Shown here: piece after piece, positions 1-64,000 of the stretch
Position numbering within the stretch: position 1 is the first letter of the stretch
How the letters are laid out: each line of letters starts with the position of its first letter
DNA from: a virus
Lineage: Duplodnaviria; Heunggongvirae; Uroviricota; Caudoviricetes
DNA length: 64,000 nucleotides
Reading direction: 5' to 3' (one strand)
Virus record (IMG/VR): IMGVR_UViG_3300023174_004816
Span: 1-64,000 of that record
The notes under the pieces: model-generated
What the model was told of the DNA's origin: nothing
Seen by the model: the letters and a program-made list of their open reading frames with translations, nothing else
Databases searched by the model: none
Translations under genes and position numbers: made by a program

Positions 1-65
1 CGCTCAAGAACAGTTGGATAAATGTGTAAATCTGGCTAAATACTGGCAACTAAAAGGATTCAAAG

Positions 66-1094
66 ATGAAACTGCAAGAATTGGAATCAAGAACCAAAAT
101 ACAACAAAGCCTCAAAGTATTTGAGAGCCATTTTGGACAGACATTGGCCATTGATGCCATGACCCCACAAAAAGCACAGATGATGCTTCGCAAAGTGCGT
201 GGCTTGATCAAAGAGCATCGCTCCACTCCTGAGTTCCATCGTAGCGAACAAAATCCCAACTATCTCAAGTTGATAGTAATGGAACGAGCTCTTGAAGCTC
301 GCATGAAAGAATCACAGCCTGGCGCCGCACCTGGCATGGCCATGGCACAGCAGACTCCTGCACAACAGGCCGCTGCCGCCCAGAACAAACCCATGAATGG
401 CGATCTAGCACGTGGCGTAGCCAAAGTTGCCACAGCCACAGGTCAAGGCGGTCAAGCACAAAAACTTACCAAAGCCATACAAAGCACCATGGCTGGCAAG
501 GCATTGGATGCAGGTAGCAAAGCCGCATTGGCACAGCATGAACTTGGCATTGCCAACATCATGAAAGACCCAGCACAAGCCAACAAACTACAACAGATGT
601 TGAAACAGGCATCTGCTCAAGCCACAGCTGAAAGCCGTGCAAAGAGTGGACGTCGTTTGCGTGAAGCCAGCGAGATTCAACAAGCTCAAGTAGTATTGGC
701 CGCTCAAGACATGGTTGATCAAGTACAGAAAATGATTGAACAAGTGTCAGCCATGCAGTTCAAAGATTTGCCAGCATTGGTAGATTCAATCCGCAATGAT
801 GTTGGTATGGATCAAGCACAACAATTCAACAACGATGTCACAGCCGCACTACAAGGTCTTATCCAGGGCCTCCAGGGCAGTAAAACCCAACTGGAAACCG
901 CACAAGGTGTACTCACAGGTCAAGCCCCAGTGGTGCCCGGACAAGATGCTGGCGCCGCAGGAGCCGCTCCCCTTCCAGGAGCAGATGTACCCGATGTTGA
1001 CACTGGTGAAGAAGAAGTAGACCTTAGCCTAGATGCAAATCTAGACACAGAAGAACTTCCGCCAGCCAAGACACTGGGCCGCGAGCGTAGATAA
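66..1094 (+). CDS. hypothetical Gln/Ala-rich protein, low-complexity central region
   Basis: 342-aa ORF; AQQAAAAQ / QGGQAQ low-complexity stretches and an acidic C-terminus; no recognisable catalytic motif. Confidence 0.45.
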   Translation: MKLQELESRTKIQQSLKVFESHFGQTLAIDAMTPQKAQMMLRKVRGLIKEHRSTPEFHRSEQNPNYLKLIVMERALEARMKESQPGAAPGMAMAQQTPAQQAAAAQNKPMNGDLARGVAKVATATGQGGQAQKLTKAIQSTMAGKALDAGSKAALAQHELGIANIMKDPAQANKLQQMLKQASAQATAESRAKSGRRLREASEIQQAQVVLAAQDMVDQVQKMIEQVSAMQFKDLPALVDSIRNDVGMDQAQQFNNDVTAALQGLIQGLQGSKTQLETAQGVLTGQAPVVPGQDAGAAGAAPLPGADVPDVDTGEEEVDLSLDANLDTEELPPAKTLGRERR

Positions 1095-1095
1095 T

Positions 1096-1434
1096 ATGTT
1101 GATCCGTGAATTCCAGGATCCAGACTCAATGAAACTGGCCGCCATAGGCCAGTTTTTACTCAAACGAGCACAGGACACTGATGCAATCAAACCAATGAGC
1201 GTGGATGCGTTTGTTAAGATTGCACGTGAAAACGGTATCAATATGACAGCAGACCGTTTTCGTTTGCTGGCCAGCCAACAACCTTTGAACAACATAATCG
1301 ACAACGTGCAAGGCGATGAGATTATTTGGAAAGGCACCACTGTTGCTGGAGCCCCGGGAGGCGATAAAATGAGCGTGGATCAAGCTCGTAAAACTGTGAA
1401 CCAAATGGCCAAGCGTGCCATTGATCTCAAGTAA
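1096..1434 (+). CDS. hypothetical protein
   Basis: 112-aa ORF starting 2 nt after the previous stop; no motif recognised. Confidence 0.4.
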   Translation: MLIREFQDPDSMKLAAIGQFLLKRAQDTDAIKPMSVDAFVKIARENGINMTADRFRLLASQQPLNNIIDNVQGDEIIWKGTTVAGAPGGDKMSVDQARKTVNQMAKRAIDLK

Positions 1435-1446
1435 ATACCAAAACGG

Positions 1447-1475
1447 TTGACTCTGTCAACAAAAACCATTATAAT
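1447..1475 (+). promoter_or_regulatory. sigma70-like promoter (cGGTTGACT-17-TATAAT) upstream of iscU
   Basis: TTGACT at 1447-1452, 17-nt spacer, TATAAT at 1470-1475, then a GGAG RBS and ATG at 1494. Confidence 0.55.
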
Positions 1476-1493
1476 AAACGATAGGAGATCGGT

Positions 1494-1883
1494 ATGGCTT
1501 ATTCTGACAAAGTGATTGATCATTATGAAAATCCACGCAACGTGGGCAAACTGGACATAGATGATTCAGTGGGCACAGGCATGGTTGGTGCACCTGCATG
1601 CGGTGATGTAATGAAATTACAAATAAAGGTGGATAATGATACAGGTATTATTACAGACGCTAAATTTAAAACGTATGGCTGCGGCTCGGCGATTGCGAGC
1701 TCAAGCCTTGTCACAGAGTGGGTCAAAGGAAAAACACTCGACGAAGCCGGAGCAATTAAAAACAGTCAAATTGCCGAAGAACTAGCATTACCTCCTGTTA
1801 AAATACATTGCTCCATTCTTGCTGAGGATGCTATCAAGGCGGCCATAGAAGACTATCGTAAAAAACATGATATCAATAACTGA
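1494..1883 (+). CDS. iscU: Fe-S cluster assembly scaffold IscU/NifU-like
   Basis: MAYSDKVIDHYENPRNVG N-terminus, GAPACGDVMKL and CGSAIASS cysteine motifs typical of IscU. Confidence 0.85.
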   Translation: MAYSDKVIDHYENPRNVGKLDIDDSVGTGMVGAPACGDVMKLQIKVDNDTGIITDAKFKTYGCGSAIASSSLVTEWVKGKTLDEAGAIKNSQIAEELALPPVKIHCSILAEDAIKAAIEDYRKKHDINN

Positions 1884-2196
1884 ACTAGCGGCCTGCAAAG
1901 TCAAAGAAAATCTAGCTCGCCGTGGACAGGGTCTTGGTATCAAAATTGGTGTACGCACAACAGGATGTTCAGGGCTTGCGTACACTTTAGAATATGTTGA
2001 TGTTGAACAAGGGCAACAACACTGTGTGGCTCACTATGATGTCAATGGTGTGCGAGTCTATGTCGATCCCAAACATCAACCCTATCTCGAAGGCATGACC
2101 ATGGATTGGGTCCGCAATGGACTCAATGAAGGTTTTGATTTTATTAACCCCAACGAACGTGACCGCTGTGGATGCGGAGAAAGTTTTCGTGTATAA
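1867..2196 (+). CDS. iscA: Fe-S cluster insertion protein IscA/HesB family
   Basis: C-terminal CGCGESF motif plus an upstream conserved Cys (TTGCSG); overlaps the iscU stop. Confidence 0.8.
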   Translation: MISITELAACKVKENLARRGQGLGIKIGVRTTGCSGLAYTLEYVDVEQGQQHCVAHYDVNGVRVYVDPKHQPYLEGMTMDWVRNGLNEGFDFINPNERDRCGCGESFRV

Positions 2197-2902
2197 CCCA
2201 AAATTTGATTACAAACCACTTAGTCGCACCAGCGAAGATGGTAAGCGTTTGTATTTGACACCCGATGGAAAAAAGTTGCCCAGTGTAACTACCATACTTG
2301 AAAAAACCAAGCCTGAAGAAAAGAAACGTGCTTTAAATGAGTGGCGCAATCGTGTGGGTCATGCACAAGCACAGGCCATTACCACTGAAGCTGCCAACCG
2401 CGGTACTAGAATGCACACTTACTTGGAGCACTATGTCAAAACAGGTGAACTCAAAGAACGTGGGTCAAATCCCTACTCGTGGGCCAGTCATGCCATGGCA
2501 GAAACTGTGATTGAGGATGGTCTTAAAAATGTTTCAGAATTCTGGGGCGTAGAAATACCTTTGTATTTCCCCAAACTCTATGCAGGCACCACCGACGGTG
2601 CAGGCATACATTTAAACAACGAAAGTATTCTAGACTACAAGCAAACCAACAAACCCAAGCGTGAAGAATGGATTGAAGATTATTTCTTACAGCTCACTGC
2701 CTATGCTCTAGCACACAACGAAGTCTACGGTACAAACATACGCAAAGGTGTGGTGTTGATGTGTGTAAAACCCGAGGTTGATGCCATGGGCAATCCCACA
2801 ACAGCGCCACAATACCAAGAATTTGTGCTAAAAGAAGCGGATTTTGATCACTGGGAACAACAGTGGTGGAAGCGTCTTGAGCTCTATTACTTGACCAGCT
2901 AA
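2117..2902 (+). CDS. PD-(D/E)XK nuclease superfamily protein (RecB/Cas4/lambda-exo-like); the start may be GTG 2189
   Basis: GTTDGAG...ILDYKQT motif (D...D/E-x-K) and RGTRMH; the ORF overlaps the iscA end, so the start is uncertain. Confidence 0.55.
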   Translation: MDSMKVLILLTPTNVTAVDAEKVFVYNPKFDYKPLSRTSEDGKRLYLTPDGKKLPSVTTILEKTKPEEKKRALNEWRNRVGHAQAQAITTEAANRGTRMHTYLEHYVKTGELKERGSNPYSWASHAMAETVIEDGLKNVSEFWGVEIPLYFPKLYAGTTDGAGIHLNNESILDYKQTNKPKREEWIEDYFLQLTAYALAHNEVYGTNIRKGVVLMCVKPEVDAMGNPTTAPQYQEFVLKEADFDHWEQQWWKRLELYYLTS

Positions 2903-2922
2903 ATATGTGATCGGAGACAAGA

Positions 2923-4782
2923 ATGGCAATAGTACAGATATCACGTATCACCCAGCGTAAAGGACTCAGCGAAAACTTACCGCAGTTAGCGGGTGCAGAG
3001 TTTGGGTGGGTTATAGACGAACGCAGATTGTTCATTGGCAATGGCACCATACAAGAAGGTGCTCCTGCTATTGGCAATACAGAAATCCTCACAGAATATT
3101 CAGATATATTTGCCATTGCTGGTCTCTATACCTACAAAGGTGAAGCTGGTGGCTACACTGTACAAACAGGACCCACAGCTGGAGATCCTGTACAAAGAAC
3201 TCTGCAATCAGTGTTGGATGAAACAGCCAGCGTCAAAGACTTTGGCGCCACTGGTGACGGTGACACAGACGACACAGAAGCCATTAACCGTGCCCTGTAT
3301 CAAATGTTCTGCAGAGAAAATAATCCGCAAGTGCGTCGTAGTTTGTTTTTTCCAGCAGGCATATATCGTGTAACAGATAGTATCAAGATTCCGCCCTACT
3401 GCAAACTCTACGGAGAAGGTGGTGATAGTTCTGTTATCTTTTTAACTGCCGCAGATGATTCCACAGTGGCAACTTATGTGGCGCAGACTGCAGACAGTTT
3501 ACAACAGACTGGTGTGAACATTGGCAACAATGGTGCGGCTACACCACAGAACATTGAAATCTATAACATGGGTTTCCAGAGTAACGAAGAGATTGACTTG
3601 TTCTTGATTGAAGACGCAGAACAAATCAGTTTTCAAGACGTCAGCTTCAATGGCCCGTTTGATCAAAACGACATTGCCAATGCACAAGGTGTGAGCTCTT
3701 TTGACACAGGATCGTTAGTAGGTGGAACCAGTTATGTCAATGCAACCAATGTGGCCACAAGCAACTCAGGATCAGGATTTGGCCTAACAGTAAACATCAC
3801 GGCAGCCGGTGCAGTGACCCTGGTCACTGTAAACAATCCTGGGCAAGGCTATGCAGTGGGAGATGTCATCACTATCTCAGGAGGCAACGACAATGCCACT
3901 ATAGAAGTGTTGTCTACATTCAACAGAATAACCACCGCTGACATTGCCTCGGTACGTTTCGCCAGCACTGTAAGTACAATTACAAATACAGTGACATTTG
4001 ACACTTGTCATTTTACTGGATCAAGTTATGCATTTGATGCCGATGAGCAAATACAAGGTATCACTGTACAAAACTCACGATTTGATACACTATGGCAAGG
4101 TGCCTTGATTGGTGCAGGAACTCCAGTCAACGGTGGCCCTAGTGGATTCCGCTTGTTACACAACTTGTTCGATGCTATCTATCACGAAGGTATCATAATA
4201 GGAGCAGTTCAAAACAACATGTCTGGCTTCAACATCTTCTTGGATGTGGCCACAGATTTCCAAGGTGGAAATCAAACTCCATCTACTCCAATTATCAACA
4301 TCAACGGTGACAACAACGTATCGTTTGGCGACATGTTTGAAAGAGATGAAACGTTTAATCTCGTTGAACCTCGCATTGAAATCAACAATAAAAAAGTATT
4401 TGCTCTTGACAAAGGTGAACGTTATAAGTTTGGAACTTATGGACAGGATGTTGGCAAAGAGGTATACTTGGATCTAACCAACACTCCAATCACAGTCATA
4501 ACTTGGCTTCCAGAACAGGCCGAGGCTTTTACTATGCAATATAAGTTTAGAGACCCATTGAATTTAACTACCAGGTATGGAACCTTACAAGTTGTTGCCG
4601 CTGACGGAGATGATTCTTCAGGCACATTGACTTATACAGATGATTACAGTGAAAACAATCCTACATACCTCACACTTGATGTAGTTCAAGTAGGCGGTGA
4701 GGTAGAGGTACAATATACATTACCATCGGGCAGTGGCGCCAGTGGTGGCACATTAAAGTACTCAATCAGCTATCTAGGATAA
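2923..4782 (+). CDS. tailspike/tail fibre protein with a pectate-lyase-like beta-helix domain
   Basis: VKDFGATGDGDTDDTEAINRAL motif (Pectate_lyase_3-type, common in phage tailspikes); 619 aa, Gly/Thr/Asn-rich repeats. Confidence 0.7.
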   Translation: MAIVQISRITQRKGLSENLPQLAGAEFGWVIDERRLFIGNGTIQEGAPAIGNTEILTEYSDIFAIAGLYTYKGEAGGYTVQTGPTAGDPVQRTLQSVLDETASVKDFGATGDGDTDDTEAINRALYQMFCRENNPQVRRSLFFPAGIYRVTDSIKIPPYCKLYGEGGDSSVIFLTAADDSTVATYVAQTADSLQQTGVNIGNNGAATPQNIEIYNMGFQSNEEIDLFLIEDAEQISFQDVSFNGPFDQNDIANAQGVSSFDTGSLVGGTSYVNATNVATSNSGSGFGLTVNITAAGAVTLVTVNNPGQGYAVGDVITISGGNDNATIEVLSTFNRITTADIASVRFASTVSTITNTVTFDTCHFTGSSYAFDADEQIQGITVQNSRFDTLWQGALIGAGTPVNGGPSGFRLLHNLFDAIYHEGIIIGAVQNNMSGFNIFLDVATDFQGGNQTPSTPIININGDNNVSFGDMFERDETFNLVEPRIEINNKKVFALDKGERYKFGTYGQDVGKEVYLDLTNTPITVITWLPEQAEAFTMQYKFRDPLNLTTRYGTLQVVAADGDDSSGTLTYTDDYSENNPTYLTLDVVQVGGEVEVQYTLPSGSGASGGTLKYSISYLG

Positions 4783-4784
4783 CT

Positions 4785-5216
4785 GTGTGGCCAGACCGGT
4801 ATGAAGACCGGTTATCCCAGTGGCATCAATTGCGGCAGGATAACCAAACCAATAATTTAGAAACAGCATTGTTGACCATCAATGATTGGTGGCAACGTGT
4901 CCCTGTTGTCAATCACTATCTGCATTGGGATGATCTCGAAACTTGGCCAGATCCCTGGGATCTTTTAGCCGATAATCACTTCTGTAATCTTGCAAAAGCC
5001 CTGGGAATAGTGTATACTTTACACATGATTGGTCGAGATGACATAACCGCTGTGGCAATAGCCAACAATGGCGATTCTAACGACAATTTAGTCCTGGTCA
5101 ATGAGGGAAAATATATACTGAATTGGGCTCCTGGCGAATTGTTAAATATCACATCCAAACAAGTAACAATAAAAAGAAGCGTAGATTCACAAGCGGTAAC
5201 AAAGAAAATCAACTGA
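4785..5216 (+). CDS. hypothetical protein
   Basis: 143-aa ORF starting 3 nt after the tailspike stop. Confidence 0.4.
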   Translation: MWPDRYEDRLSQWHQLRQDNQTNNLETALLTINDWWQRVPVVNHYLHWDDLETWPDPWDLLADNHFCNLAKALGIVYTLHMIGRDDITAVAIANNGDSNDNLVLVNEGKYILNWAPGELLNITSKQVTIKRSVDSQAVTKKIN

Positions 5217-5223
5217 GGTAGCG

Positions 5224-7539
5224 ATGACACAGATACAAATTACAAAAAGAGACGGCAACAAAGAGCCGCTGGATTTAGAAAAATTACACAAAGTAGTATT
5301 TTGGGCCACAGAAGGAATAACTGGGGTCTCAGCAAGTCAAGTAGAAATAAAATCACACATACAGTTTTACAATGGAATCAAGACAGCAGACATTCAAGAA
5401 ACATTGATCAAGAGTGCGGCTGATCTTATCACAGAAGAAACACCCAACTATCAATATGTAGCAGGTCGATTGATTTGTTATCATCTACGCAAGCAGGTGT
5501 ATGGTCAATTCCAACCATGGCACATACTTGATCTAGTCAAAAAGAATGTGGACGCTGGCTTTTATGATGCAGAATTACTGGAAGCCTATGACACAGACGA
5601 ATGGGAACGCATTAACTCATTTATCCGCCACGATCGTGACGAACAGTTGACCTATGCTGCCATGGAGCAGTTCCGTGGCAAGTATCTTGTGCAAAATCGT
5701 GTCACCAAAGAAATCTTTGAAACACCACAGATGGCCTATGCGCTAATTGCTGCCACTTTGTTTCAAAACTATCCCAAAGACAGTCGCATGATGTGGGTGC
5801 GTGATTACTATGATGCCATCAGCCAACATCAAGTTTCATTGCCTACTCCTGTGATGGCCGGTGTCCGTACTCCTATGCGACAGTTTTCATCATGTGTATT
5901 GATTGAAACCGATGACAGCCTTGACTCGATCAATGCCACCTCAAGTTCTATTGTCAAGTACGTAAGTCAAAAAGCCGGTATTGGTATTGGCGCTGGTCGT
6001 ATTCGTGCTCTGGGATCACCCATTCGCAATGGTGATGCATACCATACAGGTGTTATTCCTTTTTACAAAATGTTTCAGGCGGCTACCCGCTCGTGTAGCC
6101 AAGGCGGTGTACGCAATGGAGCCGCCACTCTTTATTATCCAATTTGGCATTACGAAGTTGAAGACCTGCTAGTTCTCAAAAACAACAAAGGTACCGAGGA
6201 CAATCGTGTTCGCCACATGGACTACGGTATCCAGTTCAACAAAGTAATGTACGAGCGATTGTTGTCCGGCGGAGATATAACCCTGTTCTCGCCTCATGAT
6301 GTACCCGAGATGTATGAAGCTTTCTTCACTGATGTAGATCGTTTCCGTGAACTGTATGAAACAGCCGAACGAAATACCAAACTCCGTAAGAAGAAAATCA
6401 AAGCCATAGATTTGTTTACTGCATTCATGCAAGAACGCAAAGACACTGGTCGCATTTATCTACAAAACGTTGATCATGCCAACACTCACGGTAGTTTCAA
6501 ACCTGACTTGGCCCCTGTTAAAATGAGCAACCTCTGCTGTGAGATTACTCTGCCAACCAAACCTTTGACTGATGTGCATGATGACAAAGGTGAGATTGCT
6601 CTTTGTACACTCAGTGCAATCAACTGGGGTGTGTTCCGTGATCCAGAAGACATGGAGAAAGCCTGCACGTTGTCTGTGCGTGGTCTGGATGCGTTGTTGA
6701 GTTATCAAAACTATCCCATCATTGCCGCACAGTTGGCCACTGAAGCACGACGTCCGTTGGGTGTTGGTATCATTAACTTTGCCTACTGGTTGGCCAAGAA
6801 CGACTTGAGTTACAGTGATCCGGCGGCCTTGCCCGTGGTTGATCGTTGGGCGCAACACTGGTCATATTACTTGATCAAAGCGTCGGCAGATCTAGCACGT
6901 GAGTTTGGTGCTTGCCCCAAGAGCAATGAAACCAAATATGGTGATGGTATCCTTCCTGTTGACACATACAAACACGAAGTTGATGAACTAGTACCTCACG
7001 TTGATGCTGTAGACTGGGCTGGACTACGTGCTCAGTTAAAACAGCACGGTATTCGCAATTCCACCTTGATGGCGCTAATGCCTGCAGAAACATCAGCGCA
7101 AATTTCAAACTCTACCAACGGAGTAGAACCTCCACGCAGTTATGTTTCAATCAAGCAAAGCAAGGATGGCGTACTCCGACAAGTAGTTCCTGAATATCGT
7201 AGACTTAAAAACAAGTATGAACTGTTGTGGGATCAGAAAACCCCAGAAGGTTATTTGAGAATCATGGCCATTCTCCAGAAGTATATTGACCAGGGCATAT
7301 CCGTAAATACCTCATATAACCCACAGTTCTTTGATGATGAGAAGATACCAATGAGTGAGATGCTCAAGCATGTGATTATGTTTTACAAGTACGGTGGCAA
7401 ACAGCTCTACTACTTTAACACCTACGATGGGTCGGGCGAAATCGATATTGATCGTATGAACAATAAAGAACTAATTATTGAGTCAGTAGACACTAGTTTA
7501 TCCGCAGACGATGCCGACTGCGACAGTTGCAAAATATAA
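5224..7539 (+). CDS. nrdA: ribonucleoside-diphosphate reductase class Ia alpha subunit
   Basis: N-terminal ATP-cone (VTKRDGNKEPLDLEKLHKV); 771 aa; catalytic-region motifs (NLCCEI, PAETSAQ); followed by nrdB. Confidence 0.93.
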   Translation: MTQIQITKRDGNKEPLDLEKLHKVVFWATEGITGVSASQVEIKSHIQFYNGIKTADIQETLIKSAADLITEETPNYQYVAGRLICYHLRKQVYGQFQPWHILDLVKKNVDAGFYDAELLEAYDTDEWERINSFIRHDRDEQLTYAAMEQFRGKYLVQNRVTKEIFETPQMAYALIAATLFQNYPKDSRMMWVRDYYDAISQHQVSLPTPVMAGVRTPMRQFSSCVLIETDDSLDSINATSSSIVKYVSQKAGIGIGAGRIRALGSPIRNGDAYHTGVIPFYKMFQAATRSCSQGGVRNGAATLYYPIWHYEVEDLLVLKNNKGTEDNRVRHMDYGIQFNKVMYERLLSGGDITLFSPHDVPEMYEAFFTDVDRFRELYETAERNTKLRKKKIKAIDLFTAFMQERKDTGRIYLQNVDHANTHGSFKPDLAPVKMSNLCCEITLPTKPLTDVHDDKGEIALCTLSAINWGVFRDPEDMEKACTLSVRGLDALLSYQNYPIIAAQLATEARRPLGVGIINFAYWLAKNDLSYSDPAALPVVDRWAQHWSYYLIKASADLAREFGACPKSNETKYGDGILPVDTYKHEVDELVPHVDAVDWAGLRAQLKQHGIRNSTLMALMPAETSAQISNSTNGVEPPRSYVSIKQSKDGVLRQVVPEYRRLKNKYELLWDQKTPEGYLRIMAILQKYIDQGISVNTSYNPQFFDDEKIPMSEMLKHVIMFYKYGGKQLYYFNTYDGSGEIDIDRMNNKELIIESVDTSLSADDADCDSCKI

Positions 7540-7551
7540 AAGAGAAAAACA

Positions 7552-8679
7552 ATGAGCGTACTTAATCTTCAGAAGAATCGTGACCACACCACCAGCCTGG
7601 CCTTTCTTGACCCCAAAGGCGGGTTAGGCATGCAAAGATATGATACACTAAAGTATCGTCAGTTTGACAAACTCACAGACAAGCAGTTGGGATTTTTTTG
7701 GCGGCCAGAAGAAATAGATGTGCTACGTGATGCCAAAGACTTCAAAGACCTTACACCTTTTGAACAGCATATTTTCACTGCCAATCTCAAGCGTCAGATC
7801 CTGTTGGATTCAGTGCAAGGTCGTAGCCCTAATCTAGCGTTCCTTCCTATTGTTACATTGCCAGAATTAGAAACATGGATCGAAACCTGGGCATTTTCAG
7901 AAACCATTCACAGTCGTTCATACACACATATCATCCGTAATGTATATTCAGATCCTGGCAAGGTATTTGATGAGATGCTGGATGTGGACGACATCATCCA
8001 ATGTGGCAATGACATTTCCAAATACTATGACGACTTGATACAATATAGTCAATGGTATCAATTGTTGGGAGAAGGCCAACATGAGTGCAACGGTAAGAAA
8101 TTTGAAATCTCTGCCTATGAGCTCAAGAAAAAATTGTGGGTGTGTCTTAACAGTGTAAACGTGTTGGAAGGCATACGTTTCTATGTTTCATTTGCATGTT
8201 CATGGGCTTTTGCTGAACTAAAGAAAATGGAAGGCAACGCCAAGATCATCAAATTGATTGCTCGTGATGAGAATGTGCATCTTGGGTTCAGTCAAAGCCT
8301 GCTAAAGATACTGCCGCAGGACGATCCTGATTTTGCTAAAATCAAACAAGAAACAGAATCTGAAGTAGTGACTATGTTTGAGTCAGCTGTGGCGCAGGAA
8401 GAAGCCTGGGCAGACTACTTGTTCAAAGACGGAAGCATGATTGGTCTCAACAAGCAGTTACTCTGCGACTATGTAGAGTGGATTGCTCACAAACGTATGA
8501 CTGCCTTGGGGTTACCCAATAAATATCGCGGTGGATCCAACCCACTGCCGTGGACACAGAAATGGATTGCCGGCGGCGATGTACAAGTAGCACCACAAGA
8601 AACAGAAATCACCAGCTATGTCATAGGTGGTACCAAACAAGACGTAGATTCAAATACATTTACAGGAATGAGTTTATAG
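7552..8679 (+). CDS. nrdB: ribonucleoside-diphosphate reductase beta subunit
   Basis: 375 aa; ferritin-like di-iron motifs (EGIRFY, ARDENVH); immediately downstream of nrdA. Confidence 0.92.
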   Translation: MSVLNLQKNRDHTTSLAFLDPKGGLGMQRYDTLKYRQFDKLTDKQLGFFWRPEEIDVLRDAKDFKDLTPFEQHIFTANLKRQILLDSVQGRSPNLAFLPIVTLPELETWIETWAFSETIHSRSYTHIIRNVYSDPGKVFDEMLDVDDIIQCGNDISKYYDDLIQYSQWYQLLGEGQHECNGKKFEISAYELKKKLWVCLNSVNVLEGIRFYVSFACSWAFAELKKMEGNAKIIKLIARDENVHLGFSQSLLKILPQDDPDFAKIKQETESEVVTMFESAVAQEEAWADYLFKDGSMIGLNKQLLCDYVEWIAHKRMTALGLPNKYRGGSNPLPWTQKWIAGGDVQVAPQETEITSYVIGGTKQDVDSNTFTGMSL

Positions 8680-9891
8680 ATGAAAAAACGGAATTATACA
8701 CAAGAGGATGTAAAAAAGTTACAAGGCAGTTTAAAAATAGAATACACATTGGCCCGACGTGGCGCTACAAAACTACGTGAATTGTTGGCCACAGAACCAT
8801 TTGTTCCTACACTGGGTGCATACAATGGACAGCAGGCAGTACAACATGCCAAAGCTGGACTCAAAGCAATTTATCTATCAGGATGGCAAGTAGCGGCAGC
8901 TGCCAACACAGCAGGCCGTGTGTATCCAGACCAAAGTCTATATCCAGTTGACTCAGTTCCGTCTGTTGTTAAAGAAATCAACAATGCGCTTCGCCGTGCA
9001 GATCAAATACAAACTTTGGAAGGTGTTGGCAACACAGATTATTATCTACCTATCATCGCCGACTGTGAAGCAGGCTTTGGAGGTGCGCTAAACGCATACG
9101 AATTAACCTTGAGCTGTATTGAAGCAGGTGCGGCCGCTGTACACTTTGAAGATCAATTGAGTTCGGAAAAGAAGTGTGGTCACCTGGGAGGCAAAGTGCT
9201 GATTCCCACACGACAAGCCATACGAAATCTAAATGCCGCAAGACTGGCCGCTGATGTATCAGGAGTAGACACAGTGATCCTGGCACGTACAGATGCAGAA
9301 TCTGCCACACTGATCACATCAGACATAGACCCAATTGATCAACCATTTGTTAATTATTACAAAAACCGTACACCAGAAGGATTCTGGCATTTTAACAATG
9401 GCTTGGATGCGTGTATCGCTCGTGGTCTTGCTTATGCTGAATACGCAGACTTGCTATGGTTTGAAACATCAACTCCGGACTTAGAGCAAGCACAAAAGTT
9501 TGCCGATGCCATACATGCCAAGTTTCCAGATCAAATGTTGGCTTACAACTGTTCGCCCAGTTTTAACTGGCGCAAGTATCTCACTGAAGATGAGTGCGAA
9601 ACTTTCCAAGCCAAGATTGGCGCCATGGGTTACAAGTACCAATTCATTACCTTGGCTGGCTTTCATTGCAACAACTTGGCCACCTTTGAAATGGCCGAAG
9701 CCTATCAGAAAACAGGCATGCGTGGTTACAGTGAAATGCAACAACGTGAATTTGCCGCACAAGAGCGTGGCTTTACCACAGTCAAACATCAGCGTGAAGC
9801 AGGTGTTCCATACTTTGATGCCATTGCCACAGCGGTAGGTGCCACCAGCACAACAGCACTTGAGCACTCAACAGAAGCGGATCAATTCTAA
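8680..9891 (+). CDS. aceA: isocitrate lyase
   Basis: Exact ICL signature KKCGHLGGK; C-terminal [11 protein letters not shown]...[12 protein letters not shown] and STEADQF strongly resemble E. coli AceA. Confidence 0.88.
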
Positions 9892-10556
9892 TGCTTGAAA
9901 CCTGTTGCGATATCCTTGTAGATGCATACAAGCGTAACTGGATTACCAGTCGTGATGGAAATATTTCTATACGTCATCACGACCGTGATCACTTTTACAT
10001 TACTCCCAGTGGTGTACGTAAACAAACCATGCAACCAGATCAGTTTAAAAAAATTCTGATCAAACCACCTAATTCTTGGAACGAACTAGGTACTGGTCTA
10101 TTAGCTGATCGGTGGGGATGGAAAGAGTTGCCTTACAGTGATATCAGTTCCAATCTAAAACCCAGCGGAGAACTTCCTCTGCACTTTGGTTTACAAAAAC
10201 AAATGGGACAACATCGCGGAGAAGTACGAGTGGTAGTGCATGTACATCCTACCTACTGTATCGCTGCCATGCATGCTGGAATAGACTTAAGCACTGTCAG
10301 TAACGCCTTTCCAGAGCTTAATCGCTACACTCGAGTGGCACCCAATGTTGGAGATGTTCCGCCAATCAGTCAAGAGCTGGCTGATCAGTGTCACAAAAAC
10401 CTACAGCTAGACAATGAAGGTAACATTGCCTATGACATAGTGGGCATCAAAGGGCACGGTGTTGTGGCCATTGACACAACTCCCTGGCGAGCCTATGAAC
10501 ACATAGAACGCTTAGAACACATTTGCAAGATTGTACTTGCTTCAGGAAAATATTAA
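9891..10556 (+). CDS. class II aldolase/adducin-like protein (putative)
   Basis: VVVHVHPTY resembles the zinc-binding HxH motif of class II aldolases and epimerases; start overlaps the aceA stop (TAATG). Confidence 0.4.
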   Translation: MLETCCDILVDAYKRNWITSRDGNISIRHHDRDHFYITPSGVRKQTMQPDQFKKILIKPPNSWNELGTGLLADRWGWKELPYSDISSNLKPSGELPLHFGLQKQMGQHRGEVRVVVHVHPTYCIAAMHAGIDLSTVSNAFPELNRYTRVAPNVGDVPPISQELADQCHKNLQLDNEGNIAYDIVGIKGHGVVAIDTTPWRAYEHIERLEHICKIVLASGKY

Positions 10557-10557
10557 C

Positions 10558-10827
10558 ATGCTTACAGTATATTCAAAAAAACATTGTCCATTTTGCGATC
10601 GAGCCAAGGCATTGTTGACTAACAAAAATATCGCGTTTGAAGAAATCAAAATAGACGAGAATGAAAATGCTCGAGAGTTTATCATGGAGCAAGGGCATCG
10701 CACAGTTCCGCAGATTTATCATCAAGGCAAATTATTTGTTGAAGGTGGGTTCCAAGGTTTAAGTAAGCTGAGCACAGACGAGATTCGTACTCGTATGGGC
10801 CTTACTGATAACCTAGGAACCTTATGA
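10558..10827 (+). CDS. glutaredoxin (NrdH/Grx-like, CPFC active site)
   Basis: KKHCPFCDRAKALL active site; the ORF track starts at 10531, but ATG 10558 with an upstream AGGAAAA lies just after the previous stop. Confidence 0.8.
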   Translation: MLTVYSKKHCPFCDRAKALLTNKNIAFEEIKIDENENAREFIMEQGHRTVPQIYHQGKLFVEGGFQGLSKLSTDEIRTRMGLTDNLGTL

Positions 10828-11129
10828 ATCATTTAACACCCGGTGAAATTTACACTTTTAAACTTGTCAGCGGCGAGGAAATTACCGCTAAAATCTTCAA
10901 AAATACTGACGGTATTTTTGAAGTAACTCAACCCATCAGCATGGTGTTGGGCCCTCAAGGGCTACAAATGATGCCCAGCTTGTTCAGCTCAAATCCCGAA
11001 AAAAATGTCTATATAAATACTGTTAATATTGCCATGGCGGCAGAAACTCGCGAAGATGTGCGAGCCAAGTACATCGAAGCCACTACTGGAATCGTTACTC
11101 CGCCTGCCAAGCAAATTATAACAGGTTAG
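10824..11129 (+). CDS. hypothetical protein
   Basis: 101-aa ORF, ATGA overlap with the glutaredoxin stop. Confidence 0.4.
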   Translation: MNHLTPGEIYTFKLVSGEEITAKIFKNTDGIFEVTQPISMVLGPQGLQMMPSLFSSNPEKNVYINTVNIAMAAETREDVRAKYIEATTGIVTPPAKQIITG

Positions 11130-11133
11130 TACA

Positions 11134-11349
11134 ATGGCTCACAGGTTTGTGGTCAAGAAGGACAATGAAATACTAGAATTTCAACGGTATGAAGATATAC
11201 CTGATGAATTTGATCATTTGTTGGGGTTTCTACCAGAAATTCCTCCTCCACCACACACCGACGAGCAACATGAAGAAATAGAATCTTGGATATCCAAGTT
11301 TAACAGATTGATGGAGATAGAACATGCCAGCACAAGCAAGAGTAGGTGA
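11134..11349 (+). CDS. hypothetical acidic protein
   Basis: 71-aa ORF; no motif. Confidence 0.35.
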   Translation: MAHRFVVKKDNEILEFQRYEDIPDEFDHLLGFLPEIPPPPHTDEQHEEIESWISKFNRLMEIEHASTSKSR

Positions 11350-11614
11350 TCCAGGAATTCCACATTGCAGTCCTTATGTGATAGCGACTGGGTCATTAGA
11401 TGTAATAGTCAACGGCAAGCCCGCGGCCTACCTGGGATCCTTGTCTACACCCCATTTGATCCCTGCTGGAAAATTTTGTGTTACTCATGTAGCACCAGTG
11501 GTGTTTGGCAGCACGTCTGTTATAATCAACGGCAAGCCTGCGGCCAGAGTTGGGGACCCGTTGGGTACCTGTACAGCTATTGCTCTAGGCAGTTTTGACG
11601 TGGTCACAGGATAA
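11324..11614 (+). CDS. PAAR-repeat protein (spike-tip, T4 gp5.4/T6SS PAAR-like)
   Basis: Repeated ARVGDP...C motifs (AQARVGDPGIPHC, AARVGDPLGTC) and VIVNGKPAA repeats; GGAG RBS before ATG 11324. Confidence 0.8.
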   Translation: MPAQARVGDPGIPHCSPYVIATGSLDVIVNGKPAAYLGSLSTPHLIPAGKFCVTHVAPVVFGSTSVIINGKPAARVGDPLGTCTAIALGSFDVVTG

Positions 11615-11620
11615 AGTTTC

Positions 11621-13855
11621 ATGGCGTGTAGTGGTGCTATAACTTCCATAGTAATGACCGCGGCAGGATCATTTATTGCCAACGGCGGTCTCACTGAAGT
11701 GTTTGGTGCAGAACCTTTTAGTTCTCTTGCTGGCGCCACTGGAGACCTAGTATCGGTGGCTGGTGATGCCACCATGATGTGTACTGCTGAAACAGTGGGT
11801 GCCATTACAGAAACTGTTGGCCAGAGTTGGTATCAATCTCTTGGGACTACATTGTCTTCAATGAAAGATTCTGTGTTGGAATTCACAGCTGGCATGAAGG
11901 ATGCGTGGAATCAAATTGCCACTGCGCCAGCTGCCGCTGGAAAAGAAATTTTCAACGCCACTCAAGGTACCTGGGGACCACAGACAGCACAGTTTCTGCA
12001 AACTGTGACCACTAACACTTTTCAAACAGCTCTTGACATGGGTCTAAGCACAGTTGGTACCACGCTGGGTGGCAGTGGTCAACTTGTTGCTGGAGTCATG
12101 CAAGGAGATCCTAGAGTTCTTGGACAGATAATTCCTGGCGCATCGAGCTATGTTAATCTAGCAAACTCCTTTATCAATGCATCTAAAAAAGGTGGCACCC
12201 TTGACAAAACTTTTCAAAGCCTTGACAACACCATCACTGCCGGAGTCGATGGTGTAAGCAACTGGTTCAAAGGATTGGGAACTGATACAGCCAAATTAGG
12301 CGACACTGTGAGTTGGGAAAATTTATCAAACCTAGGCAGTCCTGGACAACTTGTTGCCAACATGGAAAACAACGGCACACTGGGTCCATTGTATGACAAG
12401 ATGAAAAACATAACTCTCAGCGAAAAAGACGCACAACAGCTGGGTTACAATGTAGTTACATCTGTGTACGGTGTAGCCACTGGCAGTAAGAATTCAGTGG
12501 GCGTGTTTGATTTAAGCAGAGGTATTACCTTGGGATCTTTGGGAGTTGATCTAAACACTGTGGCACGACAAGGTGCCAACCTTCCATCAGGAGTACAGAG
12601 ACAAATATATGATGTTCTGGGAACACTTAACACCACAGAAGTAGCACAGGTCAAAGGCATCTTAAATAACACTCAATCAGCAATAACCAAAGGCACTGAT
12701 TTATTAAATCCACAAAAACTGTTTGCATCAAGTTATACCACACTCACCACTCCAATTCGCACTGCCAGCCCCGGATGGAGAGCTATCTATGAAAATGAAT
12801 CCGGCAGTGTAAATCCAGAACTCGATCAGCTAGGCGACAATCTCAAAGGTATTATTCCTGATGATCTTGCAGTGGCCAATGCCGCAGTTGCTAGAAGTTT
12901 TGGTCAGATCAAAGGCATACAAGGCAGTAACTCCGCCACACTGGGTGCTACCATTGCCAGTTTAGAAAATCTCAGAGGTTTGCCAGACTTAGAAAATCAA
13001 AGTCAATATGTCACTGACGGTGTAAAACAATTTTGGCAAGATTACTATGGCAATGATTACAACATCAAACTTGGTACAGGAAACTTTGACACCTTGGTAT
13101 TGTCGGATGTCATAGGCTTTGCGGCAGGATACAACAGCGCATTTCCGATCAAAGAAAGCGCACCCTTATTGGATTCATTAAACAGTGCAGGAGCTCTCGA
13201 TGCATTTACCTTTGACGACCCACTGGCTTCGCCAAATCCCATCTACGGAATTTACACAGTGATTCAAAACTTCTGTGCAGGTGCTTACACTGCCGAGGAT
13301 CCAATGATGCCAGGTGATTGGTACACAACTATACCTCCAGGATCAGCAGCCGCTGGTGTATATGGGCCGTTTGCCACAGAGGAAGAGGCATTTGAAGACG
13401 CATGGCTCAATGGCATAATACCTTACACCGCAGTGGCCAGTGCTGACATCTATGAAAACAATCCTGAAGCTCAGACAGTCAATGCCAATGACAGTGTTTG
13501 GCAAGATCAATACGGTAGAGAGTATCTAAATCGTCAACGCATGGACCTTGTGGTCGGAGACATTCGCCCCAGCGATCAAACTGCCATCAGCTTTGCACAA
13601 TCATTGGCCACTTATGGTACAGAAACTGATTTTGGCGGACCAGCGATGTGGCTAGAACGTACGATAGATGTCAGCAGTCTTGGCGGACAATCAGTGATTG
13701 CGGCCATGCGTGAAGGTCGTAATGCCAGCAAATTGTCAGCTATTGGATTGCAAACAGATGCGCCTCTCAGCACTGCTGGACTGGAATATCCTGGCGATCT
13801 AACTCCTAACCAATACGACAAAGACGAGGCCAACGCCTTGGTAATTCGTACTTAA
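11621..13855 (+). CDS. large hypothetical protein downstream of PAAR (possible tail-associated or ejected protein)
   Basis: 744 aa, Gly/Thr/Ser-rich N-terminal half; begins 7 nt after the PAAR stop. Confidence 0.5.
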   Translation: MACSGAITSIVMTAAGSFIANGGLTEVFGAEPFSSLAGATGDLVSVAGDATMMCTAETVGAITETVGQSWYQSLGTTLSSMKDSVLEFTAGMKDAWNQIATAPAAAGKEIFNATQGTWGPQTAQFLQTVTTNTFQTALDMGLSTVGTTLGGSGQLVAGVMQGDPRVLGQIIPGASSYVNLANSFINASKKGGTLDKTFQSLDNTITAGVDGVSNWFKGLGTDTAKLGDTVSWENLSNLGSPGQLVANMENNGTLGPLYDKMKNITLSEKDAQQLGYNVVTSVYGVATGSKNSVGVFDLSRGITLGSLGVDLNTVARQGANLPSGVQRQIYDVLGTLNTTEVAQVKGILNNTQSAITKGTDLLNPQKLFASSYTTLTTPIRTASPGWRAIYENESGSVNPELDQLGDNLKGIIPDDLAVANAAVARSFGQIKGIQGSNSATLGATIASLENLRGLPDLENQSQYVTDGVKQFWQDYYGNDYNIKLGTGNFDTLVLSDVIGFAAGYNSAFPIKESAPLLDSLNSAGALDAFTFDDPLASPNPIYGIYTVIQNFCAGAYTAEDPMMPGDWYTTIPPGSAAAGVYGPFATEEEAFEDAWLNGIIPYTAVASADIYENNPEAQTVNANDSVWQDQYGREYLNRQRMDLVVGDIRPSDQTAISFAQSLATYGTETDFGGPAMWLERTIDVSSLGGQSVIAAMREGRNASKLSAIGLQTDAPLSTAGLEYPGDLTPNQYDKDEANALVIRT

Positions 13856-13856
13856 T

Positions 13857-13926
13857 ACTAAGTTAGTACACACTAACCTCTGTGTTTATGGGCGGTTGAC
13901 ACGAAATGAATCTTTCTTTATAATAG
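13857..13926 (+). promoter_or_regulatory. palindrome (TTAGTacacACTAA) plus sigma70-like promoter GGCGGTTGACA-17-TATAAT (repeated cassette, copy 1)
   Basis: TTGACA at 13896-13901, TATAAT at 13919-13924; followed by the conserved cATACAGTTAaAAAAGGAG leader. Confidence 0.6.
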
Positions 13927-13953
13927 TTGCATACAGTTAAAAAAGGAGCTGGT

Positions 13954-14229
13954 ATGCGCCGCAAGACTATTATAGACGGTTTCCGCAACGGACAGAAATT
14001 CCGTGTTATTTTCCGCAATGGTGGCAGTGAGTACGACATTGGTATGTATATGACCATCCAGCAAATGACAGACAACATGGCCACAGTTCAAGCAAGAACC
14101 GCTGTATGGGATGCCATGTCAAAGTTGGCCAATATGCGTTATTTTGCTCAAGTCAACAAAGAGCCCATGCCAGTGGGACTGGTTTGTGACTCTTCAGGTT
14201 TTCAAGTACAGGTGGACCTATGCGACTAG
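13954..14229 (+). CDS. hypothetical protein
   Basis: ORF track starts at alternative TTG 13927, which lies inside the promoter; ATG 13954 is preceded by AAAGGAG. Confidence 0.5.
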   Translation: MRRKTIIDGFRNGQKFRVIFRNGGSEYDIGMYMTIQQMTDNMATVQARTAVWDAMSKLANMRYFAQVNKEPMPVGLVCDSSGFQVQVDLCD

Positions 14230-14399
14230 ATCCGTTGGGTGTGAGTTTGATAATCACTCTACAACCTGAAGATGTAGAGACCTTGCAACTCATTCAAGAA
14301 CGACATAGTCGCGATGACCACACAGGTATTATCGCTCACATTTTATCACAGTACGAAATGAAGGTCGACTCCGGCCTAAATACAAAGGTACAGGCATGA
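14220..14399 (+). CDS. small hypothetical protein (59 aa), translationally coupled on both sides
   Basis: ATG 14220 overlaps the upstream stop, and its own TGA overlaps the ligase ATG (ATGA); not in the ORF track because it is under 60 aa. Confidence 0.35.
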   Translation: MRLDPLGVSLIITLQPEDVETLQLIQERHSRDDHTGIIAHILSQYEMKVDSGLNTKVQA

Positions 14400-15769
14400 C
14401 TCAGGCTCGCAATTGGCAAAGTGAAGAATATAATGGACTCAACGTGGCAGTAGATTGGATCGAAGATCTCGAAGGCAACGACTCTAGGCTACACAAAGAA
14501 GCAGTGATCGAAAAGGCTCTAGTGGCGGCTCGTCTGGGCTCAGCAGGTGCTCAATGTTTTTTATACAACTGTTACCTGGCCTACAATCCTTATTTCGTCT
14601 ATGGTGTAAAGAAAGTTCCTGAGACCAAGGACCTCACAGGGAAAGATAATCCCTGGGTAGAGTTTTGGGCACTCACAGAAGCTCTCCGAACTCGTAGCAT
14701 CACTGGCAACCGGGCACGTGATAAAATAGAAGAGCTGGCCGGTCGTTTTGACTCTGACGAGTGGAACGGTTTGGCCCGCCGGGTACTGATCAAAGATCTA
14801 CGCTGTGGCATATCAGAAAAAACTTTAAACAAGGTGCTAGGCAACTCAGAATGGAAGATTCCTGTGTTTACTTGTCAGCTGGCCACAGACTCTAACGATC
14901 ATCAAAGCAAACTCAAAGGTCGAAAGCGCATTGAGTGTAAACTGGATGGTGTGCGTGTGTTGGCTGTGGTAACTAAAAGTCATGTAAACTTGTACAGCCG
15001 CAATGGCAAGCCTTTTGACAACTTTCCTCAGGTGGCCGAAGCCATTGAATCATTCCGCAATAAAATGAGTCTCACTACCAAAGGGCCGTTTGTATTGGAT
15101 GGCGAGATTGTGGGAGAAAGTTTTCAAGAACTTATGAAGCAGGCACAGCGTAAAAGTGATGCCAAAACCGAAGGCATGACTTATTATGTGTTTGATATCA
15201 TACCTATCACAGACTTTGAACGTGGGTTTTGGAACGCCCAACAATATAAGCGTACACAAATGCTAGAAGAACATCGTGCTGTGATAGATGCCAGTGATTG
15301 TGTGCGTGTGATGCCAGGCTTGGATGTGGATTTGGATACCGGTGAAGGACATGACATCATGCGGCGCTTTGCTGAAGATGCTGTGGCACAAGGCTATGAA
15401 GGCATTATGATCAAAGACGTGGGTGCTCCTTATGAGTGTAAGCGTAGCAGTTTTTGGATGAAGTGGAAACCCACTATCACAGTGGATTTGAATATTGTTG
15501 GTTTCGAACAAGGCACCGGTCGTAACCAGGATCGTTTGGGTGCGTTAATTTGCGAAGGAGTTGACAATGGACGTGATATCCGTGTTAATGTTGGTAGCGG
15601 TTTGTCTGATAGCAATCGTGATGAGTATTGGAACGCCAGGAATGACCTTGTTGGTCGAGTGGTTGAAATCCAAGCTGATGCGGTAACACAAAATCAGGAC
15701 GGTACCTACAGTCTCCGCTTTCCTAGGTTCGTTCGATTCCGTGGGTGGGAAGCAGGAGAAAAAATATGA
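14396..15769 (+). CDS. ATP-dependent DNA ligase (compact phage/viral type)
   Basis: KxDGxR adenylation motif (ECKLDGVRVLAV); 457 aa. Confidence 0.88.
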   Translation: MTQARNWQSEEYNGLNVAVDWIEDLEGNDSRLHKEAVIEKALVAARLGSAGAQCFLYNCYLAYNPYFVYGVKKVPETKDLTGKDNPWVEFWALTEALRTRSITGNRARDKIEELAGRFDSDEWNGLARRVLIKDLRCGISEKTLNKVLGNSEWKIPVFTCQLATDSNDHQSKLKGRKRIECKLDGVRVLAVVTKSHVNLYSRNGKPFDNFPQVAEAIESFRNKMSLTTKGPFVLDGEIVGESFQELMKQAQRKSDAKTEGMTYYVFDIIPITDFERGFWNAQQYKRTQMLEEHRAVIDASDCVRVMPGLDVDLDTGEGHDIMRRFAEDAVAQGYEGIMIKDVGAPYECKRSSFWMKWKPTITVDLNIVGFEQGTGRNQDRLGALICEGVDNGRDIRVNVGSGLSDSNRDEYWNARNDLVGRVVEIQADAVTQNQDGTYSLRFPRFVRFRGWEAGEKI

Positions 15770-15942
15770 TTCGCTTGATTTTGGCCTTTGTTGTAGCCTT
15801 TGCTATTTGTTATTTTGGTATCTCAGGATTCCGTAATCTTACCGGAAAAGACAAATGGGCATTGACAAAATTGTTGGCCTATAGTATAATGTGTGCTCTG
15901 TTAGCAGTTGGTCTGCTAACTATCATTGTTGTTCTGTTCTAA
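15766..15942 (+). CDS. small membrane protein (2 TM)
   Basis: MIRLILAFVVAFAICYF...; ATGA overlap with the ligase stop, AGGAGA RBS. Confidence 0.4.
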   Translation: MIRLILAFVVAFAICYFGISGFRNLTGKDKWALTKLLAYSIMCALLAVGLLTIIVVLF

Positions 15943-15952
15943 AGGAAATCTC

Positions 15953-16750
15953 ATGAAACGTATCGCAACCCTGTCTCTCATTGCCGCCGCAGTTCTTGCC
16001 ACTGGCTGTACTCGAATTGAAACCGGTGAAGTTGGTGTTCGAGTTGGATTTGACAAACAAGTCAAACCGGGTGAGCTTATGCCAGGCTCGTTTAATCAAA
16101 CCATCATTGGTGATGTGCTGACATTTCCAGTCAAAGACGTCAATGTCACTCTAAATGATATGACTCCTGTGGCCAAAGACAACTCTACCATGAAGGATCT
16201 TGATGCTGTAGTCGTTTACAACATCAATCCCAGCCAGGTAGCTGAGCTATACAGCACTAAGAACAAATCGTTCCACGCCGAACACAAAGGCGACACTTAT
16301 GTGATGTACAACTACATCGTACAAAACTCTCGTAATGCCATCTACAAAGCCGCCCGAAAGTACGAAGCTCTGGACATGGCAGACAATCGTGAAAATATGG
16401 AACGCCAGATCCAGGAAGAAATCAACAAAAATCTTGCTGAAGAAAAGTTGGACGGTACTATTACTATCAGCCAAGTATTGATTCGTAACGTAGTGCCAGC
16501 TGACAGTGTTGTAGAATCTGCCAACGCACTGGTCCGTGCCAAAAACGAATACAAGCAGAAAGAGGTTGAAGTACAGACTGCTAAAAAAGAAGCTGAACGT
16601 ATGGCCGCCCTGGCCAATAACTCAGCAAGTTCTATCGCATTCATGAACGCCCAGGCCGCACTTAATATCTCAGAAGGTATCAAGAACGGCAAGGTACAGA
16701 CCATTGTTGTGCCTGCCAATTTCAATGCCTTGATGTTGCCCAAGCAGTAA
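15953..16750 (+). CDS. SPFH/band-7 (HflC/K-like) lipoprotein
   Basis: Lipobox LATGC after a signal peptide; RIETGEVGVRVGFDKQV SPFH core; coiled-coil C-terminus. Confidence 0.6.
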   Translation: MKRIATLSLIAAAVLATGCTRIETGEVGVRVGFDKQVKPGELMPGSFNQTIIGDVLTFPVKDVNVTLNDMTPVAKDNSTMKDLDAVVVYNINPSQVAELYSTKNKSFHAEHKGDTYVMYNYIVQNSRNAIYKAARKYEALDMADNRENMERQIQEEINKNLAEEKLDGTITISQVLIRNVVPADSVVESANALVRAKNEYKQKEVEVQTAKKEAERMAALANNSASSIAFMNAQAALNISEGIKNGKVQTIVVPANFNALMLPKQ

Positions 16751-16751
16751 T

Positions 16752-16937
16752 ATGAACTGGATCTTGATCATATTCGTACATGCTGGTGCATTGAGCAACG
16801 CTGATTCTATGGCAATGACTTCTATCGGTGGTTTCCAGAATCAACCAGCATGTCAAACCGCCGGTGAGCAGGCTGTAAAAATGGCCACTGCCACTACCAA
16901 AGCAATGAAGTTTGTTTGTGTAAAAACTGACAAATGA
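16752..16937 (+). CDS. small hydrophobic hypothetical protein
   Basis: 61 aa, starts 2 nt after the previous stop. Confidence 0.3.
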   Translation: MNWILIIFVHAGALSNADSMAMTSIGGFQNQPACQTAGEQAVKMATATTKAMKFVCVKTDK

Positions 16938-17428
16938 AATTGTTTGAACGACATGGTGGCTACTGGCTCTTTTGGGGCAGTACCATCTATCTTGCAGTGG
17001 GATTGTATTGTTCAATTTATTACAAAGACATTCCCACTGCGGCTATACAACTTCCTTGGTTGTTTGTGATGGCAGGGCCTTTGTTGTTTCCGCCATTGGG
17101 CAGATGGCTTAATTTAGACATAGAATGGGATCGTAAGTTTATGAAATGGTTTAACAAAAAAGAAGTACCCCAATATGTACCAGAAGGAATGATGAAAACT
17201 TCGGAAACAAAAGACGAAGCCCCAGCATCCAAAGAGTCAGAAAAGAAAACCACAGGTCAGACCATGTACAGCATCGGACTCACAGACGAAAATCGTGTCA
17301 GCTTTAGAATGGGCTACAGCGAGATTACTATGAATCCACAGGGTGTACAAAACATGATCGATCAATTGGAATTGTTTAAGCAACAGATCATGGATAATGA
17401 ATCCAAGAGCGACAAAAACAATGCTTGA
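16934..17428 (+). CDS. hypothetical membrane protein
   Basis: N-terminal TM segments, ATGA overlap. Confidence 0.4.
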   Translation: MKLFERHGGYWLFWGSTIYLAVGLYCSIYYKDIPTAAIQLPWLFVMAGPLLFPPLGRWLNLDIEWDRKFMKWFNKKEVPQYVPEGMMKTSETKDEAPASKESEKKTTGQTMYSIGLTDENRVSFRMGYSEITMNPQGVQNMIDQLELFKQQIMDNESKSDKNNA

Positions 17429-17717
17429 TTTTGGTATTCGACTTAGAAATCCTTGGCCAGCTCAGCCCTTTAGAAATATCTGGGCTGGCGCAAAACAGTT
17501 GACCGAACATAAGTTTGTAGAACTACAGTTTAGTCATTATCGATTCAACTGGTTCGAGCTTGCAATAGATTTAAACTGGCGACAAACAGATCATGCTGGT
17601 CCCTGGTTCACTGTCAATGTGTTTGGGTGGACTGTGGATTTACGTATAGTGGATAGTCGACACTGGGATGATGTAACCAACGATTGGGTAATTTATGAAA
17701 GCACTACAAGATCCTGA
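17397..17717 (+). CDS. hypothetical protein
   Basis: 106-aa ORF; alternative start ATG 17421. Confidence 0.35.
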   Translation: MNPRATKTMLDFGIRLRNPWPAQPFRNIWAGAKQLTEHKFVELQFSHYRFNWFELAIDLNWRQTDHAGPWFTVNVFGWTVDLRIVDSRHWDDVTNDWVIYESTTRS

Positions 17718-18189
17718 TTTAACTGTTGATCAACGCCAGTTTCTCAATGAGTTGCAAGGTGTTCGACACGTGGTGATCAGTAAATGCCATGGCGGGTTTG
17801 GATTGAGCACCCAGGCTATCAAACTGTATCTCAAACTCAAAGGTCAACGGTGTTGGATTGAAAAAAGCCAGTATGGTACAGACTATGTTTGGTTGGTGCC
17901 TAAACATCAGCGAGTGGATTATGACATTGCCCCAGAAAAATGGCACTCCATGAGTCAGGCTGAACGGCAACAACACAATGCGTTGTGTGATCAACAAATA
18001 TTTTCTGATCGAACCATTGACAGAGATGATCCTGTTCTAGTACAGGTGGTACGAGAGCTAGGATCAAAACGATCCAGCAGTCGATTTGCCGAACTTAAAA
18101 TTATAGAAATACCAGCCGATGTTGCTTGGCAAATCGAAGAATACGATGGCGCCGAATGGGTGGCAGAAAAACACCGAGTTTGGAGTTGA
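17695..18189 (+). CDS. hypothetical protein
   Basis: 164-aa ORF. Confidence 0.4.
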   Translation: MKALQDPDLTVDQRQFLNELQGVRHVVISKCHGGFGLSTQAIKLYLKLKGQRCWIEKSQYGTDYVWLVPKHQRVDYDIAPEKWHSMSQAERQQHNALCDQQIFSDRTIDRDDPVLVQVVRELGSKRSSSRFAELKIIEIPADVAWQIEEYDGAEWVAEKHRVWS

Positions 18190-18214
18190 CATATTCCAAA
18201 AATTACGCTATACT
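18186..18214 (+). promoter_or_regulatory. sigma70-like promoter TTGACA-17-TATACT
   Basis: TTGACA at 18186-18191, TATACT at 18209-18214. Confidence 0.45.
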
Positions 18215-18285
18215 AAAGCGTGGAAAATAAAACTTTACATCGAATCTATGTGACTTTGACTACCCAAGAACAGTGGTATGCTGTC

Positions 18286-18492
18286 ATGCGAGAATGCCGT
18301 GGCTGGTTTGGAAAAAACTGGAAAAGTCAAGGTAGGATAAAAAGAAAACTTTCTGAAGGCATGAGATATGGTCGCGGCGCACCCTTGGTTACGGTGTGGT
18401 TTGACGTGCCGGATTTGCGGTTTGCGACCTGGGTATCGGTGAAATATAGTCTGCAAGTGGCAGGGGAGGACAAGCATCGAACCGGTAAATAA
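18286..18492 (+). CDS. hypothetical protein (start uncertain)
   Basis: The ORF-track start GTG 18220 lies within or after the predicted -10, so an internal ATG 18286 is more plausible. Confidence 0.25.
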   Translation: MRECRGWFGKNWKSQGRIKRKLSEGMRYGRGAPLVTVWFDVPDLRFATWVSVKYSLQVAGEDKHRTGK

Positions 18493-18496
18493 ATCT

Positions 18497-19927
18497 ATGC
18501 TCTTGACATATCTCATGCTCGCGGTGGCATTGTGCTTGAGCGCAGTGGCCGCGTTTTACTCCATAGCCGGATTGGCCGCGATATTCGCCGCCGCCGTGAT
18601 CCCCATTGTGATCATGGGATCTATCCTAGAGGCCGCCAAACTAGTGGTCACAGTGTGGTTGCACGAATACTGGAGCCGTTGCCGCCTAGCAATGAAACTG
18701 TACCTTGTGCCAGCTGTATTCTTTCTCATGCTTATCACCAGCATGGGAATCTTTGGCTTCTTATCAAAAGCGCACTTAGATCAAGCAGTGCCCACCGGCG
18801 ATGTGGCCTCAAAAGTACAGCTCATTGACGAAAAGATTAAAACTGAAAAAGACAACATCGAAGCCGCTCGCAAAGCTCTGCGACAGATGGATGATGCTGT
18901 GGATCAAACCATGGCACGAAGCAATGATGAAAAGGGTGCTGACAAAGCCGCCGCATTGAGACGTAGCCAAGCACGTGAGCGTGGAGTGCTACAAAATGAC
19001 ATAGCCTCCGCACAAAAGAAAATAGCCACTCTCAATGAAGAACGTGCCCCAATTGCCAGTGAGTTGCGTAAAGTAGAAGCTGAAGTAGGACCGATCAAAT
19101 ACATCGCGGCCTTGATCTATGATGACAATCCCGATGCCAACTTATTAGAAAAAGCAGTACGCTGGGTCATCATACTCCTGGTCATAGTGTTTGATCCGTT
19201 GGCTATAATGATGTTGTTGGCTGCCACAGAAAGCCACAAATGGGAACGAGATAAACCTGCAGTTCCTAAAAAACAAGAGGAGACAGACGATGCCGGCAAA
19301 TTGGATGATAATGCTGAACCTGATGCCAAGGATATGGATGGATTGGATGCAGGAAATAGCAATGACCTACAACCCTCTGCTCCGACTATGGGTATTCCGC
19401 CAGAACACTGGGGTGGACAAGACCTAACAGCTCACTTAGAAAAAAAAGATAATGTGGAAGAAATTGTTTTACCAGCAGAAGAAACAGTAGACGACACTGA
19501 TCCTGAAAAACAAGCTCGTCGTGCCTGGAAAGAACTCAACCCACACGATACCATCCATCGTCAAGAACAACTGCTTGAAGAAGGAAAAATAGCTCGTTTG
19601 CCTTGGGAAGATTTACTTACAGCACAAGCCGATGATATTGCACAATTTACCAATGTTGATTTTGGCACCAAGTTTCCAGAAAATCCTGGCAAAGGCGATG
19701 CCTACATACGTGTAGATTACTTGCCAACCAAATTGTTTAAGTGGAACGGAGTTAAATGGATAGAAGTAGATAAAAACACCACGGATAGCTTTGCCTACAA
19801 TGACAATTACATTGATCATTTGATAGCCAAAATTAGCTCAGGTGAATATGATCCTGAATTATTAAATCCCGGCGAACGTGATCAAATCGAACAACGATTA
19901 CGTGCCGACAACAAACTCAACGGGTAA
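18497..19927 (+). CDS. membrane-anchored coiled-coil protein
   Basis: 3 N-terminal TM helices, a long coiled-coil, an acidic linker, and a C-terminal globular domain. Confidence 0.5.
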   Translation: MLLTYLMLAVALCLSAVAAFYSIAGLAAIFAAAVIPIVIMGSILEAAKLVVTVWLHEYWSRCRLAMKLYLVPAVFFLMLITSMGIFGFLSKAHLDQAVPTGDVASKVQLIDEKIKTEKDNIEAARKALRQMDDAVDQTMARSNDEKGADKAAALRRSQARERGVLQNDIASAQKKIATLNEERAPIASELRKVEAEVGPIKYIAALIYDDNPDANLLEKAVRWVIILLVIVFDPLAIMMLLAATESHKWERDKPAVPKKQEETDDAGKLDDNAEPDAKDMDGLDAGNSNDLQPSAPTMGIPPEHWGGQDLTAHLEKKDNVEEIVLPAEETVDDTDPEKQARRAWKELNPHDTIHRQEQLLEEGKIARLPWEDLLTAQADDIAQFTNVDFGTKFPENPGKGDAYIRVDYLPTKLFKWNGVKWIEVDKNTTDSFAYNDNYIDHLIAKISSGEYDPELLNPGERDQIEQRLRADNKLNG

Positions 19928-19930
19928 ACA

Positions 19931-21130
19931 ATGAGTGACCAATCTCAGTATGAAAATTGCAGTTTTTGTAACAAACACAAAGATGAAGTAAAAAAGTTAA
20001 TTGTTGGCAACGAAGTGGCCATATGCAATGAGTGTGTGGAACTTTGCCAGAGTCTGTTAGATGACGATGTCAAAGAACGTCCCAAAGATGCCACAGACAT
20101 CGATCCTCAAGAACTCAAATCCTATCTTGATCAATATGTGATTGGGCAGGATCGAGCCAAGACTGTGCTCAGTGTGGCCATTGCCAATCACTACAAAAGA
20201 ATACAACACAGTACCTCAGACATCGAAATAGACAAAGCCAACATTCTCATGCTTGGCCCTACCGGGTCGGGAAAAACACTGTTGGCCAAGACAGTGGCAC
20301 GATATCTTGATGTACCGTTTGCCATTGCTGACGCTACATCAATCACTGAAGCTGGGTACGTGGGCGATGATGTAGAAAGTCTCATACAACGACTGCTCAC
20401 TGCCGCTGGCGGTGATGTAGAAAAGTGTCGCCGTGGTATCATATTTGTAGATGAGATAGACAAGATCGCTCGCAAAAGCGAATCAGCATCCATCACCAGA
20501 GACGTATCGGGCGAAGGTGTTCAACAGGCCTTGCTCAAAATGGTAGAAGGCACTGTGTGTCGCATACCAGCCGCAGGTGGTCGCAAACATCCAGGCGGGG
20601 ACATGATTGAAATTGACACTCGCAATATTCTATTCATCGCGGGTGGTGCGTTTGTTGGCCTAGATCAAATAGTTAAAAAACGCATGTACGGTACCAGCAT
20701 GGGTTTTGGAGCCACAGTGTCACAGCCCAAAGAAGTCAGTCTTGAGCATGTGGTTCCCGACGACTTGGTCAAGTTTGGACTGATACCTGAATTTGTAGGG
20801 CGATTCCCTAGCTGGGTCAACTTGGATGGTCTGACCACAGCTGATCTTGTACATGTACTCACAGATACCAAGAATAGTTTGATCAAACAGTATCAGCATT
20901 TATTTGCAGTAGACAAAGTTGAACTGGATTTTGAAGATGATGCGCTGACAACCATTGCACAACGATCAGCAGAGTTTGGCACAGGAGCTCGTGCTTTGCA
21001 CAGCGAGCTAGAGCGTGTGCTAATGCCTCATATGTTTAACATCAAACGCTATCGAGACCGCGGCATAAACCGCGTAGTTATTAACAAAGAACAAATAAAT
21101 AATCCTACACCCGTGTACAAGGAGGAATAG
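19931..21130 (+). CDS. clpX: ATP-dependent Clp protease ATPase subunit ClpX
   Basis: N-terminal C4 zinc finger (CSFCNKH...CNEC), Walker A GPTGSGKT, sensor motifs; 399 aa. Confidence 0.9.
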   Translation: MSDQSQYENCSFCNKHKDEVKKLIVGNEVAICNECVELCQSLLDDDVKERPKDATDIDPQELKSYLDQYVIGQDRAKTVLSVAIANHYKRIQHSTSDIEIDKANILMLGPTGSGKTLLAKTVARYLDVPFAIADATSITEAGYVGDDVESLIQRLLTAAGGDVEKCRRGIIFVDEIDKIARKSESASITRDVSGEGVQQALLKMVEGTVCRIPAAGGRKHPGGDMIEIDTRNILFIAGGAFVGLDQIVKKRMYGTSMGFGATVSQPKEVSLEHVVPDDLVKFGLIPEFVGRFPSWVNLDGLTTADLVHVLTDTKNSLIKQYQHLFAVDKVELDFEDDALTTIAQRSAEFGTGARALHSELERVLMPHMFNIKRYRDRGINRVVINKEQINNPTPVYKEE

Positions 21131-21131
21131 T

Positions 21132-21344
21132 TTGGGAAAACGTGTAGAAGTCCGTGATGGCAATGTAGAAAAAGCCCTGCGGAAATTTAAGAAAAAAATA
21201 CAGGAATCTGGTCTGCTGTTCGAACTCAAAGAACGTGAGCAGTATATCAAGCCCACCACTCAGCGCAAGCTCAAGGCATCTGCGGCTAAAAAACGCTGGC
21301 AAAAACATCTACGCAGTCAGCAACTTCCACCCAAACAGTTTTAA
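21132..21344 (+). CDS. rpsU: 30S ribosomal protein S21 homologue
   Basis: GKRVEVRDGNVEKALRKFKKK...YIKPTTQRKLK resembles bacterial S21; TTG start 7 nt after an AGGAGG. Confidence 0.8.
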   Translation: MGKRVEVRDGNVEKALRKFKKKIQESGLLFELKEREQYIKPTTQRKLKASAAKKRWQKHLRSQQLPPKQF

Positions 21345-21562
21345 TGTACATTGTTTTTGATGTAAGATTTCGACACGAATTAGACACAGTCAAAGAGCAA
21401 ATCGCTCAGTGGGCTGAAAAGTATCAAATACAGTACACTCAAAAAACCATAAAATATCAGCACCGCTTGGGTCTCAATCGAGACAAAGAATTTACTCTTT
21501 TCTCAATGACCTGGGAAGGTGTTCCTTACAAAATAGTCAATATCGGCAACGAAGGATATTGA
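21344..21562 (+). CDS. hypothetical protein
   Basis: 72-aa ORF overlapping the S21 stop. Confidence 0.4.
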   Translation: MYIVFDVRFRHELDTVKEQIAQWAEKYQIQYTQKTIKYQHRLGLNRDKEFTLFSMTWEGVPYKIVNIGNEGY

Positions 21563-21651
21563 CAACTCTTGAAAAATCTGTTATAAATATACATGTAGAT
21601 GCCGATGGTCGGGTCTACATAGTCAAACTTGCTTAAACAAAGGAGAAAATT
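21559..21651 (+). promoter_or_regulatory. TTGACA-17-TATAAA promoter plus structured 5'UTR (ROSE-like thermometer candidate) upstream of hsp20
   Basis: -35 at 21559-21564 and -10 at 21582-21587; hairpin TGTAGA...TCTACA at 21594-21619; UUGCU at 21629-21633 can pair with the SD AGGAG at 21641-21645 with a G-G mismatch. Confidence 0.45.
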
Positions 21652-22098
21652 ATGACTAAAATTACATCCCTAGATCTCACACCTTTTTATCGCCAAGCCA
21701 TTGGCATTGATGGTCTTTTTGATCGTCTCATGCACAACATTGATATGGCCAGTGCAAACAATGGTGGTAACAACTACCCTCCCTACAACATCATCAAAAC
21801 TGGTGAGGATTCCTATGAAATCCAAATTGCTGTAGCAGGGTTTGCCGAAGGTGAAGTAGAACTCAACTTCCACGAAGGACAACTTGTGATCACAGGAGAA
21901 AAGAACACAGATGACAGCGACACACAGTACCTACATCGAGGTATCAGTGCCCGTAAGTTCATCCGTACTTTCCAACTCAGTGATTATGTGGAAGTTCGTG
22001 AAGCCACTATCAAAGATGGTATTTTGACAGTGAGTTTGCAACGCATTGTGCCCGAAGAAATGAAGCCAAAGCGTATTGCAATCTCCTACGCAAAATAA
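21652..22098 (+). CDS. ibpA: small heat-shock protein Hsp20 (IbpA-like)
   Basis: YPPYNI, IAVAGFAEGEVEL alpha-crystallin domain, collinear with E. coli IbpA. Confidence 0.85.
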   Translation: MTKITSLDLTPFYRQAIGIDGLFDRLMHNIDMASANNGGNNYPPYNIIKTGEDSYEIQIAVAGFAEGEVELNFHEGQLVITGEKNTDDSDTQYLHRGISARKFIRTFQLSDYVEVREATIKDGILTVSLQRIVPEEMKPKRIAISYAK

Positions 22099-22158
22099 TA
22101 TAATGTAGTAAATACAGTGGAGGGCATGTTGCTCTCCACTCAATAGCAAGGGAAAAAG

Positions 22159-22473
22159 ATGTCCGATACAGCTACGCAAACAAGAACTATAATACAACCC
22201 AGAGAAGATCTCAAAGAACCTCCCATGTTCAAGGTCATATATCTCAATGACAATCAAACTTCAATGGAATTTGTAATCGAAAGCCTGGTAGCACACTTTG
22301 ATTATAACCCTGCCACAGCAGAAAAACTCACTGTAGACATCCATGAAGATGGGTCAGCAGTGGTAGCAATATTGCCCTATGAGTTAGCCGAACAAAAAGG
22401 CATCGAAGTCACTGTGGATGCTCGAGGCGCTGGTTATCCACTACAAGTCAAACTTGAGCCTGATCAGGTTTAA
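22159..22473 (+). CDS. clpS: ClpS adaptor protein
   Basis: PPMFKVIYLNDNQTSMEFVIESL core resembles ClpS. Confidence 0.85.
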   Translation: MSDTATQTRTIIQPREDLKEPPMFKVIYLNDNQTSMEFVIESLVAHFDYNPATAEKLTVDIHEDGSAVVAILPYELAEQKGIEVTVDARGAGYPLQVKLEPDQV

Positions 22474-23261
22474 AAGTTTATTTCAATTCGTTTAGGATAA
22501 TACACCGATTTTGACCAAGGTGTATTTCCACGACCTCTGCAGTTGTTGACATAACGCACTCCGCCTAACCAGGAATCTACATCACCGTGGTAGTGACCAA
22601 AACACCAGGTGTGTATCTTTGATTCTGTGTCATTGACCACTGCTTTCATGATATGACTGTTGCCAGACGAATTTAATCTGTAGGTGTTGGCCAGTTCATT
22701 GTCGTGTTTGATAAGATCCACACAAGGAACAGTGTGTGTGACTATGACTATTTTCTTAACGTCTTGATGCGTTTGCAGTCGTTCTACAGATTTGGCAAGA
22801 TATGCAAAGTCATTGAGGGCCATGGATTCAACAGCATCCACAGCGGTTTGGTTAATTTGATAACGATCTCGAAACCACTCTCGACTTTGGTCGTAGTCAA
22901 TGTAAGGATCCATGTCAAAGGTCCACCAAGCATTGGTTCCTAAAAAGGCCACACCATCCACAATACAAACATTGTCTTGTAGGTATGTTACATTGGGTAT
23001 GTCTTCCAATTCTTCGGCCAATGACCGATAACTTTCCCCAAGGTCGTCTAAATTAAATCTATGTTCATCGTTGCCGTCTATGTAAAAAACAGCTCGATAA
23101 CGTTCGCCCAGGTGACGAAGAGTTTCAATCACCGTGGTACGGTCTCGAGATATATCACCAGCTACCACGCACATCATGCTAGTGGCTTGACCGGTCCAAT
23201 CAAAAGGTTGGTCCCAGGTTTCTATATGCAAATCGGAAATTAAATCAAAGGCAAGTTTCAT
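22470..23261 (-). CDS. calcineurin-like metallophosphoesterase
   Basis: DLH, GDISRD, GNDEH and GHYHGD metal-binding motifs. Confidence 0.7.
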   Translation of the reverse strand: MKLAFDLISDLHIETWDQPFDWTGQATSMMCVVAGDISRDRTTVIETLRHLGERYRAVFYIDGNDEHRFNLDDLGESYRSLAEELEDIPNVTYLQDNVCIVDGVAFLGTNAWWTFDMDPYIDYDQSREWFRDRYQINQTAVDAVESMALNDFAYLAKSVERLQTHQDVKKIVIVTHTVPCVDLIKHDNELANTYRLNSSGNSHIMKAVVNDTESKIHTWCFGHYHGDVDSWLGGVRYVNNCRGRGNTPWSKSVYYPKRIEINF

Positions 23262-23286
23262 GATACATATTTACAGGAGAACAATC

Positions 23287-23661
23287 ATGCATATAATATT
23301 TGGCGATGAAGCTGCCGCAGAAATGGCACAAAAATACACAGTATTAAAATTGGATAAAATCCAATTGGACCCCACAGGCCCAGTGTTAAACAGTTATTGT
23401 GTGATCGACAAAGATCAGGTACAGTTACAGGACATTGGCAAAATGGAAAACATAATCAATTTGCATGCCAAGCTCATGGAAAACTATTGTCGGAAAAATT
23501 GGAGTTTTTGTGAACAGGCCTTGGAGCATTTGCACGGAACATTCAACGGTACCTTAAACTCCTTCTACGATCATATTTCAAATAGAATTGCTAAGTACAA
23601 AGATACGGACCCTGGTCCGGATTGGAACGGCGTTTATGAAAAATACAATAGCGGCAATTAG
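23287..23661 (+). CDS. hypothetical protein
   Basis: ACAGGAGAACAATC-ATG RBS; the ORF track starts at 23260. Confidence 0.4.
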   Translation: MHIIFGDEAAAEMAQKYTVLKLDKIQLDPTGPVLNSYCVIDKDQVQLQDIGKMENIINLHAKLMENYCRKNWSFCEQALEHLHGTFNGTLNSFYDHISNRIAKYKDTDPGPDWNGVYEKYNSGN

Positions 23662-24028
23662 TGTCGCACTAACACTATCAGCTTGCGCACTATTTCCTAG
23701 CTACTTTGACACCAACGAGCAAGCTCGTATCACTGACATCATCCTGCTGAGCCAGGATGATTCTGTTTGTAGTCGTGCCGATATAGCCACAGTGGCTCGA
23801 GACATTGATCATTCTGCACAGTGGTTAAAAATTTACAGTGCATCTATTCCCAGAAACAATGCGCTCACAGACATGACACGTAATCTTGCTGGTGTGACAC
23901 AGGACTTCCGATCAGCATACCAAAAAGAAAAACAGCCTAGTCAATTTTATTGCCGTGCCAAGATAAAAATAATAAATGAAGCCACGACTCGCATGCTAGA
24001 CGTCAGTGGGAGGAGACCTAGATCATGA
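23636..24028 (+). CDS. putative lipoprotein
   Basis: Signal peptide with LTLSAC lipobox. Confidence 0.4.
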   Translation: MKNTIAAISVALTLSACALFPSYFDTNEQARITDIILLSQDDSVCSRADIATVARDIDHSAQWLKIYSASIPRNNALTDMTRNLAGVTQDFRSAYQKEKQPSQFYCRAKIKIINEATTRMLDVSGRRPRS

Positions 24029-24267
24029 GCATAATAGACGTAGTTAATAATTTTTGTAACAGTGAAGGCGAACTTGGCAATCGTGTTAGATTGGCCGTGA
24101 GTTACAGAGATGCACTAGCCCGTGGCGACATTGATGATCGTGAATATCAAGAACTCTTGATTGACCTACAACGTCTAGAAAACATACAGTTAAGTGCAGG
24201 CGAACTAGACGCACAAATTGCATTCAATGAATGCATTGAACTGTTGAAAAATCTTCCTATTAGATAA
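24025..24267 (+). CDS. hypothetical protein
   Basis: 80-aa ORF, ATGA overlap. Confidence 0.4.
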   Translation: MSIIDVVNNFCNSEGELGNRVRLAVSYRDALARGDIDDREYQELLIDLQRLENIQLSAGELDAQIAFNECIELLKNLPIR

Positions 24268-24319
24268 AACGCACTCTTATTTGTGTCGGCTTTAGTTAAA
24301 TACAACTAGGAGCTCGCAA

Positions 24320-24769
24320 ATGAAAAATATAATAATTGCGGCGCTGGGCATCGCAATAATGCCTGTTGTTGCTGTTTCTGCACCACTGCCAGACTTTAGT
24401 TTTAAAAGTCCTGCTTTTAACGGAGTAGGTTATAGCAGTCACGTCCTCACAATCGAGAATCAAGAAGCCACACGTCGTAAAGCTCTTGAAGACAAAATAC
24501 AATCTGCCATAGACAAAGCGGCTGCTGATGCTAAAAATACAAATCTGGCAAAGTTTTTAAACAATCTAGAAAGTCGTATCTATGCTCAGATCTCGCAGAA
24601 CTTGGCCACGGCTATGTTTACTGCTGGAACTTCAACGTCGGGTTCGTTTAACTTTGAAGGCAACGTAATAGAGTGGACCAAAGACAGCACCAGTGTTTAT
24701 CTCACAGTGAGAGACACAGTGGGCAATACCACACAGATCACAGTGCCATTGGGACAGTTTACTTTCTAA
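24320..24769 (+). CDS. csgF: curli assembly protein CsgF-like
   Basis: Signal peptide then FSFKSPAFNGVGY (cf. CsgF FQFRNPNFGGNPNNG) and C-terminal QITVPLGQFTF (cf. TIQVSGLQNNSTDF); AGGAG RBS. Confidence 0.6.
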   Translation: MKNIIIAALGIAIMPVVAVSAPLPDFSFKSPAFNGVGYSSHVLTIENQEATRRKALEDKIQSAIDKAAADAKNTNLAKFLNNLESRIYAQISQNLATAMFTAGTSTSGSFNFEGNVIEWTKDSTSVYLTVRDTVGNTTQITVPLGQFTF

Positions 24770-24770
24770 T

Positions 24771-26015
24771 ATGAAAAAAGTATTAACTATATTCTCTTTG
24801 ATCACAATATTAAGTGGATGTGCCATCATCCAAAGCACCAGCTTGAACGAAACAGATCCCACAGTGTCCGCACAAAGAGAGAATATCAAAAAAGATTTTG
24901 ATACTCTTCCGCCACCAAGTTCGGGCAAACCAATCAGTGTGGCAGTTTACAGTTTTAAAGATTTAACCGGCCAACGTCGTCCACAAACCAATGTGGCAAG
25001 TTTATCAACAGCAGTCACACAAGGTGCTGAAGCATTTTTAATCAAGGCACTACAAGATGTTGGCAATGGTCGTTGGTTTGATGTAGTTGAGCGTGTGGGC
25101 ATAGATAACCTGACCAAAGAACGTCTGATCATTCGTCAGATGCGTGAAGCCTACGAGGGCGCCAACGCTAAACCACTCATGCCCATGCAGTTTGCTGGCA
25201 TGATCATTGAAGGTGGTATTGTTGGGTACGACTCATCGATCAACAGTGGTGGCGCTGGTATGCGAGTGTTCGGTATTGGTAAACAAACACAATGGACACA
25301 GGATGTGGTCACAGTAAGCCTACGTGCTGTGAGTGTAAACACAGGCAAAGTCTTGGTCACAGTTGCAGTACAAAAAACTATTTTAGGATCTGCTGATTCA
25401 GTGAGTGCATTGAAATTCTATGACATGGGCACCAAAGCCTTTGAAGCAGAAACAGGACTCACGATCAATGAGCCCGGAACTTATGCAGTGAAATCAGCCA
25501 CTGAAGCCGCTGTGGTAGAGTTGATCAAAGAAGGACAACGCAAAGGAGTATGGGATTTTAAACCGGAGACACCACCCCCAACACCACAAGTTCAGTCTGG
25601 ATCTCCGGCTCCAGTGATTGCCAGCGAGATTAAGACTGTTTCACCGCAAGTCAAGGAGAACAAAAATGAGTTGGTTCAACCACAAACCCCCAAAGCATCC
25701 GCCGCTGCCACCACAACAACACCCGCACCGGTTCAGCCCAATATCGGAAAAGATACGCGAGGGGACAAAACAGAAAGTAAACCCGTTGTCACAAAAACAG
25801 AAGAACCCAGACCGCTGTTCGGACAACGAAGATTAAAAGAAGCTGAGTTCATTTATAAAGAACCCAATGATCGTAGTCAAAAAACTTGGCAGTTCAAAAA
25901 AGGCACAGTGGTAGACATCAGACAACCAGGCAGCGATGGTTGGGTCAGAGTCACTGACAGCGAGCAACGAGGGGGCTGGATTCGTGTGGAACAACTAGAA
26001 GAACTTGGCCGTTAA
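24771..26015 (+). CDS. csgG: curli secretion channel CsgG-like lipoprotein with a C-terminal SH3-like extension
   Basis: Lipobox LSGC; SVAVYSFKDLTGQ, GGIVGYDSSINSGGAGMRVFGIG and TVSLRAVSVNTGKVL collinear with E. coli CsgG; extra Pro/Thr-rich linker plus an SH3b-like C-terminus. Confidence 0.8.
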   Translation: MKKVLTIFSLITILSGCAIIQSTSLNETDPTVSAQRENIKKDFDTLPPPSSGKPISVAVYSFKDLTGQRRPQTNVASLSTAVTQGAEAFLIKALQDVGNGRWFDVVERVGIDNLTKERLIIRQMREAYEGANAKPLMPMQFAGMIIEGGIVGYDSSINSGGAGMRVFGIGKQTQWTQDVVTVSLRAVSVNTGKVLVTVAVQKTILGSADSVSALKFYDMGTKAFEAETGLTINEPGTYAVKSATEAAVVELIKEGQRKGVWDFKPETPPPTPQVQSGSPAPVIASEIKTVSPQVKENKNELVQPQTPKASAAATTTTPAPVQPNIGKDTRGDKTESKPVVTKTEEPRPLFGQRRLKEAEFIYKEPNDRSQKTWQFKKGTVVDIRQPGSDGWVRVTDSEQRGGWIRVEQLEELGR

Positions 26016-26149
26016 AATGCTGTCGCTTAATAAAACAGCAATAACGATTAAATATTTAAGTAGCATCAGCCTCATGCAGTTTAAGGAGGTAAAATAATTA
26101 TAAGGTCAAAAAGACCAGGGAGCTGGGACAGGGAAATATAAACCCGTCC

Positions 26150-26971
26150 TTGATGGAAATGAAAAACAGAATGACAGGCGCCGGTGGGTTGTCGAGTAAA
26201 TTACTCACCCTAATGTTGGTGTTAGGCATTAGTTGTACTGCAAATGCTGTAGACAACAGCATATACATAGATCAAAGCGGAGACACCGCCACGATCAACA
26301 TTACCCAAGACGGTTCTACCAACCGTGTCAAGGGTATACTGCCTAGTGGAAACCCAGGATTGACCACAGACCCAGCAACAATCACAGGCGATGGCATTTT
26401 GGTCAACGTCCAACAGGTTGGCAATAACAACACATTAAATCTTGGAGTTAATACTACCACTGCTTCGGGAGGAAATCCTACAACAGTCAACTACTCAGTG
26501 TCAGGCAACAACAACCAGGGTATGATTAACTTAAACAATGATGGTCAAGGTACCAATCAAAGCACTACATTAGATATCACACAGACCGGTGGAACCAACG
26601 TTGCTGATGTGGGTATCTTGGGAGCCAACAACAGTCTGACAGTGGATCAGAGCGGCGGCGGCGCAACTATCTATGCTAGAATCAATGCCGATGACACCAT
26701 GTCTACAGTGACAACCAGTGGTGGCTCGGGCAACGAAGTCAGCTTAAATCTCACAGGCAACAAAGGACAAGCAGATGTAACCATTGTTGGTGGATCCAAC
26801 ATTGTAGGGATCACACAAAGCGGTGGTGGTACATTGGGTCATAAGTCCACTGTTAACCTTGACGGGTCCGGTAACAATGTAGCCATAACTCAGGGCGGTA
26901 CCATTGACACCAATGTCAATTTGAAAAGTGTAGGATCTGGTAATGCTTTTACTATCAACACTCATAACTAA
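26150..26971 (+). CDS. curlin-repeat (CsgA/CsgB-like) secreted protein
   Basis: Signal peptide; repeated Q-x-G-x-x-N curlin repeat units (IDQSGDTATINITQDGSTN, VDQSGGGATIY, ITQSGGGTLG). Confidence 0.55.
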   Translation: MMEMKNRMTGAGGLSSKLLTLMLVLGISCTANAVDNSIYIDQSGDTATINITQDGSTNRVKGILPSGNPGLTTDPATITGDGILVNVQQVGNNNTLNLGVNTTTASGGNPTTVNYSVSGNNNQGMINLNNDGQGTNQSTTLDITQTGGTNVADVGILGANNSLTVDQSGGGATIYARINADDTMSTVTTSGGSGNEVSLNLTGNKGQADVTIVGGSNIVGITQSGGGTLGHKSTVNLDGSGNNVAITQGGTIDTNVNLKSVGSGNAFTINTHN

Positions 26972-26980
26972 GAGGGAACA

Positions 26981-28108
26981 ATGAAACTATGCAAGCTACT
27001 ACAATGCGCACTCTTGCTGAGTATATCACTGAACTGCATCGCGGCGATAGGTACCATAACAGAACAACTCAATGCGCCGGGTTCGATACAACGATCCACG
27101 GCAACAGTGACGGGGACCAAGGGGACCAAGGTGGAGATGCAGGACTCAGTCAAGACCCAGCAGGGCAAGCTGGGGATAACCTTTGACGATCAAACTCGTG
27201 TACAGGTCAACGAGAACTCCAAGTTAGTCATTGACAGCTTTGTATATGATCCTAAAAAGGGTGCGGGTAAACTGGCAGTCAATGTGGCCTTGGGCACAGT
27301 GCGTTATGCTTCGGGACAGATTGCTAAAAATAGTCCACAGAATGTGGCAGTCAACACACCAACTGCCACTATATCAGTTCGTGGCACAGATTTTTCAGCC
27401 ACAGTGGATGAGTTGGGGCAAAGCACTATTATTTTGCTACCTAGTTGTCCTAATGATCGCAGTAATAGAACTGCACGAGATATTGAGCGTGATTGCAAAA
27501 CTGGCGAGATTGTGGTAGAAAGCGATGCAGGACAAGTTATTCTCAATCAACCTTTTCAAGCCACAAGAGTGGACAGTCGCGGTGCCGCCCCTAGTGCGCC
27601 AACCATACTAAAGCTCAGTGAAGATGCCATTGGCAATATGTTGATTATGTCGCCACCACGCGAACTCAGAGAAGATAACACTCGTAACCGTGCAGAACTT
27701 AGAGGAGCCTTGGACATAGACTTCCTCAAAGAACAAGGCCTGGTCAATGCTCTTGACGCACAAGAAAAAGAAATATTTCAAGACAAGTTGAGTCGTAACT
27801 TTTTAGATCAAGACTTCTTGGCCAACATCTTGGACATTGTGAACGCACAGTTGGCCGCACAGTTAGACTTGTTGAATAAAAACAACAACAGCAAACTATT
27901 ACCTGATTGGTTACCATTGACTGGTGTCACTGTGGATCTTCAAGAGCCCAAAGTAACCCTAGCCAGAGACGATGGTAGCAACATCATGAGTGTTACAGTT
28001 CCAACCTCACAAAATCCCACAGTGATTATGTCACAGGGGTGGGTCATGGACATTAAGAATCGAGTCAACAATGGAGGCAGCACAACTATTACGCTGATAC
28101 AAAAATGA
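26981..28108 (+). CDS. secreted FecR-domain-like protein
   Basis: Signal peptide; beta-rich region (VRYASGQIAKN...ISVRGTDFSATVDELG) resembling a FecR/DUF4880 fold; assignment tentative. Confidence 0.35.
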   Translation: MKLCKLLQCALLLSISLNCIAAIGTITEQLNAPGSIQRSTATVTGTKGTKVEMQDSVKTQQGKLGITFDDQTRVQVNENSKLVIDSFVYDPKKGAGKLAVNVALGTVRYASGQIAKNSPQNVAVNTPTATISVRGTDFSATVDELGQSTIILLPSCPNDRSNRTARDIERDCKTGEIVVESDAGQVILNQPFQATRVDSRGAAPSAPTILKLSEDAIGNMLIMSPPRELREDNTRNRAELRGALDIDFLKEQGLVNALDAQEKEIFQDKLSRNFLDQDFLANILDIVNAQLAAQLDLLNKNNNSKLLPDWLPLTGVTVDLQEPKVTLARDDGSNIMSVTVPTSQNPTVIMSQGWVMDIKNRVNNGGSTTITLIQK

Positions 28109-28851
28109 TAGAAAAAGATCATTACAAAGCCAGTCTTGAATACTGGCGACGTTGGGAAGCAGAAAAACAAGCATTGTCCAAGCGAAATCTAATAAACGGT
28201 TGTTTTATAGCTGTTGGATTATTTGCAATGCCTTTTGTCATACTATTTGCTTTGATTGCAATGACTGGCAAGGCTCACGCACAAAACCAAATAAATCAAG
28301 GTCTGAATCCTGGCGTGGCAATTCCTGCTGCCAGCACAGTCTATGTTGATCAAATAGGTAACTACAATACCATTAACATAGAACAAAAAGACACAGTGGG
28401 GCACTCAGCCACTGTTACCATGGGCAAACTCAGCGATGTTGATCATACCACAGTTTCTATACTACAACAAGGCACAGGAACAAAAACAGCATCAGTTGAA
28501 ATAAAAGCCGGCACATACAACAATGCTGTCATCAATCAAGATGGGGCAGGCAATCACTTGGCCAGCATACAGAATCTCAATGGCAGCAACAACGGCATAA
28601 CTGTCACGCAAAGCGGAGCAGGACAGCATGAGTTCAACGTGATTGGCGGAGCAGGGACCACAAACAGCAACAATTCTATCACTGCCACACAAAGTGGAGG
28701 AATAGGTGCAGAGAAATGGTTTAATGTTTGGCTCAACGGTGCCAACGGCGCCACTGTCAATGTACAACAAACAGACAACAATCCTGGGCAGGCATCATTT
28801 AACATACAATGTCAAACAGGTTGTGGAGCCTGGAGTTACATACGTCAATAA
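28105..28851 (+). CDS. second curlin-repeat (CsgA-like) protein
   Basis: Signal/TM segment then VDQIGNYNTINIEQ, INQDGAGNHLASIQ, VTQSGAGQHEF and ATQSGGIGAE repeats. Confidence 0.5.
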   Translation: MIEKDHYKASLEYWRRWEAEKQALSKRNLINGCFIAVGLFAMPFVILFALIAMTGKAHAQNQINQGLNPGVAIPAASTVYVDQIGNYNTINIEQKDTVGHSATVTMGKLSDVDHTTVSILQQGTGTKTASVEIKAGTYNNAVINQDGAGNHLASIQNLNGSNNGITVTQSGAGQHEFNVIGGAGTTNSNNSITATQSGGIGAEKWFNVWLNGANGATVNVQQTDNNPGQASFNIQCQTGCGAWSYIRQ

Positions 28852-28928
28852 CTCAGTGTTTATTTTGTTGAGAAAACACTTTAAATACTTTACATGAAGT
28901 AACGTCTAGAGCTAGACTAACATAATGT

Positions 28929-28957
28929 TAAGCCCCTTTCGGGGCTTTTTTATTTCT
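28929..28957. terminator. bidirectional rho-independent terminator
   Basis: AGCCCCTTTCGGGGCT stem-loop with TTTTTT on the + side and an A-run on the - side, between convergent genes. Confidence 0.7.
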
Positions 28958-29639
28958 TAAGCAAAAATTTCTTTTTTAAATGTAACCGAACTTGGTTGTA
29001 TTGTAACGCAGTGATTGCCACAGCGGCGGCCCAGGGCACTACCTTCACAGCCCATTCTGCAGTTTGTGCCCACCAACTGGCCAACAACGGTTCTTTGGTG
29101 GCCATTTGCACAGCAACCGCAAACAACACAAACGATCCCACAAACACACTGTCTGGAAAACGTTTGAGAATCTTACTGACCAATCCAGCTCCAAACAAAA
29201 TGATTGGCACTGAGATTAGCAAGCCAGCAATGACAAGAACAAAGTTTCCATTGGCTGCCGCGGCAATTCCTAGAGCATTGTCTATGCCCATGACAGCGTC
29301 GGCAACTACAATGGTGCCGATGGCACCCCAGAATGTGTCTTTAGCTTCAACGTTGTGTTCTTCGTTGTTGAAAGCCAATTTCCATCCTATCCACAACAAC
29401 GCCACAGCACCAATTAAACGCAGTCCAGGTATCATTAAAAGATATGTCAGTGCGGCCACACTAACAAAACGTATGGCCACAGCGCCAAAGGTTCCCCAGA
29501 AGATTGCTCGCTTTCGTAAATGTTCCGGAAGTTTGTTGGCTGCCATGCCAATGACTAATGCGTTGTCACCGGCCAACACAATGTCTATTAGTATGATAGC
29601 GAGAAATGCCCACAGGGCTTGTAATGTAAATAACTCCAT
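28950..29639 (-). CDS. TerC-family integral membrane protein (Alx/YkoY-like)
   Basis: ILIDIVLAGDNALVIGMAA and VADAVMGIDNALGIAAAA duplicated TerC motifs; AAGGAG RBS. Confidence 0.85.
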   Translation of the reverse strand: MELFTLQALWAFLAIILIDIVLAGDNALVIGMAANKLPEHLRKRAIFWGTFGAVAIRFVSVAALTYLLMIPGLRLIGAVALLWIGWKLAFNNEEHNVEAKDTFWGAIGTIVVADAVMGIDNALGIAAAANGNFVLVIAGLLISVPIILFGAGLVSKILKRFPDSVFVGSFVLFAVAVQMATKEPLLASWWAQTAEWAVKVVPWAAAVAITALQYNQVRLHLKKKFLLKK

Positions 29640-29644
29640 TTTAA

Positions 29645-29818
29645 TACTCCTTAAAAGAGTATATCATGGATGTCATTCCAATGAATGAGGATTATACGAT
29701 CCATAATATACTATGATATTATGGTCTTGTCCGGAACCTATTTCCTTATGCACCGAGCCGTTAAGCCGAATTGACGACGCATAAAACTCTTATATTAAGA
29801 GTGGACTACTCCCCATGC
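29645..29818 (-). ncRNA. candidate yybP-ykoY (Mn2+) riboswitch in the TerC leader
   Basis: Minus-strand leader begins UGGGGAGUAG (29806-29815), then the hairpin CUCUUAAUAUAAGAG, then GGACAAGACC; the expression platform AUACUCUUuuaAAGGAGUAU sequesters the SD; ykoY itself is TerC-family. Confidence 0.45.
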
Positions 29819-31899
29819 AAGTATTTAGTAAATACATGATGCTAAAGAAAACTACTATTAAAAAATTACTGGTTAGTCCATGGACAGCATTGTTGACATT
29901 GGCACTTATTTTAAGTATAAGAATCGCAGACCCTACATTTGTAGAAAGCATAAGATTACGATATTTTGACACACTGATCACAGCGCAGGCACCCACTGTC
30001 AACAATATCTATACTGTGAACATTGATGAAGCCGCCCTAGACAAGTATGGACAGTGGCCTTTGCCCAGAGTCAACTACGCAGAAATTGTACAGGATCTAT
30101 ATACCCGTGGCGCTGGACTGGTTGTACTCAACGTGCTCATGGCTGAGCGCGATCGCACTGGAGGTGATGGTGCGCTGGCTGCCATGCTACGACATTATCC
30201 TGTGGTCTTGGGCTCAGTGCCCAGCGCCAAAAACAAAAACACTCCTCGTGTGCCAGGATCAGCTGTGTTGAATCCAGAGTGGATGGATCAGATAGTCACA
30301 TACCCAGGATTGATCGCCAACGTTTCTCAGTTGGAACGCAGTGCCGCTGGTGTGGGCATTGTCAATACCTTGCCAGAAGTAGATGGTGTAAATCGTCGTG
30401 TGCCCTTGATAGTCACAGTTGACAGCAAACTATATCCAGGGTTGGCTCTGGAAACTCTGCGTGTGGCCACAGGCAATGACACTTTCCAGGTCAAACTGTT
30501 CGAAGGCGGCGTTGAAAAGATGCGCTTGCCTGGAGATGTTGGTATACTCAACACAGACAATCTTGGACGCATCTGGATTGACTGGAGTCAGCAATCAAAA
30601 TCAGTGTCACTGACCAGCTTGCCCAAAGACTTTGGTGGTGCTATCGTTATAGTTGGTGCTACTGCCGCAGGCATTGCCAACCCTGTGCCCACCAGCCGTG
30701 GTGCTGTGTTTCCACATGAAGTACAGTCCGCTGTGATAGGTACCCTGGCAAACGGCGTGAATATTCAACGGCCAGACTGGGCGGATGGTGCTGAAATCAT
30801 ATTCATAGCAGTGTTGGGTGTGATCATTATTGGATTATCGAGGTGGACTTATGCAGGTATTCTTATATCTATTGTGGGGATCATTGCCCCTATTGTTGCC
30901 AGTCGTTTGGGCTTCAATGAGTGGCGAATCTTGGCAGACGCAACGGCAAGCACGGCTGGTCTTGTTCTCGTGGCTCTGCATACTTACGGCGTTAAGTTTG
31001 TAAGTGAGTTCTTACAGAAACAAGCCATAAAGAAACAGTTTGCTGGCTACTGTTCAAAAGAAGTGGTAGAGATGCTACAGAAAGATCCAGACTTGATCAG
31101 GCGAGGTGTGCGCAAAGACGTATCAGTTATGTTCAGTGATCTACGTGGCTTCACACCCATTGGTGAACACTACGGCGATGACGTAGGCGGACTAGGCCGG
31201 TACATGAACGGTTACATGGATGCTATCAGCCAACCCATGATGGACAACAAAGGCATGATCATCAAGTATGTGGGCGATGCCTCCATGCACATACATGGTG
31301 CTCCCATTGAAGATCCTAATCACGCTAGAACTATCGTTAGGGTAGGATTGGAGATGTTGGACAAGGTAGACGAGTATACCAAGCTGATGGAAGCACAAGG
31401 CCTGCCACCTGCGGCCATGGGTTGGGGTTGTAATTCAGGTATTGGCTTTATTGGCGAGATGGGTTCAACAGAACGACACAGCTATGACATCTTGGGTGAC
31501 ATGGTGTCAACAGCCGCAAGACTAGAAGCACGTTGTAAAGCCTATGGTGTGTTATGTATCATTGGCGCTGAAACATACAACAGAACCAAAGACGATTTCT
31601 TCTATTTGTTGCTGGACAACTTACAGCCTAAGGGAAAAACAGTAGCAGATTTGATCTACACAGCACTACGTACCAAGGGCGCAGACTACTCAAAAGATCG
31701 AGCACAGCATGAAGAGATGCATGCCCTGTACCGTCAGAAAAAGTTTGACGAGGCCGCCGCAATGTGTAAAAAACTAGCAGGTAACTTTGGCGGGCAGATG
31801 GACAAGTATTACAAGATCTGGATTGAGCGTTGCGAGTTCATGAAGCAACAAGATTTAGGTGATAACTGGAACGGCGAATTTATTGCTCACGAGAAATAA
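29815..31899 (+). CDS. CHASE2-sensor membrane-bound class III adenylate/guanylate cyclase
   Basis: N-terminal TM, ~300-aa periplasmic CHASE2-like region (LDKYGQWPLPR), 2-3 TM helices, then cyclase motifs VSVMFSDLRGFTPIGE and KYVGDASMHIHGAP. Confidence 0.8.
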   Translation: MQVFSKYMMLKKTTIKKLLVSPWTALLTLALILSIRIADPTFVESIRLRYFDTLITAQAPTVNNIYTVNIDEAALDKYGQWPLPRVNYAEIVQDLYTRGAGLVVLNVLMAERDRTGGDGALAAMLRHYPVVLGSVPSAKNKNTPRVPGSAVLNPEWMDQIVTYPGLIANVSQLERSAAGVGIVNTLPEVDGVNRRVPLIVTVDSKLYPGLALETLRVATGNDTFQVKLFEGGVEKMRLPGDVGILNTDNLGRIWIDWSQQSKSVSLTSLPKDFGGAIVIVGATAAGIANPVPTSRGAVFPHEVQSAVIGTLANGVNIQRPDWADGAEIIFIAVLGVIIIGLSRWTYAGILISIVGIIAPIVASRLGFNEWRILADATASTAGLVLVALHTYGVKFVSEFLQKQAIKKQFAGYCSKEVVEMLQKDPDLIRRGVRKDVSVMFSDLRGFTPIGEHYGDDVGGLGRYMNGYMDAISQPMMDNKGMIIKYVGDASMHIHGAPIEDPNHARTIVRVGLEMLDKVDEYTKLMEAQGLPPAAMGWGCNSGIGFIGEMGSTERHSYDILGDMVSTAARLEARCKAYGVLCIIGAETYNRTKDDFFYLLLDNLQPKGKTVADLIYTALRTKGADYSKDRAQHEEMHALYRQKKFDEAAAMCKKLAGNFGGQMDKYYKIWIERCEFMKQQDLGDNWNGEFIAHEK

Positions 31900-32550
31900 A
31901 TGACAAACCCTACTATAGCATTGTTTATACATCAACCAAAATGTTCTATACAAAGTGGCAACGGTATAATACAAGCGTTGGGAGATCATTATAAGTTTAA
32001 AATTTTTACAAAACACAGTTTAGAAAAAGATTTTTTTGACAATATTGACATGGTGGCCTTCCCAGGAGGCACTGGAGATTCAGAAAGTTTTGATTATCTC
32101 ATGTCTGACCATCTTGGTCGTATCAAAGATTTTGTTGACAAGGGCGGCAGATATCTTGGTATTTGCATGGGAGCATACTGGGCAGATCATCACTATTTTG
32201 ATCTATTAGATGAAGTTGAAGCACAACAGTACATCAGAAGACCAGGAACAGACACTCGTAGACCACACCCCAAAGCACTTGCTGTGAACTGGCAAGGACA
32301 AATTGAAAAGATGTATTTTTATGATGGTTGTGCCTTGGTTGGCAATGCTGAAAAGTTTAAAACGATTTCTAGTTATGCCAACGGTGATGCCATGGCCATA
32401 ATACAAAACAGGGTAGGACTAATAGGGTGTCATCCAGAAAGTGAAAAAAACTGGTACACAGAATATCATCAATGGATGCGTCCGCATTGGCATCACAGAC
32501 GCCATCATCAACTACTGCTGGATTTTGTCAATCAGTTGATGGAACGTTAG
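31900..32550 (+). CDS. class I glutamine-amidotransferase-like (DJ-1/BPL_N-like) protein
   Basis: GGRYLGICMGAYWA nucleophile-elbow-like Cys; ATG overlaps the cyclase stop (TAAATG). Confidence 0.4.
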   Translation: MTNPTIALFIHQPKCSIQSGNGIIQALGDHYKFKIFTKHSLEKDFFDNIDMVAFPGGTGDSESFDYLMSDHLGRIKDFVDKGGRYLGICMGAYWADHHYFDLLDEVEAQQYIRRPGTDTRRPHPKALAVNWQGQIEKMYFYDGCALVGNAEKFKTISSYANGDAMAIIQNRVGLIGCHPESEKNWYTEYHQWMRPHWHHRRHHQLLLDFVNQLMER

Positions 32551-32867
32551 CCTTCGCCGGCTGCCGCTGTTTTCTTGTCGTCCTCGTCTGCGACCTGATT
32601 GATTTTTTGTTCAGCTATCACACGTTCGTGATCAATGGTTTTGCCACGTAAATGTAGCACAACATCAACCTTTTGATTTAATCGAATTAAATCGTTGTCT
32701 AACATACGGATACGATCTATCAAGGCAATCAGCACTGTGTTGGCTTCTTTGAGCACAGGTTTGACTTCTTTGGTGGCCCAGGTCCATACATAATAAATCA
32801 TGTACCCCATGCCCCCGGCTGCCACTATGGGAAAGCCGTATTTGTTGATCATTGCCACTAAATCCAT
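32547..32867 (-). CDS. small single-TM protein, paralogue B
   Basis: MDLVAMINKYGFPIVAAGGMGYMIYYV and ALIDRIRMLDNDLIRL; paralogous to 33347-33625; AAAGGAAAAAG RBS. Confidence 0.5.
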   Translation of the reverse strand: MDLVAMINKYGFPIVAAGGMGYMIYYVWTWATKEVKPVLKEANTVLIALIDRIRMLDNDLIRLNQKVDVVLHLRGKTIDHERVIAEQKINQVADEDDKKTAAAGEG

Positions 32868-32880
32868 TTGTCTTTTTCCT

Positions 32881-33027
32881 TTAAAATGCTAACCCAATCA
32901 AACAACCCAACACAAATGCTATGATTGAAAACTTAAACAGGTCATGATCATGCCATACAGGTTGTGTTTTTAAATATTCTTTTGTGTGTGCAGGTAAACT
33001 GTCGTACCATGCAGTCCATTTACTCAT
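32881..33027 (-). CDS. small tail-anchored membrane protein (48 aa)
   Basis: MSKWTAWYDSLPAHTKEYLKTQPVWHDHDLFKFSIIAFVLGCLIGLAF; overlaps the upstream stop; not in the ORF track because it is under 60 aa. Confidence 0.3.
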   Translation of the reverse strand: MSKWTAWYDSLPAHTKEYLKTQPVWHDHDLFKFSIIAFVLGCLIGLAF

Positions 33028-33205
33028 TTCCGTGACCCCTTATAAATTTTTCCAGCGGGTCAACTTTGACCAACTGAGCTTGTCCGTCGATATTGATAAT
33101 CTTAAACACATCCCCATGCTTCCATCCCAGGTTATCAATGTTTAATTCTTTGTCAAAAATGATACGACTCTCTGATAGATCCCAGTCATAATCGTAGTAT
33201 CGCAT
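33020..33205 (-). CDS. hypothetical protein
   Basis: 61-aa ORF in the minus-strand operon. Confidence 0.35.
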   Translation of the reverse strand: MRYYDYDWDLSESRIIFDKELNIDNLGWKHGDVFKIINIDGQAQLVKVDPLEKFIRGHGNE

Positions 33206-33366
33206 TTCTCTTCCTTTATCGTTACAAAATCAACCATCTTTCTAATGGCCTTTTCTTGCTCGTAATAATCTAAACACATTTGAGTCCACTCGTCCCTGTT
33301 GCAGAAAACGTGTGTGCGTTCTTTGGCAGTCCAGGTACGAGGATCACTAGTCACGTCGGGCATCAT
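33142..33366 (-). CDS. hypothetical protein
   Basis: 74-aa ORF. Confidence 0.35.
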   Translation of the reverse strand: MMPDVTSDPRTWTAKERTHVFCNRDEWTQMCLDYYEQEKAIRKMVDFVTIKEEKCDTTIMTGIYQRVVSFLTKN

Positions 33367-33625
33367 TTTTACCGTCCGCTCTCGCTATGCGATTGGTGTC
33401 TGGTTTTAAACCCAGAGCATTGGATACCACTGTGTCAATACGGATCACGTCGTGGTTCATGGTTTTTACACGATTGTCTAGGGCAGTGATTATTCCTGAA
33501 AGTCCTTGTACACTACTCATAACTCCAGCGAGTATGAATTTCAGTGTGAGGAAAATGAAGTAACCGCCAGCGCATGCGGCAGCGATTGGAAAACCAACCT
33601 CGGCCACGAGTTTGAAAAAGTCCAT
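33347..33625 (-). CDS. small single-TM protein, paralogue A
   Basis: MDFFKLVAEVGFPIAAACAGGYFIF and ALDNRVKTMNHDVIRI; paralogous to 32547-32867. Confidence 0.5.
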   Translation of the reverse strand: MDFFKLVAEVGFPIAAACAGGYFIFLTLKFILAGVMSSVQGLSGIITALDNRVKTMNHDVIRIDTVVSNALGLKPDTNRIARADGKNDARRD

Positions 33626-33683
33626 TTTAGCTCCTTAGATCCTCTTGCGGGATTCTTTGGAGTATTTACCAATAACTGCTAGT

Positions 33684-34325
33684 TTATTTTTGTGCTAGAA
33701 ATGTAGCAAAACACCAGTGCGCATCAATCACAGTGACCTGGCTGAATCCCACATCGCGCAGTGTTTGTAACCACCAGCTCACAGGCTGTACTTTCATCAC
33801 GCCTATTAGGCTTTGCGCCTTGGCAGCGATTTCTTCATCACTGCATCCCTGTGATCGTTTCCAGGCATGATAGAATCCAATCTGATCAGGGTCTTCGCTG
33901 ACCTTGTCTGAAATCACAGCAAACCCTGAATCATCCAGACTATGATAGATATCTTTGAGATATTGTATTTTGTCGTCAATGAAATGCAGGGTCCAGTTGC
34001 ACAGCACAGCATCATAATTGCCCTGTGGAAAATGATTGCTGTGATGATATGTGGCTATAGAATGATCGCATTTAGACAGCATGGATTCACTGGCATCCAC
34101 ACCGTGTAAATTACGGTACCCTGCTTGATGCAATGTTTCTAGGGTGTGACCAGTGGCGCAGCCAACATCAATCACAGAGCTTGTAGGACTTAAAAAATGA
34201 TCGCACAAACCAACACATTTTTTGATCACCAAATCATAATTGGGTATGTGCTGTCGAGCGTGATTTACAAAATGATCAGCCACGGTCTGATCAAATGTCC
34301 AGGTTTTACCAACGTTTAAATGCAT
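33684..34325 (-). CDS. class I SAM-dependent methyltransferase
   Basis: Motif I VIDVGCATGHTLE, motif post-I LHGVDASE. Confidence 0.7.
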   Translation of the reverse strand: MHLNVGKTWTFDQTVADHFVNHARQHIPNYDLVIKKCVGLCDHFLSPTSSVIDVGCATGHTLETLHQAGYRNLHGVDASESMLSKCDHSIATYHHSNHFPQGNYDAVLCNWTLHFIDDKIQYLKDIYHSLDDSGFAVISDKVSEDPDQIGFYHAWKRSQGCSDEEIAAKAQSLIGVMKVQPVSWWLQTLRDVGFSQVTVIDAHWCFATFLAQK

Positions 34326-35130
34326 GGGCTGTTTCCTTGGGAAATTGTTGACTGTCTACGAAATCATATACCAATTTAGAGCCTTGAGTACTTCTAAGAA
34401 TAAAACGCACAGCATAGCCCGGTGACTGCAAACTGTAAACATCGGGCAATTCTTTTACAGCCTGTTCATTTAATTCAAAATCTGATGACCAACCTAGGTG
34501 AGCAAAAATTTTAGCAAAAGCTGCCATGCTGGGCCGGGCACTGTCGTGCAGTTGGCTACCGCCTTGACTCATTGTTTGTCCACTGGTTTCTATGGATATC
34601 ATGCTTGTTGTTTTCCAAAGATCCATGAGTTCAACATCAGTCTTTTCGGGCCAAATTTCTTGCAGTGCTCGATAAGGATGATAGCTTTCAATTATTACTT
34701 CTTTGCCAATTCTGCAGATATGTTTTATCACTGAGTAATAATCAATCATGGAATATATGCTGCCAGCTATGACAACAACGTCAAAGTGTTCCTGGCAATT
34801 TTCTAAAAATCCAATGATATCTGACTTGATGATCTTCCATTTATCTTGCGGGTAGTAACCACTGAGATTTTGGGCAGATTGGTCAACAAACGCCTGCTGT
34901 AAATCCACACCAGTGTAGTGGTCAGCACCGTGGTCCAATGCCCAGGCACCTGTGGCAGCCACGCAACAACCCAAATCCAGCACTCTTTTTCCAGTGAGAT
35001 CAGTGTTGGCAAACCATAATTGATGACGTACTGCCATTACATCAGCAGTGATTGGCATCATATAGTCTCGAGGTCTTTGGGTTCGGATGTCTGTGGAAAT
35101 GAAATCGGGCTTTGATAAAAAGATATTCAT
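34306..35130 (-). CDS. class I SAM-dependent methyltransferase
   Basis: Motif I RVLDLGCCVAATGAW, then YTGVDLQ. Confidence 0.65.
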   Translation of the reverse strand: MNIFLSKPDFISTDIRTQRPRDYMMPITADVMAVRHQLWFANTDLTGKRVLDLGCCVAATGAWALDHGADHYTGVDLQQAFVDQSAQNLSGYYPQDKWKIIKSDIIGFLENCQEHFDVVVIAGSIYSMIDYYSVIKHICRIGKEVIIESYHPYRALQEIWPEKTDVELMDLWKTTSMISIETSGQTMSQGGSQLHDSARPSMAAFAKIFAHLGWSSDFELNEQAVKELPDVYSLQSPGYAVRFILRSTQGSKLVYDFVDSQQFPKETAHAFKRW

Positions 35131-35176
35131 GGTACCCTATTTAATGGTAGCAAAACCCAAGAGAACAAAAATAATT

Positions 35177-35205
35177 TGACAGCAACCAAAAAAACAGCTA
35201 AAATA
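35177..35205 (+). promoter_or_regulatory. sigma70-like promoter TTGACA-17-TAAAAT with a ~130-nt leader
   Basis: TTGACA at 35177-35182, TAAAAT at 35200-35205; AAGGAGGAAG RBS before ATG 35340. Confidence 0.5.
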
Positions 35206-35339
35206 TAGCTTGTGTCTGTGCCTTTTAGAGCAGTTATCGTAAATATAGCTCTTTTAGAAATATACGCAGTTAACCGTGGTGTTAGGTCTAGTACATATTA
35301 CTACGGTAAAAACATAAACCTGTAAACAAGGAGGAAGTT

Positions 35340-35945
35340 ATGACAGAGACAACATCAAAGTCAGGAACGCACCAAGTTGGCATGGTCAAACTTTTCGTAA
35401 GTCTGCCCCGTGTGATTGGATTGATGATAGTAATGTCAATTTTAATCACTGTCACAAATTTGCGTCTGGATGCGCTGGCATCTAGCAACGAAGGCCAAGC
35501 CCATAGGCAAGGTTTCGTTTCTGTAAGCGACCGCACTAAGCAGTTAGAGTGCTTGGCTCGCAATATCTATTGGGAATCTGCCAACCAGCCTTTTGAAGGC
35601 AAAGTGGGTGTGGCCCAAGTCACGCTGAATCGCGTGGAAGATGGACGTTTTGGAAAAGACGTCTGTGGAGTAGTATATCAAAAGAATGTGGTGTATGAAA
35701 AGGTCATCTGCCAGTTCTCTTGGTACTGCGAGCCCACACACAAGGTGCGTCCTGTGCATCCTGCACTGTGGGACGAAAGCATGGAAGTGGCCAAAAAGGT
35801 CCTGTTGGAAGGATTCCGTTTGCCCAGCTTGAAAGAAGCTCTTTATTTCCACGCCGACTACGTAAACCCTGCTTGGCCCAACATGATACGAGTGGCCACG
35901 TTTGGTAATCATGTGTTCTACAAGAAAAAGGAATCAAAATCATGA
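35340..35945 (+). CDS. membrane-anchored cell-wall hydrolase (SleB/CwlJ Hydrolase_2 domain); endolysin candidate
   Basis: N-terminal hydrophobic anchor LFVSLPRVIGLMIVMSILITV; ECLARNIYWESANQPFEGKVGVAQVTLNRV matches the SleB-family core. Confidence 0.65.
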   Translation: MTETTSKSGTHQVGMVKLFVSLPRVIGLMIVMSILITVTNLRLDALASSNEGQAHRQGFVSVSDRTKQLECLARNIYWESANQPFEGKVGVAQVTLNRVEDGRFGKDVCGVVYQKNVVYEKVICQFSWYCEPTHKVRPVHPALWDESMEVAKKVLLEGFRLPSLKEALYFHADYVNPAWPNMIRVATFGNHVFYKKKESKS

Positions 35946-36265
35946 GCAAGTTTTTGAACTTTGTTTCAAACTTTCGCGCCAACTTCAGTCAGTGGCTCAG
36001 TCAAAGCATACACACTGTATCGGCAGAGACCCTGGGCTGGTTGGCAGTGATCTTGATACACGGTGCCACTGTGCCCACGCTGTTGGCTCTGCTCACAGGA
36101 CTCAGTGATCGTACTCCTTCAGTGGATATCATTCTGCTGATGTGGTCAGGACTGGTGCTGTTGTTTGGTCGTGCAGTGGTGCTCAAAGATTCCTTAAACA
36201 TCATCACCATTGGCACAGGATTCATTGTGCAGGCCGTGTTAATGGCCTTGATTCTGTTTAAGTAG
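35942..36265 (+). CDS. small multi-TM membrane protein (holin candidate)
   Basis: 107 aa, 3 predicted TM helices, ATGA-coupled to the hydrolase gene. Confidence 0.4.
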   Translation: MSKFLNFVSNFRANFSQWLSQSIHTVSAETLGWLAVILIHGATVPTLLALLTGLSDRTPSVDIILLMWSGLVLLFGRAVVLKDSLNIITIGTGFIVQAVLMALILFK

Positions 36266-37532
36266 AACCACGCAGTCTGCGGATCAACGGCACAGTCATT
36301 TTGAGAATCTCTTGTTTTTCTGGTGTAAACCATTCAGGTGAATTCTTTCGTAGCCATTTCAGTCGATCCCAATGGTAGTCTGGGCTTAACTGACCCTGAT
36401 GTTGATCCCAGGCCTGTGCAACATTTTCTTTGAGTTCGTCAACAATGGTCTTTAAGAAATCAGGATTGAAAAATCTTTCTTGATTTCTTTTGGCTATTGC
36501 CCGACATTCATCAATCATGAGATTTTGTTGAGATTTTGGCAACTGAGATATTCTACGCATCTCTGTTGTTATAGCTATTATACGAGCCTGGCTGTCTTTG
36601 ATGTCATCGTAGGCTTCGTTGATCCAGGGGCCAAATGTTTCAAATCCATATCGTCTTAACAGTGCCAAACTGCCTGAGCCAGCGGCCAATATAAAAGGAT
36701 GTCCGCATGCGATGGGTCTTAATACTTTTTCTGTGAGATGTATCCTATCATCAAACACTGTTTCCAATACCACACTAAATGCAGTATGATTCAGATCTTG
36801 AGCACTGTAGATCGCGCTGTGATTTGATGTTACTTGTTGAGCATCAACCGATCCAATTTGACAGTGCTGTGTTAAATCACAAATCAAATTTAAAAAATCT
36901 TTTCGATATTGTCGCGATCCAGTTAAGTCACGTGCATAGACTAAAAATAATTTTTCAGGAACAATGTGCTGTAACGACAAATCGTGCTGAGCATATCTAT
37001 ACCAGTCCAATGCAATCACAGCGTGACTCCACCAGTATGCTCCGACATATTTTCCAGTGTTTTCATATTTTACCAATTCTGCAGAGTCAAGCTCACTGTG
37101 TAACAATGTCCATTTTTTCTGCCAGGATGATGGTATGATATTTCTTAAATTAAAATTTTCATGAGGGTAAGATGACTCGTTGGTTGTGCTTTGTCTAAAT
37201 CTTTGCATAAACTCACTGTGGTCTTGATAAAATTCAAAATTCAATGGTTCTTGATCACAACAAACCAAAACAGGTTGATAGCTTCTTACCTGTACATAGT
37301 ATGGCATATGAGGCAATGCTGTTGGAAACACCTGATGTATTGTTCTGAATTGTTTTGGGATTCCATTGGGCACATCAAGATCAACAAATCCATCTGCTTC
37401 GTGAATGTCAAGTTGATAATCTCTAAGATCAGCAAGCTCTTTGCTACCCCAGGGATAGGTTCTCAAAATCCAGTATCGTTTTTCTGTGACCTGGTGTACA
37501 AAATCGTATAAATTATGTGAAGGAACCGTCAT
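36258..37532 (-). CDS. hypothetical enzyme, possibly a GT-B-fold glycosyltransferase
   Basis: C-terminal E...RPIACGHPFILAAGSGS resembles the GT1 nucleotide-sugar-binding motif; 424 aa. Confidence 0.35.
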   Translation of the reverse strand: MTVPSHNLYDFVHQVTEKRYWILRTYPWGSKELADLRDYQLDIHEADGFVDLDVPNGIPKQFRTIHQVFPTALPHMPYYVQVRSYQPVLVCCDQEPLNFEFYQDHSEFMQRFRQSTTNESSYPHENFNLRNIIPSSWQKKWTLLHSELDSAELVKYENTGKYVGAYWWSHAVIALDWYRYAQHDLSLQHIVPEKLFLVYARDLTGSRQYRKDFLNLICDLTQHCQIGSVDAQQVTSNHSAIYSAQDLNHTAFSVVLETVFDDRIHLTEKVLRPIACGHPFILAAGSGSLALLRRYGFETFGPWINEAYDDIKDSQARIIAITTEMRRISQLPKSQQNLMIDECRAIAKRNQERFFNPDFLKTIVDELKENVAQAWDQHQGQLSPDYHWDRLKWLRKNSPEWFTPEKQEILKMTVPLIRRLRGST

Positions 37533-37533
37533 A

Positions 37534-38781
37534 ATGGAGGATACAATGAATATAGGTTTTATTGGTTTAGGTAAACTGGGATTGGACTGCGCAGAAGTCT
37601 TTGCTGAACGTTACTCAGTTTACGGATATGATATATATCCACGCTACAGCGAATCTGTAAAAGTTTGCACCAACGTTGAGGAAGTGATTGATCACAGCGA
37701 TTGGTTGTTTATTGCTGTGCCCACACCACACGCTGAAGGCTATGATGGCAGTGTACCAAGCTCGCACATGGAGCCCCGAGACTTTGGGCATGACGCTGTA
37801 AAAGAGGCCATTGGGTATATCAATACCTATGCCAAAGAACCCAAACGTGTTGTGCTAATTTCCACGGTACTGCCAGGCACCACACGCAGACATTTTGCTA
37901 CCTTGCTGGACAATCGTCATCAGTTCCTTTATAACCCGTATCTTATTGCCATGGGGTCAGTGAAGTGGGACATGGCCAATCCAGAAATGGTCATGATTGG
38001 CACAGAAACAGGCGATCCGTCAGAGATGCGTGATCTCATTGATCTATATCGTCCGCTGATGAAAAACAACCCACGCTATGTCACAGGCACCTGGGATGAG
38101 TGCGAAGCCATCAAGATTTTCTACAACACATTCATCAGTGCCAAGGTTGGTCTTGTGAACATGATCCAGGACTTTGCGTTGAAAATTGGCAACATCAATG
38201 TAGACGTTGTAACAGATGCTCTGGCACAATCAACCATGCGCATCATGGGTCCAAAATACATGACCGCAGGCATGGGCGATGCAGGTGCTTGCCACCCCAG
38301 AGATAACATTGCCCTGCGTTGGCTGGCCGAAGAGTATGACATTGGCTACGACTTGTTTGATACCATTATGGCAGCTCGCGAAGTGCAGGCAAAAAATATG
38401 GCACTGTTTCTGGTTGAACAAGCTCGCAAACGCAATCTACCCATAGTTGTTCATGGCAAAGCCTACAAACCAGATGTGCCTTACTGTATTGGCAGTTACT
38501 CTACATTGATTGGATACTATATCAATGAAGCTGGATTCTCGGTGAGCTATTTAGATCCTCTAGCCGATGATGACACTGATGTGATACAATCAGTCAAAGG
38601 CGCTTGTATTTTGTTAATGGCGCACAATAGACAGATCACTTATGGATATACCGGTGATGTACGTGATGATACTTTCTATGCTCCTATTGAAGCTGGATCA
38701 GTGATCGTTGATCCTTGGCGTAAACTAAATGACATGGCGGGCTACGAAATTATCCACTATGGCAACACAAGAAAATCCTAA
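37534..38781 (+). CDS. UDP-glucose/GDP-mannose dehydrogenase-family protein
   Basis: N-terminal Rossmann IGFIGLGKLG, catalytic-Cys region GDAGACHPRD (cf. GGSCFPKD), C-terminal GKAYKPDV (cf. AFKPNTDD). Confidence 0.55.
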   Translation: MEDTMNIGFIGLGKLGLDCAEVFAERYSVYGYDIYPRYSESVKVCTNVEEVIDHSDWLFIAVPTPHAEGYDGSVPSSHMEPRDFGHDAVKEAIGYINTYAKEPKRVVLISTVLPGTTRRHFATLLDNRHQFLYNPYLIAMGSVKWDMANPEMVMIGTETGDPSEMRDLIDLYRPLMKNNPRYVTGTWDECEAIKIFYNTFISAKVGLVNMIQDFALKIGNINVDVVTDALAQSTMRIMGPKYMTAGMGDAGACHPRDNIALRWLAEEYDIGYDLFDTIMAAREVQAKNMALFLVEQARKRNLPIVVHGKAYKPDVPYCIGSYSTLIGYYINEAGFSVSYLDPLADDDTDVIQSVKGACILLMAHNRQITYGYTGDVRDDTFYAPIEAGSVIVDPWRKLNDMAGYEIIHYGNTRKS

Positions 38782-39298
38782 GCGTTGGACAAAGACCTGG
38801 ATTGAACCTTGGTGGGTCAGTCATGGGTCTTTGCCTTATGTCAATGAACCTTTCAATGATTTAGAGAGTCTGACATTGTGGAGAGAACTGGGTTACACAC
38901 AAACCAAGTTCACTGGTGACATGTATGACATGCGTAATCCTGAGCCAGGGTGGATCAATCCTTTTCGCCGGGTATTTCCCTGGCAACACTTCTCGTGGTC
39001 AGTGTACAAAATGACACCAGGGTGTGTGTTACCTAACCACGCTGACACCTATGCTCGCTTCAAACGTCTTTATAACATTGCCGATGATGACAGTATATAC
39101 CGAGCAGTGGTACTGTTGGAAGATTGGCAAAGCGGACATTATTTTGAAATAGATGGTTGCGCTCAAACTAATTGGATCGCTGGTGATACGTTTATTTGGC
39201 AGAGTGATGTCAAACACCTGGCTGCCAATGTGGGCATGACCGATAGATATACATTACAAATAACTGGAGTTCCTGTTGAAAATCCATTCCTTCAATGA
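38759..39298 (+). CDS. hypothetical cupin-like protein
   Basis: 180-aa ORF overlapping the dehydrogenase end; beta-rich; assignment tentative. Confidence 0.3.
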   Translation: MATQENPKRWTKTWIEPWWVSHGSLPYVNEPFNDLESLTLWRELGYTQTKFTGDMYDMRNPEPGWINPFRRVFPWQHFSWSVYKMTPGCVLPNHADTYARFKRLYNIADDDSIYRAVVLLEDWQSGHYFEIDGCAQTNWIAGDTFIWQSDVKHLAANVGMTDRYTLQITGVPVENPFLQ

Positions 39299-40196
39299 GT
39301 GGGATCCACTGAAGAGCATTATAGTTGGCAGTGCCCGACACGCCAACTGGCCCACCAACGATCCTGTGTTTGCACTGGAAAGTGAAAAAACGCTGTGGAA
39401 AGAAACACCCGTGCCTGGTGGTCCTGTGCCTGGGTGGATCATTGACGAAGCTGAAGCAGAACTTGATGATCTTGCTGTTAAACTAACACAACTGGGAGTC
39501 GAAGTGCATCGTCCAACAGAGATGGACTTTGTGGCACTGAACGGTATGTACAACTACTGCCCTAGAGACAGATTGTTGGTTGCCGGAACTACCATAGTTG
39601 ATCCTGCCATGATGTATCCCTGCAGAGACATGGAACTGTCGGCCTACTACGATGTGGTTGACGCCGCAGAGCACTATCTGCACATGCCTCGCAACGAAGG
39701 CATGACCTTGGATGCTGCCAATGTTTGTAGACTCAATGACACTTGGTTGTATCTGGAAAGTGCATCGGGCAATCGAGCTGCCTATGATTGGCTCTGCAAG
39801 CAGTTTCCCAACATCACGATAGAACTCTGTAATTTTTACGCTGGTGTGCATATTGACTCTACCATAGTTCCGCTACGTGAAGGTTTGGTCTTGGTCAATG
39901 CGGCTCGTGTTACATCAGAAACATTGCCCCAGGCATTCCGGGACTGGGAAGTGCTGTACGTGGATACAGTGGTGGAACAGGGCTTTTATCAGTACCCGTA
40001 TGCTTCCAAGTGGATTGCGTTAAATATGTTAGTGGTTAATCCTACTACAGTAATCATGGATGCAGATCAAGCCGAACTGCGCTATGCATTGGAAACTCGT
40101 GGATTTGAAGTAATACCACACAAATTAAGCCATAGTCGTACCCTGGGAGGAGGATTCCATTGTGTGACTTTGGATCTATGGAGAGAACATGCTTGA
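39276..40196 (+). CDS. amidinotransferase (StrB1/inosamine-phosphate amidinotransferase/GATM family)
   Basis: FNEWDPLKSIIVG N-terminus, YCPRD, VHIDSTIVPLREGLVLVN, and C-terminal catalytic-Cys motif SHSRTLGGGFHCVTLD collinear with StrB1. Confidence 0.8.
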   Translation: MKIHSFNEWDPLKSIIVGSARHANWPTNDPVFALESEKTLWKETPVPGGPVPGWIIDEAEAELDDLAVKLTQLGVEVHRPTEMDFVALNGMYNYCPRDRLLVAGTTIVDPAMMYPCRDMELSAYYDVVDAAEHYLHMPRNEGMTLDAANVCRLNDTWLYLESASGNRAAYDWLCKQFPNITIELCNFYAGVHIDSTIVPLREGLVLVNAARVTSETLPQAFRDWEVLYVDTVVEQGFYQYPYASKWIALNMLVVNPTTVIMDADQAELRYALETRGFEVIPHKLSHSRTLGGGFHCVTLDLWREHA

Positions 40197-41484
40197 CGCA
40201 AATTTAGTCGCACAAATGGTAGAACAAGAAATACGTTCTGCTGTGAACCAACAGGTACAACAAGCTGTGAGCCAAACTGCTTGGCTTGAAGAACTTGAAA
40301 ACCAAATCATTGAATTTGTACAGGCTCGTATATACGCAAGATTCAGTAGCATTGGCACAGTGCCAGATCTAGTTGATGCTGTGGAGAAAAGTGTTGGGCG
40401 TATGTTTGAACAGGGATTTGTTCCTGACCTCAACGCCTATGTTGACCAGGAACGCATACGTCAAACTGTGGACTTGGCCATTGAACGATTCATTGAGCAT
40501 ACAATTGATTCCTTGAGCATTGATCCTGTGTGGGTCACAAAGATAGAAAATCTCATTGCACAGCGCACCGAAGATAGAATACGTGCTCGTCTAAGAGAAA
40601 TAGATCTCAATCAAGCAGTGGAATCTGCAATAGTACAAAACAAAGAAATCATTGCTCGAGAAATACGCAAAGATTTTCAATCAGCAGGCATAACTGATCT
40701 TGCCACAGCCAAACAACTCACTGTGATGGATGGTGTGGTTGTAGTCGAAGGTGAAACAGTCACTAGAGATCTTGTGGTAGAACGCGACACCACGCTCAAT
40801 GGATCGGTATTGATCAAGGGCAGTTTGGGTGTGCAGGGCAAAATTGCTGTGGACAATGAAACCTGGCAAGAACTCAGCGAGTATGTTGGCACAGTCACGT
40901 ACGATCGTATCAAACATGATTTTGCCAACGAGCTCATGAACACTGTGATTGAGTCCACCAAGGATGGCATAGACATCAGCAACATCACAGTCAATGGATC
41001 GCCCTTGGTTGCAGGCGATCGTCTCAGCCACGGCATAACAAAAAGCAATCTGTCATTGGTGGGCACACTGGAATCATTGGCAGTGAAAGGACAGACTAGT
41101 TTGCATGACACCATGCACGTGGTCAAAAACAGAGTGGGTATCAACACTGAAGATCCAGACAGTGCCCTGGCTATCTGGGATGAAGAAGTCAATGTCAGTG
41201 CAGGCAAACTCAGCAAAAATGTTGGCTTTGTGGGCACTGGTCGTAAACAAAACCTTGTGTTAGGTACCAACAGGCAAAATCACATAGAGATTGATGCAGA
41301 AGGTCTTACAACCATCCAACGATTGCGTGTTGGCCGTAACAATATCTCTTGGGCCACAGAAGTACCTAACTACAGTGGAACCAAAGGTGACATAGTGTTC
41401 AATCTCAATGTTGCTCCAGATGCTCCATTTGCCTGGTCCTGTCTTGGCGCATTTCGTTGGCAAGCATTGAAAGCCGCTAAATGA
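40189..41484 (+). CDS. hypothetical protein (coiled-coil N-terminus, beta-rich C-terminus; possibly structural)
   Basis: 431-aa ORF overlapping the previous stop. Confidence 0.4.
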   Translation: MLDANLVAQMVEQEIRSAVNQQVQQAVSQTAWLEELENQIIEFVQARIYARFSSIGTVPDLVDAVEKSVGRMFEQGFVPDLNAYVDQERIRQTVDLAIERFIEHTIDSLSIDPVWVTKIENLIAQRTEDRIRARLREIDLNQAVESAIVQNKEIIAREIRKDFQSAGITDLATAKQLTVMDGVVVVEGETVTRDLVVERDTTLNGSVLIKGSLGVQGKIAVDNETWQELSEYVGTVTYDRIKHDFANELMNTVIESTKDGIDISNITVNGSPLVAGDRLSHGITKSNLSLVGTLESLAVKGQTSLHDTMHVVKNRVGINTEDPDSALAIWDEEVNVSAGKLSKNVGFVGTGRKQNLVLGTNRQNHIEIDAEGLTTIQRLRVGRNNISWATEVPNYSGTKGDIVFNLNVAPDAPFAWSCLGAFRWQALKAAK

Positions 41485-42029
41485 GGACTTGTTGGATTGT
41501 TGCGGACGAGTTTGCCAGCACCCACATTGAACCAGAACAAATAAAAAAGATAGCACCTGTATGGGGATCCTGGCGCACCTGGCGGGCTTGGGGCACAGAC
41601 AATGTACTGTGTCATGATATGACCAAGGCACAGGAACTTGTGCAACGAGCTTTTCAAGCAGTTTGTAATTTTTACACCGCCAGCAAAAATTATGCCACTG
41701 TGGGTCGCCCTCAGAGAGTAAATCTCTACGAAGGCGACTTTCCTGGCGAATTGGATCATCCTGAAGAAATCATTGCCATGCATCTAGTGGCCGAAAACAA
41801 TGATTTGGTTTTGCTATTGGGCTACAATTTGTCCGAAATCACAGTCGAAGACAAATATCAACGTCATAAACAGCTGAATTACCAAAATGCCTTTCGTGCT
41901 ACCTTAAATACCTACCCAAATGTGCAGTTTGTCCTAATTGATCATCCAGATTCTTTGGCCAAAAGTTTCCAAAATATATCAAATATCACTTGCGATAAAT
42001 TTGAAAGCGTGTTACAATTACTTAATTGA
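41481..42029 (+). CDS. hypothetical protein
   Basis: 182-aa ORF, ATGA-type overlap. Confidence 0.4.
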   Translation: MRTCWIVADEFASTHIEPEQIKKIAPVWGSWRTWRAWGTDNVLCHDMTKAQELVQRAFQAVCNFYTASKNYATVGRPQRVNLYEGDFPGELDHPEEIIAMHLVAENNDLVLLLGYNLSEITVEDKYQRHKQLNYQNAFRATLNTYPNVQFVLIDHPDSLAKSFQNISNITCDKFESVLQLLN

Positions 42030-42048
42030 TAACTCCTTTTAGGCTCCA

Positions 42049-43074
42049 ATGACTGCTCGTATAGGCTTCTGTTGCAAATGGCTCAATGATCCGTCCGAAT
42101 GTGGCGGCATGAAAGTCAATGCCAAGGACCGTGATCTCAACGGTCGATCAACTACCATGCGTTGGCTACGCGAACACCGAGACGAAGCCGAACAACGTCA
42201 ATGGGATATCATGAATCACAATGCCGCGGCAGCTCTAAAAATGGTAGAACGTGTGGGTAGTTTACCAGAACATCTGCGCATGGTACGTCTGGGTTCCGAA
42301 ATGCTACAAGGGTACACTGAACCTTCATGGATTGATTGGTGGCAACAAGCAGATATCCAACGTCACCTAGAAAAGATTTTTGCCCCTGTGGGTGCCCGCG
42401 CCAGAGAGTTGGGAGTGCGACTGAGCTTTCATCCAGGACAGTTTTGTGTGCTGGCATCAGAAAATGATGGAATTGTGGAACGCAGTATTCTTGAATTTGA
42501 ATACCATGCAGACATGGCTCGTTGGATGGGCTATGGTAGTACCTGGCATGATCATGGATTTATGATCAACATACACCTGAGTGGACGAGGGGGCCCAGAA
42601 AAGTTTCTGCGCAGTCTTGACAAACTCTCTCCTGAGGCTAGAAACCTTATAACTATAGAAAACGACGAGATATCAAATGGCTTGGACATTACTCTTACTG
42701 TGGCTGATCGTGTGGCTCTTGTGTTGGACATTCATCACCATTGGGTCAACACCGGCGAATACATTGATCCCAAAGACAGTCGTGTTCAGCGTGTGGTTGA
42801 GTCTTGGCGTGACATTCGCCCTGGTATGCATTACAGTGTTAGTCGCGAAGATATTCTTGTTGATCATGATCCCCGAGTTCGCCCAGATCTTGCTGGACTT
42901 CTTGCACGAGGTTATAAAAAACAAAAGCTCCGGGCACATTCCGACTTCTATTGGAACTCAGCTGTGAATGAATGGGCTGGCGGTTTTACTGATCAGTTTG
43001 ACATTGAGTGCGAAGCCAAAGGTAAAAATCTAGCACGTGATGGCTTTGTTGAATCTATAAAAATACATGCTTGA
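42049..43074 (+). CDS. uvsE: UV damage endonuclease UvdE/UvsE family
   Basis: RIGFCCKWL (cf. RFGFVS), SFHPGQFCVLAS (cf. SFHPNQFT), INIHLSG, ITIENDE and VLDIHHHW (cf. VFDFHHF) are collinear with B. subtilis UvsE. Confidence 0.7.
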   Translation: MTARIGFCCKWLNDPSECGGMKVNAKDRDLNGRSTTMRWLREHRDEAEQRQWDIMNHNAAAALKMVERVGSLPEHLRMVRLGSEMLQGYTEPSWIDWWQQADIQRHLEKIFAPVGARARELGVRLSFHPGQFCVLASENDGIVERSILEFEYHADMARWMGYGSTWHDHGFMINIHLSGRGGPEKFLRSLDKLSPEARNLITIENDEISNGLDITLTVADRVALVLDIHHHWVNTGEYIDPKDSRVQRVVESWRDIRPGMHYSVSREDILVDHDPRVRPDLAGLLARGYKKQKLRAHSDFYWNSAVNEWAGGFTDQFDIECEAKGKNLARDGFVESIKIHA

Positions 43075-43357
43075 TATTTTTCAAAATACCTGGAAGTGGA
43101 TCTATGAAGATTACTCAAGTAATAGAATTCGTTTTTGTCTTGAGGTCCTTGCTTGGGCTATTAGCATTGGGTGTTCTGTCGTTATGGCATTCACCGTTCC
43201 AACACCACCTCTACTGGTTCTCTACCCTGTCTGGATACTGGGTTGTGCTATATATGCTTGGTGCGCTCTTAGTCGGGGTTCCTTTGGCATGCTGGCTAAT
43301 TACATACTGCTCACAACCATCGATGCCATTGGATTGATCAGGATGCTTGTTTCTTAG
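43067..43357 (+). CDS. small membrane protein (one of two overlapping same-strand ORFs)
   Basis: ATG within CATGCTTGA overlaps the uvdE stop; 3 hydrophobic segments. Confidence 0.3.
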   Translation: MLDIFQNTWKWIYEDYSSNRIRFCLEVLAWAISIGCSVVMAFTVPTPPLLVLYPVWILGCAIYAWCALSRGSFGMLANYILLTTIDAIGLIRMLVS

Positions 43358-43565
43358 CTCTGGTAGATTTGGCTCGAACAGCAGGTTTCTTTTCGCCAGC
43401 AGGCTTTTTGGCAGCTGGTTTTTTCTTGGCTGGAGCAATGGACTCAACTGCGGCCTGTGTGGCTTGGGTTGATACAGGCGTAGGTGCTTCAACTTTATAA
43501 GGTACTTCAGGGCAAGGCGAAACTGTGGGTTTGGAACCAAAAAACTTTTTCAAAAATGACAACAT
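43338..43565 (-). CDS. Lys/Ala/Pro-rich histone H1-like small basic protein
   Basis: C-terminal PAKKKPAAKKPAGEKKPAVRAKSTRAKKQAS; strong AAAGGAG-N7-ATG RBS on the minus strand. Confidence 0.55.
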   Translation of the reverse strand: MLSFLKKFFGSKPTVSPCPEVPYKVEAPTPVSTQATQAAVESIAPAKKKPAAKKPAGEKKPAVRAKSTRAKKQAS

Positions 43566-43630
43566 TTCTATCTCCTTTATTGGGTAATCTATTTAATCCT
43601 ACTCTATTAAAACACATTAAATATCGTGCA

Positions 43631-43900
43631 ATGTACAATACTTTCTTCAAACTTTTAACTCTTGAACTTTTCTTAAAGACTGTTGCTGAGCATCGAGCTG
43701 ATCTTTTAAACGACCTTAAAGATCATGGGTGCGATCCAGTGCGACGTATGCGTCGTATACGTATGTTGGCTCAGCTCTCGCAGTACGAAGCCGATATAAT
43801 CAAAAAAATTGATTCTTTTGAAACCGATGACTGCAAAGAATGGTTGGACTATTCTTTGCTAATGGACACAGTCATTGACATTACCAACAGATCAGCATGA
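43631..43900 (+). CDS. hypothetical protein (start uncertain)
   Basis: The ORF-track start 43484 would overlap the well-supported minus-strand gene; internal ATG 43631 chosen. Confidence 0.3.
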   Translation: MYNTFFKLLTLELFLKTVAEHRADLLNDLKDHGCDPVRRMRRIRMLAQLSQYEADIIKKIDSFETDDCKEWLDYSLLMDTVIDITNRSA

Positions 43901-45042
43901 ATACTGCGCTCTATGTTAACCCACTTTATTTTCATAAACTAGCAGAAATGAAAGGCTTGTCTGTGGAAAAGGCTGGATCTGTTCCGGTGCTGACGCAGGG
44001 CTTTGAGTCATATAAAAAACTAGTACGTATTAACTCTGTGTTTTCAAATGCTCCTCGAGGATTCCCATCCGACAGAACAGGGACAATCACACCGCCGATC
44101 AAATTTCATGTGCCGCGAGCCTGGTCTCGACCCACTGAACCAATGACACTGGATCGGGCCATGCAGATGAGGGTCGAAGAAATAGAGTCAAAAAGACAAC
44201 GCATCAATGTAATGTGGTCCGGGGGAATAGATTCCACTGCTGTGGTCAATGCTTTTTTGTTGCACCTCAAAGATCCCAAACAACTACGTGTGATATATTC
44301 TCCCTACTCAGAATATGAACACAGACACTATCTACAATATCTCAAGGATCGCGGCGTTGAAACAGTAGACATGAGTGGCACTGTGTATCTTGACAGTTAT
44401 TTTGATGGTATATTTGTCACAGGGTTTGGTGGCGACGAATCTCATGCCAGTTTAGACGAAAGTTTTTTGTTGGAGTACGGTCATGAAGTTTTGAATCGTC
44501 CTTGGAAAGAGTTTTTCTGGAAGAAAACGCAAGACGATGATTTTATGGATTTCTGCGAAATGTATTTTAATCTAGCAGGTCGGGAAATCAAAACTGTGTT
44601 GGAAGCTCGTTGGTGGTTCTATATCAACAGCAAGATGCACATACTTTTACAAATGCAAAATATTTTTTGGTCTGACTATCCAAACTACAGCAAAGATCTT
44701 GTGCTGGGATTTTATGACTGTGACCCTTACGAACAGTATGTGACTTGCAATGAAATTGTTGCTTCAAAGGACTACAGCTCCTGGAAACAAAATCTCAAAG
44801 ATTATTGTTTCAGAGCTGACGGGCTGGAAGATTGGCACAAAAACAAAACCAAGGTTATTAGTTCACAAATCAACTACTATACCAATAAAAAAATTGCATT
44901 AAAAAATCTGCATTGTATTTTTATTCTAGACAACGGTAAACGTATTGCCACTCCAGGACTTCCTTTGTTCTCAAAACTAGAATACAACAAATACCACGGA
45001 ACTACCCTGGATTATCTTTGGAATGAGCCTGAACAAGTTTAA
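43897..45042 (+). CDS. PP-loop ATP pyrophosphatase family protein (asparagine synthetase/QueC/TilS-like)
   Basis: VMWSGGIDSTAVV is the SGGxDS PP-loop; 381 aa. Confidence 0.6.
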   Translation: MNTALYVNPLYFHKLAEMKGLSVEKAGSVPVLTQGFESYKKLVRINSVFSNAPRGFPSDRTGTITPPIKFHVPRAWSRPTEPMTLDRAMQMRVEEIESKRQRINVMWSGGIDSTAVVNAFLLHLKDPKQLRVIYSPYSEYEHRHYLQYLKDRGVETVDMSGTVYLDSYFDGIFVTGFGGDESHASLDESFLLEYGHEVLNRPWKEFFWKKTQDDDFMDFCEMYFNLAGREIKTVLEARWWFYINSKMHILLQMQNIFWSDYPNYSKDLVLGFYDCDPYEQYVTCNEIVASKDYSSWKQNLKDYCFRADGLEDWHKNKTKVISSQINYYTNKKIALKNLHCIFILDNGKRIATPGLPLFSKLEYNKYHGTTLDYLWNEPEQV

Positions 45043-46018
45043 TGCTCCCTGGCACCCGTTGAAACAAACCTGGGTTGGGGCAACTTATGCCCCAGAATTT
45101 TATCAACCTATTCGAGATCACAGAGTAAGAGAATCACTGCAACAAATAGCAAGAGAAACAGAAGAAGATTATCAAGGCCTTGTTGAGACATTGACTGCAT
45201 TGGGTGTGACAGTAAAGAGGCCAGAGATTGATCAGTCAAAGACCATAATGGACTACGTGGACCAACAAGGTCAATTAAAGTTCAGTAACTCTCATAGTTA
45301 TACTTTGATACCCAGACCTCCCATGCAACCGCGTGACAGTTTGTTGATTGTGGGCGAAGAGATGATAGCCACACAGCAAGAAGCTCAATGGTTTTACACT
45401 GACTGTGAACAAGCACCTTACAGTTTTGATGCGCCCATGGTCACAGTGATTGGTAATCATCTGATTGCTGACAGTAGAGACTATCCTTGGTTGCCCAGCT
45501 ATCTCAATGATAGATTTCCTGATCGCAAAGTTGTTCCTGTGGCAATAGGCGGACACAATGATGCTGTGTTTTGTCCTGTGCGACCTGGACTAATAGTCAG
45601 CAGTTATCATCACGACAACTACACCAATACCTTTCCTGGGTGGGAAGTCAAGTATATAGAAAATCAAAGTTGGAACGCCATTCCACAGTGGAGAAAATTC
45701 AAACATTCAAACGTGGACAAATGGTGGGTGCCTGACAGCAACAACAATCCTGAGTTTTCAAACTTTGTAGACACTTGGTTAAGTAACTGGTTGGGCTATG
45801 TCAAAGAAACAGTGTTTGACGTCAACATGTTGCAGATAGATGAAAGCACAGTGTTGGTCAATAACTACAATCGTGAAATGTTTGATTTTTTTAAATTAAA
45901 ACGCATTGAACCAGTGATAGCTACCTTCCGGCACAGATTTTTCTGGGATGGGGGCATCCATTGCGTCACTGGTGATACCTATAGAGAAGGAGAAGCTGAT
46001 GACTTCATTGCAGTCTGA
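45023..46018 (+). CDS. amidinotransferase-superfamily protein (second copy, divergent)
   Basis: C-terminal FWDGGIHCVTGDTYRE (GG-x-HC-x-T catalytic Cys motif); N-terminus PWHPLKQTWVG analogous to NEWDPLKSIIVG. Confidence 0.5.
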   Translation: MSLNKFNAPWHPLKQTWVGATYAPEFYQPIRDHRVRESLQQIARETEEDYQGLVETLTALGVTVKRPEIDQSKTIMDYVDQQGQLKFSNSHSYTLIPRPPMQPRDSLLIVGEEMIATQQEAQWFYTDCEQAPYSFDAPMVTVIGNHLIADSRDYPWLPSYLNDRFPDRKVVPVAIGGHNDAVFCPVRPGLIVSSYHHDNYTNTFPGWEVKYIENQSWNAIPQWRKFKHSNVDKWWVPDSNNNPEFSNFVDTWLSNWLGYVKETVFDVNMLQIDESTVLVNNYNREMFDFFKLKRIEPVIATFRHRFFWDGGIHCVTGDTYREGEADDFIAV

Positions 46019-46535
46019 CCCAGATAATATTTTGTTGGGTAAAATACCCTACATTCCCACATGGCCGTTGAACATACATATTCGTCCAGTGTTGCTCAAA
46101 GATTATAAAGTTTGTGATATTGTGGAAGCGTGGGACTATCATGATCTTGATGATTATCGAAAGATTTGGATCACGGTTGAACACAATAACAAAGCTATTG
46201 TAAAAGAAAAACTTGAAGAACCTGTTTTTTACAAAATTGACATAAGAGATGACGAACCCAGCGATCATTCTTTAACTGTGTTTATACACGACAAGACCGA
46301 TGATCACAGTTGTTTTGACGGCGAAACATCAATAACAGTTGCAGTTGAAATAAAAATTGAAATAGATGATATTCCAACCAATCTTCTCAATCCTGTATTT
46401 TTTAAAACAATTCCTCTTTTAATCGGTGAAAACGAAAAACAATACACAGCTCAATTCCAAACTCCAATTTTTCGTTATATGATCGAAAACTGGGGTAGCG
46501 TGGTCTACAAAGATCTTAAAGATATAAGTAACTGA
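45999..46535 (+). CDS. hypothetical protein
   Basis: AGAAGGAGAAGCTG-ATG RBS; the ORF track starts at 45948. Confidence 0.4.
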   Translation: MTSLQSDPDNILLGKIPYIPTWPLNIHIRPVLLKDYKVCDIVEAWDYHDLDDYRKIWITVEHNNKAIVKEKLEEPVFYKIDIRDDEPSDHSLTVFIHDKTDDHSCFDGETSITVAVEIKIEIDDIPTNLLNPVFFKTIPLLIGENEKQYTAQFQTPIFRYMIENWGSVVYKDLKDISN

Positions 46536-47248
46536 TGTTGACATTATTCTTATATATCCTGGTGATGACACACATCACCATAGCTTGTGTTACACTTTAT
46601 CTGCATCGCAGTCAAGCACATAGAGGTGTGACATTTGACCCACGAGTGAGTCATTTCATGCGTTTTTGGCTATGGCTCACAACAGGCATGGTCACCAAAC
46701 AGTGGGTGGCCACACACCGTAAGCATCACAGATTCACTGATGCAGAGGGTGATCCACACAGCCCTAAAAACGAGGGCATTTGGCAGATCTTGCTGGGCGG
46801 TGCTTTCTACTATGCCTGGGCAGCCAAAGATCGCCAAATGGTGGAACAGTATGGCGCGGGCACTCCTGACGACTGGATGGAACGCCAGGTCTACACACCA
46901 TTTAACTTTGTGGGCATAGTGTTGATGTTTTTTATCAACTGCATGATATTTGGCTGGGCCTGGGGATGGTTGCCCTGGCTATGGCAAATGATTTGGATTC
47001 CGCTGTGGGCCGCTGGAGTGATCAACGGATTGGGGCACTGGTGGGGATATCGCAACACCCAAACCCGAGACTACTCCACCAACATTGTGCCCTGGGCATT
47101 CTTTATTGGTGGAGAAGAACTACACAACAATCACCATGCTGATCCAGCTAGTCCCAAACTCAGCGTGAAGAAATGGGAATGGGATCTGGGCTGGACCTAT
47201 ATCAAAGGTCTGGAACGATTTGGTCTAGCAACCTTACGCACAAACTGA
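46535..47248 (+). CDS. membrane fatty-acid (acyl-CoA/acyl-lipid delta-9 type) desaturase
   Basis: Three His boxes: HRSQAHR, HRKHHRFTDAEGDPHSP and HNNHHADP. Confidence 0.8.
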   Translation: MLTLFLYILVMTHITIACVTLYLHRSQAHRGVTFDPRVSHFMRFWLWLTTGMVTKQWVATHRKHHRFTDAEGDPHSPKNEGIWQILLGGAFYYAWAAKDRQMVEQYGAGTPDDWMERQVYTPFNFVGIVLMFFINCMIFGWAWGWLPWLWQMIWIPLWAAGVINGLGHWWGYRNTQTRDYSTNIVPWAFFIGGEELHNNHHADPASPKLSVKKWEWDLGWTYIKGLERFGLATLRTN

Positions 47249-47284
47249 TTTAGCCAAAATCCATAATATTGGTATATATTTTTG

Positions 47285-47383
47285 TTGCATTGCAACATAA
47301 CTATCATATATAATAGTTCAAAGGAGATGCCGCATAGGGTGGGTCTCCTAGCAGTAAACTCGCTTAACCTAAGGAGAAACACT
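47285..47383 (+). promoter_or_regulatory. promoter TTGCAT-18-TATAAT (with a GTTGCATTGCAAC palindrome) plus a leader hairpin containing a decoy SD
   Basis: -35 at 47285-47290 and -10 at 47309-47314; leader hairpin AGGAGA...TCTCCT precedes the real SD TAAGGAGAAAC. Confidence 0.5.
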
Positions 47384-47659
47384 ATGTTTTCATATGACGC
47401 GACAATCGATGCAGTACAAACCGGTAAGAAGCAATTTGTAAAAACTTTCATCACAGACGAAAAGATTGCAGACGCACTCAACCAATTTATTGACAACCAA
47501 ACTGAGTACACCAAAAAAGCTGTCAAAGCTACTTTGGATGCAGGTACCACTGTAGTTCAAGAAACTGTCAAGCACAGCCAAGAAGCTGCCAAGTTTGATT
47601 ACACCAAATTTGGTGAAGGTATCATGAAGGCCTATTCAGCCCAAACCAAAGGCAAGTAA
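47384..47659 (+). CDS. small hypothetical protein (likely highly expressed)
   Basis: 91 aa; strong promoter, AAGGAGA RBS and a downstream terminator. Confidence 0.5.
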   Translation: MFSYDATIDAVQTGKKQFVKTFITDEKIADALNQFIDNQTEYTKKAVKATLDAGTTVVQETVKHSQEAAKFDYTKFGEGIMKAYSAQTKGK

Positions 47660-47693
47660 ATCGGTAAAATTCGGTTAACTTTCTGATAGACCA

Positions 47694-47738
47694 GAAAATC
47701 CTACTTGTGTAATAATACACACATGGTAGGATTTTTTA
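47694..47738 (+). terminator. rho-independent terminator
   Basis: AAAATCCTAC...GTAGGATTTTTT stem with a T-run. Confidence 0.6.
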
Positions 47739-47761
47739 TGACCAATCTTTTGGGAGAATCT

Positions 47762-47884
47762 ATGAAGCACTTGGTTATTGCATTATTTGTGGCCTGTTTG
47801 ACAGGTTGTGGTACGGTTGGAGGCATGGTTTCCGGTGCTGGTTCCGATCTTTCTAAAGCCGGAGAATGGATCAAATCTAAATGA
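47762..47884 (+). CDS. entericidin-like small lipoprotein (40 aa)
   Basis: MKHLVIALFVACLTGCGTVGGMVSGAGSDLSKAGEWIKSK resembles EcnA/EcnB (LTGCNTARGFGEDIKHLG); GGGAGA RBS; ATGA-coupled to the next gene. Confidence 0.45.
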   Translation: MKHLVIALFVACLTGCGTVGGMVSGAGSDLSKAGEWIKSK

Positions 47885-48561
47885 AAAAGACAGCACTCTA
47901 TCTTGCCCTGGTCACTGCCCTGGGTCTTACGGCCTGTAGTTCAACCAAGACCGCTGATGTGGGATCTGGCAATGCAGTGCCACCAGGCGCACAACAAGCC
48001 ATTTCTGAACAACGTGCGGCATCAGACTTCAAACGTGAAGGTGTGCGAGTGATCTATTCGTTCACTGGCAATCTTGAAGCAGTGGAGGCTGTGGGCTATG
48101 CTCCGGTGTGGGGCAACAGTCAAAATGCTGTCCAGCAAGCCTACGAAACAGCGTATGTATTGGCCAAGGATCGCATGAGCTCATTCCTGCATCCAGAAAC
48201 TCTTACATCCAAGCGTGTGGTAGATACCATTGCCAAGAACTTGGAAAAAGCCCGTGACAACAAGACCAACAAGTTTGCCACAAACAAAAATCAAGACTTT
48301 GCGTTTGAAACCGCAGACACTGATGTGGCCCGAGAAGGCGAAGTCAATCGCGAAGAAAACACAGCGGTGCGCAATGATGCACTCAACATCGCGTCAAACA
48401 TCCGTACCACAGTGAGCATCCAGCGTTCAGGTATCTTGGGCGGTGTGGTACTCAAAGAAGGCCGAGTGATCAATGACGGCAAAAATGTACAAGTGATTGT
48501 GCGTTGGGATCGCAAAGACAACAGCCAGCGTCGTGTGGTCCTTAAAGAAATGATGCAGTGA
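47881..48561 (+). CDS. lipoprotein, function unknown
   Basis: Signal peptide plus lipobox LTACSS. Confidence 0.5.
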   Translation: MKKTALYLALVTALGLTACSSTKTADVGSGNAVPPGAQQAISEQRAASDFKREGVRVIYSFTGNLEAVEAVGYAPVWGNSQNAVQQAYETAYVLAKDRMSSFLHPETLTSKRVVDTIAKNLEKARDNKTNKFATNKNQDFAFETADTDVAREGEVNREENTAVRNDALNIASNIRTTVSIQRSGILGGVVLKEGRVINDGKNVQVIVRWDRKDNSQRRVVLKEMMQ

Positions 48562-49658
48562 TGCGGTCTTTAGCACTGGCACTGGCTGTGATATTTTCGG
48601 CCAGTGTGTCAGCGCAGACTGCTGACACAGCATCTATGTTAAAACCAAACCCTGTGAGTGTGGTAATCACAGTGGTTCCCTGGTTGCTCAAAGACAGCGA
48701 ACGTTACTATTTTGTCACTGCCAAGGGCTATGGTCGTACCACTGACGAAGCTCGCACTCAAGCTCTAAGAGCCGCAGTAGATCAAGCAGTGGGCAGTGTT
48801 GTAAATTCTGAGCGTGAAGTCAAAGATCAACGTCTTGAACGCAGTGAAGTGGTACAGTATGCCGCAGGTTTTGTGGATCGTTATGAAGTCAAACAGGTTG
48901 AGCAAGAAAACGGTTTTGTGGCCATGACTGTGGATGTCTATGTCAAGCGTAGCAGGCTCACAGATCGGTTGTTGGGCGATCATCGTACTCCGGGCCGAAT
49001 AGATGGCGAGCGACTACAAGCTCAAACTGAAACTTTGAATCACAGTCGCCAACAAGGAGATCGGTTGCTGGCCATGGTACTGGCAGATTTTCCCCGACGA
49101 GCATTTGAGATTGAGCAAGGGCCCAGTAGAGTCTACTACACTGATCAACGACAACAACAACTAGAACTCAGTTTTAAGTTAAAGTGGCGTCATGCGTATT
49201 TGGAAAATCTACGTGAAGCCCTGGCCACTGTGAGTCAAAACGCCAACGCTGGCGATTGCTTGGGATTGTATGCCCGGAAGTGTTCCTATCAAGGCTATGT
49301 CACAATCAAAGCTCGCCCAGGCAAGCACGGATGGAGCCGCAGTGCGGCCTTTGATGATTCTGTTACTTTGAACATGGTACACCAAAATTTGATAGAAAGT
49401 CGCCCTGCTGTGCTGATCACTATCAACGATCAACAAGGGCGCAGAGTTTGGTCTGGATGTCAACGCTGGAGCGAGCTAGACAACGAAATGTCCGGTTATG
49501 TACCCAATGAGCGACTGCTACAACCCACCGGTGATGGCATACAAATCAACGGATATTTGACCCTGGATGCACGGGTGCCCTTTAATCTTACGCCCACTAC
49601 ACCGATGTTAGATCAGGTAAAAATGGAGGTTGTACGGGCCAACCAGTGCTCGAATTAA
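48558..49658 (+). CDS. secreted hypothetical protein
   Basis: Signal peptide MMRSLALALAVIFSASVSAQT; ATGA overlap. Confidence 0.45.
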   Translation: MMRSLALALAVIFSASVSAQTADTASMLKPNPVSVVITVVPWLLKDSERYYFVTAKGYGRTTDEARTQALRAAVDQAVGSVVNSEREVKDQRLERSEVVQYAAGFVDRYEVKQVEQENGFVAMTVDVYVKRSRLTDRLLGDHRTPGRIDGERLQAQTETLNHSRQQGDRLLAMVLADFPRRAFEIEQGPSRVYYTDQRQQQLELSFKLKWRHAYLENLREALATVSQNANAGDCLGLYARKCSYQGYVTIKARPGKHGWSRSAAFDDSVTLNMVHQNLIESRPAVLITINDQQGRRVWSGCQRWSELDNEMSGYVPNERLLQPTGDGIQINGYLTLDARVPFNLTPTTPMLDQVKMEVVRANQCSN

Positions 49659-49751
49659 CTATGCCGATTTTGAATTTGCTCATAAGTACGTGAGCTGTTC
49701 AGAATCTATGTTATAATGTACATACTTTATGAACAGGACCATTTCTAAATT

Positions 49752-50333
49752 ATGTCAGCGATGATTCAAGAAAAAGACGATCTTACATACTCTCCGGGTG
49801 ACGATCTTAAAAAGAGCGGCATCTATACCTTCATGGGCGATGTTGATTCAGAATCCATGTTGCCCATTATCGAGTGGATTTTGCACGAAAATTACATTGT
49901 CAAGAAAAAGAAAAAAGAACTGATCTTGATGATCTGTAGCAACGGTGGCGACATGGAAAATGCCTTTGCACTAATTGATGTAATGAAGAGCAGTGGTATA
50001 CCTATCAAAACAGTAGGACTGGGACAAATAGCCAGTTGCGGACTGTTGATATTCCTAGCAGGAACTCATGGTCGTAGAGTTCTTACACCCAATACATCAA
50101 TATTGAGTCATCAGTATTCATGGGGCAGTGACGGCAAGCATCACGAGCTATTTGCTATAACCAAAGAGTTTGGCTTGGCACAGCAACGTATGATCGATCA
50201 TTACTGTGAAACCACAGGGCTAGATGAAGAAACTGTTAAAACAAAATTGTTGCCACCCAATGATGTTTGGCTCAGTGCTCTAGAAGCCAAAGAACTAGGT
50301 GTCTGCGATCACATCGCACACATCATACGTTAA
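49752..50333 (+). CDS. divergent ClpP-family (S14) protease paralogue
   Basis: GLGQIASCGLLIFLAG (cf. GQAASMG) and SHQY (cf. IHQP) retain the Ser/His positions. Confidence 0.55.
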   Translation: MSAMIQEKDDLTYSPGDDLKKSGIYTFMGDVDSESMLPIIEWILHENYIVKKKKKELILMICSNGGDMENAFALIDVMKSSGIPIKTVGLGQIASCGLLIFLAGTHGRRVLTPNTSILSHQYSWGSDGKHHELFAITKEFGLAQQRMIDHYCETTGLDEETVKTKLLPPNDVWLSALEAKELGVCDHIAHIIR

Positions 50334-51907
50334 AAACTTTTTCTTTTCTTGCGCCCAAAAGCACTGGCATCATCTGCTGGTGCTTTTTGTTTTGTGTCTG
50401 CGGCTTTGATGTCACTACGTGGTGGAATAAAGTCGACAAGTTCACCTGCACGACTTGGTCCTGGTGCATCTGTTGTGGCGCCTTGCTCTACGTTAGGCAC
50501 TGCTTTGGGTTCTTTGTTGATGTTGAATACCAACTTACCACCTGAGCTAGAAGTTGAACTATAGCTCTTTTGAGCTTCTAGTGTAACGTTGGTAAACAGT
50601 TTGCTGGGCCATACAGTGGTGAATCCCTTGATCACAAACTGATCACCCTTTTGTGTGGCATCAGTATACATCTGTACAAAAGCTGAATTATTAAGAATGT
50701 CAGCGGCTGCTTCTGAAAAGTTAGTTTTGGTATTGATCTCGTTGCATACCTTGTAGGCAATTGAAGCCACCATGTGATTGAGTGGGACTACTTTGCTAGG
50801 ATCTTCTGCTGTGCGCTCTTTGTATATTTTCTTTAGATTGTCACTGAGATTAGTGTCGTCAATGTCAAACCCGGGTTGCCCTGCATATTGTTTTAAACTC
50901 ATTACTTGTTCTGCTTCGTTCCCATCAATCATGTCTAGATTGATAGCCAATTCCAATGGACCGCTGTCATGATTGCCTTTGTCAATTATTTCCAGTATCT
51001 CAATAATTTCTTGATAGGGTTCTATAATATTGCCCAATCCGGCTTGTTCAAGTTCACGTGCAGATTTAAGCAAGTTAATCACCGATGCCATGGCACCTTT
51101 GGCGCCTTTGCTGGATAGTTTGATCTGTTTGCCTTCTGGATTGACCAAGAGAGAATCATACAGCGTACCTGACACATTGGTGTTAAAACTCACAACGCAG
51201 TCTGCAAATCCATTTTGACCCATAAACACTTCAGCGGCCTTGGCAGCATTGCCTTTGACTGGAGCACCATTGATCAGCACACAGGGCTGTAGCATCTCGC
51301 AGAAGTAATCGCGGAACCCTTTGAAGTCCATGTTGCCTGCTGGAACCAGCACAGGAAACTGTGTGGCATCAACAATGATCAAGGCCGCATTGTATTCATC
51401 ACTTTGATCACCAAACTTGGCAGCAATCTGTGACAATATAGTATCAGGTGTTTGACTACGAAAATCTGTCAACACATCACTGGGCTTGTAACCAGCTTTT
51501 TCTTTGGATCCGCGAGCATCAGTTTGACTGAACCCGCCGGGTATGTCTTTGGTTTGGAAAAATGTATTCTGTGTACGTACAGGTTTGATGTCTGAGGCAA
51601 ATTTTACTAGGTATCTACGACCCACATAGGTATCAAAGCTGGCAACACCAAATGCTCGTGTTCTAGATGAAGGTTGATTGACTTTTTCAAACTTTCGACC
51701 CATCTCTGTTTCCAGTTGATCCAGTATGTCAAGCATTTCTTCCATGCTGTCGTATGCTCCAGATTCTGGATAAAAATCCAGACTTTGAAAAGTTATTTTA
51801 TCGTCGTCGGCATCACTGCCAATACGAGCATATATTTCGCCAGGTTTACGGGCACTCAAACCACGAGATTCTGACAAGGTGTCAACTAGATTTAGTAAGT
51901 CTCTCAT
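50330..51907 (-). CDS. hypothetical 525-aa protein between the two clpP paralogues
   Basis: Long minus-strand ORF; no recognisable motif. Confidence 0.5.
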
Positions 51908-51968
51908 TGCAATTCTTTTCTATGTATGCTATACTTATCTAGGATACTTACATTATCAAGGAGAAATA

Positions 51969-52562
51969 ATGCCAAATTTTGTGCCAACCGTGCTAGAAAA
52001 AACCTCAAACGGTGAACGTGCTTACGACATTTACAGTCGCTTACTCAAAGACCGGGTGATCATGTTGGACACTGATGTCAACGAACACTCAGCTTCGCTG
52101 ATCGTGGCACAGATGCTGTTTTTAGAAGCAGAAAATCCAGACAAAGATATCTCATTTTACATCAATAGCCCAGGCGGTGTTATCACAGCTGGTATGGCTA
52201 TCTATGACACCATGCAGTTTATCAAGTGTGATGTGCAGACCATTGTCATGGGTCAGGCCTGTAGCATGGGTAGTTTCCTAGCCACAGCAGGTGCCGCAGG
52301 CAAACGCATGATGTTGCCTTATGCACGACACATGATACATCAACCATCAGGTGGCGCTCGTGGTATGCAAAGCGACATTGAAATCCAGTACAAGGAAATT
52401 ACCAAGATGAAACACATCCTTACTGAACTGTATGTCAAACATAACACAGCAGGCAAGACCTATCAAGACTTTGAACGTGACATGGATCGTGATACATTTA
52501 TGTCAGCTCAAGAAGCTTTGGCGTATGGTCTGATAGATCGTATTATCGAACATCGAGAATAA
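51969..52562 (+). CDS. clpP: ATP-dependent Clp protease proteolytic subunit ClpP (canonical)
   Basis: [29 protein letters not shown] (Ser) and MIHQPSGG (His); AAGGAGAAATA-ATG; the ORF-track start 51879 is probably too far upstream. Confidence 0.88.
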
Positions 52563-53851
52563 TGAGTTTCAAAGATAACTTTTGTCCAAGCCCATGGTTA
52601 CACACTAGAATCAACAATGTTGGTAACTATGAGTTTTGTCGATGGGCAGTCAAGCACGACCGACAGGAGCTTCCAAGCATAACGACACAAAGTCCCATTC
52701 ATTGGTTCCAGCATGGAATGCGTGACCTGCGTCAGCAAATGCTTGATGGTGAAAAGATTGATGGCTGTGCAGAATGTCATACCATGGAACAACACGGCAA
52801 GGTTTCAGGACGACAACGTCAATTACTTAAGATTGGGGTGACACTCGAAGACTTTGAAAAAACTATGTTGAGTTCCCCGTGGCTCAACGAATTTAAAAAT
52901 ACCAAGTCTAAAAACGGATTCACTGATCAGTTACCGCAAGACTGGCAGATTGACCTTGGAAATTTTTGTAACAGTGCCTGTGTTTTTTGTAGTCCTCACT
53001 CAAGTTCTCGCATGGCCAGTGAGTTTAAAAAAATTGGAATCATTGATCGATTACCGCCAAGTTCTTGGTGTGATGATCCGGCCAGTCTTGAATTGTTTAC
53101 TAGAACATTAGAAAATACTCCCAAACTAGCGTACTTGCATTTCATTGGTGGCGAGACTTTGATTACACCAGCCTTTAAGGTAATACTGCAAACGTTGATC
53201 AACAATGGGTTGAGTTCGAAGATTGGCCTGGGATTCACTACCAATCTCACAGTTTGGGATCAGAGCATTGTTGATCTTTTGGTCCAGTTCAAAGAAATCA
53301 ATCTTGGGTTGAGTATAGAATGTGTTCACCCTCTCAACGACTATGTACGGTACGGTGGCAAAATAGATCAAACCATGGCAATACTAGAGAGATGGCTGGA
53401 AGTAGCCAAATCTAATTCATGGCTATCACAGTTACGCATCACGCCCACCATGCTGAGCATTTGGCATTTAGATACAGTGTACGAATATGCCATGGAACGA
53501 GAATTATCAATTGAAAGCTGTAATTTTTTAAGCGATCCTGTTTTTATGCGTCCTAGTGTGCTACCAATGGAATATAGATCAATGATTCTATCAAAACTAA
53601 ACAATTGGATAGCAAAATATTCACAGCAATCTACAAAAACAATAGTCAACACCAGAGACCCAAACAACGCAAAAAATCAAGTTTTACTGGATGCCCAAAG
53701 TTATGTCAATTATCTGATCAACGAGCCCGATGAAAGTTATAGATTGCCCGAGTTGGTTGACTATTTGAAAAAATTAGAACAGAGTCGTAAAAACAACATA
53801 CTGGATTACCTACCTGAATATGAACAACTTCTTAGATCTGTTGGATACTGA
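52562..53851 (+). CDS. radical SAM enzyme with an N-terminal Cys-rich (Zn-ribbon/SPASM-like) region
   Basis: CNSACVFC CxxxCxxC motif; additional Cys cluster CPSPW...C..C..CAEC; ATGA overlap with clpP. Confidence 0.6.
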   Translation: MSFKDNFCPSPWLHTRINNVGNYEFCRWAVKHDRQELPSITTQSPIHWFQHGMRDLRQQMLDGEKIDGCAECHTMEQHGKVSGRQRQLLKIGVTLEDFEKTMLSSPWLNEFKNTKSKNGFTDQLPQDWQIDLGNFCNSACVFCSPHSSSRMASEFKKIGIIDRLPPSSWCDDPASLELFTRTLENTPKLAYLHFIGGETLITPAFKVILQTLINNGLSSKIGLGFTTNLTVWDQSIVDLLVQFKEINLGLSIECVHPLNDYVRYGGKIDQTMAILERWLEVAKSNSWLSQLRITPTMLSIWHLDTVYEYAMERELSIESCNFLSDPVFMRPSVLPMEYRSMILSKLNNWIAKYSQQSTKTIVNTRDPNNAKNQVLLDAQSYVNYLINEPDESYRLPELVDYLKKLEQSRKNNILDYLPEYEQLLRSVGY

Positions 53852-54275
53852 CTGTCAGATTAACGTGACTTTGAAACTGGGAGTGATCCATGACAATGGC
53901 TACCCCGGAGTCTCTGTCAGAGTCAATGATAATGTGATTGAATACCTACAACTAACAAAATCAGTGGAGCATCAATTTGATATTCCATTGTTAGATCCTA
54001 TAGAGATTGAAATATCTATCAAAGACAAACAGTATTCAGAAATTAAGGAAACCGCTGTTTTGATAGATTCAATGAACATTGACGGTTTTGAGATAGTCCC
54101 GCAATGGACTCACCTTGCTGAATACCACAGTGAACGTGGTTTACAAGGACCCACGTCATATCTAGGAATCAATGGCAGTTGGAAGTTGACCATAGATCGG
54201 CCATTTTATCAATGGCGACATCATGTTACCGATCAAGGTTGGTTGCTGGAACCTATTTCTTACGAGGAAAGTTGA
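53820..54275 (+). CDS. hypothetical protein
   Basis: 151-aa ORF overlapping the radical SAM end. Confidence 0.4.
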   Translation: MNNFLDLLDTDCQINVTLKLGVIHDNGYPGVSVRVNDNVIEYLQLTKSVEHQFDIPLLDPIEIEISIKDKQYSEIKETAVLIDSMNIDGFEIVPQWTHLAEYHSERGLQGPTSYLGINGSWKLTIDRPFYQWRHHVTDQGWLLEPISYEES

Positions 54276-54319
54276 GCTGTTCCCACTCTTCGTCGGTCAC
54301 AGGCCACCATTGTTGTGCA

Positions 54320-54454
54320 TCAACTAGCACGACTATAAACCTCTTTGGCTTCGTTGATCTTGCCGTTGCGAGCTAAGTCGGCCGCATACTTGGCTTCGCC
54401 TAGAGCGCATAAAAACTCCCAAACAGCTGACATTGTTGATTTTACGATTTTCAT
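54320..54454 (-). CDS. small hypothetical ORF (44 aa), convergent
   Basis: Minus-strand ATG with a weak AAAGGA RBS in an otherwise ORF-free 380-bp gap. Confidence 0.2.
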   Translation of the reverse strand: MKIVKSTMSAVWEFLCALGEAKYAADLARNGKINEAKEVYSRAS

Positions 54455-54558
54455 ATATTTTCCTTTTGAGTAAATGTTGGTTTAGTAGAGACTCATGGTT
54501 TCTACTGAGATATTTATCTGTTGCATTGCCACAAAATATTAAACTTTTATGACCCTGC

Positions 54559-54657
54559 TAAGTTAGTAGGCACTAACCTTGCGTTTTTGGGCTGGTTGAC
54601 CAGAAATTGCCCATTTTGCTATAATATGGACATACAGTTAGAAAACAGGAGCAAAAG
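54559..54657 (+). promoter_or_regulatory. palindrome (TTAGTaggcACTAA) plus promoter GGTTGACC-18-TATAAT (repeated cassette, copy 2)
   Basis: TTGACC at 54596-54601, TATAAT at 54620-54625, conserved CATACAGTTAGAAAACAGGAG leader. Confidence 0.6.
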
Positions 54658-54930
54658 ATGAGCAAACTTACAGCATACACCTTAGAAATTTACAAAGCTG
54701 ATCGCCGTGTCAAAGAAGGTCGCAGATTGGTTGAAAAGAAGGACTTCTGCCCAGTTACCCGTGATTACATCCAAACAGTGGTCGCGGACAAAACGGCGCA
54801 GGGTTTCATTGTTGAATTACACGAAACCTTTGTGACTCGCACCAACTTGATGGGCGGCGCAGAGTATCAGGAACGCTATGACACGCCTCGCTTTTGCTCA
54901 CCATCATCTGAATCTTACTGGAGCATGTGA
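54658..54930 (+). CDS. hypothetical protein
   Basis: 90-aa ORF downstream of the promoter cassette. Confidence 0.45.
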   Translation: MSKLTAYTLEIYKADRRVKEGRRLVEKKDFCPVTRDYIQTVVADKTAQGFIVELHETFVTRTNLMGGAEYQERYDTPRFCSPSSESYWSM

Positions 54931-54931
54931 T

Positions 54932-55165
54932 ATGGCCTACACCGTTTTCAAACACAATCAAAACTATGGCCCACGCCAGGGCTTGGAAGGCCCGTTCCAC
55001 TATCCCAATGGGCAAGTCTTGTACTACGATCCCAAACAGGGCGAGTATTATGACCCCCGCACGGACTTTTATGTAGACCGTGAAGATGTTGCAAAAATAC
55101 AACAGACTGTATTTGACGCTATTGCACGTGACTACAACGATCCTTGGCGCACAGTGACCGTGTAA
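54932..55165 (+). CDS. hypothetical protein
   Basis: ATG 54932 immediately after the upstream TGA. Confidence 0.4.
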   Translation: MAYTVFKHNQNYGPRQGLEGPFHYPNGQVLYYDPKQGEYYDPRTDFYVDREDVAKIQQTVFDAIARDYNDPWRTVTV

Positions 55166-55172
55166 AAAACGG

Positions 55173-55202
55173 TTGACCAAAAACCCCATTTTCGGCTATA
55201 AT
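55173..55202 (+). promoter_or_regulatory. promoter cGGTTGACC-18-TATAAT
   Basis: TTGACC at 55173-55178, TATAAT at 55197-55202, AGGAGAG RBS before ATG 55233. Confidence 0.55.
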
Positions 55203-55232
55203 ATTAACATAGTAAGAAATTAGGAGAGCTAG

Positions 55233-55565
55233 ATGAAATTGATGATCACAACCCAAGTGCAAGAAAACTACGGTGCCCACGATTGGGACGGTGAAGGTGC
55301 TTGCCCTCAGCGTTGGAAGTTCAAAGGTGGCAACGATTACTCGTATGCCTTGGGCAGTCATGTTCGCAACACTGAAGCTCTGGCTGAGTTGGTTCAAGCT
55401 CTCCGCGATCAGATCGAGTGCGACAACGAAGGTTATCGCGAATACATCCTGGGTTGGTCAGTTGAATCCGACGACTACCTCACAGACTTTGAGCAAAGCC
55501 AGCTCGAATACGAAGGTAAGATCACTTACCGCGCTCAAGAACTCAAATTATTGGAGGCCGCATGA
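55233..55565 (+). CDS. hypothetical acidic protein
   Basis: 110-aa ORF. Confidence 0.45.
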   Translation: MKLMITTQVQENYGAHDWDGEGACPQRWKFKGGNDYSYALGSHVRNTEALAELVQALRDQIECDNEGYREYILGWSVESDDYLTDFEQSQLEYEGKITYRAQELKLLEAA

Positions 55566-55840
55566 ACATCGCCCAAATCAACTCTGCCATCATGCATGGT
55601 GGTTTCACCAACGATCAACTGGATTCCATTCTGTCTGCCATCAAGTTTGCACGTGAGCAGATCCGCAGAGAGGTACGCCGTGAACTCCGAATTGGTTGCA
55701 CAGTGAGCTTTGTCAGCAATCGCAACGGGCAAAAATATTCGGGCAAGGTAGATTCGATCAAGATCAAAAACGCCATTGTGGTCACACCTTTGGGTCGCTA
55801 TCGTGTGCCTTGCAATATGCTCACTGTGGAGAGCGTGTGA
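55562..55840 (+). CDS. hypothetical protein
   Basis: ATGA overlap; 92 aa. Confidence 0.4.
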   Translation: MNIAQINSAIMHGGFTNDQLDSILSAIKFAREQIRREVRRELRIGCTVSFVSNRNGQKYSGKVDSIKIKNAIVVTPLGRYRVPCNMLTVESV

Positions 55841-56064
55841 GATCGGATCGTTTTACTGTAGGCCTTAAGTGGGCCGGAACAGTCATCACTCTGGCTGGTG
55901 CCTTGTGTACCAGTTTGAGAGTGGACCCACTCAACGTCTACCTGCTCAATGTTGGCGCCTTGCTGTTCTTGTGGTGGGCCTTTCGCATCCGTGACCGTGC
56001 CATGATCACTGTGAACGCAGGCCTGCTGGCTATCTATGTTTTGGGATTGTTCTTTTCACGATGA
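55837..56064 (+). CDS. small membrane protein (GTG start, GTGA-coupled)
   Basis: 2 TM helices; the ORF-track start 55696 would overlap the previous gene by 145 nt. Confidence 0.3.
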   Translation: MRSDRFTVGLKWAGTVITLAGALCTSLRVDPLNVYLLNVGALLFLWWAFRIRDRAMITVNAGLLAIYVLGLFFSR

Positions 56065-56405
56065 AAGTATTTCAAGAAATTACCAAATGGGAAGTTCCAA
56101 CTCCCAACCATACCTACTTCTGCGACGACTCCAAAAGCAAGATGTATGCTTACATCCGAGTTGGAACCACTGAAGTATTCACTTTTAAAAAACCAATCAG
56201 GATTGATGTTCGTGGGCGCAAGTTTGTGGAAGTGCCAAATTCCTGGGATTTTAAAGTAGAAGACCGTCCCGAAGGACGCACTTGGCAGATTCAAGGTAGC
56301 AAGGGTGATGTTCACACCGTTTCTGAGCTGAATGGTAATCTAACTTGCTCGTGTTCAGGATTCAAATTCCGCGGTAAGTGTAAACACTTAGATTTGGCAA
56401 AATAA
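56061..56405 (+). CDS. SWIM zinc-finger protein
   Basis: CSCSGFKFRGKCKHL is a CxC-xn-CxH SWIM motif. Confidence 0.5.
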   Translation: MKVFQEITKWEVPTPNHTYFCDDSKSKMYAYIRVGTTEVFTFKKPIRIDVRGRKFVEVPNSWDFKVEDRPEGRTWQIQGSKGDVHTVSELNGNLTCSCSGFKFRGKCKHLDLAK

Positions 56406-56429
56406 CATCAAACATCTTTGCCAATTAGC

Positions 56430-56458
56430 TAGACCTTGCCCGCAGAGTTTGCTATACT
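56430..56458 (+). promoter_or_regulatory. weak sigma70-like promoter TAGACC-17-TATACT
   Basis: Only a 4/6 match to the -35 consensus; AAAAGGAAG RBS before ATG 56518. Confidence 0.3.
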
Positions 56459-56517
56459 AGTCCTACGCTGAAGCAATTAAATTGATCGGCGATTTACTTT
56501 AAAAGGAAGATCATAAA

Positions 56518-56790
56518 ATGATTACTCGATTCAACGAAGAAACTAAGACTTACAAACTATTCAACGCTCTCCATTCTGGCGACGTTGTGACTCCTGCTCA
56601 AGCAGAAAAGCGTTTTGGCATTAAGAATATTTCTGCCGAAGTTAGCCGTATCCGTCAAGCTGGTTTTGCTGTATATGCAAACAAGCGTGTGGCTGGTAAC
56701 GGTGTCAAGGTCACTGAGTATGTTCTCGGCAAACCTTCACGCAAGATCGTGGCCGCTGGCTACAAAGCTCTTGCAATGGGCTTGGTCTAA
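56518..56790 (+). CDS. hypothetical small basic protein (possible DNA-binding)
   Basis: 90 aa with a strong RBS. Confidence 0.45.
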   Translation: MITRFNEETKTYKLFNALHSGDVVTPAQAEKRFGIKNISAEVSRIRQAGFAVYANKRVAGNGVKVTEYVLGKPSRKIVAAGYKALAMGLV

Positions 56791-56802
56791 TAGAGTTCGC
56801 TG

Positions 56803-56857
56803 TTCGGCCCAAACCGAACACCTCTGCAAAAAGGCTACTTCGGTGGCCTTTTTCTTT
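56803..56857 (+). terminator. tandem hairpins; the second is a rho-independent terminator with a TTCG tetraloop
   Basis: GTTCGGcccaaaCCGAAC, then AAGGCTACttcgGTGGCCTTTTTCTTT. Confidence 0.6.
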
Positions 56858-56859
56858 GG

Positions 56860-56888
56860 TCGACCAATAAATCCTTTTCCCTTATAAT
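56860..56888 (+). promoter_or_regulatory. promoter TCGACC-17-TATAAT
   Basis: -35 at 56860-56865 and -10 at 56883-56888, ATG at 56895. Confidence 0.45.
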
Positions 56889-56894
56889 ATTTGT

Positions 56895-57359
56895 ATGCTT
56901 AAAAAACTCATGCAACGATTAGGACGCTATCGGGTGATCATGGATCGCCAGGACAACGAACCTTATTTGGAAAGATATTATCTTTTCCTCAAAGATCGGA
57001 AACGGTTTCCGTTCAATGTATTTTTGCATAAATTCTTAAAAGGAGATCCCGACGATGTACATGATCACCCATGGCCGTATTGTACTGTCATACTTGCAGG
57101 GGGCTACTATGAGTGGGTTCCACAGTTTGATGCTCAAGGCCGCAAATCTTGCGAGGTTCGTCACTGGCGTGGGCCCGGACATATCCGGGTGTGCGGTGCT
57201 GACAGTTATCACCGTGTTGAACTCAAGCCGGGTGTAACCGCCTGGACATTGTTCATGCCCGGCCCTCACCGGCGTGAGTGGGGATTCTTGTATAACAATA
57301 CCTGGATCCCTCACAATGAATATTTCCAACTTCGTCAACTACTTAAATCCAAGGAGTAA
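56895..57359 (+). CDS. hypothetical protein
   Basis: 154 aa; His/Cys-rich (HDHPWPYC). Confidence 0.45.
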   Translation: MLKKLMQRLGRYRVIMDRQDNEPYLERYYLFLKDRKRFPFNVFLHKFLKGDPDDVHDHPWPYCTVILAGGYYEWVPQFDAQGRKSCEVRHWRGPGHIRVCGADSYHRVELKPGVTAWTLFMPGPHRREWGFLYNNTWIPHNEYFQLRQLLKSKE

Positions 57360-57361
57360 CC

Positions 57362-57904
57362 ATGCCCAATTGGTGTTCAAATACATTGACTCTCAGCCAC
57401 GAAGATCCTGCTGAAATTACTCGTGCCGCAGATGCGTTCCGTCGAGGTGAACTGCTCAATGAGTTTGTGCCGTTGCCCTCTGTAGAAAAAGACAACTGGT
57501 ATGATTGGCATGTCAACAACTGGGGCACCAAGTGGGACGTGGGCGGTGACAACTACAATGTTGACATCAGCAATGATGGACGTAGTATGACCGTGAGCTT
57601 TGAAAGTGCCTGGGCTCCGCCTGTGGCCTGGTATGAGAATGTGCAGGAACAGGGATTTGTAGTTGATGCTTACTACTACGAGTCTGGAATGTGCTTTGCA
57701 GGTAAGTACGACGAAGGCGGTGATGACTGCTACGAATTTTCAAACATGAGCAGTGATGACGTTCGAGACATGTTGCCCGAGGACTTGGATGATATGTTTG
57801 GTATTTCGGAATGCATGGCTGAATACGAAGATGAAGAACCACTCACAGAGTGGTACGTGGCCGGCGCAAAAGAGAAAGGCTTGATCAAAGATGGAAATGA
57901 TTGA
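57362..57904 (+). CDS. hypothetical acidic protein
   Basis: 180-aa ORF. Confidence 0.45.
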   Translation: MPNWCSNTLTLSHEDPAEITRAADAFRRGELLNEFVPLPSVEKDNWYDWHVNNWGTKWDVGGDNYNVDISNDGRSMTVSFESAWAPPVAWYENVQEQGFVVDAYYYESGMCFAGKYDEGGDDCYEFSNMSSDDVRDMLPEDLDDMFGISECMAEYEDEEPLTEWYVAGAKEKGLIKDGND

Positions 57905-58259
57905 TATTGTGTTGTGGATCATAGTAGGCATTGCCATTGGAATTTGTGCGTTTTATCTTGCTCTCAAATTGACCATCAACGCATTGATGCGTAGATTGGT
58001 TCGAGATATCGAAAGCCTGCAAGCCGAGCTTGGTGAAGATGAACAAGCAATTCTGGCAAGAATAGAGTTGCACAACAATGTTTTTTTCGTGTATAATAAT
58101 GAAACAAACGAGTTCATGGCACAAGGTAACGATCTTACCGAGCTTCGTGAACGCATCCGGGCTCGTTGGAGCCAATACAAAGTCAGCGTGGTTGCTGGTG
58201 ATGACCACGCCTTAGACCTATTGAAAGCACAACTAAATGAAAGTAGCAGTAGCAAGTGA
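57891..58259 (+). CDS. membrane-anchored coiled-coil protein
   Basis: N-terminal TM segment IVLWIIVGIAIGICAFYLAL. Confidence 0.4.
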   Translation: MEMIDIVLWIIVGIAIGICAFYLALKLTINALMRRLVRDIESLQAELGEDEQAILARIELHNNVFFVYNNETNEFMAQGNDLTELRERIRARWSQYKVSVVAGDDHALDLLKAQLNESSSSK

Positions 58260-59118
58260 TATCCATCTTGAATTTGGTGATTGTGACATCCCAAACACAG
58301 AAGCCGCTGATGTCTTAATTCTATCTGGTGACATCTGTGTGGCTCATGACATTGGCCGCCCAGACCCGCATGGGTTTATGGAAGGTGCTCGTAGCAATCG
58401 CATTGTGGATTTCTTCAAGCGTTGCAGTTCGCAGTTCCCACATGTGATTTTTATCATGGGCAATCATGAACACTATCACGGTGACTTTGCCAAGACCTAT
58501 GCCAAGCTCAAAAACATGTTGGCCGATAACCATCTCCACAATGTGTACATCTTGGAAAAAGAGTGCAAGGAGATCGACGGTTGGCTGTTCGTTGGTGGCA
58601 CCTTGTGGACAGATTTCAATGGTGCGGATCAGCAGACCATGCAACATGCCTCTTGGGGTATGAATGACTACAACGGAATCAAGAACAGTGACAGTGGCCA
58701 TGCTCATGGTATCTGGAAGTTGATCCCTGAAGCTACATTAAAAGATCATTACAAGATGAAGGATTATATCCTGACCGTGCTGGCCAATCGCCGAGCACAA
58801 CAGCAGTATGATCGACGTGTGGTTGTGGTAGGGCATCATGCACCCAGTAGATTGTCTACACATCCCAAGTATCAACATGATACCTTGATGAATGGTTGCT
58901 ACTCAACTCCCCTGGATCAGCTCATTATGGATCACCCAGAGATTGTGCTGTGGACACACGGTCACACACATGAAGACTTTGATTACATGATTAAATCAAC
59001 CCGTGTGGTATGTAACCCACGTGGCTATATTGGATACGAAGCAAAGGCAGACCAATGGCAAGCAAAATACATAGATTTGGACAGTATGTCCGCTACAGCG
59101 GTGTCAGCATTATCCTAG
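58237..59118 (+). CDS. calcineurin-like metallophosphoesterase (paralogue of 22470-23261)
   Basis: SDIHLE, SGDICVAHD, GNHEHY, GHHAP and HGHTHED motifs. Confidence 0.7.
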   Translation: MKVAVASDIHLEFGDCDIPNTEAADVLILSGDICVAHDIGRPDPHGFMEGARSNRIVDFFKRCSSQFPHVIFIMGNHEHYHGDFAKTYAKLKNMLADNHLHNVYILEKECKEIDGWLFVGGTLWTDFNGADQQTMQHASWGMNDYNGIKNSDSGHAHGIWKLIPEATLKDHYKMKDYILTVLANRRAQQQYDRRVVVVGHHAPSRLSTHPKYQHDTLMNGCYSTPLDQLIMDHPEIVLWTHGHTHEDFDYMIKSTRVVCNPRGYIGYEAKADQWQAKYIDLDSMSATAVSALS

Positions 59119-59263
59119 CATTAAATCCACTGTGGTGGAAGGTGTTACCTTGGGCCAGGAACGAAACCACGGCAGAATGGGGTGCCGCAGAACGCACCTA
59201 TGCTTTTGGCTTTCTAGGTCTAACAGTACGAATTTGGATCGATTCGGGAGATTGGTAACAGAT

Positions 59264-59292
59264 TGACAAGAAATACAAGAAAGTTTTATAAT
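59264..59292 (+). promoter_or_regulatory. promoter TTGACA-17-TATAAT
   Basis: -35 at 59264-59269 and -10 at 59287-59292, ATG at 59298. Confidence 0.55.
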
Positions 59293-59297
59293 ACTGT

Positions 59298-59510
59298 ATG
59301 AATGAATATATCAAGCAAATGATGAAACAGGCTGGCACTGATGTCAGCGGCAAATGGATGAGCGTAGACCATGCTGAAAAGTTTGCTCAGTTGATTGTTC
59401 AAGTATGTGCCGCTATTGCTGATAAAGAAAAACCCAGTTACCTTGGCTGTGGATACATTACCAAGACCAAAGGTACACTGATCAAAGAACATTTTGGAGT
59501 CAATGAATGA
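59298..59510 (+). CDS. hypothetical protein
   Basis: 70-aa ORF. Confidence 0.4.
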   Translation: MNEYIKQMMKQAGTDVSGKWMSVDHAEKFAQLIVQVCAAIADKEKPSYLGCGYITKTKGTLIKEHFGVNE

Positions 59511-59731
59511 ACACAAGTAAACCTGCTCTAGGTCAACGTGGCTTGTTAATTCGTGGTATGGATGGACAAATATGGTTCCGCCAGTACGATAGCAATCACG
59601 ATTTTGTTGACTATGATATTTTGCATTACGATTGTGAAATTGAAATTGTTGATTCAAGTGCTGAGTTAGTACAAACCGAGCGCGGTGACTTCTTAGACTA
59701 TACCAAAGAATCTATGGAGATTGCAAAATGA
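59507..59731 (+). CDS. hypothetical protein
   Basis: ATGA overlap. Confidence 0.4.
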   Translation: MNTSKPALGQRGLLIRGMDGQIWFRQYDSNHDFVDYDILHYDCEIEIVDSSAELVQTERGDFLDYTKESMEIAK

Positions 59732-60390
59732 AAGTTTACATGTCTTGCTATCGAGATCATTGGATCTCGCCCTACACCATTCTAGACTACATGTTCTTTT
59801 GGACTGAATGGTCTAAGTGCAGTCGCAGTAAACGTATCTTCAGCATGGAAGAAGAAAAGAACTTTGTAGAGCCACCAGCATGGGTTGAGACATGGAGTGA
59901 TCGACTGGTGCCCATTAGCAATGCCATCAAGTGGGTATTGGATTTTGTGCATCCAGAAGTAAACTATGTCAAGATTGATCGTTGGGATTCGTGGTCAATG
60001 GATCATACCTTGAGTCCTATTATTCTTCCAATGTTGAAACAACTGCAAGCAACCAAACATGGTGCTCCGTTTGTGGATGACGAAGACGTGCCCGAACATC
60101 TACGTAGCACAGCCGCAGAACTCAAAGAAAACGAGTGGGACACTGATAGCAATCACTTCCTGCGCTGGGATTGGGCTCTGGCAGAAATGATCTGGGCCTT
60201 TGAACAGAAAGTTCAGGATGACTCCGAATCACAGTTCTTTGATCATTCTGAATGTGATGATTCTAAACCATGGGATCCCGAAAGCTACAAAAAAGTCAAG
60301 TATGACAAAGAAGGTCACACTGTGTGGCAAGCTCGCAAGGCCAATGGCTTCCGATTGTTTGGCAAATACTATGAGGCATTATGGGACTAG
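59728..60390 (+). CDS. hypothetical protein
   Basis: 220 aa, Trp/Asp-rich. Confidence 0.45.
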   Translation: MKVYMSCYRDHWISPYTILDYMFFWTEWSKCSRSKRIFSMEEEKNFVEPPAWVETWSDRLVPISNAIKWVLDFVHPEVNYVKIDRWDSWSMDHTLSPIILPMLKQLQATKHGAPFVDDEDVPEHLRSTAAELKENEWDTDSNHFLRWDWALAEMIWAFEQKVQDDSESQFFDHSECDDSKPWDPESYKKVKYDKEGHTVWQARKANGFRLFGKYYEALWD

Positions 60391-61094
60391 CATTGAAAAA
60401 TACAACAGTAAATATCAAAGAACTATTTGAAGGCTGGGAAAACGATCTTGTACGCAAAGGCAAATCTGCACAGGAAGTGACCTTTGCTGACGACCCTATT
60501 GCACTGAGTTGGGCCAGCTATCATGTATGGACTAAATTTCCTGCACGTCGTTGGGTCAATCTCAACGAAGTTGAAGCTCACGAGCACGATAGAACCATTG
60601 CCGCAGAAACACGTCGTTACTATCGTGACAAGTTGATGTTGCAAACTTTGAAAGGTCGTCCTCTCAGTGACTTCCAAACAGTGCTGTATGGCATGGTCAC
60701 TGGTGAAGCACCCATCATGAGTGACCAGATAGGCATGCTGATGAAGTTACCATACTTCTACACAGAGGATGCCTACTTGGCTGATGTGTTTAGACAAACC
60801 AAGCCAGTGGAAACGCATGAAAGACTAATACAATCCAAAGAAGATACTGTGATACCTTTGAGAATGGTTTTTTCCAGCAGAAAAAATCAAGAAACCTATC
60901 AGTATTGGTTTACTAACAGTCAAGGCCAAGCCATAGTATGGGCAGTTAGTTCTCAAAACACTTTGCGTAGTCTAGTTGACAGCTTGTTTAACAGACAACA
61001 ACCATTGAAGATCCGAGCTCACTGGCACTATAAAAAACATCTCTCCACAGATCGCACACACTGGATGCTGGGCAATGTGGAGTTGCTCTCATGA
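60381..61094 (+). CDS. hypothetical protein
   Basis: 237-aa ORF. Confidence 0.45.
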   Translation: MGLALKNTTVNIKELFEGWENDLVRKGKSAQEVTFADDPIALSWASYHVWTKFPARRWVNLNEVEAHEHDRTIAAETRRYYRDKLMLQTLKGRPLSDFQTVLYGMVTGEAPIMSDQIGMLMKLPYFYTEDAYLADVFRQTKPVETHERLIQSKEDTVIPLRMVFSSRKNQETYQYWFTNSQGQAIVWAVSSQNTLRSLVDSLFNRQQPLKIRAHWHYKKHLSTDRTHWMLGNVELLS

Positions 61095-61327
61095 GCATGA
61101 CACATTTGGTACAGGAACTTATGTTGGCACAGCACGGTAGAACAGCAAAGGAAGAACTCACACAAGAGAGCTATGATCGTTGGTGTCATGAATACATATT
61201 CGATGCCATCAAAGATCAGCGGTTTGGTCAGGCCTTTTGCAATCACTTTGGTATCACAGACAATCATGTGTTCTACGAGCGAGATGTGGAAAAATGCAAG
61301 GCTATGATTCGTAAACAGTATCTATGA
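61091..61327 (+). CDS. hypothetical protein
   Basis: ATGA overlap. Confidence 0.4.
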   Translation: MSMTHLVQELMLAQHGRTAKEELTQESYDRWCHEYIFDAIKDQRFGQAFCNHFGITDNHVFYERDVEKCKAMIRKQYL

Positions 61328-61521
61328 AATGGCTGGTACGATTCAATCAACAACAACCACACTGCTGTCCTCCGGGAAAATATTGGATAACCCGTACTGC
61401 TGTGGTAGATAGTGACAGTGCCGAACAGGCCGCAGAAGAAGTATTAACTGCCTGGCGATACAATCACAAGATTGAAATTAAAAGTGTAGAGGAATACAAC
61501 AATGACAAACAAGGACAATGA
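61324..61521 (+). CDS. hypothetical protein
   Basis: 65-aa ORF. Confidence 0.35.
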   Translation: MKWLVRFNQQQPHCCPPGKYWITRTAVVDSDSAEQAAEEVLTAWRYNHKIEIKSVEEYNNDKQGQ

Positions 61522-61677
61522 AATGATTTGCACAGGTGCAGTGCCTCCCCAATTGATCATGGGCATGGAAATGTATCAGACCTATATGAAAGGTATGATG
61601 AATTATTGGCAACTATATGCCACTCTTACAACTCTGGATTATTGGACCATGTATCTAAACCAGTTCCGGGTGAACGA

Positions 61678-62136
61678 ATGAAACTTTACTTTGCTTATGG
61701 TGCCAATCTAAGCCGAGAAGGCATGGCATACCGCTGTCCAGATGCAGTACCATATCAGAAATTTACCTTGCGAGGATGGCGACTGGACTTTGCACACCAT
61801 GCCACTATTGTTCCGCATCCGGGTCGTAGTGTGGAAGGTGCGCTGTGGAAAATTACCGAAGACTGTGAACGCAGTCTTGATCAGTTTGAAGGTTATCCGA
61901 GTTACTACAGTAAACGCATTCTAGCACAAGATGGTAGAGAGTTCATGGTCTACATCATGAATCCTCCGCTGACTGGAAATCCTGGAACAGGTTATTTGGG
62001 TATCATTGAGCAAGGCTATCGAGATTGGAATTTGGATTTTGACTGTTTGGATCAAGCTGTTGACCAATTAAACATAAACCCGTATAATACACTATATGCT
62101 GAAACGTCGGCAACCAATATTGAAACCACCTATTGA
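61678..62136 (+). CDS. gamma-glutamylcyclotransferase (AIG2/GGCT-like) family protein
   Basis: KLYFAYGANLSREGM (YGSNL-type motif) and later EGALWKI...LDQFEGYP; the ORF track starts at 61528, but the conserved domain begins at ATG 61678. Confidence 0.55.
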   Translation: MKLYFAYGANLSREGMAYRCPDAVPYQKFTLRGWRLDFAHHATIVPHPGRSVEGALWKITEDCERSLDQFEGYPSYYSKRILAQDGREFMVYIMNPPLTGNPGTGYLGIIEQGYRDWNLDFDCLDQAVDQLNINPYNTLYAETSATNIETTY

Positions 62137-62347
62137 CGTTAGGAGTCGGGATAGTTTTGTCCATGCTCAGGAAATTGTCAAACCTTTTGGTGAGATTGAG
62201 CGTGTGTTGGATTGGTGCAAAAGCGAGGTCACCCATGACTGGCGCTGGCAGTTGGTAGATGTGAGTTCTGATATACGGCCAGGTAGGTATATCTTTTATT
62301 TTGACAGCGAACGAGATTACCTGGCGTTCACTATGAAATGGAGTTGA
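62096..62347 (+). CDS. hypothetical protein
   Basis: 83-aa ORF overlapping the previous gene end. Confidence 0.3.
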   Translation: MLKRRQPILKPPIDVRSRDSFVHAQEIVKPFGEIERVLDWCKSEVTHDWRWQLVDVSSDIRPGRYIFYFDSERDYLAFTMKWS

Positions 62348-62348
62348 T

Positions 62349-62606
62349 ATGAATATTCGAGGTTATTTGCGTTGGCAGTTTGAAGGCAGTTTAAGCAGTC
62401 CTAGTTTCTATGGTTTTGTATTGAACCTTGCAGGGTTGGTGGCATTACTTACAGGATGTCCCATGCCTTGGCCTGCTGTGATGAGCATGGCAGGATTGGT
62501 ATTGATCATTGGCGATGCTGTTCGCTCTTGGTTCCGATTCAGTTACAGCATCTATGAGATGCAACAAAAACAACTCATGCGAGAGCTGGAAAGAAAAGAA
62601 CAATGA
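62349..62606 (+). CDS. small membrane protein
   Basis: 2 TM helices. Confidence 0.4.
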   Translation: MNIRGYLRWQFEGSLSSPSFYGFVLNLAGLVALLTGCPMPWPAVMSMAGLVLIIGDAVRSWFRFSYSIYEMQQKQLMRELERKEQ

Positions 62607-62752
62607 AGAACTGGCTCACTGCGATAGTGGTTGCAATCATTGTGGCTAATATTTTTCTGTATTGGAATACCACAGCCGTGTTTGGCTGGGTAGTGGCCTT
62701 GGCTGGATGGGTACCACACTTATTTGAAAACAAAGGATCTAACAATGGCAAC
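62603..62752 (+). CDS. small membrane protein (49 aa)
   Basis: ATGA-coupled; hydrophobic; under 60 aa. Confidence 0.25.
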
Positions 62753-63800
62753 TAAAAAAGAAAAAGAAGAACTAATTGCAACTTTGAAGTTTACACCCAG
62801 GACCTATCGAGTAGAACTTGGTGCCTATGGTGGCGAAGTGTATGCGGGTCGTGTGGATCGCAAAATCTACGACTACTTTAAATCACGATCAATTGACCTA
62901 GATGAATATGCATCAGACTGGGACAATGAACTTGATATTCCTGAAGATATGCAACCATTTCCGCCAGGCAGCCCCTATGAATGTGATGGGTTAGTACATG
63001 CGTCGGGTGCCACCATGGACGACGGCAACTACATCACTGTTTACGATGAAAACGGCAATGAAATTTGGCAACACAGTTTGGATCTCAATGCCCTTGATGA
63101 TTCAGAGATTCCGGTCAATGAATGGGAAGTATTCACAATGAGTGATCTCAAAGATGGCGAAGTAGCATACTGGGGCGGCCAAGGTGAAAAGGGTTTGCTG
63201 TATGGCGGTGAGTTTGAGCTCAAACAACCGTTTGATCCTAAAAAACTGATGTTGAATTTTACCAATGCTGATGGATGGTATATCTGCAACGGAGTTGAGT
63301 ACGATGGTGAGTCCATTGACAATGATGATATGAGTACCACAGGCAAGTGGGGCGAGAACAAATGGATCTTTGGCGGCAATGAAGAAGCATACGATCCCTC
63401 AGATGCTGTTGAACCAGGCGAAGAAAATGGTGGTGCTGGATGGCCGGCCAGTTACTATCCCGAAGAAACAGAAGAAGTAGAATTCAAGTTCAAAAAACAC
63501 AAACCTGCGTATGCAGGGTGGTACACTGTGAACTGGGGCTATGGTAGCACCTATGGCAAGCTCTACTGGAACGGCACAGTGTTTGTGGACTTTGAATACA
63601 ACAAAGAACAGAGCATTGATCAAAAAGGCATCGTGACCTGGAAAGGTCTCAACTGGGATACTTCGGACTGGGCCAACTGCCCACAGACCCAGGAAGTAGA
63701 AGAAGAATGGGATCCGGCGGTCGAACTTGACAAGATTGCTTTGCCTGCAGAAATTAAAACAGGCGAAACAGTGGCAACCAAAAAACAATGGCCCTTCTAA
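62745..63800 (+). CDS. hypothetical acidic protein
   Basis: AAAGGATCTAACA-ATG; the ORF track starts at alternative TTG 62724. Confidence 0.5.
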   Translation: MATKKEKEELIATLKFTPRTYRVELGAYGGEVYAGRVDRKIYDYFKSRSIDLDEYASDWDNELDIPEDMQPFPPGSPYECDGLVHASGATMDDGNYITVYDENGNEIWQHSLDLNALDDSEIPVNEWEVFTMSDLKDGEVAYWGGQGEKGLLYGGEFELKQPFDPKKLMLNFTNADGWYICNGVEYDGESIDNDDMSTTGKWGENKWIFGGNEEAYDPSDAVEPGEENGGAGWPASYYPEETEEVEFKFKKHKPAYAGWYTVNWGYGSTYGKLYWNGTVFVDFEYNKEQSIDQKGIVTWKGLNWDTSDWANCPQTQEVEEEWDPAVELDKIALPAEIKTGETVATKKQWPF

Positions 63801-63884
63801 GTTAGTGCCCACTAATCTGGGCGGTTGACCAAAATACCCTTTTCTGTTATAATAGTTCTATTATCAACAATCAAGGGTATTTTT
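63798..63884 (+). promoter_or_regulatory. palindrome (TTAGTgcccACTAA) plus promoter GGCGGTTGACC-17-TATAAT (repeated cassette, copy 3)
   Basis: TTGACC at 63825-63830 and TATAAT at 63848-63853. Confidence 0.6.
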
Positions 63885-64000
63885 ATGACCTCACATTTCA
63901 AAGTCAATCCTTTTGCACCCATGCCTAAAAATCATCAAACACCATTGGTGTCTACGGGCAATATCTACGAACCTTTGGTGCAACGTGCCATGAACATCGC
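63885..64000 (+). CDS. hypothetical protein (5' fragment, runs off the window)
   Basis: ATG 63885 downstream of the promoter cassette. Confidence 0.35.
   Translation, partial: MTSHFKVNPFAPMPKNHQTPLVSTGNIYEPLVQRAMNI

Follow-up and report, generated by a model that had tools for sequence, protein, structure and literature searches.

A solo isocitrate lyase of a phage-specific lineage in the variable ribonucleotide reductase block of a predicted large tailed phage

Phage-encoded isocitrate lyase (ICL) is not new. Phage aceA genes have been reported earlier (PMC4053976; PMC5332604; bioRxiv 10.1101/2025.02.27.640493), and ocean viromes as well as 98 huge phages are known sources of ICL; the freshwater huge phages lack malate synthase, and the huge phages that encode it came solely from marine, soil, and plant-related samples (bioRxiv 10.1101/2025.02.27.640493). 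In viral aceB-aceA operons (Tara TARA_ERS478052_N000008 [PMC5332604] and 26 IMG/VR contigs found in this study), the ICL is likewise virus encoded but is 56 to 64% identical to the ICL described here and is paired with malate synthase A in a complete shunt, unlike the solo lineage to which our ICL belongs. The ICLs of the huge phages and of NCBI entry LR796233.1 ("uncultured Caudovirales phage"; 369.6 kb), the latter 92% identical to our ICL, are the same kind of gene, and the copy described here is an added member of the kind reported in huge phages. Our ICL is solo, with no accompanying malate synthase, in line with what the preprint reports for huge phages of fresh water. The LR796233.1 gene has a different neighborhood, adjoining TctC/DctP binding proteins and lysis genes; TctC and DctP homologues were absent from the stretch analyzed here and from the other loci. 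The preprint is silent on a location in a ribonucleotide reductase (RNR) block, on phage-specific monophyly, and on N-terminal truncation, and the word "aldolase" has 0 occurrences in it.

The DNA analyzed (the window) was a 64-kb stretch of a 147.5-kb contig in which the genes were tightly packed and mostly on the plus strand. The ICL gene was located in a block with the order nrdA-nrdB-ICL-ALD-grx, where ALD is a class II aldolase-like gene and grx encodes glutaredoxin (Table 1). The TAG stop codon of nrdB directly abutted the ATG of ICL, and the ATG of the glutaredoxin gene followed the ALD stop codon by 1 nt. In a consensus scan of positions 4500 to 14500, predicted promoters and terminators were no commoner than in shuffled sequence, which is weak evidence for an operon, and the sole perfect sigma-70 consensus was at 13896 to 13924.

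Table 1. Features of the RNR block and its upstream region in the window
Feature	Coordinates	Strand	Length	Evidence or remark
IscU-like (NifU_N) and IscA-like (Fe-S_biosyn) genes	1494..2196	+		Upstream of block
nrdA, RNR large subunit	5224..7539	+		Pfam ATP-cone, Ribonuc_red_lgN, Ribonuc_red_lgC; block start
nrdB, RNR small subunit	7552..8679	+		Pfam Ribonuc_red_sm
ICL (AceA-type) gene	8680..9891	+	403 aa	NF011645, TIGR01346, PDB 7cmx, motif residues, dN/dS
ALD, class II aldolase/adducin-fold protein	9891..10556	+	221 aa	Orphan, mostly viral subfamily; PF00596, AF2 model, Foldseek
Glutaredoxin	10558..10827	+		PF00462, 69 bits; closes block

The ICL open reading frame (ORF) matched the NCBIfam aceA equivalog NF011645 with 665.8 bits (cutoff, 562; E = 2.5e-200), TIGR01346 with 533.8 bits (cutoff, 275.9), and Pfam PF00463 with 342.6 bits (cutoff, 26; E = 5e-102), and it matched the ICL of PDB 7cmx with E = 1e-164. 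Residues 164 to 172 were KKCGHLGGK, comprising the active-site loop K-K-C-G-H with the catalytic Cys that corresponds to Mycobacterium tuberculosis Cys191, and this motif was retained in all 82 phage ICL copies. Equivalents of the M. tuberculosis motif residues were present at D84, D128, E130, H155, E157, C166, H168, R203, E262, N290, S292, S294, and T324, the other reference residues being Asp108, Asp153, Glu155, His180, Glu182, Arg228, Glu285, Asn313, Ser315, Ser317, and Thr347. Most of these we take, from the M. tuberculosis structure, to have catalytic, Mg-binding, or substrate-binding roles; for Asp108, Glu182, Cys191, and Arg228, core catalytic roles have been described (PMC7609661). The first-pass annotation had placed the gene exactly and had pointed to the KKCGHLGGK signature and an AceA-like C terminus; both were present, the C-terminal end resembling that of bacterial AceA, and the PF00463 match that it had proposed as a check was far beyond chance. 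Its suggestion that ICL is an auxiliary metabolic gene was also reasonable, given the structural-gene matches in the Prokaryotic Virus Remote Homologous Groups (PHROG) database, the IMG/VR relatives, LR796233.1, and the complete phage C48C1.

In comparison with bacterial AceA (EC 4.1.3.1; PDB 7cmx and 6lrp, M. tuberculosis ICL1, and Salmonella AceA), phage ICL had 400 alignable residues at ∼59 to 68% identity, with the C-terminal lid sequence and every catalytic and Mg-binding motif retained. Unlike bacterial AceA, the phage gene was outside an aceBAK operon, with no malate synthase or AceK nearby, and inside a phage RNR block. The full-length architecture of cellular AceA was not found, since every phage copy lacked ∼21 N-terminal residues; all started with MKKR(N/D)Y and had 3 or 4 residues where most cellular ICLs have ∼20 to 30. 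The missing segment could alter oligomerization or regulation. Overall, the ORF is predicted to be a complete, bona fide isocitrate lyase in which every catalytic motif is intact.

A neighbor-joining tree was constructed from 25 phage ICLs and 81 cellular sequences, namely, the 80 closest cellular ICLs and Salmonella AceA. The phage ICLs were monophyletic in 30 of 30 bootstraps, and the ICL of C48C1, a complete Kyanoviridae genome, fell among them. The best cellular identity of phage ICL was 67 to 68%, with none above 68% in a scan of 185,579 species, and dN/dS values were 0.02 to 0.06. These results showed that the window ICL belongs to a phage-specific lineage under strong purifying selection. 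In IMG/VR, 187 ICL stretches were confirmed among 190 pattern matches and were 66 to 94% identical, several of them on contigs of 340 to 374 kb, among them IMGVR_UViG_3300017917_003143. At the nucleotide level, the window had no match among GenBank phages. At the protein level, seven of the nine matches in the GenBank phage set came from contigs of bacteria or from fragments lacking annotation, with a bacterial-type ICL or PrpB; an eighth reflected an additional, prpB hit in one of those assemblies; and C48C1 was the only real phage. The C48C1 ICL is still annotated as "hypothetical" in GenBank.

A search for malate synthase, which the first-pass annotation had recommended, was negative both for the 64-kb window (tblastn with AceB and GlcB for malate synthases A and G and Pfam scans of ORFs of ≥100 aa that were accepted as genuine genes) and for related phage loci totaling 2.0 Mb. 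Other glyoxylate-using enzymes were not found in the window either, and a GlcB scan of IMG/VR, which relied on exact 8-mers of the Escherichia coli protein and was of low sensitivity, gave no match. The results for the window and the related loci agree with the statement on freshwater huge phages in the preprint. Malate synthase could lie elsewhere in the phage genome, because the window covers only 64 kb of it.

The explanation that we favor, and consider on balance the probable one, is that an active solo ICL carried in the RNR block diverts TCA carbon while ALD is separate, ketose-phosphate-related cargo of the same block. ICL would be expressed together with the nucleotide metabolism genes and, in the infected cell, would split isocitrate into succinate and glyoxylate, diverting carbon from the two TCA steps that produce CO2 and NAD(P)H. 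As malate synthase was not seen in the phage DNA, the glyoxylate would be left to host enzymes, either malate synthase or those of reduction, transamination, or oxidation. The benefit would likely combine, in some proportion, anaplerosis that feeds biosynthesis with a reduced load of respiratory iron and reactive oxygen species (ROS). Given the iron and redox genes among the other cargo of the block in relatives, the latter is no less plausible than carbon saving.

The composition of the block was examined in related loci. nrdA or nrdB was present in 46 of 80 ICL loci, with ICL between nrdA and nrdB in 30 and after nrdB in 13. Since the same ICL also occurred in contexts without RNR genes, beside a fatty acid desaturase gene (L017 and L027) or beside the binding-protein genes of LR796233.1, the association with RNR is frequent but not obligatory. 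Relatives carried IscA-like (12 loci), IscU (10 loci), and Fe/Mn superoxide dismutase (SOD; 9 loci) genes inside the interval from nrdA to grx, which also housed PGDYG, Tim44-like, and GIY-YIG (homing) endonuclease genes. As part of the favored explanation, ICL and ALD are probably separate items of cargo in a variable nrdA-nrdB-glutaredoxin block.

The recurrence of iron and redox genes in this interval, the IscU- and IscA-like genes upstream of the block in the window, and the NifU-like gene upstream and peroxiredoxin gene downstream of the C48C1 ICL suggested a different emphasis, in which ICL belongs to an RNR-centered iron/redox support module with IscU, IscA, SOD, and glutaredoxin and carbon conservation is secondary. 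Less NADH, a lower respiratory iron demand, and less ROS, or glyoxylate acting as a peroxide scavenger, would then shield the RNR, a di-iron radical enzyme. Iron limitation and H2O2 are inducers of the bacterial glyoxylate shunt, published work connects ICL with iron limitation and oxidative stress, and there is evidence that aceA can be important where glcB is not involved (PMC11069385; PMC6779741). However, the unrelated PGDYG, Tim44-like, and endonuclease genes in the same interval fit a general insertion hot spot, and ICL is also found away from RNR genes, so that we regard this emphasis, drawn from gene context, as a tentative alternative. We would put forward with somewhat more reserve its broadest form. 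In that form, the big phages of a large, mostly uncultured clade would use the nrdA-nrdB-glutaredoxin block as an exchangeable module (IscU, IscA, Fe/Mn SOD, solo ICL, and orphan ALD) that supports the di-iron radical reductase, ICL would serve iron/redox economy (by lowering NADH or ROS or by providing glyoxylate to absorb peroxide) and not carbon, and ALD would have an undescribed role linked to RNR or nucleotides.

The relation between ICL and ALD was then considered. As the first-pass annotation had stated, the second gene overlaps the stop codon of the first, the ALD ATG sharing one base with it (..TTC TAATG CTT..). Because the block is tight throughout, with the ICL start immediately after the nrdB stop, this one-base overlap is a reflection of gene packing along the whole block. 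ALD was detected in at least 599 viral stretches of IMG/VR, versus the 190 ICL pattern matches. Among 80 sampled ALD loci, 73 had nrdA or nrdB alongside and 6 had ICL, while ALD was present in 16 and absent from 64 of 80 sampled ICL loci; ALD tracks nrdA/nrdB and not ICL. In near-identical phages (NrdA ≥93% identical where nrdA was captured), the same junction held ICL and ALD, ICL only (L005), or ALD only (L085 to L088 and L106). An obligate ICL-ALD pathway was rejected, as each gene occurs without the other even among such phages. Some functional or cassette link may exist, because the two genes were directly adjacent in 11 of the 16 co-occurrences, always in the order ICL-ALD, including an RNR-free context (L025 to L033) and the arrangement nrdA-ICL-ALD-nrdB (L060 and L125).

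ALD matched Pfam PF00596 with 95.6 bits (cutoff, 22.2; E = 4e-27), and its AF2 model had a pLDDT of 91.7. Foldseek matches of the model were FucA, YgbL, DrdA, and RhaD at 13 to 20% identity, with a probability of 1.0 and a TM score of ∼0.7. No cutoff of the NCBIfam equivalogs for FucA, RhaD, AraD, MtnB, OtnC, and ribulose-1-phosphate aldolase was reached by ALD, the best score being that of MtnB (48.7 bits versus 137, N-terminal part only), or by any of 51 diverse family members. The metal site was intact, with E94, H117 and H119 (HxH), and H189, and invariant residues in 81 of 81 viral copies were D22, G23, N24, S40, G41, K44, S92, G93, E94, H98, H117, H119, H189, and G190. The N24, S40-G41, and S92-G93 motifs match the phosphate-binding motifs of FucA. 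The fold (TM, ∼0.7) and the metal site of one Glu and three His residues are common to ALD and the class II aldolases FucA, DrdA (5-deoxyribulose-1-phosphate aldolase; 6btd), MtnB (4m6r; Aquifex aq_1979, 2irp), and YgbL/OtnC. ALD differs from this group in its low identity, a ∼30-residue insertion at 55 to 85, and the lack of a FucA-type C-terminal tail, and the members of its subfamily come mostly from viruses or metagenomes and usually lie between nrdA and nrdB. Fold and conserved residues, compared with those of FucA, point to a phosphorylated ketose as substrate, and ALD is most likely a metal-dependent enzyme whose substrate is a ketose 1-phosphate akin to fuculose, 5-deoxyribulose, or methylthioribulose 1-phosphate. 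The cyanophage ald2, for which a dihydroxyacetone phosphate shunt has been proposed, is also a phage PF00596-type enzyme put forward as a metabolic gene, but its genome context and phage group are different (PMC12801897).

These data did not support the earlier proposal of an HxH aldolase coupled with ICL and working on glyoxylate or succinate. A translationally coupled two-step phage pathway in which ALD consumes an ICL product would account for the one-base overlap and for the constant order of the adjacent pairs. It is nevertheless improbable, as 74 of 80 ALD loci lack ICL and most ICL loci lack ALD, either gene can stand alone at the same junction in near-identical phages, and the putative phosphate-binding residues and closest solved folds indicate a ketose-phosphate substrate. 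To our knowledge, no PF00596 member uses glyoxylate or succinate. In the favored explanation, ALD would be separate cargo of the RNR block and not a glyoxylate or succinate enzyme.

The enzyme could instead be mainly a 2-methylisocitrate lyase that detoxifies propionyl-CoA-derived intermediates, or have a dual role like M. tuberculosis ICL1. It belongs to the same PEP mutase/ICL superfamily, gave weak prpB matches, and bifunctional ICL/methylisocitrate lyase enzymes exist among AceA-type proteins; roles of ICL in the methylcitrate cycle have been noted (PMC7609661). However, the aceA equivalog cutoffs were passed while those of the two prpB models were missed widely (106.8 bits versus 354.4 and 86.8 bits versus 353), and no methylcitrate cycle genes were seen in the 64-kb window, making such a function quite improbable. 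Scores with the CPEP mutase (45.4 bits; cutoff, 420) and phosphonopyruvate hydrolase (19.2 bits; cutoff, 374) models were also low. Membership of the ORF in the methylisocitrate lyase or PEP mutase branch was rejected on scores far below the prpB and PEP mutase cutoffs and, with the Cys/His loop unmutated, the original call of a true ICL held.

Near the ICL block were PHROG virion-structural and tail matches, a PAAR protein, and a phage-type DNA ligase; most ORFs of the window were without known relatives, and no capsid or terminase gene was identified inside the 64 kb. The synteny was shared with IMG/VR contigs and LR796233.1. Neither tRNA scanning of the window nor the literature on phage C48C1 pointed to a host. 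A cellular origin of the stretch, or a binning error in its assembly, with ICL simply a host gene, is extremely unlikely, for although ICL is a typical cellular gene and several ICL-matching "phage" database entries are actually bacterial contigs (Salmonella and Acinetobacter), the phage-type flanking genes, the shared synteny, and an ICL with 187 viral relatives and no cellular sequence above the identity limit given above argue against it. The source is, with high probability, a large uncultured tailed phage.

A phage ICL shows that viruses can rewire the host TCA branch point, and the window copy adds a well-supported member to a phage-specific, strongly conserved lineage with members in two or more widely different groups of phages. 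ALD belongs to an uncharacterized viral subfamily tied to RNR genes and should not be read as a glyoxylate pathway partner. What merits study is the variable RNR block as a unit, together with the iron and redox genes that it carries.

The product of the AceA-type isocitrate lyase (ICL) gene passed the cut-offs of both NCBIfam aceA equivalog models (NF011645, 665.8 bits with a cut-off of 562; TIGR01346, 533.8 bits with a cut-off of 275.9) and matched Pfam PF00463 (E = 5e-102). Models for prpB, PEP-mutase-type and phosphonopyruvate hydrolase proteins gave just 19 to 107 bits against cut-offs of 353 to 420, placing the protein outside the PEP mutase/methylisocitrate lyase branch. The best PDB matches were bacterial ICLs, with 7cmx (E = 1e-164) followed by 6lrp and M. 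tuberculosis ICL1, and residues 4 to 403 were aligned. Motif equivalents of all 13 listed M. tuberculosis residues were found: Asp108, Asp153, Glu155, His180, Glu182, Cys191, His193 and Arg228 correspond to D84, D128, E130, H155, E157, C166, H168 and R203, and Glu285, Asn313, Ser315, Ser317 and Thr347 to E262, N290, S292, S294 and T324. Asp108, Glu182, Cys191 and Arg228 (M. tuberculosis numbering) have core roles (PMC7609661). The equivalog scores and these residues indicated that the protein is an ICL with an intact Cys/His loop, as the first-pass annotation had proposed. Both ORFs lay exactly where that annotation had put them, the first with the KKCGHLGGK signature and the second, the adjoining class II aldolase-like gene (ALD), with a start overlapping the ICL stop.

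Positions of genes and other features in the window
Feature	Position	Strand	Remark
IscU-like and IscA-like genes	1494-2196		3 kb upstream of nrdA
nrdA	5224-7539	+	first gene of local order
nrdB	7552-8679	+	TAG stop 8677-8679
ICL	8680-9891	+	403 aa; KKCGHLGGK at residues 164-172
ALD	9891-10556	+	221 aa
grx	start ATG 10558		1 nt past ALD stop
PAAR-motif protein, then directly 744-aa protein	11324-13855		96 aa; 744-aa protein without Pfam or PHROG match
TTGACA-17-TATAAT	13896-13924		perfect sigma-70 consensus, right after 744-aa ORF
AAA+ ATPase	19931-21130		PHROG matches annotated ATP-dependent protease
Curli-like secretion cluster with the TerC and CHASE2-cyclase genes that follow	24320-31899		
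CsgF	24320-24769		curli-like cluster
CsgG with SH3 domain	24771-26015		curli-like cluster
Weak curlin-repeat protein	26150-26971		curli-like cluster
FecR-domain protein	26981-28108		curli-like cluster
TerC	28950-29639	-	after curli-like cluster
CHASE2 sensor fused to adenylate/guanylate cyclase	29815-31899		after TerC
UDP-glucose dehydrogenase-like protein	37486-38781		
Radical SAM protein	52562-53851		

The two genes lie in a ribonucleotide reductase (RNR) block that runs nrdA, nrdB, ICL, ALD and glutaredoxin (grx), followed by 101-aa and 71-aa ORFs, the PAAR protein, the 744-aa ORF and a DNA ligase. At the ICL/ALD junction (TTC TAATG CTT) one base is common to the TAA stop and the ATG, the ICL ATG directly abuts the nrdB stop, and packing is equally tight on either side of the pair. 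nrdB and ICL share a reading frame (7552-9891) interrupted by the single TAG codon; this arrangement is probably a coincidence, and readthrough would yield an nrdB-ICL fusion protein. The PAAR and 744-aa pair was kept 3' of grx in close relatives of the window, and more distant loci often had a single member of the pair or matched it weakly and partially. Predicted promoters and terminators in the scanned 4500-14500 region were no commoner than in shuffled sequence; the consensus promoter after the 744-aa ORF may be where the following transcription unit begins.

Several lines of evidence supported a phage origin of the stretch. The flanks contained PHROG matches to virion-structural, tail-spike and neck-appendage proteins, a PAAR protein and a phage-type ATP-dependent ligase, and the majority of the other ORFs had no known relatives. 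Related contigs, several of 340 to 374 kb, were present in IMG/VR, and a 92%-identical ICL was detected on LR796233.1 (369.6 kb), annotated as 'AceA [uncultured Caudovirales phage]'. The metagenome contig holding the window's own ICL is 147.5 kb. No nucleotide match to the window was found among GenBank phages, and the 64 kb contained no identifiable capsid or terminase gene. Other genes on the stretch encode a curli-like secretion cluster, proteins of proteostasis and stress response (two ClpP, one ClpS and one Hsp20 protein by Pfam, together with the AAA+ ATPase), UvdE, a fatty-acid desaturase and a Band 7 protein; a CHASE2-cyclase was also found near ICL in one IMG/VR locus (L017).

Relatives of this ICL were encoded in 187 IMG/VR stretches, and the 80 that were kept were 66 to 94% identical to the window protein. 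The sole genuine phage with a relative in the GenBank phage set was the Kyanoviridae phage C48C1 (complete, 156 kb), whose copy was 62% identical. That gene (OQ984149.1, 44175-45416) is annotated 'hypothetical protein', falls in the same clade with the same N-terminal truncation, and is flanked by genes for a NifU-like protein (upstream) and a peroxiredoxin (downstream). When one genome from each of 185,579 species of bacteria and archaea was scanned, no cellular ICL exceeded 67 to 68% identity, the closest being alphaproteobacterial, e.g., those of Oleisolibacter, Niveispirillum and Devosia. In a neighbor-joining tree of 25 phage and 81 cellular ICLs (the 80 closest and Salmonella AceA), the phage proteins, including that of C48C1, formed a monophyletic group in all 30 bootstrap replicates, with an alphaproteobacterial sister group. 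Every phage copy began with MKKR(N/D)Y and was missing ∼21 N-terminal residues of Salmonella AceA, a stretch of ∼20 to 30 residues in most cellular ICLs. Seven catalytic motifs were present in all 82 phage copies and an eighth in 81, 179 of 403 alignment columns were invariant, and pairwise dN/dS values were 0.02 to 0.06. Monophyly, retained motifs, low dN/dS and the limited cellular identity together indicated that the gene is functional, has long resided in phages and was not recently captured from a host. In a comparison of the window with L002, the relative closest to it, ICL was less alike (81% nucleotide identity; dS ∼1.4) than nrdA (93%), nrdB (90%) and ALD (87%), which hints at exchange of ICL alleles between related phages.

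The proposed coupling of ICL to the aldolase-like gene was not supported. In IMG/VR, ALD outnumbered ICL by a factor of three or more (at least 599 stretches versus 190 pattern matches for ICL). Among 80 ALD-anchored loci, nrdA or nrdB was present in 73, ALD lay between these genes in 58, and ICL occurred in 6; among 80 ICL-anchored loci, the corresponding figures were 46 with nrdA or nrdB, 30 with ICL between them and 13 with ICL after nrdB, and ALD occurred in 16. The cleanest evidence was provided by the phages nearest to the window (NrdA identity of ≥93% wherever nrdA was captured), in which three states of one junction were observed: nrdB-ICL-ALD-grx in the window and L002 to L004, nrdB-ICL-grx in L005, and nrdB-ALD-grx in L085 to L088 and L106. 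An obligate two-enzyme pathway was excluded, as either gene occurs alone even at this junction. The two genes were adjacent in 11 of the 16 co-occurrences, an RNR-free context included, so they may occasionally be transferred together. The same ICL was also found outside the RNR block, followed by a fatty-acid desaturase in L017 and L027. On LR796233.1 (347238-368449; locus spans 1-5342 and 8633-10004), it lies beside two TctC-family tricarboxylate-binding proteins, a DctP dicarboxylate-binding protein and lysis genes, with DnaJ and ClpB-like genes downstream; TctC/DctP-type binding proteins were absent from the window and the other compared loci.

Nothing about the aldolase-like protein suggested that it acts in the glyoxylate or succinate branch, as had been proposed. 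It matched PF00596 (95.6 bits), and neither it nor any other of the 51 diverse members of the family tested reached an NCBIfam equivalog cut-off. When 1.84 billion cluster representatives were searched exhaustively, just 608 were detected at E ≤ 1e-3, a number that marks a small, divergent subfamily. An AlphaFold model (pLDDT 91.7) matched FucA, YgbL, DrdA, RhaD, AraD and MtnB (13 to 20% identity, TM ∼0.7), and a profile search of PDB sequences ranked Aquifex aq_1979, FucA, DrdA, a Thermotoga aldolase and human MtnB in that order. All 81 viral copies retained E94, H98, H117, H119 and H189, as well as N24, S40-G41 and S92-G93, which we take to be counterparts of the substrate-phosphate-binding motifs of FucA. 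Fold and residues most likely indicate metal-dependent action on a ketose 1-phosphate. This orphan RNR-linked subfamily was a less expected by-product of the analysis.

Malate synthase was sought by tblastn, with AceB of Salmonella and GlcB of E. coli as queries; neither the window nor 2.0 Mb of related phage loci gave a match, and a Pfam scan of window ORFs of ≥100 aa judged to be real genes detected neither this enzyme nor an obvious glyoxylate-using one. Elsewhere in IMG/VR, malate synthase A was present on 26 contigs, with ICL adjacent (aceB-aceA) in 24. These ICLs were just 56 to 64% identical to the window's and thus constitute a second, independent viral lineage, which matches the published Tara aceBA virus (PMC5332604). 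Huge phages have been reported to encode 98 ICL and 22 malate synthase genes, the latter in marine, soil and plant-related samples only (bioRxiv 10.1101/2025.02.27.640493), and phage aceA and aceB were described in ocean viromes in 2013 (PMC4053976). Of the original proposal, the ICL assignment was supported by cut-offs and motifs, the core idea had already appeared in these earlier reports, and the aldolase coupling was not supported.

The nrdA-to-grx interval is a variable cargo region in related phages, and its iron/redox content was another of the less expected by-products. Recurrent inserts were an IscA-like protein (12 loci), a PGDYG protein (11), IscU (NifU_N; 10), Fe/Mn superoxide dismutase (9), a GIY-YIG SegE-like endonuclease (4) and a Tim44-like protein (3); example positions in IMG/VR loci are 1514-1840 in L118, 1101-1493 in L111, 6049-6651 in L126 and 7171-7941 in L013. 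Instead of serving iron and redox functions, the block may equally well be a general hot spot for insertions whose contents homing endonucleases reshuffle.

The analysis showed that the ICL in this block of nucleotide-metabolism genes is intact, conserved and of a phage lineage. ICL would be co-expressed with the RNR genes and would cleave isocitrate in the infected cell, with host enzymes disposing of the glyoxylate; neither the window nor the flanks of related loci showed a phage malate synthase. For Acinetobacter, aceA is important on acetate and during H2O2 stress while glcB is dispensable (PMC11069385; PMC6779741), which shows that an ICL can be of use in the absence of a dedicated malate synthase. 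Repeated links have been drawn between the glyoxylate shunt and iron limitation, possibly via bypass of the iron-rich Complex I (PMC11069385; PMC6779741). Given the iron/redox character of the co-located cargo, a putative benefit of phage ICL in redox or iron economy is at least as plausible as classical carbon saving.

Follow-up and report, generated by a model that had tools for sequence, protein, structure and literature searches.

Clp protease, small heat-shock protein and bS21 genes in two modules of an uncultured jumbo phage, with a candidate RNA thermometer leader

Gene content of the locus

The window, meaning the whole stretch of 64,000 nucleotides that was analysed, comes from an uncultured jumbo phage whose genome, about 335-341 kb long, is represented by near-identical contigs of that size. 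A first, tightly packed module encodes a 476-aa protein, ClpX, bS21, a 72-aa protein (ORF72), Hsp20 and ClpS, and about 27 kb away a second module is formed by a divergent ClpP, an antisense open reading frame and a canonical ClpP. The features are the following:

18186..18214, plus strand: candidate sigma-70-like promoter TTGACA-17-TATACT, 5' of the head gene of the island; consensus match only
18497..19927, plus strand: open reading frame for a 476-aa protein, hydrophobic in its N-terminal region; weak DUF4407 and phrog_11591 matches
19931..21130, plus strand: ClpX AAA+ unfoldase; NCBIfam ClpX equivalog, 557 bits against a cutoff of 359
21132..21344, plus strand: ribosomal protein bS21 homologue; TIGR00030, 66 bits against a cutoff of 29; phrog_21469
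21344..21562, plus strand: ORF72, between S21 and Hsp20, with a 1-nt overlap with the S21 stop codon
21559..21589, plus strand: promoter-like element read from the sequence; TTGACA at 21559-21564, a 17-nt spacer and TATAAATA at 21582-21589
21593..21657, plus strand: ROSE_3-like 5'-UTR element (Rfam RF02523) preceding Hsp20; candidate RNA thermometer
21652..22098, plus strand: IbpA-like Hsp20/alpha-crystallin; Pfam HSP20, 68.7 bits against 20.8; phrog_432
22159..22473, plus strand: homologue of the N-degron adaptor ClpS; Pfam ClpS, 77.5 bits against 23
22470..23261, minus strand: metallophosphoesterase; phrog_1649, E=2e-32; syntenic, closing the island in most relatives
49752..50333, plus strand: divergent ClpP paralogue; Pfam CLP_protease, 95 bits against 20.2, under every NCBIfam cutoff
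50330..51907, minus strand: 525-aa protein between both ClpP genes; no Pfam or PHROG match
51969..52562, plus strand: canonical ClpP; PRK00277, 309 bits against 249

The six genes which an earlier note on this DNA had named (ClpX, S21, IbpA-like Hsp20, ClpS and two ClpP) are real open reading frames at the positions it gave and were all identified correctly, each matching its family by Pfam or NCBIfam profile score. They are intact in their motifs, and all module genes are under strong purifying selection: in clade comparisons the dN/dS of the six lies within 0-0.17, with values of 0.03-0.08 for ClpX, 0.04-0.12 for bS21, 0-0.13 for Hsp20, 0-0.10 for ClpS and 0.035-0.058 for the divergent ClpP. 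ORF72, which was omitted from the gene list of that note, is 75-97% identical in close relatives with a dN/dS of 0.04-0.17, and has no family match in Pfam, NCBIfam and PHROG profile searches. The 476-aa gene (dN/dS 0.06-0.20) is always found directly 5' of ClpX in the environmental clade (about 50 loci). The promoter candidate before it is the best match (11/12) in a sigma-70 consensus scan, although the number of matches in this region exceeds that in shuffles by only some 2 sd. The TATAAATA box upstream of Hsp20 is kept across the clade (47 leaders) and is not a general motif, since its 2 matches in the window are no enrichment over the 1.65 expected.

bS21 starts with TTG 1 nt past the ClpX stop codon and is preceded by AAGGAGG. 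The open reading frame of the canonical ClpP opens at a GTG at 51879; its true start is almost certainly the ATG at 51969, because this codon has AAGGAG upstream, fits the mature E. coli ClpP N-terminus and avoids an overlap with the antisense frame at 50330-51907. The latter lies between the ClpP genes in most relatives, and its 525-aa product shows a mosaic of divergence (46-82% identity).

Clp proteins, Hsp20 and the Hsp20 leader

Residue-level checks were made with E. coli reference sequences verified from NC_000913.3. The window ClpX aligns over its full length with solved ClpX and also matches Pfam zf-C4_ClpX and AAA_2; its C4 zinc finger, GPTGSGKT, GYVG, Walker B, RKH, MGF loop, Arg finger and sensor-2 motifs are conserved across 45 clade sequences. 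The loop for which the earlier note had proposed a check is present as [I/M]GF, and the canonical ClpP, 64-68% identical with its counterparts in phages Phosso and Atu_ph07, retains most of the docking pocket (Y62, F82, I90, M92 and L114 kept in 29 clade sequences). As the hydrophobic pocket and the N-terminal loop of this ClpP are intact, the phage would own a ClpXP protease in which ClpX hexamers dock via their [I/M]GF loops on the canonical ClpP.

The Ser-His-Asp triads, whose integrity the same note had marked for checking, are kept in both ClpP copies of every clade member examined; the canonical triad is 100% conserved, as are S97, H122, D171 and G68 of the divergent copy in 26 sequences. 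The divergent ClpP shows the changes Y62 to M/I, F82 to S/A, L114 to T and L189 to S/A/E together with the loss of R170. Judged from the alignments, it has kept its triad and has lost the pocket for ATPase docking as well as the gating loop at its N-terminus. An AlphaFold model of this protein has a pLDDT of 48, too low for use.

ClpS aligns with E. coli ClpS structures. N34, D35, T38, H66 and L99 are conserved in 40 sequences, as are the ClpA contacts E79, E82 and K84; M62 is replaced by T in 38 of the 40 and D36 by N in 23. ClpS is an adaptor for ClpA or ClpC and not for ClpX, so the "complete ClpXP-ClpS set" of the earlier note is mechanistically wrong: the phage protein keeps its ClpA contacts, and searches for ClpA found none in the window, in clade loci totalling 1.87 Mb, or at distances of up to 10 kb from the island of relatives. 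ClpS would take N-degron substrates with an altered gatekeeper (M62T) and pass them to a ClpA-type unfoldase, which could be that of the host or, as in PA5oct, a ClpA encoded at another place in the phage genome.

In the case of Hsp20, IbpA is the top NCBIfam model (132 bits, under its cutoff of 212), and the C-terminal IXI motif (RIAIS) occurs in 41 of 42 clade sequences. Its leader consists of hairpin 1 with a bulged G (21595-21618), the anti-SD CUUGCU (21628-21633), the SD AGGAG (21641-21645) and the AUG at 21652, with a minimum free energy of -17.1 kcal/mol (z = -3.45). The same architecture is found in 41 distinct leaders, PA5oct included, and covariation across the clade supports it strongly, with 99.2% paired, double-sided changes in 8 of 10 pairs and a covariation score of 0.75 against 0.23 in shuffles, a value reached in 0/500 of them.

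Origin of the island and weighing of explanations

The best explanation as a whole, which we consider probable, is that the window belongs to the auxiliary-gene arm of a phage distantly related to the lineage of Pseudomonas phage PA5oct. As the window is devoid of capsid, portal, terminase, head or tail genes, its phage identity rests on viral contigs, PHROG matches and synteny with PA5oct. This gap, the bacterial type of every protein and the binning of one relative of the island (locus L193) in a Haliscomenobacter MAG could point instead to host-derived genes, either a prophage flank or a bacterial or plasmid contig mistaken for a phage. Such an origin is highly improbable in view of the cellular loci: cellular ClpX reaches at most 57% identity to the window ClpX among 185,579 species genomes, the sole one above 57% being L193, which itself carries the phage synteny. 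Furthermore, clpP lies directly 5' of clpX in 77 of 79 true cellular loci, and none of the 79 has S21, Hsp20 or ClpS near clpX. By contrast, both modules are syntenic over a large viral clade and not in cells; the island is found at about 50 IMG/VR viral loci and recurs on many contigs of 100-353 kb, and the cultured lytic phage PA5oct has an identical gene order. A host origin also fits poorly with a window which lacks tRNA genes, is densely packed with nearly all genes on a single strand, and has many open reading frames with PHROG matches only or none. The phage origin assumed by the earlier note is thereby upheld. As for the host of the phage, SD-like motifs at 40% of the window genes and the sigma-70-like promoters in the island argue against a typical member of the Bacteroidota.

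The divergent ClpP would be an active serine peptidase unable to dock an ATPase, most likely the non-docking ring of a mixed ClpP complex comparable to bacterial ClpP1/ClpP2, or an ungated peptidase. That it is instead a prohead protease for head maturation with no Clp partner is suggested by its best PHROG matches, which are labelled "head maturation protease" (phrog_94, 78 bits), and by the frequency of ClpP-fold prohead proteases in phages; this is nonetheless quite unlikely. The canonical ClpP scores 162 bits on the same PHROGs, which shows that the labels do not discriminate, and the NCBIfam model Clp_rel_HeadMat is matched with 51.8 bits, far under its cutoff of 120. In the window, locus L105, Phosso and the T4-like cyanophage BUCT-ZZ01, the gene has replication or auxiliary genes as neighbours and no portal or capsid gene beside it (relatives in Phosso, BUCT-ZZ01 and RsoM2USA all being outside head modules), T4-like phages use a prohead protease of the gp21 type, and the divergent ClpP is usually linked with the canonical one. 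A peptidase acting alone or with host ClpP, ungated and independent of an ATPase rather than an obligate partner of the canonical copy, is rather doubtful. In its favour, N-terminal truncation of ClpP opens the pore, and the divergent copy, without gating loop and ATPase pocket, still has its triad, its oxyanion Gly and a handle region of full length. Several phages also have no canonical ClpP nearby (only the divergent type within 8 kb in L099-L101 and L104-L109), PA5oct has the canonical type only, and the idea of a mixed ClpP is weakened because each type thus occurs without the other. Against this, the two genes are 0.1-4 kb apart in most clade loci and adjacent in L084 and L097, and the loss of the inter-ring sensor Arg170 may hinder self-assembly into a tetradecamer. 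A ClpP1/ClpP2-like pair, as the earlier note had proposed, is plausible by analogy with non-docking paralogues. For the Hsp20 leader, the rival reading is that it is no thermometer: it might attenuate translation constitutively, stabilise the mRNA as a hairpin, or be bound by a protein of phage or host that sets the time of chaperone synthesis in infection. The invariant G-bulge and CC/GG core of hairpin 1, kept amid otherwise covarying positions, are suggestive of recognition by sequence; the predicted opening of the window leader is nearly flat between 15 and 50 C; and its full-length match to RF02523 (33.2 bits, E=5e-4) is under the threshold of 43, which none of seven related loci scanned reached either. 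Still, such a role is on balance unlikely, given that the GAUGCCGA..UCGGGUC hairpin, the U(U/C)GCU anti-SD, GGAG and AUGACU are the Rfam ROSE_3 consensus, that the PA5oct leader melts clearly in silico, and that the element is found 5' of heat-shock-type genes only, namely Hsp20 and, as a duplicate in some relatives, DnaK. The design also agrees with the validated two-hairpin ibpA thermometer of P. aeruginosa (PMC13104619).

The Hsp20 gene is accordingly best described as carrying a candidate RNA thermometer leader of bacterial type; we have seen no such leader of a chaperone gene reported in a phage. Hsp20 would act as a holdase whose translation is gated by pairing of the SD and start codon in the ROSE_3-like leader, which was probably acquired jointly with the ibpA-like gene from a proteobacterium and would have been reused 5' of the phage DnaK in a subclade. 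bS21 would be coupled to ClpX in its translation and enter host 30S subunits. With all these genes, the phage would be able to control how proteins are made, folded and degraded in the infected cell; the takeover of host proteostasis and translation that the earlier note had suggested is conjectural. Readings of phage ClpS, ClpP, ClpX and Hsp20 have been published before (PMC7824862, PMC6102473).

Comparison with known systems

The closest match is PA5oct (vB_PaeM_PA5oct, Arenbergviridae, NC_071039.1), where the genes concerned are gp229-gp224 together with gp212 and gp186. The order ClpX, S21, small open reading frame, (QueD-like), Hsp20, ClpS is common to both; the canonical ClpP follows a few kb downstream, metallophosphoesterase and DNA ligase genes are nearby as in the window's phage, and Hsp20 has the same leader 5' of it, with hairpin, UUGC anti-SD and AAGGAG. 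Identity is low, with 43% for ClpX, 49.5% for ClpP, 33% for ClpS and 30% for Hsp20. PA5oct lacks the 476-aa gene beside ClpX and ORF72 (the gene in the equivalent position shows no similarity), has no relative of the divergent ClpP at E<=1e-8, retains M62 in ClpS unlike the M62T clade of the window, and has its own DnaJ-ClpA and FtsH. Its RefSeq record labels ClpX and ClpA "porphyrin biosynthesis" and ClpP "head maturation protease", and flags the ClpP as MS-detected.

The gene set is not unusual and as a kind is already known. The island occurs in unchanged order in PA5oct, which also has ClpP and ClpA, and comparable Clp sets exist in two other jumbo phages, Agrobacterium phage Atu_ph07 and Sinorhizobium phage Phosso, which have ClpX (50-51%), canonical ClpP (65-68%) and ClpS. 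Atu_ph07, with seven Clp-family genes (PMC6102473), has ClpA, ClpB and Hsp20 as well (PMC6102473, PMC7824862). The divergent ClpP type is present in Phosso too (54%), where it adjoins MutT and IF-1. In both phages the Clp genes are scattered over genomes of 470-490 kb rather than forming a single island, and no linkage to S21 was seen.

Bacterial ClpP1/ClpP2-type pairs are known from Mycobacterium, Listeria and P. aeruginosa. The phage genes resemble them in being two linked or adjacent genes, both predicted to be catalytically competent, one without ATPase-docking features. In contrast to them, the divergent phage ClpP has neither the N-terminal loop nor the Arg170 sensor and is not specifically related to any solved paralogue (roughly 27-32% identity in alignments), the phage genes are not always together, and the heteromer is putative.

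Small basic bS21 homologues are likewise found in large phages such as Pelagibacter phage HTVC008M and freshwater Bacteroidota phages (Chen et al. 2022, PMC9723584), where Hsp20 (n=127) and Clp pVOGs (n=50 and 47) are already among the commonest neighbours within ten genes. There S21 lies in the head-gene module, whereas in the window it is coupled to ClpX.

ROSE-like thermometers of ibpA genes in Gammaproteobacteria (RF02523) are described for P. aeruginosa and P. putida by Krajewski 2013 as far as summarised in PMC13104619. Like them, the phage leader is about 60 nt long with two hairpins, hairpin 1 having the bulged G, an anti-SD pairing with GGAG and the AUG in or beside hairpin 2, and it lies 5' of an IbpA-like small heat-shock protein. 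It differs in its hairpin 2 loop, which accounts for the score below the curated threshold, in its location in a phage genome, where a thermometer is predicted from sequence, and in the second copy that some phages have 5' of DnaK.

The clpX island and the phage that carries it

Jumbo phages are known to carry their own genes for proteostasis and translation, and the island is a further case. All open reading frames named in the earlier note are present at the coordinates it gave, and the identities it gave them were right, as profile scans placed them above the cutoffs of their families.

Genes of the island downstream of a 476-aa protein, with profile scores
19931-21130, ClpX: whole-protein NCBIfam equivalog models NF003745, 557 bits (cutoff 359), and TIGR00382, 533 bits (cutoff 371)
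21132-21344, ribosomal protein bS21: TIGR00030, 66 bits (cutoff 29), and Pfam, 60 bits (cutoff 27)
21344-21562, ORF72: conserved 72-aa open reading frame between S21 and Hsp20
21652-22098, Hsp20: Pfam HSP20, 68.7 bits (cutoff 20.8); nearest to IbpA, under the IbpA equivalog cutoff
22159-22473, ClpS: Pfam ClpS, 77.5 bits (cutoff 23)
22470-23261, opposite strand, metallophosphoesterase closing the island: phrog_1649, E=2e-32

In ClpX, the four cysteines of the C4 zinc finger, GPTGSGKT, GYVG, Walker B, RKH, the arginine finger and sensor-2 are conserved in 45 sequences of the clade, that is, of the viral relatives sharing the island; the E. coli reference sequences used for residue checks were verified against NC_000913.3. 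The IGF-type loop for docking to ClpP is present as MGF in the window and as [I/M]GF across the clade. A database search with bS21 returned close metagenomic relatives for all of its best 120 matches; incorporation of a phage S21 into the 30S subunit has been shown experimentally only for the S21 of a different phage (cited in PMC9723584). Hsp20 has the alpha-crystallin domain recognised by Pfam and retains the C-terminal IXI motif in 41 of 42 sequences, while its assignment as an IbpA equivalog was rejected at 132 bits against a cutoff of 212, making it IbpA-like only. ORF72 has no family match in Pfam, NCBIfam or PHROG and no similarity to the gene at the same position in the cultured Pseudomonas phage vB_PaeM_PA5oct (PA5oct, NC_071039.1). 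For all island genes dN/dS lies between 0.03 and 0.17. The metallophosphoesterase has a paralogue at 58237-59118 (phrog_1649, E=7e-52).

The earlier note had considered that these genes might be host sequence flanking a prophage. A scan of 185,579 species genomes found that true cellular ClpX proteins are all at most 57% identical to that of the window, and at 79 cellular loci clpP lies directly upstream in 77 and S21, Hsp20 or ClpS nearby in none. The sole closer match in a cellular genome (L193, 67%), binned with a Haliscomenobacter MAG, has phage synteny; it is a co-binned phage contig and no guide to the host. The host-flank idea fails because cellular ClpX is distant and linked to clpP and because L193 has phage synteny, and the phage origin proposed in the note stands. 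The synteny of the window ClpX is viral: IMG/VR holds 76 loci with a related ClpX, on contigs of up to 353 kb, and the order 476-aa protein, ClpX, S21, (ORF72), Hsp20, ClpS and opposite-strand metallophosphoesterase recurs in about 50 of them, including some with a ClpX identity as low as about 60%. Near-identical contigs measure 335,508 and 340,917 bp. The exact ClpX protein has no record, and no close DNA relative was found among deposited phage genomes.

The window is gene-dense, with nearly all genes on one strand and no tRNA genes, and many of its open reading frames match PHROGs only, or nothing. A caveat to its phage origin is that its 64 kb hold no hallmark gene for the virion or for packaging, the PHROG matches to "virion structural protein" being weak; gene order shared with a cultured member and the large viral contigs place it as a putative PA5oct-like jumbo phage. 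SD-like motifs precede 40% of the genes against a background of 7%, and sigma-70-like promoters occur at 18186-18214 and 21559-21589. Because of these signals, together with a ROSE leader of gammaproteobacterial type, the IbpA-like small heat-shock protein and kinship with PA5oct, a host of proteobacterial type is favoured, which is short of proof.

The auxiliary genes of the window encode ribonucleotide reductase, isocitrate lyase, class II aldolase, ATP-dependent DNA ligase, an SPFH protein, CsgF, CsgG, a curlin-repeat protein, a CHASE2 cyclase, methyltransferases, UvdE, a fatty-acid desaturase and radical-SAM enzymes. At 8680-10556, directly after two ribonucleotide reductase subunits, lie the isocitrate lyase (403 aa, Pfam ICL E=5e-102) and the class II aldolase; the former is unusual as an auxiliary metabolic gene in a phage. 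At 11324-13855, a small protein, for which the counterpart in relatives gives a weak PAAR-motif match, precedes a 744-aa protein with no Pfam, PHROG or phage tblastn match, conserved in the near-identical genomes. The SPFH/Band-7 protein (15926-16750, Pfam E=1e-20) precedes the island by 1.7 kb, and the open reading frames after it show no match to NfeD or any other Pfam family. A curli-type secretion cluster occupies 24320-31899, is conserved in the near-identical genomes and is also found in loci L273-L276.

Curli-type cluster
24320-24769, CsgF
24771-26015, CsgG with a C-terminal SH3 domain
26150-26971, curlin-repeat protein
26981-28108, FecR-domain protein
29815-31899, CHASE2-adenylate/guanylate cyclase, after the curli cluster

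A ROSE-like leader upstream of Hsp20

An Rfam scan of the island gave a single match, ROSE_3 (RF02523) at 21593-21657, which spans the full model length and ends on the Hsp20 start codon (33.2 bits, E=5e-4); the gathering score of 43 is reached neither here nor in any of the seven related loci scanned. The window leader and the Rfam consensus have in common hairpin 1 (GAUGCCGA..UCGGGUC, with a bulged G), the anti-SD ACUyGCU, GGAG and AUGACU, and the difference between them is confined to the loop of hairpin 2. The leader folds into two hairpins (-17.1 kcal/mol, z = -3.45) with the SD and the AUG inside hairpin 2. The same architecture is found in all 41 distinct Hsp20 leaders of the clade and in that of PA5oct, and CUUGCU or CUCGCU is accompanied by AAGGAG in 41 of 41.

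For hairpin 1, 99.2% of the cells of an alignment fitted by the covariance model itself are paired, in agreement with independent per-sequence folds, with double-sided changes in 8 of 10 pairs and a covariation score of 0.75 against 0.23 +/- 0.03 in shuffles (0/500); sliding the 3' partners as a control left 17-44% pairing. Searched against 759 kb, this model matches almost only Hsp20 leaders. A weak match at 47323-47348 (18.5 bits, E=0.06), in or near a 125-aa open reading frame (47282-47659), is probably due to chance. Hairpin 2 gives no covariation signal because its sequence is invariant. RNAalifold recovered the inner helix alone from the MAFFT leader alignment because of register shifts of 1 nt, and was replaced by per-sequence folding and the covariance model.

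Between 15 and 50 C, the predicted unpaired fraction of the SD rises clearly in PA5oct (0.27 to 0.80) and weakly in the window (0.25 to 0.39), so that the thermosensing proposed for the window leader draws on homology. Its design matches that of the ibpA thermometer of P. aeruginosa, a validated element of 61 nt with two hairpins (PMC13104619). A literature search found no report of a phage-borne ROSE-type leader. Directly 5' of the leader lies a conserved TATAAATA box; its reading as a T4-type late promoter in general use along the window was rejected, with 2 matches across the window against 1.65 expected.

In a subclade, at 15 loci, a full-length DnaK stands between S21 and Hsp20. These inserted DnaK/Hsp70 proteins are 628-659 aa long and occur at 11690-13631 in L049, at 9033-11016 in L032, in L021 and L046, and in 11 further loci. 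In all four examined (L021, L032, L046 and L049) the DnaK leader is complete and the same as that of Hsp20, with the same promoter box, bulged-G hairpin, CUUGCU and AAGGAG.

The ClpP pair and the partner of ClpS

Two ClpP genes lie about 27 kb from the island, separated by a long antisense open reading frame.

ClpP region of the window
49752-50333, divergent ClpP: Pfam CLP_protease only, 95 bits (cutoff 20.2)
50330-51907, antisense, ORF525 (525 aa)
gene ending at 52562, canonical ClpP: PRK00277, 309 bits (cutoff 249)

The start of the canonical ClpP is most likely the ATG at 51969, not the GTG at 51879 that opens the reading frame, because an AAGGAG stands upstream of it, the product fits the N-terminus of the E. 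coli protein and overlap with the antisense reading frame is avoided. The protein passes PRK00277, a subfamily model, and lies below the stricter TIGR00493 equivalog (290 bits against 308.6). Its triad, Ser97-His122-Asp171, is conserved in 100% of 29 clade sequences; in its docking pocket Y62, F82, I90, M92 and L114 are retained, L189 is I, V or L, and Y60 is replaced. The N-terminal axial loop is intact, with the motif VPxVxExT..GER..DIYSRLL.

The divergent ClpP likewise has Ser97, His122, Asp171 and the oxyanion glycine conserved in 100% of 26 sequences, and the catalytic residues assumed in the earlier note for both copies are thus in place. By its Pfam score and triad it belongs to the ClpP (S14) family. 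It was rejected as a canonical equivalog (best NCBIfam score 85 bits against 228), as the pocket and the N-terminal gating loop are absent: the pocket is systematically replaced (Y62 by M or I, F82 by S or A, L114 by T, L189 by S, A or E), the Arg170 sensor has disappeared and the first 18 residues show no conservation. An AlphaFold monomer model built on a 20-sequence alignment reached a pLDDT of 48.

In about 24 of 34 loci the two genes are 0.1-4 kb apart, usually with the antisense 525-aa reading frame between them. They are adjacent in L084 and L097, the latter having ClpX, Hsp20 and ClpS immediately upstream. In L097, the stretch between ClpX and Hsp20 (3081-5515) encodes an alpha/beta hydrolase, a NifU-like protein split by a Hint (intein-like) module and a peptide deformylase; downstream of this insert and Hsp20, the next 3 kb contain ClpS, divergent ClpP and canonical ClpP. 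PA5oct has the canonical type only, and L099-L101 and L104-L109 have the divergent type only, within 8 kb. Compared with two related loci, the segment from the antisense reading frame through canonical ClpP to a radical-SAM gene (50330-53851) is mosaic: L077 is 92% identical in ClpX and 94% in divergent ClpP but 71% in canonical ClpP, 46% in ORF525 and 32% in the radical-SAM protein, whereas L081 is 83% identical in ClpX but 94%, 82% and 64% in the last three. This pattern suggests exchange of a module among related phages.

A role for the divergent ClpP as a prohead protease was considered, the head-maturation model Clp_rel_HeadMat matching it at 51.8 bits against a cutoff of 120. Cultured phages with relatives of this protein are Phosso (54%), Synechococcus phage BUCT-ZZ01 (49%) and RsoM2USA (34.5%), and in four independent contexts (the window, L105, Phosso and BUCT-ZZ01) the gene for it is surrounded by replication or auxiliary functions, with no portal or capsid gene beside it. 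The non-structural neighbours and the sub-threshold score therefore speak against that role. Two readings of the divergent ClpP are live: it may form part of a mixed ClpP complex, which for a ClpP1/ClpP2-type pair would be a tetradecamer with one ring alone binding the ATPase, or it may act as an ungated peptidase.

ClpS passes the Pfam model and lies under the cutoff of all NCBIfam equivalog models (best 67 against 149). In 40 clade sequences, the N-degron pocket (E. coli numbering) has N34, D35, T38 and H66 invariant and M40 mostly retained; the gatekeeper M62 is threonine in 38 of 40, and D36 is asparagine in 23 of 40. The pocket appears to be present, but its specificity may be different. 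The contacts to the ClpA N-domain, E79, E82 and K84, are conserved in 39-40 of the 40 sequences and in PA5oct. ClpS is an adaptor of ClpA and ClpC, and ClpXP-ClpS is for this reason no functional unit. The window encodes no ClpA, and the "complete ClpXP-ClpS set" of the earlier note does not hold up.

The window and 1.87 Mb of clade loci yielded neither an N-domain nor a D1 module of ClpA. Among the matches listed, no ClpA could be assigned to a contig that bears the island with E. coli or PA5oct ClpA as queries, with environmental ClpA picked by sample and tetranucleotide similarity, or through shared flanking genes or the leader hairpin. That ClpS must hijack the ClpA of the host was dropped as a firm claim, since in PA5oct DnaJ-ClpA (gp187, gp186) is encoded at a distance of 21 kb from ClpS. 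ClpA is also carried by environmental PA5oct-like contigs, the largest of 346,880 bp, in the order Cpn10 ... PhoH ... DnaJ - peptide deformylase - ClpA. With no ClpA found in the clade loci scanned, and one present in PA5oct and these contigs, the partner of ClpS may be either the host's ClpA or a phage ClpA encoded elsewhere in the genome. The arrangement Cpn10 ... PhoH (opposite strand) ... DnaJ - (peptide deformylase) - ClpA constitutes a second conserved chaperone module of PA5oct-like phages, found at 8676-12277 of L362 (ENA GROS21-1 scaffold_145) and at 188381-195842 of PA5oct.

Meaning and comparison with known phages

As a single reading of all these features, which is tentative and judged rather unlikely as a whole, a widespread jumbo-phage lineage would run a self-contained heat-shock-like regulon. 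A bacterial ROSE-type thermometer would have been acquired along with an ibpA-like gene and later duplicated ahead of the phage DnaK, and this candidate thermometer would gate chaperone translation by temperature or by the state of the infected cell. A phage-specific ClpP paralogue, blind to any ATPase, would reshape the protease, as the non-docking ring of a mixed phage ClpP or as an ungated peptidase, and the ClpS with its threonine gatekeeper would retarget N-degron degradation. The island would then be a co-regulated system and not a set of independently captured host genes.

The island module is present in PA5oct, which is cultured and genetically accessible, and is abundant in metagenomes; this puts three questions within direct experimental reach: how its own ClpXP and ClpS benefit a phage, whether an RNA thermometer can function in a phage genome, and what role is played by a catalytically intact ClpP without an ATPase-docking site. 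If the thermometer works, it would offer a portable and compact regulatory element and would indicate that sensing of temperature or stress matters in infection. The ROSE-like leader, the pocketless ClpP paralogue and the gatekeeper change in ClpS, all testable in PA5oct, are worth following up.

Of the interpretation in the earlier note, the gene identities, phage origin and catalytic residues stand, while completeness and unusualness do not. The gene set is not unusual, as PA5oct, reached through protein searches of deposited phages, has the same order: ClpX (gp229), S21 (gp228), a hypothetical protein (gp227), a QueD-like protein (gp226), Hsp20 (gp225) and ClpS (gp224). The canonical ClpP of PA5oct (gp212, flagged ESI-MS/MS in the record) follows 7.5 kb further on. 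Near the island lie a metallophosphoesterase (gp236), a PAAR protein, FtsH and a ligase, with FtsH and an FtsH-interacting membrane protein in place of the SPFH protein of the window. Identities between the two phages are 43% for ClpX, 49.5% for ClpP, 33% for ClpS and 30% for Hsp20, which points to an old relationship. No paper describing the PA5oct island as such was found. In RefSeq, ClpX gp229 (4743-5969 of the PA5oct locus L277) and ClpA gp186 (L281, 7624-9843) are named "porphyrin biosynthesis" and ClpP gp212 (L279, 3350-4021) "head maturation protease", with the correct names confined to record notes or the GenBank version; the module is thereby hidden from keyword searches.

The individual components are familiar from other phages. 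Iyer et al. (2021) described jumbo phages with ClpP, ClpS, ClpA/ClpX and Hsp20 and proposed that ClpS feeds the ClpAP of the host (PMC7824862), and Attai et al. (2018) found seven Clp-family genes in Atu_ph07 (PMC6102473). According to Chen et al. (2022), Hsp20 (n=127) and two Clp pVOGs (n=50 and 47) are among the commonest genes within 10 genes of a phage bS21 (PMC9723584), and in phage G both ClpP and ClpX have been detected in virions by mass spectrometry (PMC12484599).

Follow-up and report, generated by a model that had tools for sequence, protein, structure and literature searches.

What is a set of curli-type genes doing in DNA recorded as viral, and what would its products do for a phage? 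The question is raised by the window, that is, the whole stretch of 64,000 nucleotides analyzed here (positions 1 to 64,000 of the IMG/VR virus record IMGVR_UViG_3300023174_004816), in which five densely packed open reading frames, all on the + strand, were confirmed at positions 24320-28851. The sequence evidence that they encode a phage curli-type export system is solid. The original prediction of an export-plus-substrate module of this type in a phage genome is borne out by Pfam matches and by a full gene set that recurs in the same order in approximately 80 viral loci, relative to which the gene for a TerC-family protein is the sole insertion in the window. The block and the features that follow it are:

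24320..24769, + strand, CsgF homolog (149 aa), Pfam CsgF
24771..26015, + strand, predicted CsgG lipoprotein channel with an SH3 tail (414 aa), Pfam CsgG, SH3_4 and LPAM_1
Parts of CsgG: core, approximately residues 8-265; linker, approximately residues 266-345; SH3b-like part, approximately residues 346-414 (window positions 25806-26012)
26150..26971, + strand, curlin-repeat protein 1, cur1 (273 aa), Pfam Curlin_rpt
26981..28108, + strand, secreted FecR-domain-only protein (375 aa), Pfam FecR
28105..28851, + strand, curlin-like protein 2, cur2 (248 aa), family profile against solved CsgA
28930..28947, no strand assigned, GC-rich hairpin AAGCCCC-TTTC-GGGGCTT with a T-run, terminator-like site
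28950..29639, - strand, TerC-family membrane protein, Pfam TerC
29815..31899, + strand, CHASE2-class III adenylate/guanylate cyclase (694 aa), Pfam CHASE2 and Guanylate_cyc

CsgF, at 24320-24769, is the first of the five genes and not the second, as had been stated. The gaps from CsgF to cur2 are 1, 134, 9 and -4 nt, with the CsgF stop 1 nt ahead of the CsgG start and the cur2 start overlapping the FecR stop by 4 nt, and together with the terminator that follows they give the block an operon-like geometry. The hairpin at 28930-28947 is the top-ranked terminator-like site within positions 21000-33000 and is flanked by the stop of cur2 (28851) on one side and the stop of the convergent TerC gene (28950) on the other; it is likely to work in both directions and to end the transcription unit that runs from CsgF to cur2. 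The products of all five genes, CsgF, CsgG, cur1, the FecR-domain protein and cur2, start with a hydrophobic export signal.

HMM searches with the CsgF and CsgG models gave scores above the Pfam cut-offs for both proteins. CsgF (E 4.9e-14, 53 bits, cut-off 25.8) has a signal peptide ending in ...VAVSA, and its mature N-terminus bears a conserved F-x-S/N-P-S/A-F-x-G motif, which is kept from phage through bacterial homologs. The protein is present in 79 of the 80 viral loci, with a median identity of 63%, and is predicted to be a cap or accessory protein for the CsgG channel. The CsgG match covers residues 53-262 (E 1.4e-44, 152 bits, cut-off 20.8) and is accompanied by a lipobox, LSGC, at residues 14-17 and by a match to Pfam LPAM_1. 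Structures of E. coli CsgG match residues 8-265 with an E-value of 9e-46. The constriction is unlike that of E. coli, with L78 and S77 in the positions taken by F and N in the E. coli sequence 'NFSTAV', and the score against the NCBI equivalog model NF011731 is 169.5 bits, below the cut-off of 505. Judged by its sequence, the phage protein is a homolog of E. coli CsgG and not an equivalog.

The linker and C-terminal SH3 domain that had been described for this CsgG are both present. Pfam SH3_4 matches residues 360-409 (E 1.2e-7, 31.8 bits, cut-off 24.1), many homologs have a precomputed match to this domain, and in the family alignment the core and the SH3 domain are conserved and the linker, which is rich in Pro, Thr, Lys and Glu, is variable. 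The tail is found on CsgG in 45 of 82 viral loci versus none of 80 bacterial loci, and bacterial CsgG proteins often have Pro/Ala-rich disordered tails in its place. Only 44 related sequences were found among 1.84 billion cluster representatives. The CsgG-SH3 fusion, found in viral loci and unmentioned in the published papers on curli phages (PMC7029224, PMC9004378, PMC9599517), is new here.

The search for curlin repeats gave a divided result. The cur1 protein matches Pfam Curlin_rpt above the cut-off (E 2.1e-6, 28 bits, cut-off 20.7), whereas cur2 alone gives no Pfam match under default settings, its Curlin_rpt match in four stretches falling below the threshold (E 0.063, 13.7 bits). Approximately half of the cur2 homologs at 50-65% identity carry PF07012, and a family profile of 32 members matches the solved Pontibacter CsgA structure 8c50_A with an E-value of 9.2e-13. 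The corresponding cur1 family profile matches two solved structures, the CsgA homolog 8c50_A (E 3.5e-18) and the CsgA fibril of E. coli, 8enq_A (E 1.5e-4), and hhalign shows homology between the two families (probability 98.7%, E 2.5e-16). For cur1, the ATG at 26153 is more likely to be the start than position 26150; a signal peptide ending in ...CTANA is followed by a conserved mature N-terminus, (V/A)DNSIYIDQxGD, and by Q-x-G-x-x-N-type repeats. The cur2 protein begins with a long helix and a hydrophobic segment with a cleavage-like site, AHA|Q, continues with approximately seven strand-turn-strand repeats and ends in a conserved C-x3-4-CG-x2-W-x-Y motif. A regular beta-solenoid is predicted for the curlin subunits, and the Q, G and N positions of the ladder are invariant among the members of both families. 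A near-constant length is kept by cur1, which is present in 75 of 80 viral loci, and a curlin-like gene lies 3' of the FecR gene in all 58 of 58 loci; the length of cur2 ranges from 190 to 850 aa across loci, and this variation of the second fiber gene is a new detail.

Between the two repeat proteins lies, as predicted, a secreted FecR-like protein (Pfam FecR, E 6.6e-11, residues 57-149), with a cleavable signal (...LNCIAA) and a conserved C-terminal half. At least 6785 homologs exist, the best 120 of them at 66-76% identity, and the protein is present in 73 of 80 viral loci. FecR, the anti-sigma regulator of ferric citrate uptake, has a cytoplasmic anti-sigma domain at its N-terminus, followed by a membrane span and the periplasmic FecR domain, whereas Pfam searches and signal analysis of the phage protein found only the last of these, with neither an anti-sigma domain nor a membrane anchor; since the anti-sigma domain is absent, the name should not be taken to imply iron regulation. 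The nearest NCBIfam models are those of Leptospira FecR-domain surface proteins, both below their cut-offs. No solved structure was matched, and AF2 produced a model too poor for use (pLDDT 41.8), so that no fold could be predicted for the C-terminal half. The cyclase (Pfam CHASE2, 1.4e-37; Guanylate_cyc, 5.9e-13) is the most conserved gene of the module, with a median identity of 76% in 56 loci, and occupies the same position in phages Melnitz and HTVC008M and in a bacterial locus. It is the sixth conserved gene of the phage module, and, judged from gene neighborhood only, its product probably acts together with the FecR-domain protein. TerC (Pfam TerC, 4.4e-42) is found at this position in only two of the 80 related viral loci (81-83% identity); it has been inserted in the interval from cur2 to the cyclase gene and does not belong to the conserved module. 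A pair comparable to that of the phage, a secreted FecR-domain protein beside a CHASE2 membrane sensor, is part of the biofilm-regulating 'BiofilmReg' operon of Burkholderia (PMC5192318). However, the Burkholderia operon signals through a histidine kinase and a response regulator instead of a nucleotide cyclase, its FecR-domain protein also has LysM (PMC5192318), and only in the phage module does a curlin gene (here also TerC) lie between the FecR and CHASE2 genes.

A module of this type had been considered unexpected in a phage, but annotations of the cultured phages HTVC008M (KC465899) and Melnitz (MZ577095-98) already contain this block, and the phage curli module was analyzed by Zaragoza-Solas et al. 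in 2020 (PMC7029224), Buchholz et al. in 2022 (PMC9004378) and Wittmers et al. in 2022 (PMC9599517). The carriers described there are pelagimyophages, Melnitz-type methylophages and HTVC023P-type pelagipodophages, and it was already noted that CsgD and CsgE are lacking and that FecR and cyclase genes are added (PMC7029224, PMC9004378, PMC9599517). Wittmers et al. discussed the missing CsgE, the additional FecR and cyclase genes and possible roles in superinfection exclusion and in cell aggregation, and the viral module genes are reported to be expressed in ocean metatranscriptomes (PMC9599517). As in the window, the order in HTVC008M and Melnitz is CsgF, CsgG, curlin-repeat protein, FecR-domain protein, curlin-repeat protein and CHASE2/cyclase, and the published module likewise lacks CsgC, CsgD and CsgE, has only secreted products and includes a CsgG of alphaproteobacterial affinity. 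In contrast, the window CsgG is only 43% identical to those of HTVC008M and Melnitz, which are without its linker and SH3 tail, and in the window TerC is inserted ahead of the cyclase. The podophage version has a histidine kinase upstream of CsgF (PMC9599517), whereas none was matched by Pfam, PHROG or NCBIfam models in the window ORFs upstream of CsgF (23260-24267).

A cellular counterpart of the alphaproteobacterial type is found in a Henriciella sp. MAG, where CsgF, CsgG, a long repeat protein, a FecR-domain protein and a CHASE2/cyclase are encoded among ordinary chromosomal metabolic genes. Its CsgG is 46% identical to that of the window, and CsgE, CsgC and CsgD are absent here too, but CsgG has no SH3 tail and a single repeat gene (504 aa) is present, with none between FecR and cyclase. 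With the csgBAC/csgDEFG system of E. coli and Salmonella, the window shares a CsgG lipoprotein, CsgF and two curlin subunits with Q-x-G-x-x-N-type repeats; the enterobacterial genes form two divergent operons, whereas the phage module is one co-directional unit with an extra FecR-domain protein and cyclase. As the original prediction held for CsgD and CsgE, no Pfam or NCBIfam match to CsgE, CsgC or CsgD was found in the block or the three ORFs ahead of it, which agrees with the published phage and alphaproteobacterial modules. The features by which type VIII secretion is generally recognized, a CsgG lipoprotein channel, an adjoining CsgF and secreted curlin-repeat subunits, are all encoded, and CsgG, CsgF and two curlin-repeat subunits have been reported, according to a citation in Zaragoza-Solas et al., to be sufficient for curli (PMC7029224).

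Hence, we hypothesize, with moderate confidence, that this is a phage-borne, alphaproteobacterial-type type VIII (curli) secretion module, carried by a large uncultured phage, that exports amyloid-type fibers from infected cells. In an infected double-membrane host, all products would cross the inner membrane via Sec, lipidated CsgG would form the outer-membrane channel and CsgF would dock in it through its conserved N-terminal motif. Both cur1 and cur2 would be threaded unfolded through CsgG and assemble outside the cell into beta-solenoid, amyloid-type fibers, with cur1, of near-constant length, probably acting as nucleator or anchor and cur2, of variable length, probably as the main fiber subunit. 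The fibers may coat or clump infected cells, and the likely gain would be that rival phages are blocked or potential hosts are held nearby. The FecR-domain protein and the CHASE2-cyclase probably work as a pair that senses an envelope or secretion signal in the periplasm and turns it into a cyclic nucleotide. The flexible linker and SH3b domain of CsgG would hang in the periplasm, probably as a peptidoglycan tether or as a stand-in for the missing CsgE cap; as CsgE and CsgC are absent, the fiber model leaves channel gating and the control of premature aggregation unaccounted for. An amyloid decoration of the virion, which had also been suggested, is at odds with the Sec-type signals on all five proteins, with which the products would leave the cytoplasm, the site of virion assembly.

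A more far-reaching version of the fiber model, which we put forward only tentatively and regard as doubtful, is that in this lineage the channel has been rebuilt to work independently of CsgE. Nine SH3 domains on long flexible tethers would fasten the CsgG ring to peptidoglycan or capture subunits, the FecR-domain protein and CHASE2-cyclase would report the secretion or envelope state as cyclic nucleotide, and the SH3 fusion would be a virus-specific invention. If true, the phage would encode a circuit by which the infected cell acquires an amyloid coat and that is tied to host signaling.

An unlikely alternative to fiber export is that CsgG, with or without CsgF, forms an outer-membrane leak or 'pinholin/secretin-like' lysis timer and that the repeat proteins have no fiber role. 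Buchholz et al. proposed a lysis-timing pore for Melnitz and observed no clumping of Melnitz-infected cells (PMC9004378), which also counts against the fiber model, and a channel left ungated without CsgE, CsgG constriction residues unlike those of E. coli and an endolysin-like gene approximately 3.4 kb downstream (35340-35945) are consistent with such a pore. However, both curlin-family genes are kept in every testable locus, and their invariant Q, G and N ladder argues for selection on fiber subunits and not on the pore alone. Furthermore, the CsgG-docking motif of CsgF is conserved, and the Henriciella counterpart has the same gene set and no lysis context. An outer-membrane channel cannot depolarize the inner membrane, which also counts against a pore as the sole function. 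Less probable still is an import function, raised by Zaragoza-Solas et al. (PMC7029224) and Wittmers et al. (PMC9599517), in which an ungated CsgG admits larger nutrients or cofactors and the FecR-domain protein and cyclase report their presence. While the missing CsgE and the sensor-like pair adjoining CsgG fit this proposal, it leaves CsgF and two conserved secreted curlin-family proteins unexplained, and the FecR-domain protein is without the anti-sigma part, through which FecR is connected with the regulation of transport.

That the region is bacterial, whether as a curli operon of a chromosome or through mis-assembly of the contig, is highly improbable, and a viral origin of the window is well supported. 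Scans of the window found no match for terminase, capsid or portal, so that the earlier placement of the block between phage hallmark genes was too strong, and many genes look cellular (isocitrate lyase, TerC, ClpX, ClpP, ClpS and a small heat-shock protein). Nevertheless, relatives are found on 167 IMG/VR contigs, in the same order, and no match above 52% identity was obtained from genomes of 185,579 species. The closest bacterial-genome matches are on short contigs that also have the sHSP-ClpS phage neighbors and are probably mis-binned. Homologs of a 476-aa protein encoded at 18497-19927 are found only in phages, among them pelagiphage Mosig and jumbo phages. The window also has a phage-type ATP-dependent DNA ligase that matches 1768 phage records, and matches to virion-protein families of PHROG, the packing of genes on one strand and the lack of tRNA matches in window scans point the same way. 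The related contigs are 200-350 kb long with conserved sHSP-ClpS neighbors, and megablast against 50,697 phage records gave no match; the carrier appears to be an uncultured phage lineage distinct from and larger than the published curli phages, and would be new here. Equally improbable is a holdfast anchor of the Caulobacter HfaA/HfaB/HfaD type, in which secreted repeats anchor a polysaccharide adhesin: the module has alphaproteobacterial ancestry and CsgG weakly matches NCBIfam HfaB (E 1.1e-8), but the CsgG model scores far higher (169.5 versus 34.6 bits), CsgF, a curli-system protein, is present and the repeat proteins match CsgA structures.

Within the conserved module, the exposed curlin subunits evolve faster than the channel, cap and sensor proteins, with identities of 45-47% versus 60-76%.

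The stretch at 24320-28851 contains five open reading frames, all on the + strand, and both ORF calling and Pfam searches bear out the curli-type identity assigned to them by the original prediction, with the correction that CsgF, placed second of the five, is the first gene. The Pfam models match CsgF, CsgG and, through Curlin_rpt, the curlin-repeat protein cur1, whereas the second curlin-like protein, cur2, stays below threshold by Pfam alone. The features are as follows.

24320-24769, + strand: CsgF (Pfam CsgF, E 4.9e-14)
24771-26015, + strand: CsgG (Pfam CsgG, E 1.4e-44, residues 53-262), with a lipoprotein signal and lipobox LSGC
Residues 360-409 of the 24771-26015 product, + strand: C-terminal SH3_4 domain of CsgG (Pfam, E 1.2e-7), with the SH3 domain as a whole encoded at 25806-26012
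26150-26971, + strand: cur1 (Pfam Curlin_rpt, E 2.1e-6)
26981-28108, + strand: FecR-domain protein (Pfam FecR, E 6.6e-11, residues 57-149)
28105-28851, + strand: cur2 (no Pfam match at the default threshold)
28930-28947: terminator-like hairpin directly after cur2, the best-scoring such hairpin of the region
28950-29639, - strand: TerC-family membrane protein (Pfam), convergent, downstream of cur2
29815-31899, + strand: CHASE2-adenylate/guanylate cyclase (Pfam), downstream of TerC

From CsgF to cur2 the intergenic gaps are 1, 134, 9 and -4 nt, so the genes are spaced like an operon, and each of the five proteins has a hydrophobic export signal at its start. CsgG and cur1 are separated by 134 nt (26016-26149), the only sizeable intergenic space within the block; it is AT-rich and contains a small hairpin (GCTGT…ACAGC), and an internal promoter or an attenuator may lie in it and set how much subunit is made relative to channel.

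Searches of the window proteins by tblastn against 80 IMG/VR loci together with the cultured phages Melnitz and HTVC008M (82 viral loci in all) recovered the block in homologous phage genomes in the same order. Essentially every locus reads sHSP, ClpS, about 3 kb of variable sequence, CsgF, CsgG, cur1, FecR, (cur2), 0-5 kb of variable sequence and the cyclase. Among the 80 IMG/VR loci, matches were found for CsgG in 80 (median identity 63%), CsgF in 79 (63%), cur1 in 75 (45%), the FecR-domain protein in 73 (60%), the cyclase in 56 (76%) and cur2 in 23 (47%), and the absences are mostly contig ends. Metagenomes hold at least 6,700 CsgG and at least 6,700 FecR-domain homologues, on contigs of up to ~350 kb. 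TerC, inverted between cur2 and the cyclase, recurs only in two of the related loci, L019 and L029 (81-83% identity). In 73-74 of the 80 related viral loci the sHSP-ClpS pair precedes the curli block, and in the window it belongs to a set of protein-quality-control genes comprising a ClpX-like ATPase (19931-21130), the small heat-shock protein (21652-22098) and ClpS (22159-22473), with two ClpP/prohead-protease-like proteins at 49752-50333 and 51879-52562. The sHSP-ClpS linkage may be part of a common genome backbone, or it may serve the handling of aggregation-prone subunits. Just upstream of CsgF, 23588-24267 encodes a probable lipoprotein (23588-24028, true start likely MKNTIAAISVALTLSAC) and an 80-aa protein (24025-24267). 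These two have no homologue in any of the 82 viral loci and no match in Pfam, PHROGs or NCBIfam, and as core parts standing in for CsgE, CsgC or CsgH they were rejected on those grounds.

The feature is real and well supported, and phage modules of its kind have already been published. The Pelagibacter phage HTVC008M and the Methylophilales phage Melnitz carry the same block in annotated form, from CsgF through the second curlin-repeat protein plus the adenylate/guanylate cyclase, with the labels 'curlin associated repeat protein' and 'FecR domain protein'. The cluster was described in pelagimyophages, for which 'sibling capture' was proposed (Zaragoza-Solas et al. 2020, PMC7029224), and curli genes were reported in a T4-like virus assigned to Flavobacteriaceae (Tominaga et al. 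2020, PMC7198788). Wittmers et al. (2022, PMC9599517) found CsgA/B-like subunits, FecR and the cyclase in myophages and podophages, noted that CsgE is missing, detected ocean transcripts and placed the module's origin in Alphaproteobacteria; superinfection exclusion, aggregation and import are the roles they considered. Hence, the claim that a phage encodes both the export machinery and its substrates as a complete set, with an additional FecR but neither CsgD nor CsgE, was correct but is already in the literature. An independent cellular counterpart of the phage module is present on a 397-kb Henriciella contig, where CsgF, CsgG, a 504-aa repeat protein, a FecR-domain protein and a CHASE2/cyclase lie among ordinary metabolic genes. 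New here are the carrier lineage, the CsgG-SH3 architecture restricted to viruses, the conserved sHSP-ClpS neighbourhood and a second fibre gene that is universal yet varies in length.

The curlin-like nature of cur2 is supported far more strongly at the level of its family than by its own Pfam score. As a single sequence it reaches only E 0.063 and 13.7 bits against Curlin_rpt (cut-off 20.7), yet PF07012 is present in about half of its homologues at 50-65% identity, and the profile of the cur2 family (A1, 32 members) matches the solved Pontibacter korlensis CsgA homologue 8c50_A with E 9.2e-13. The AlphaFold model of cur2 (pLDDT 85) consists of an N-terminal helix followed by 14 regular strands in a run. 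The cur1 family profile (A4) matches 8c50_A with E 3.5e-18 and E. coli CsgA with E 1.5e-4, and a comparison by hhalign shows that the cur1 and cur2 families are homologous (98.7%, E 2.5e-16). The tblastn count for cur2 is misleading, because the gene right after FecR encodes a curlin-motif protein in all 58 loci that have both FecR and the cyclase (190-850 aa; G/N/Q/T/S 46-58%); the second fibre slot is therefore always filled, by a protein of widely variable length. The N-terminus of cur2 (28105-28290) has a charged helix of ~30 residues ahead of the hydrophobic segment and an AHA|Q site. This long form is common to a subset of homologues of 230-239 aa, most others (about 189-200 aa) having a short classical signal peptide, and it could represent a signal anchor, an unusually long signal peptide or a wrongly assigned start codon.

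The channel protein is a homologue of E. coli CsgG and not the NCBI equivalog, scoring 169.5 bits against that model, whose cut-off is 505. Its constriction residues differ from those of E. coli, L78 and S77 of the window protein aligning with F and N of the E. coli 'NFSTAV'. The CsgG alignment (A2) shows a highly conserved core, a linker variable in length and composition (Pro, Thr, Lys, Glu, Ala) and a conserved C-terminal module of ~65 residues (…RPLFGQRKLKE…FKKGTVV…QPGSEGW.RV.DSE.RGGWIR…). Of the 82 viral loci, 45 have a detectable SH3 tail of this kind; no tail was found in the bacterial sample, the best 80 of 478 loci. It is absent from the CsgGs of HTVC008M and Melnitz; alphaproteobacterial CsgGs often have long disordered Pro/Ala-rich tails in its place, and two Salinibacter-type CsgGs have a different C-terminal domain. 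When 1.84 billion cluster representatives were searched in full with HMMER, only 44 matched the tail; most of these are short fragments that align through their C-terminal ends and resemble parts of these same CsgG tails. In solved structures the C-terminus of E. coli CsgG faces the periplasm, and for this reason the SH3 tail would hang below the channel, where it might act as a peptidoglycan tether or in a CsgE-like capture or gating role. SH3 goes unmentioned in the three phage-curli papers (PMC7029224, PMC9004378, PMC9599517), and a literature search for CsgG and SH3 domain indicated no fusion of the two in titles or abstracts. In CsgF, the mature N-terminal F-x-S/N-P-S/A-F-x-G is the best-conserved part from phages to bacteria, and a PDB sequence search with CsgF gave no match to a solved structure. 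We take this motif to correspond to the part of CsgF that enters the CsgG barrel in the E. coli CsgG-CsgF structures.

Although phage curli modules are widespread in the ocean, to our knowledge nobody has shown their function. We somewhat favour a model in which fibre subunits are exported through CsgG. Following Sec export, CsgG would be lipidated to form an outer-membrane channel into which CsgF docks, and cur1 and cur2 would be secreted through it and polymerise outside the cell. As a guess, cur1, with its constant size and conserved mature N-terminus DNSIYIDQ, might be the nucleator, and cur2, variable in size, the main subunit. A role of CsgG purely as a pore in lysis would fit the lysis timing proposed by Buchholz et al. 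(2022, PMC9004378), who modelled Melnitz CsgG and CsgF, but we consider it unlikely. The sequence comparisons add arguments that the fibre subunits, too, are under selection: the post-FecR curlin gene is constant, the Q, G and N ladder positions are invariant in both the cur1 and cur2 families, subunit sequences diverge quickly whereas the machinery changes little, and the CsgF docking motif is kept. Conserved channel, cap and sensor combined with fast-evolving yet ladder-invariant subunits would be expected of exposed fibre subunits. An import channel, as raised by Wittmers et al. (2022, PMC9599517), seems to us quite improbable. A holdfast-anchor-like system, suggested by a weak HfaB match (34.6 bits), is very unlikely given the 169.5 bits obtained with the CsgG model. 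Decoration of the virion by amyloid, put forward in the original prediction, was rejected, since all five block products carry export signals.

If fibres are indeed made under the export model, much functional amyloid on bacterial surfaces would come from phages, and this would affect aggregation, the formation of particles and competition between phages. In a second phage group, uncultured, very abundant and much larger, the six genes form a stable, core-like module, and CsgG with and without the SH3 tail is a natural variant usable for probing a curli channel that works without CsgE.

Besides its signal peptide, the FecR-domain protein has only the periplasmic domain, which rules out an anti-sigma factor. 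It has no match in the PDB by sequence or profile searches, and its AlphaFold model is poor (pLDDT 41.8), the alignment being too uniform. In Burkholderiales, a secreted FecR-domain protein beside a CHASE2 sensor is a recurring pair in a biofilm-switching operon (PMC5192318). Because of this pairing, and because conservation within the module is highest in the cyclase, we read the FecR-domain protein and the CHASE2-cyclase as a putative periplasmic sensor pair with a cyclic-nucleotide output. A class I glutamine-amidotransferase-like/BPL_N protein is encoded directly after the cyclase (31900-32550), and about a dozen related loci have such a gene immediately before or after the cyclase.

Scans of the window found no terminase, capsid or portal gene. 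Its other content points to a phage: there are no tRNAs, and the genes lie nearly all on one strand and include a ribonucleotide reductase, an endolysin-like gene, prohead-protease/ClpP-like genes, matches to PHROG virion-protein families and a phage-type ATP-dependent DNA ligase matched by 1768 phage records. A bacterial origin of the region is highly improbable and was rejected. CsgG relatives occur on 167 IMG/VR contigs of up to 289 kb and neighbour-gene homologues on contigs of up to ~350 kb; the closest CsgG relatives in one genome each of 185,579 bacterial and archaeal species reach at most 52% identity, in the core only; the 476-aa product of 18497-19927 has homologues in phages only (pelagiphage Mosig, 42%, and the jumbo phages XacN1, SCTP-2 and Xoo-sp13); and the few 'bacterial' loci with the full gene order are mostly short MAG contigs. 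The phage-type module is found on such contigs (L084-L088, L093 and L119) assigned to Rhodobacteraceae, Pirellulales, Polynucleobacter, Flavobacteriaceae and Maricaulis. Two of them, L085 and L086, also carry sHSP-ClpS and, with these phage neighbours, look like mis-binned phage DNA; all seven are probably phage contigs mis-binned into bacterial MAGs, but could instead be host hints. A megablast of 20000-32000 against 50,697 phage records gave no nucleotide match; the phage is thus an uncultured one without a close relative among deposited genomes.

The window is an accessory-gene-rich stretch of a phage genome. At 5224-10556, the large and small subunits of ribonucleotide reductase are followed directly by isocitrate lyase (8680-9891; Pfam ICL, 4.9e-102) and then by a class II aldolase (9891-10556). 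The lyase belongs to the glyoxylate shunt, an unusual pathway for a phage auxiliary gene. Further auxiliary genes encode NifU-like Fe-S assembly (1494-1883), UDP-glucose dehydrogenase (37486-38781), radical SAM (52562-53851), cysteine dioxygenase-like (56895-57359) and gamma-glutamyl cyclotransferase-like (61528-62136) proteins. The endolysin-like protein (35340-35945; phrog_938, 1.2e-21) is encoded ~3.4 kb downstream of the cyclase, and a pectate-lyase-fold protein at 2923-4782 (Pect-lyase_RHGA_epim, 3.9e-16) may be a tailspike or depolymerase.
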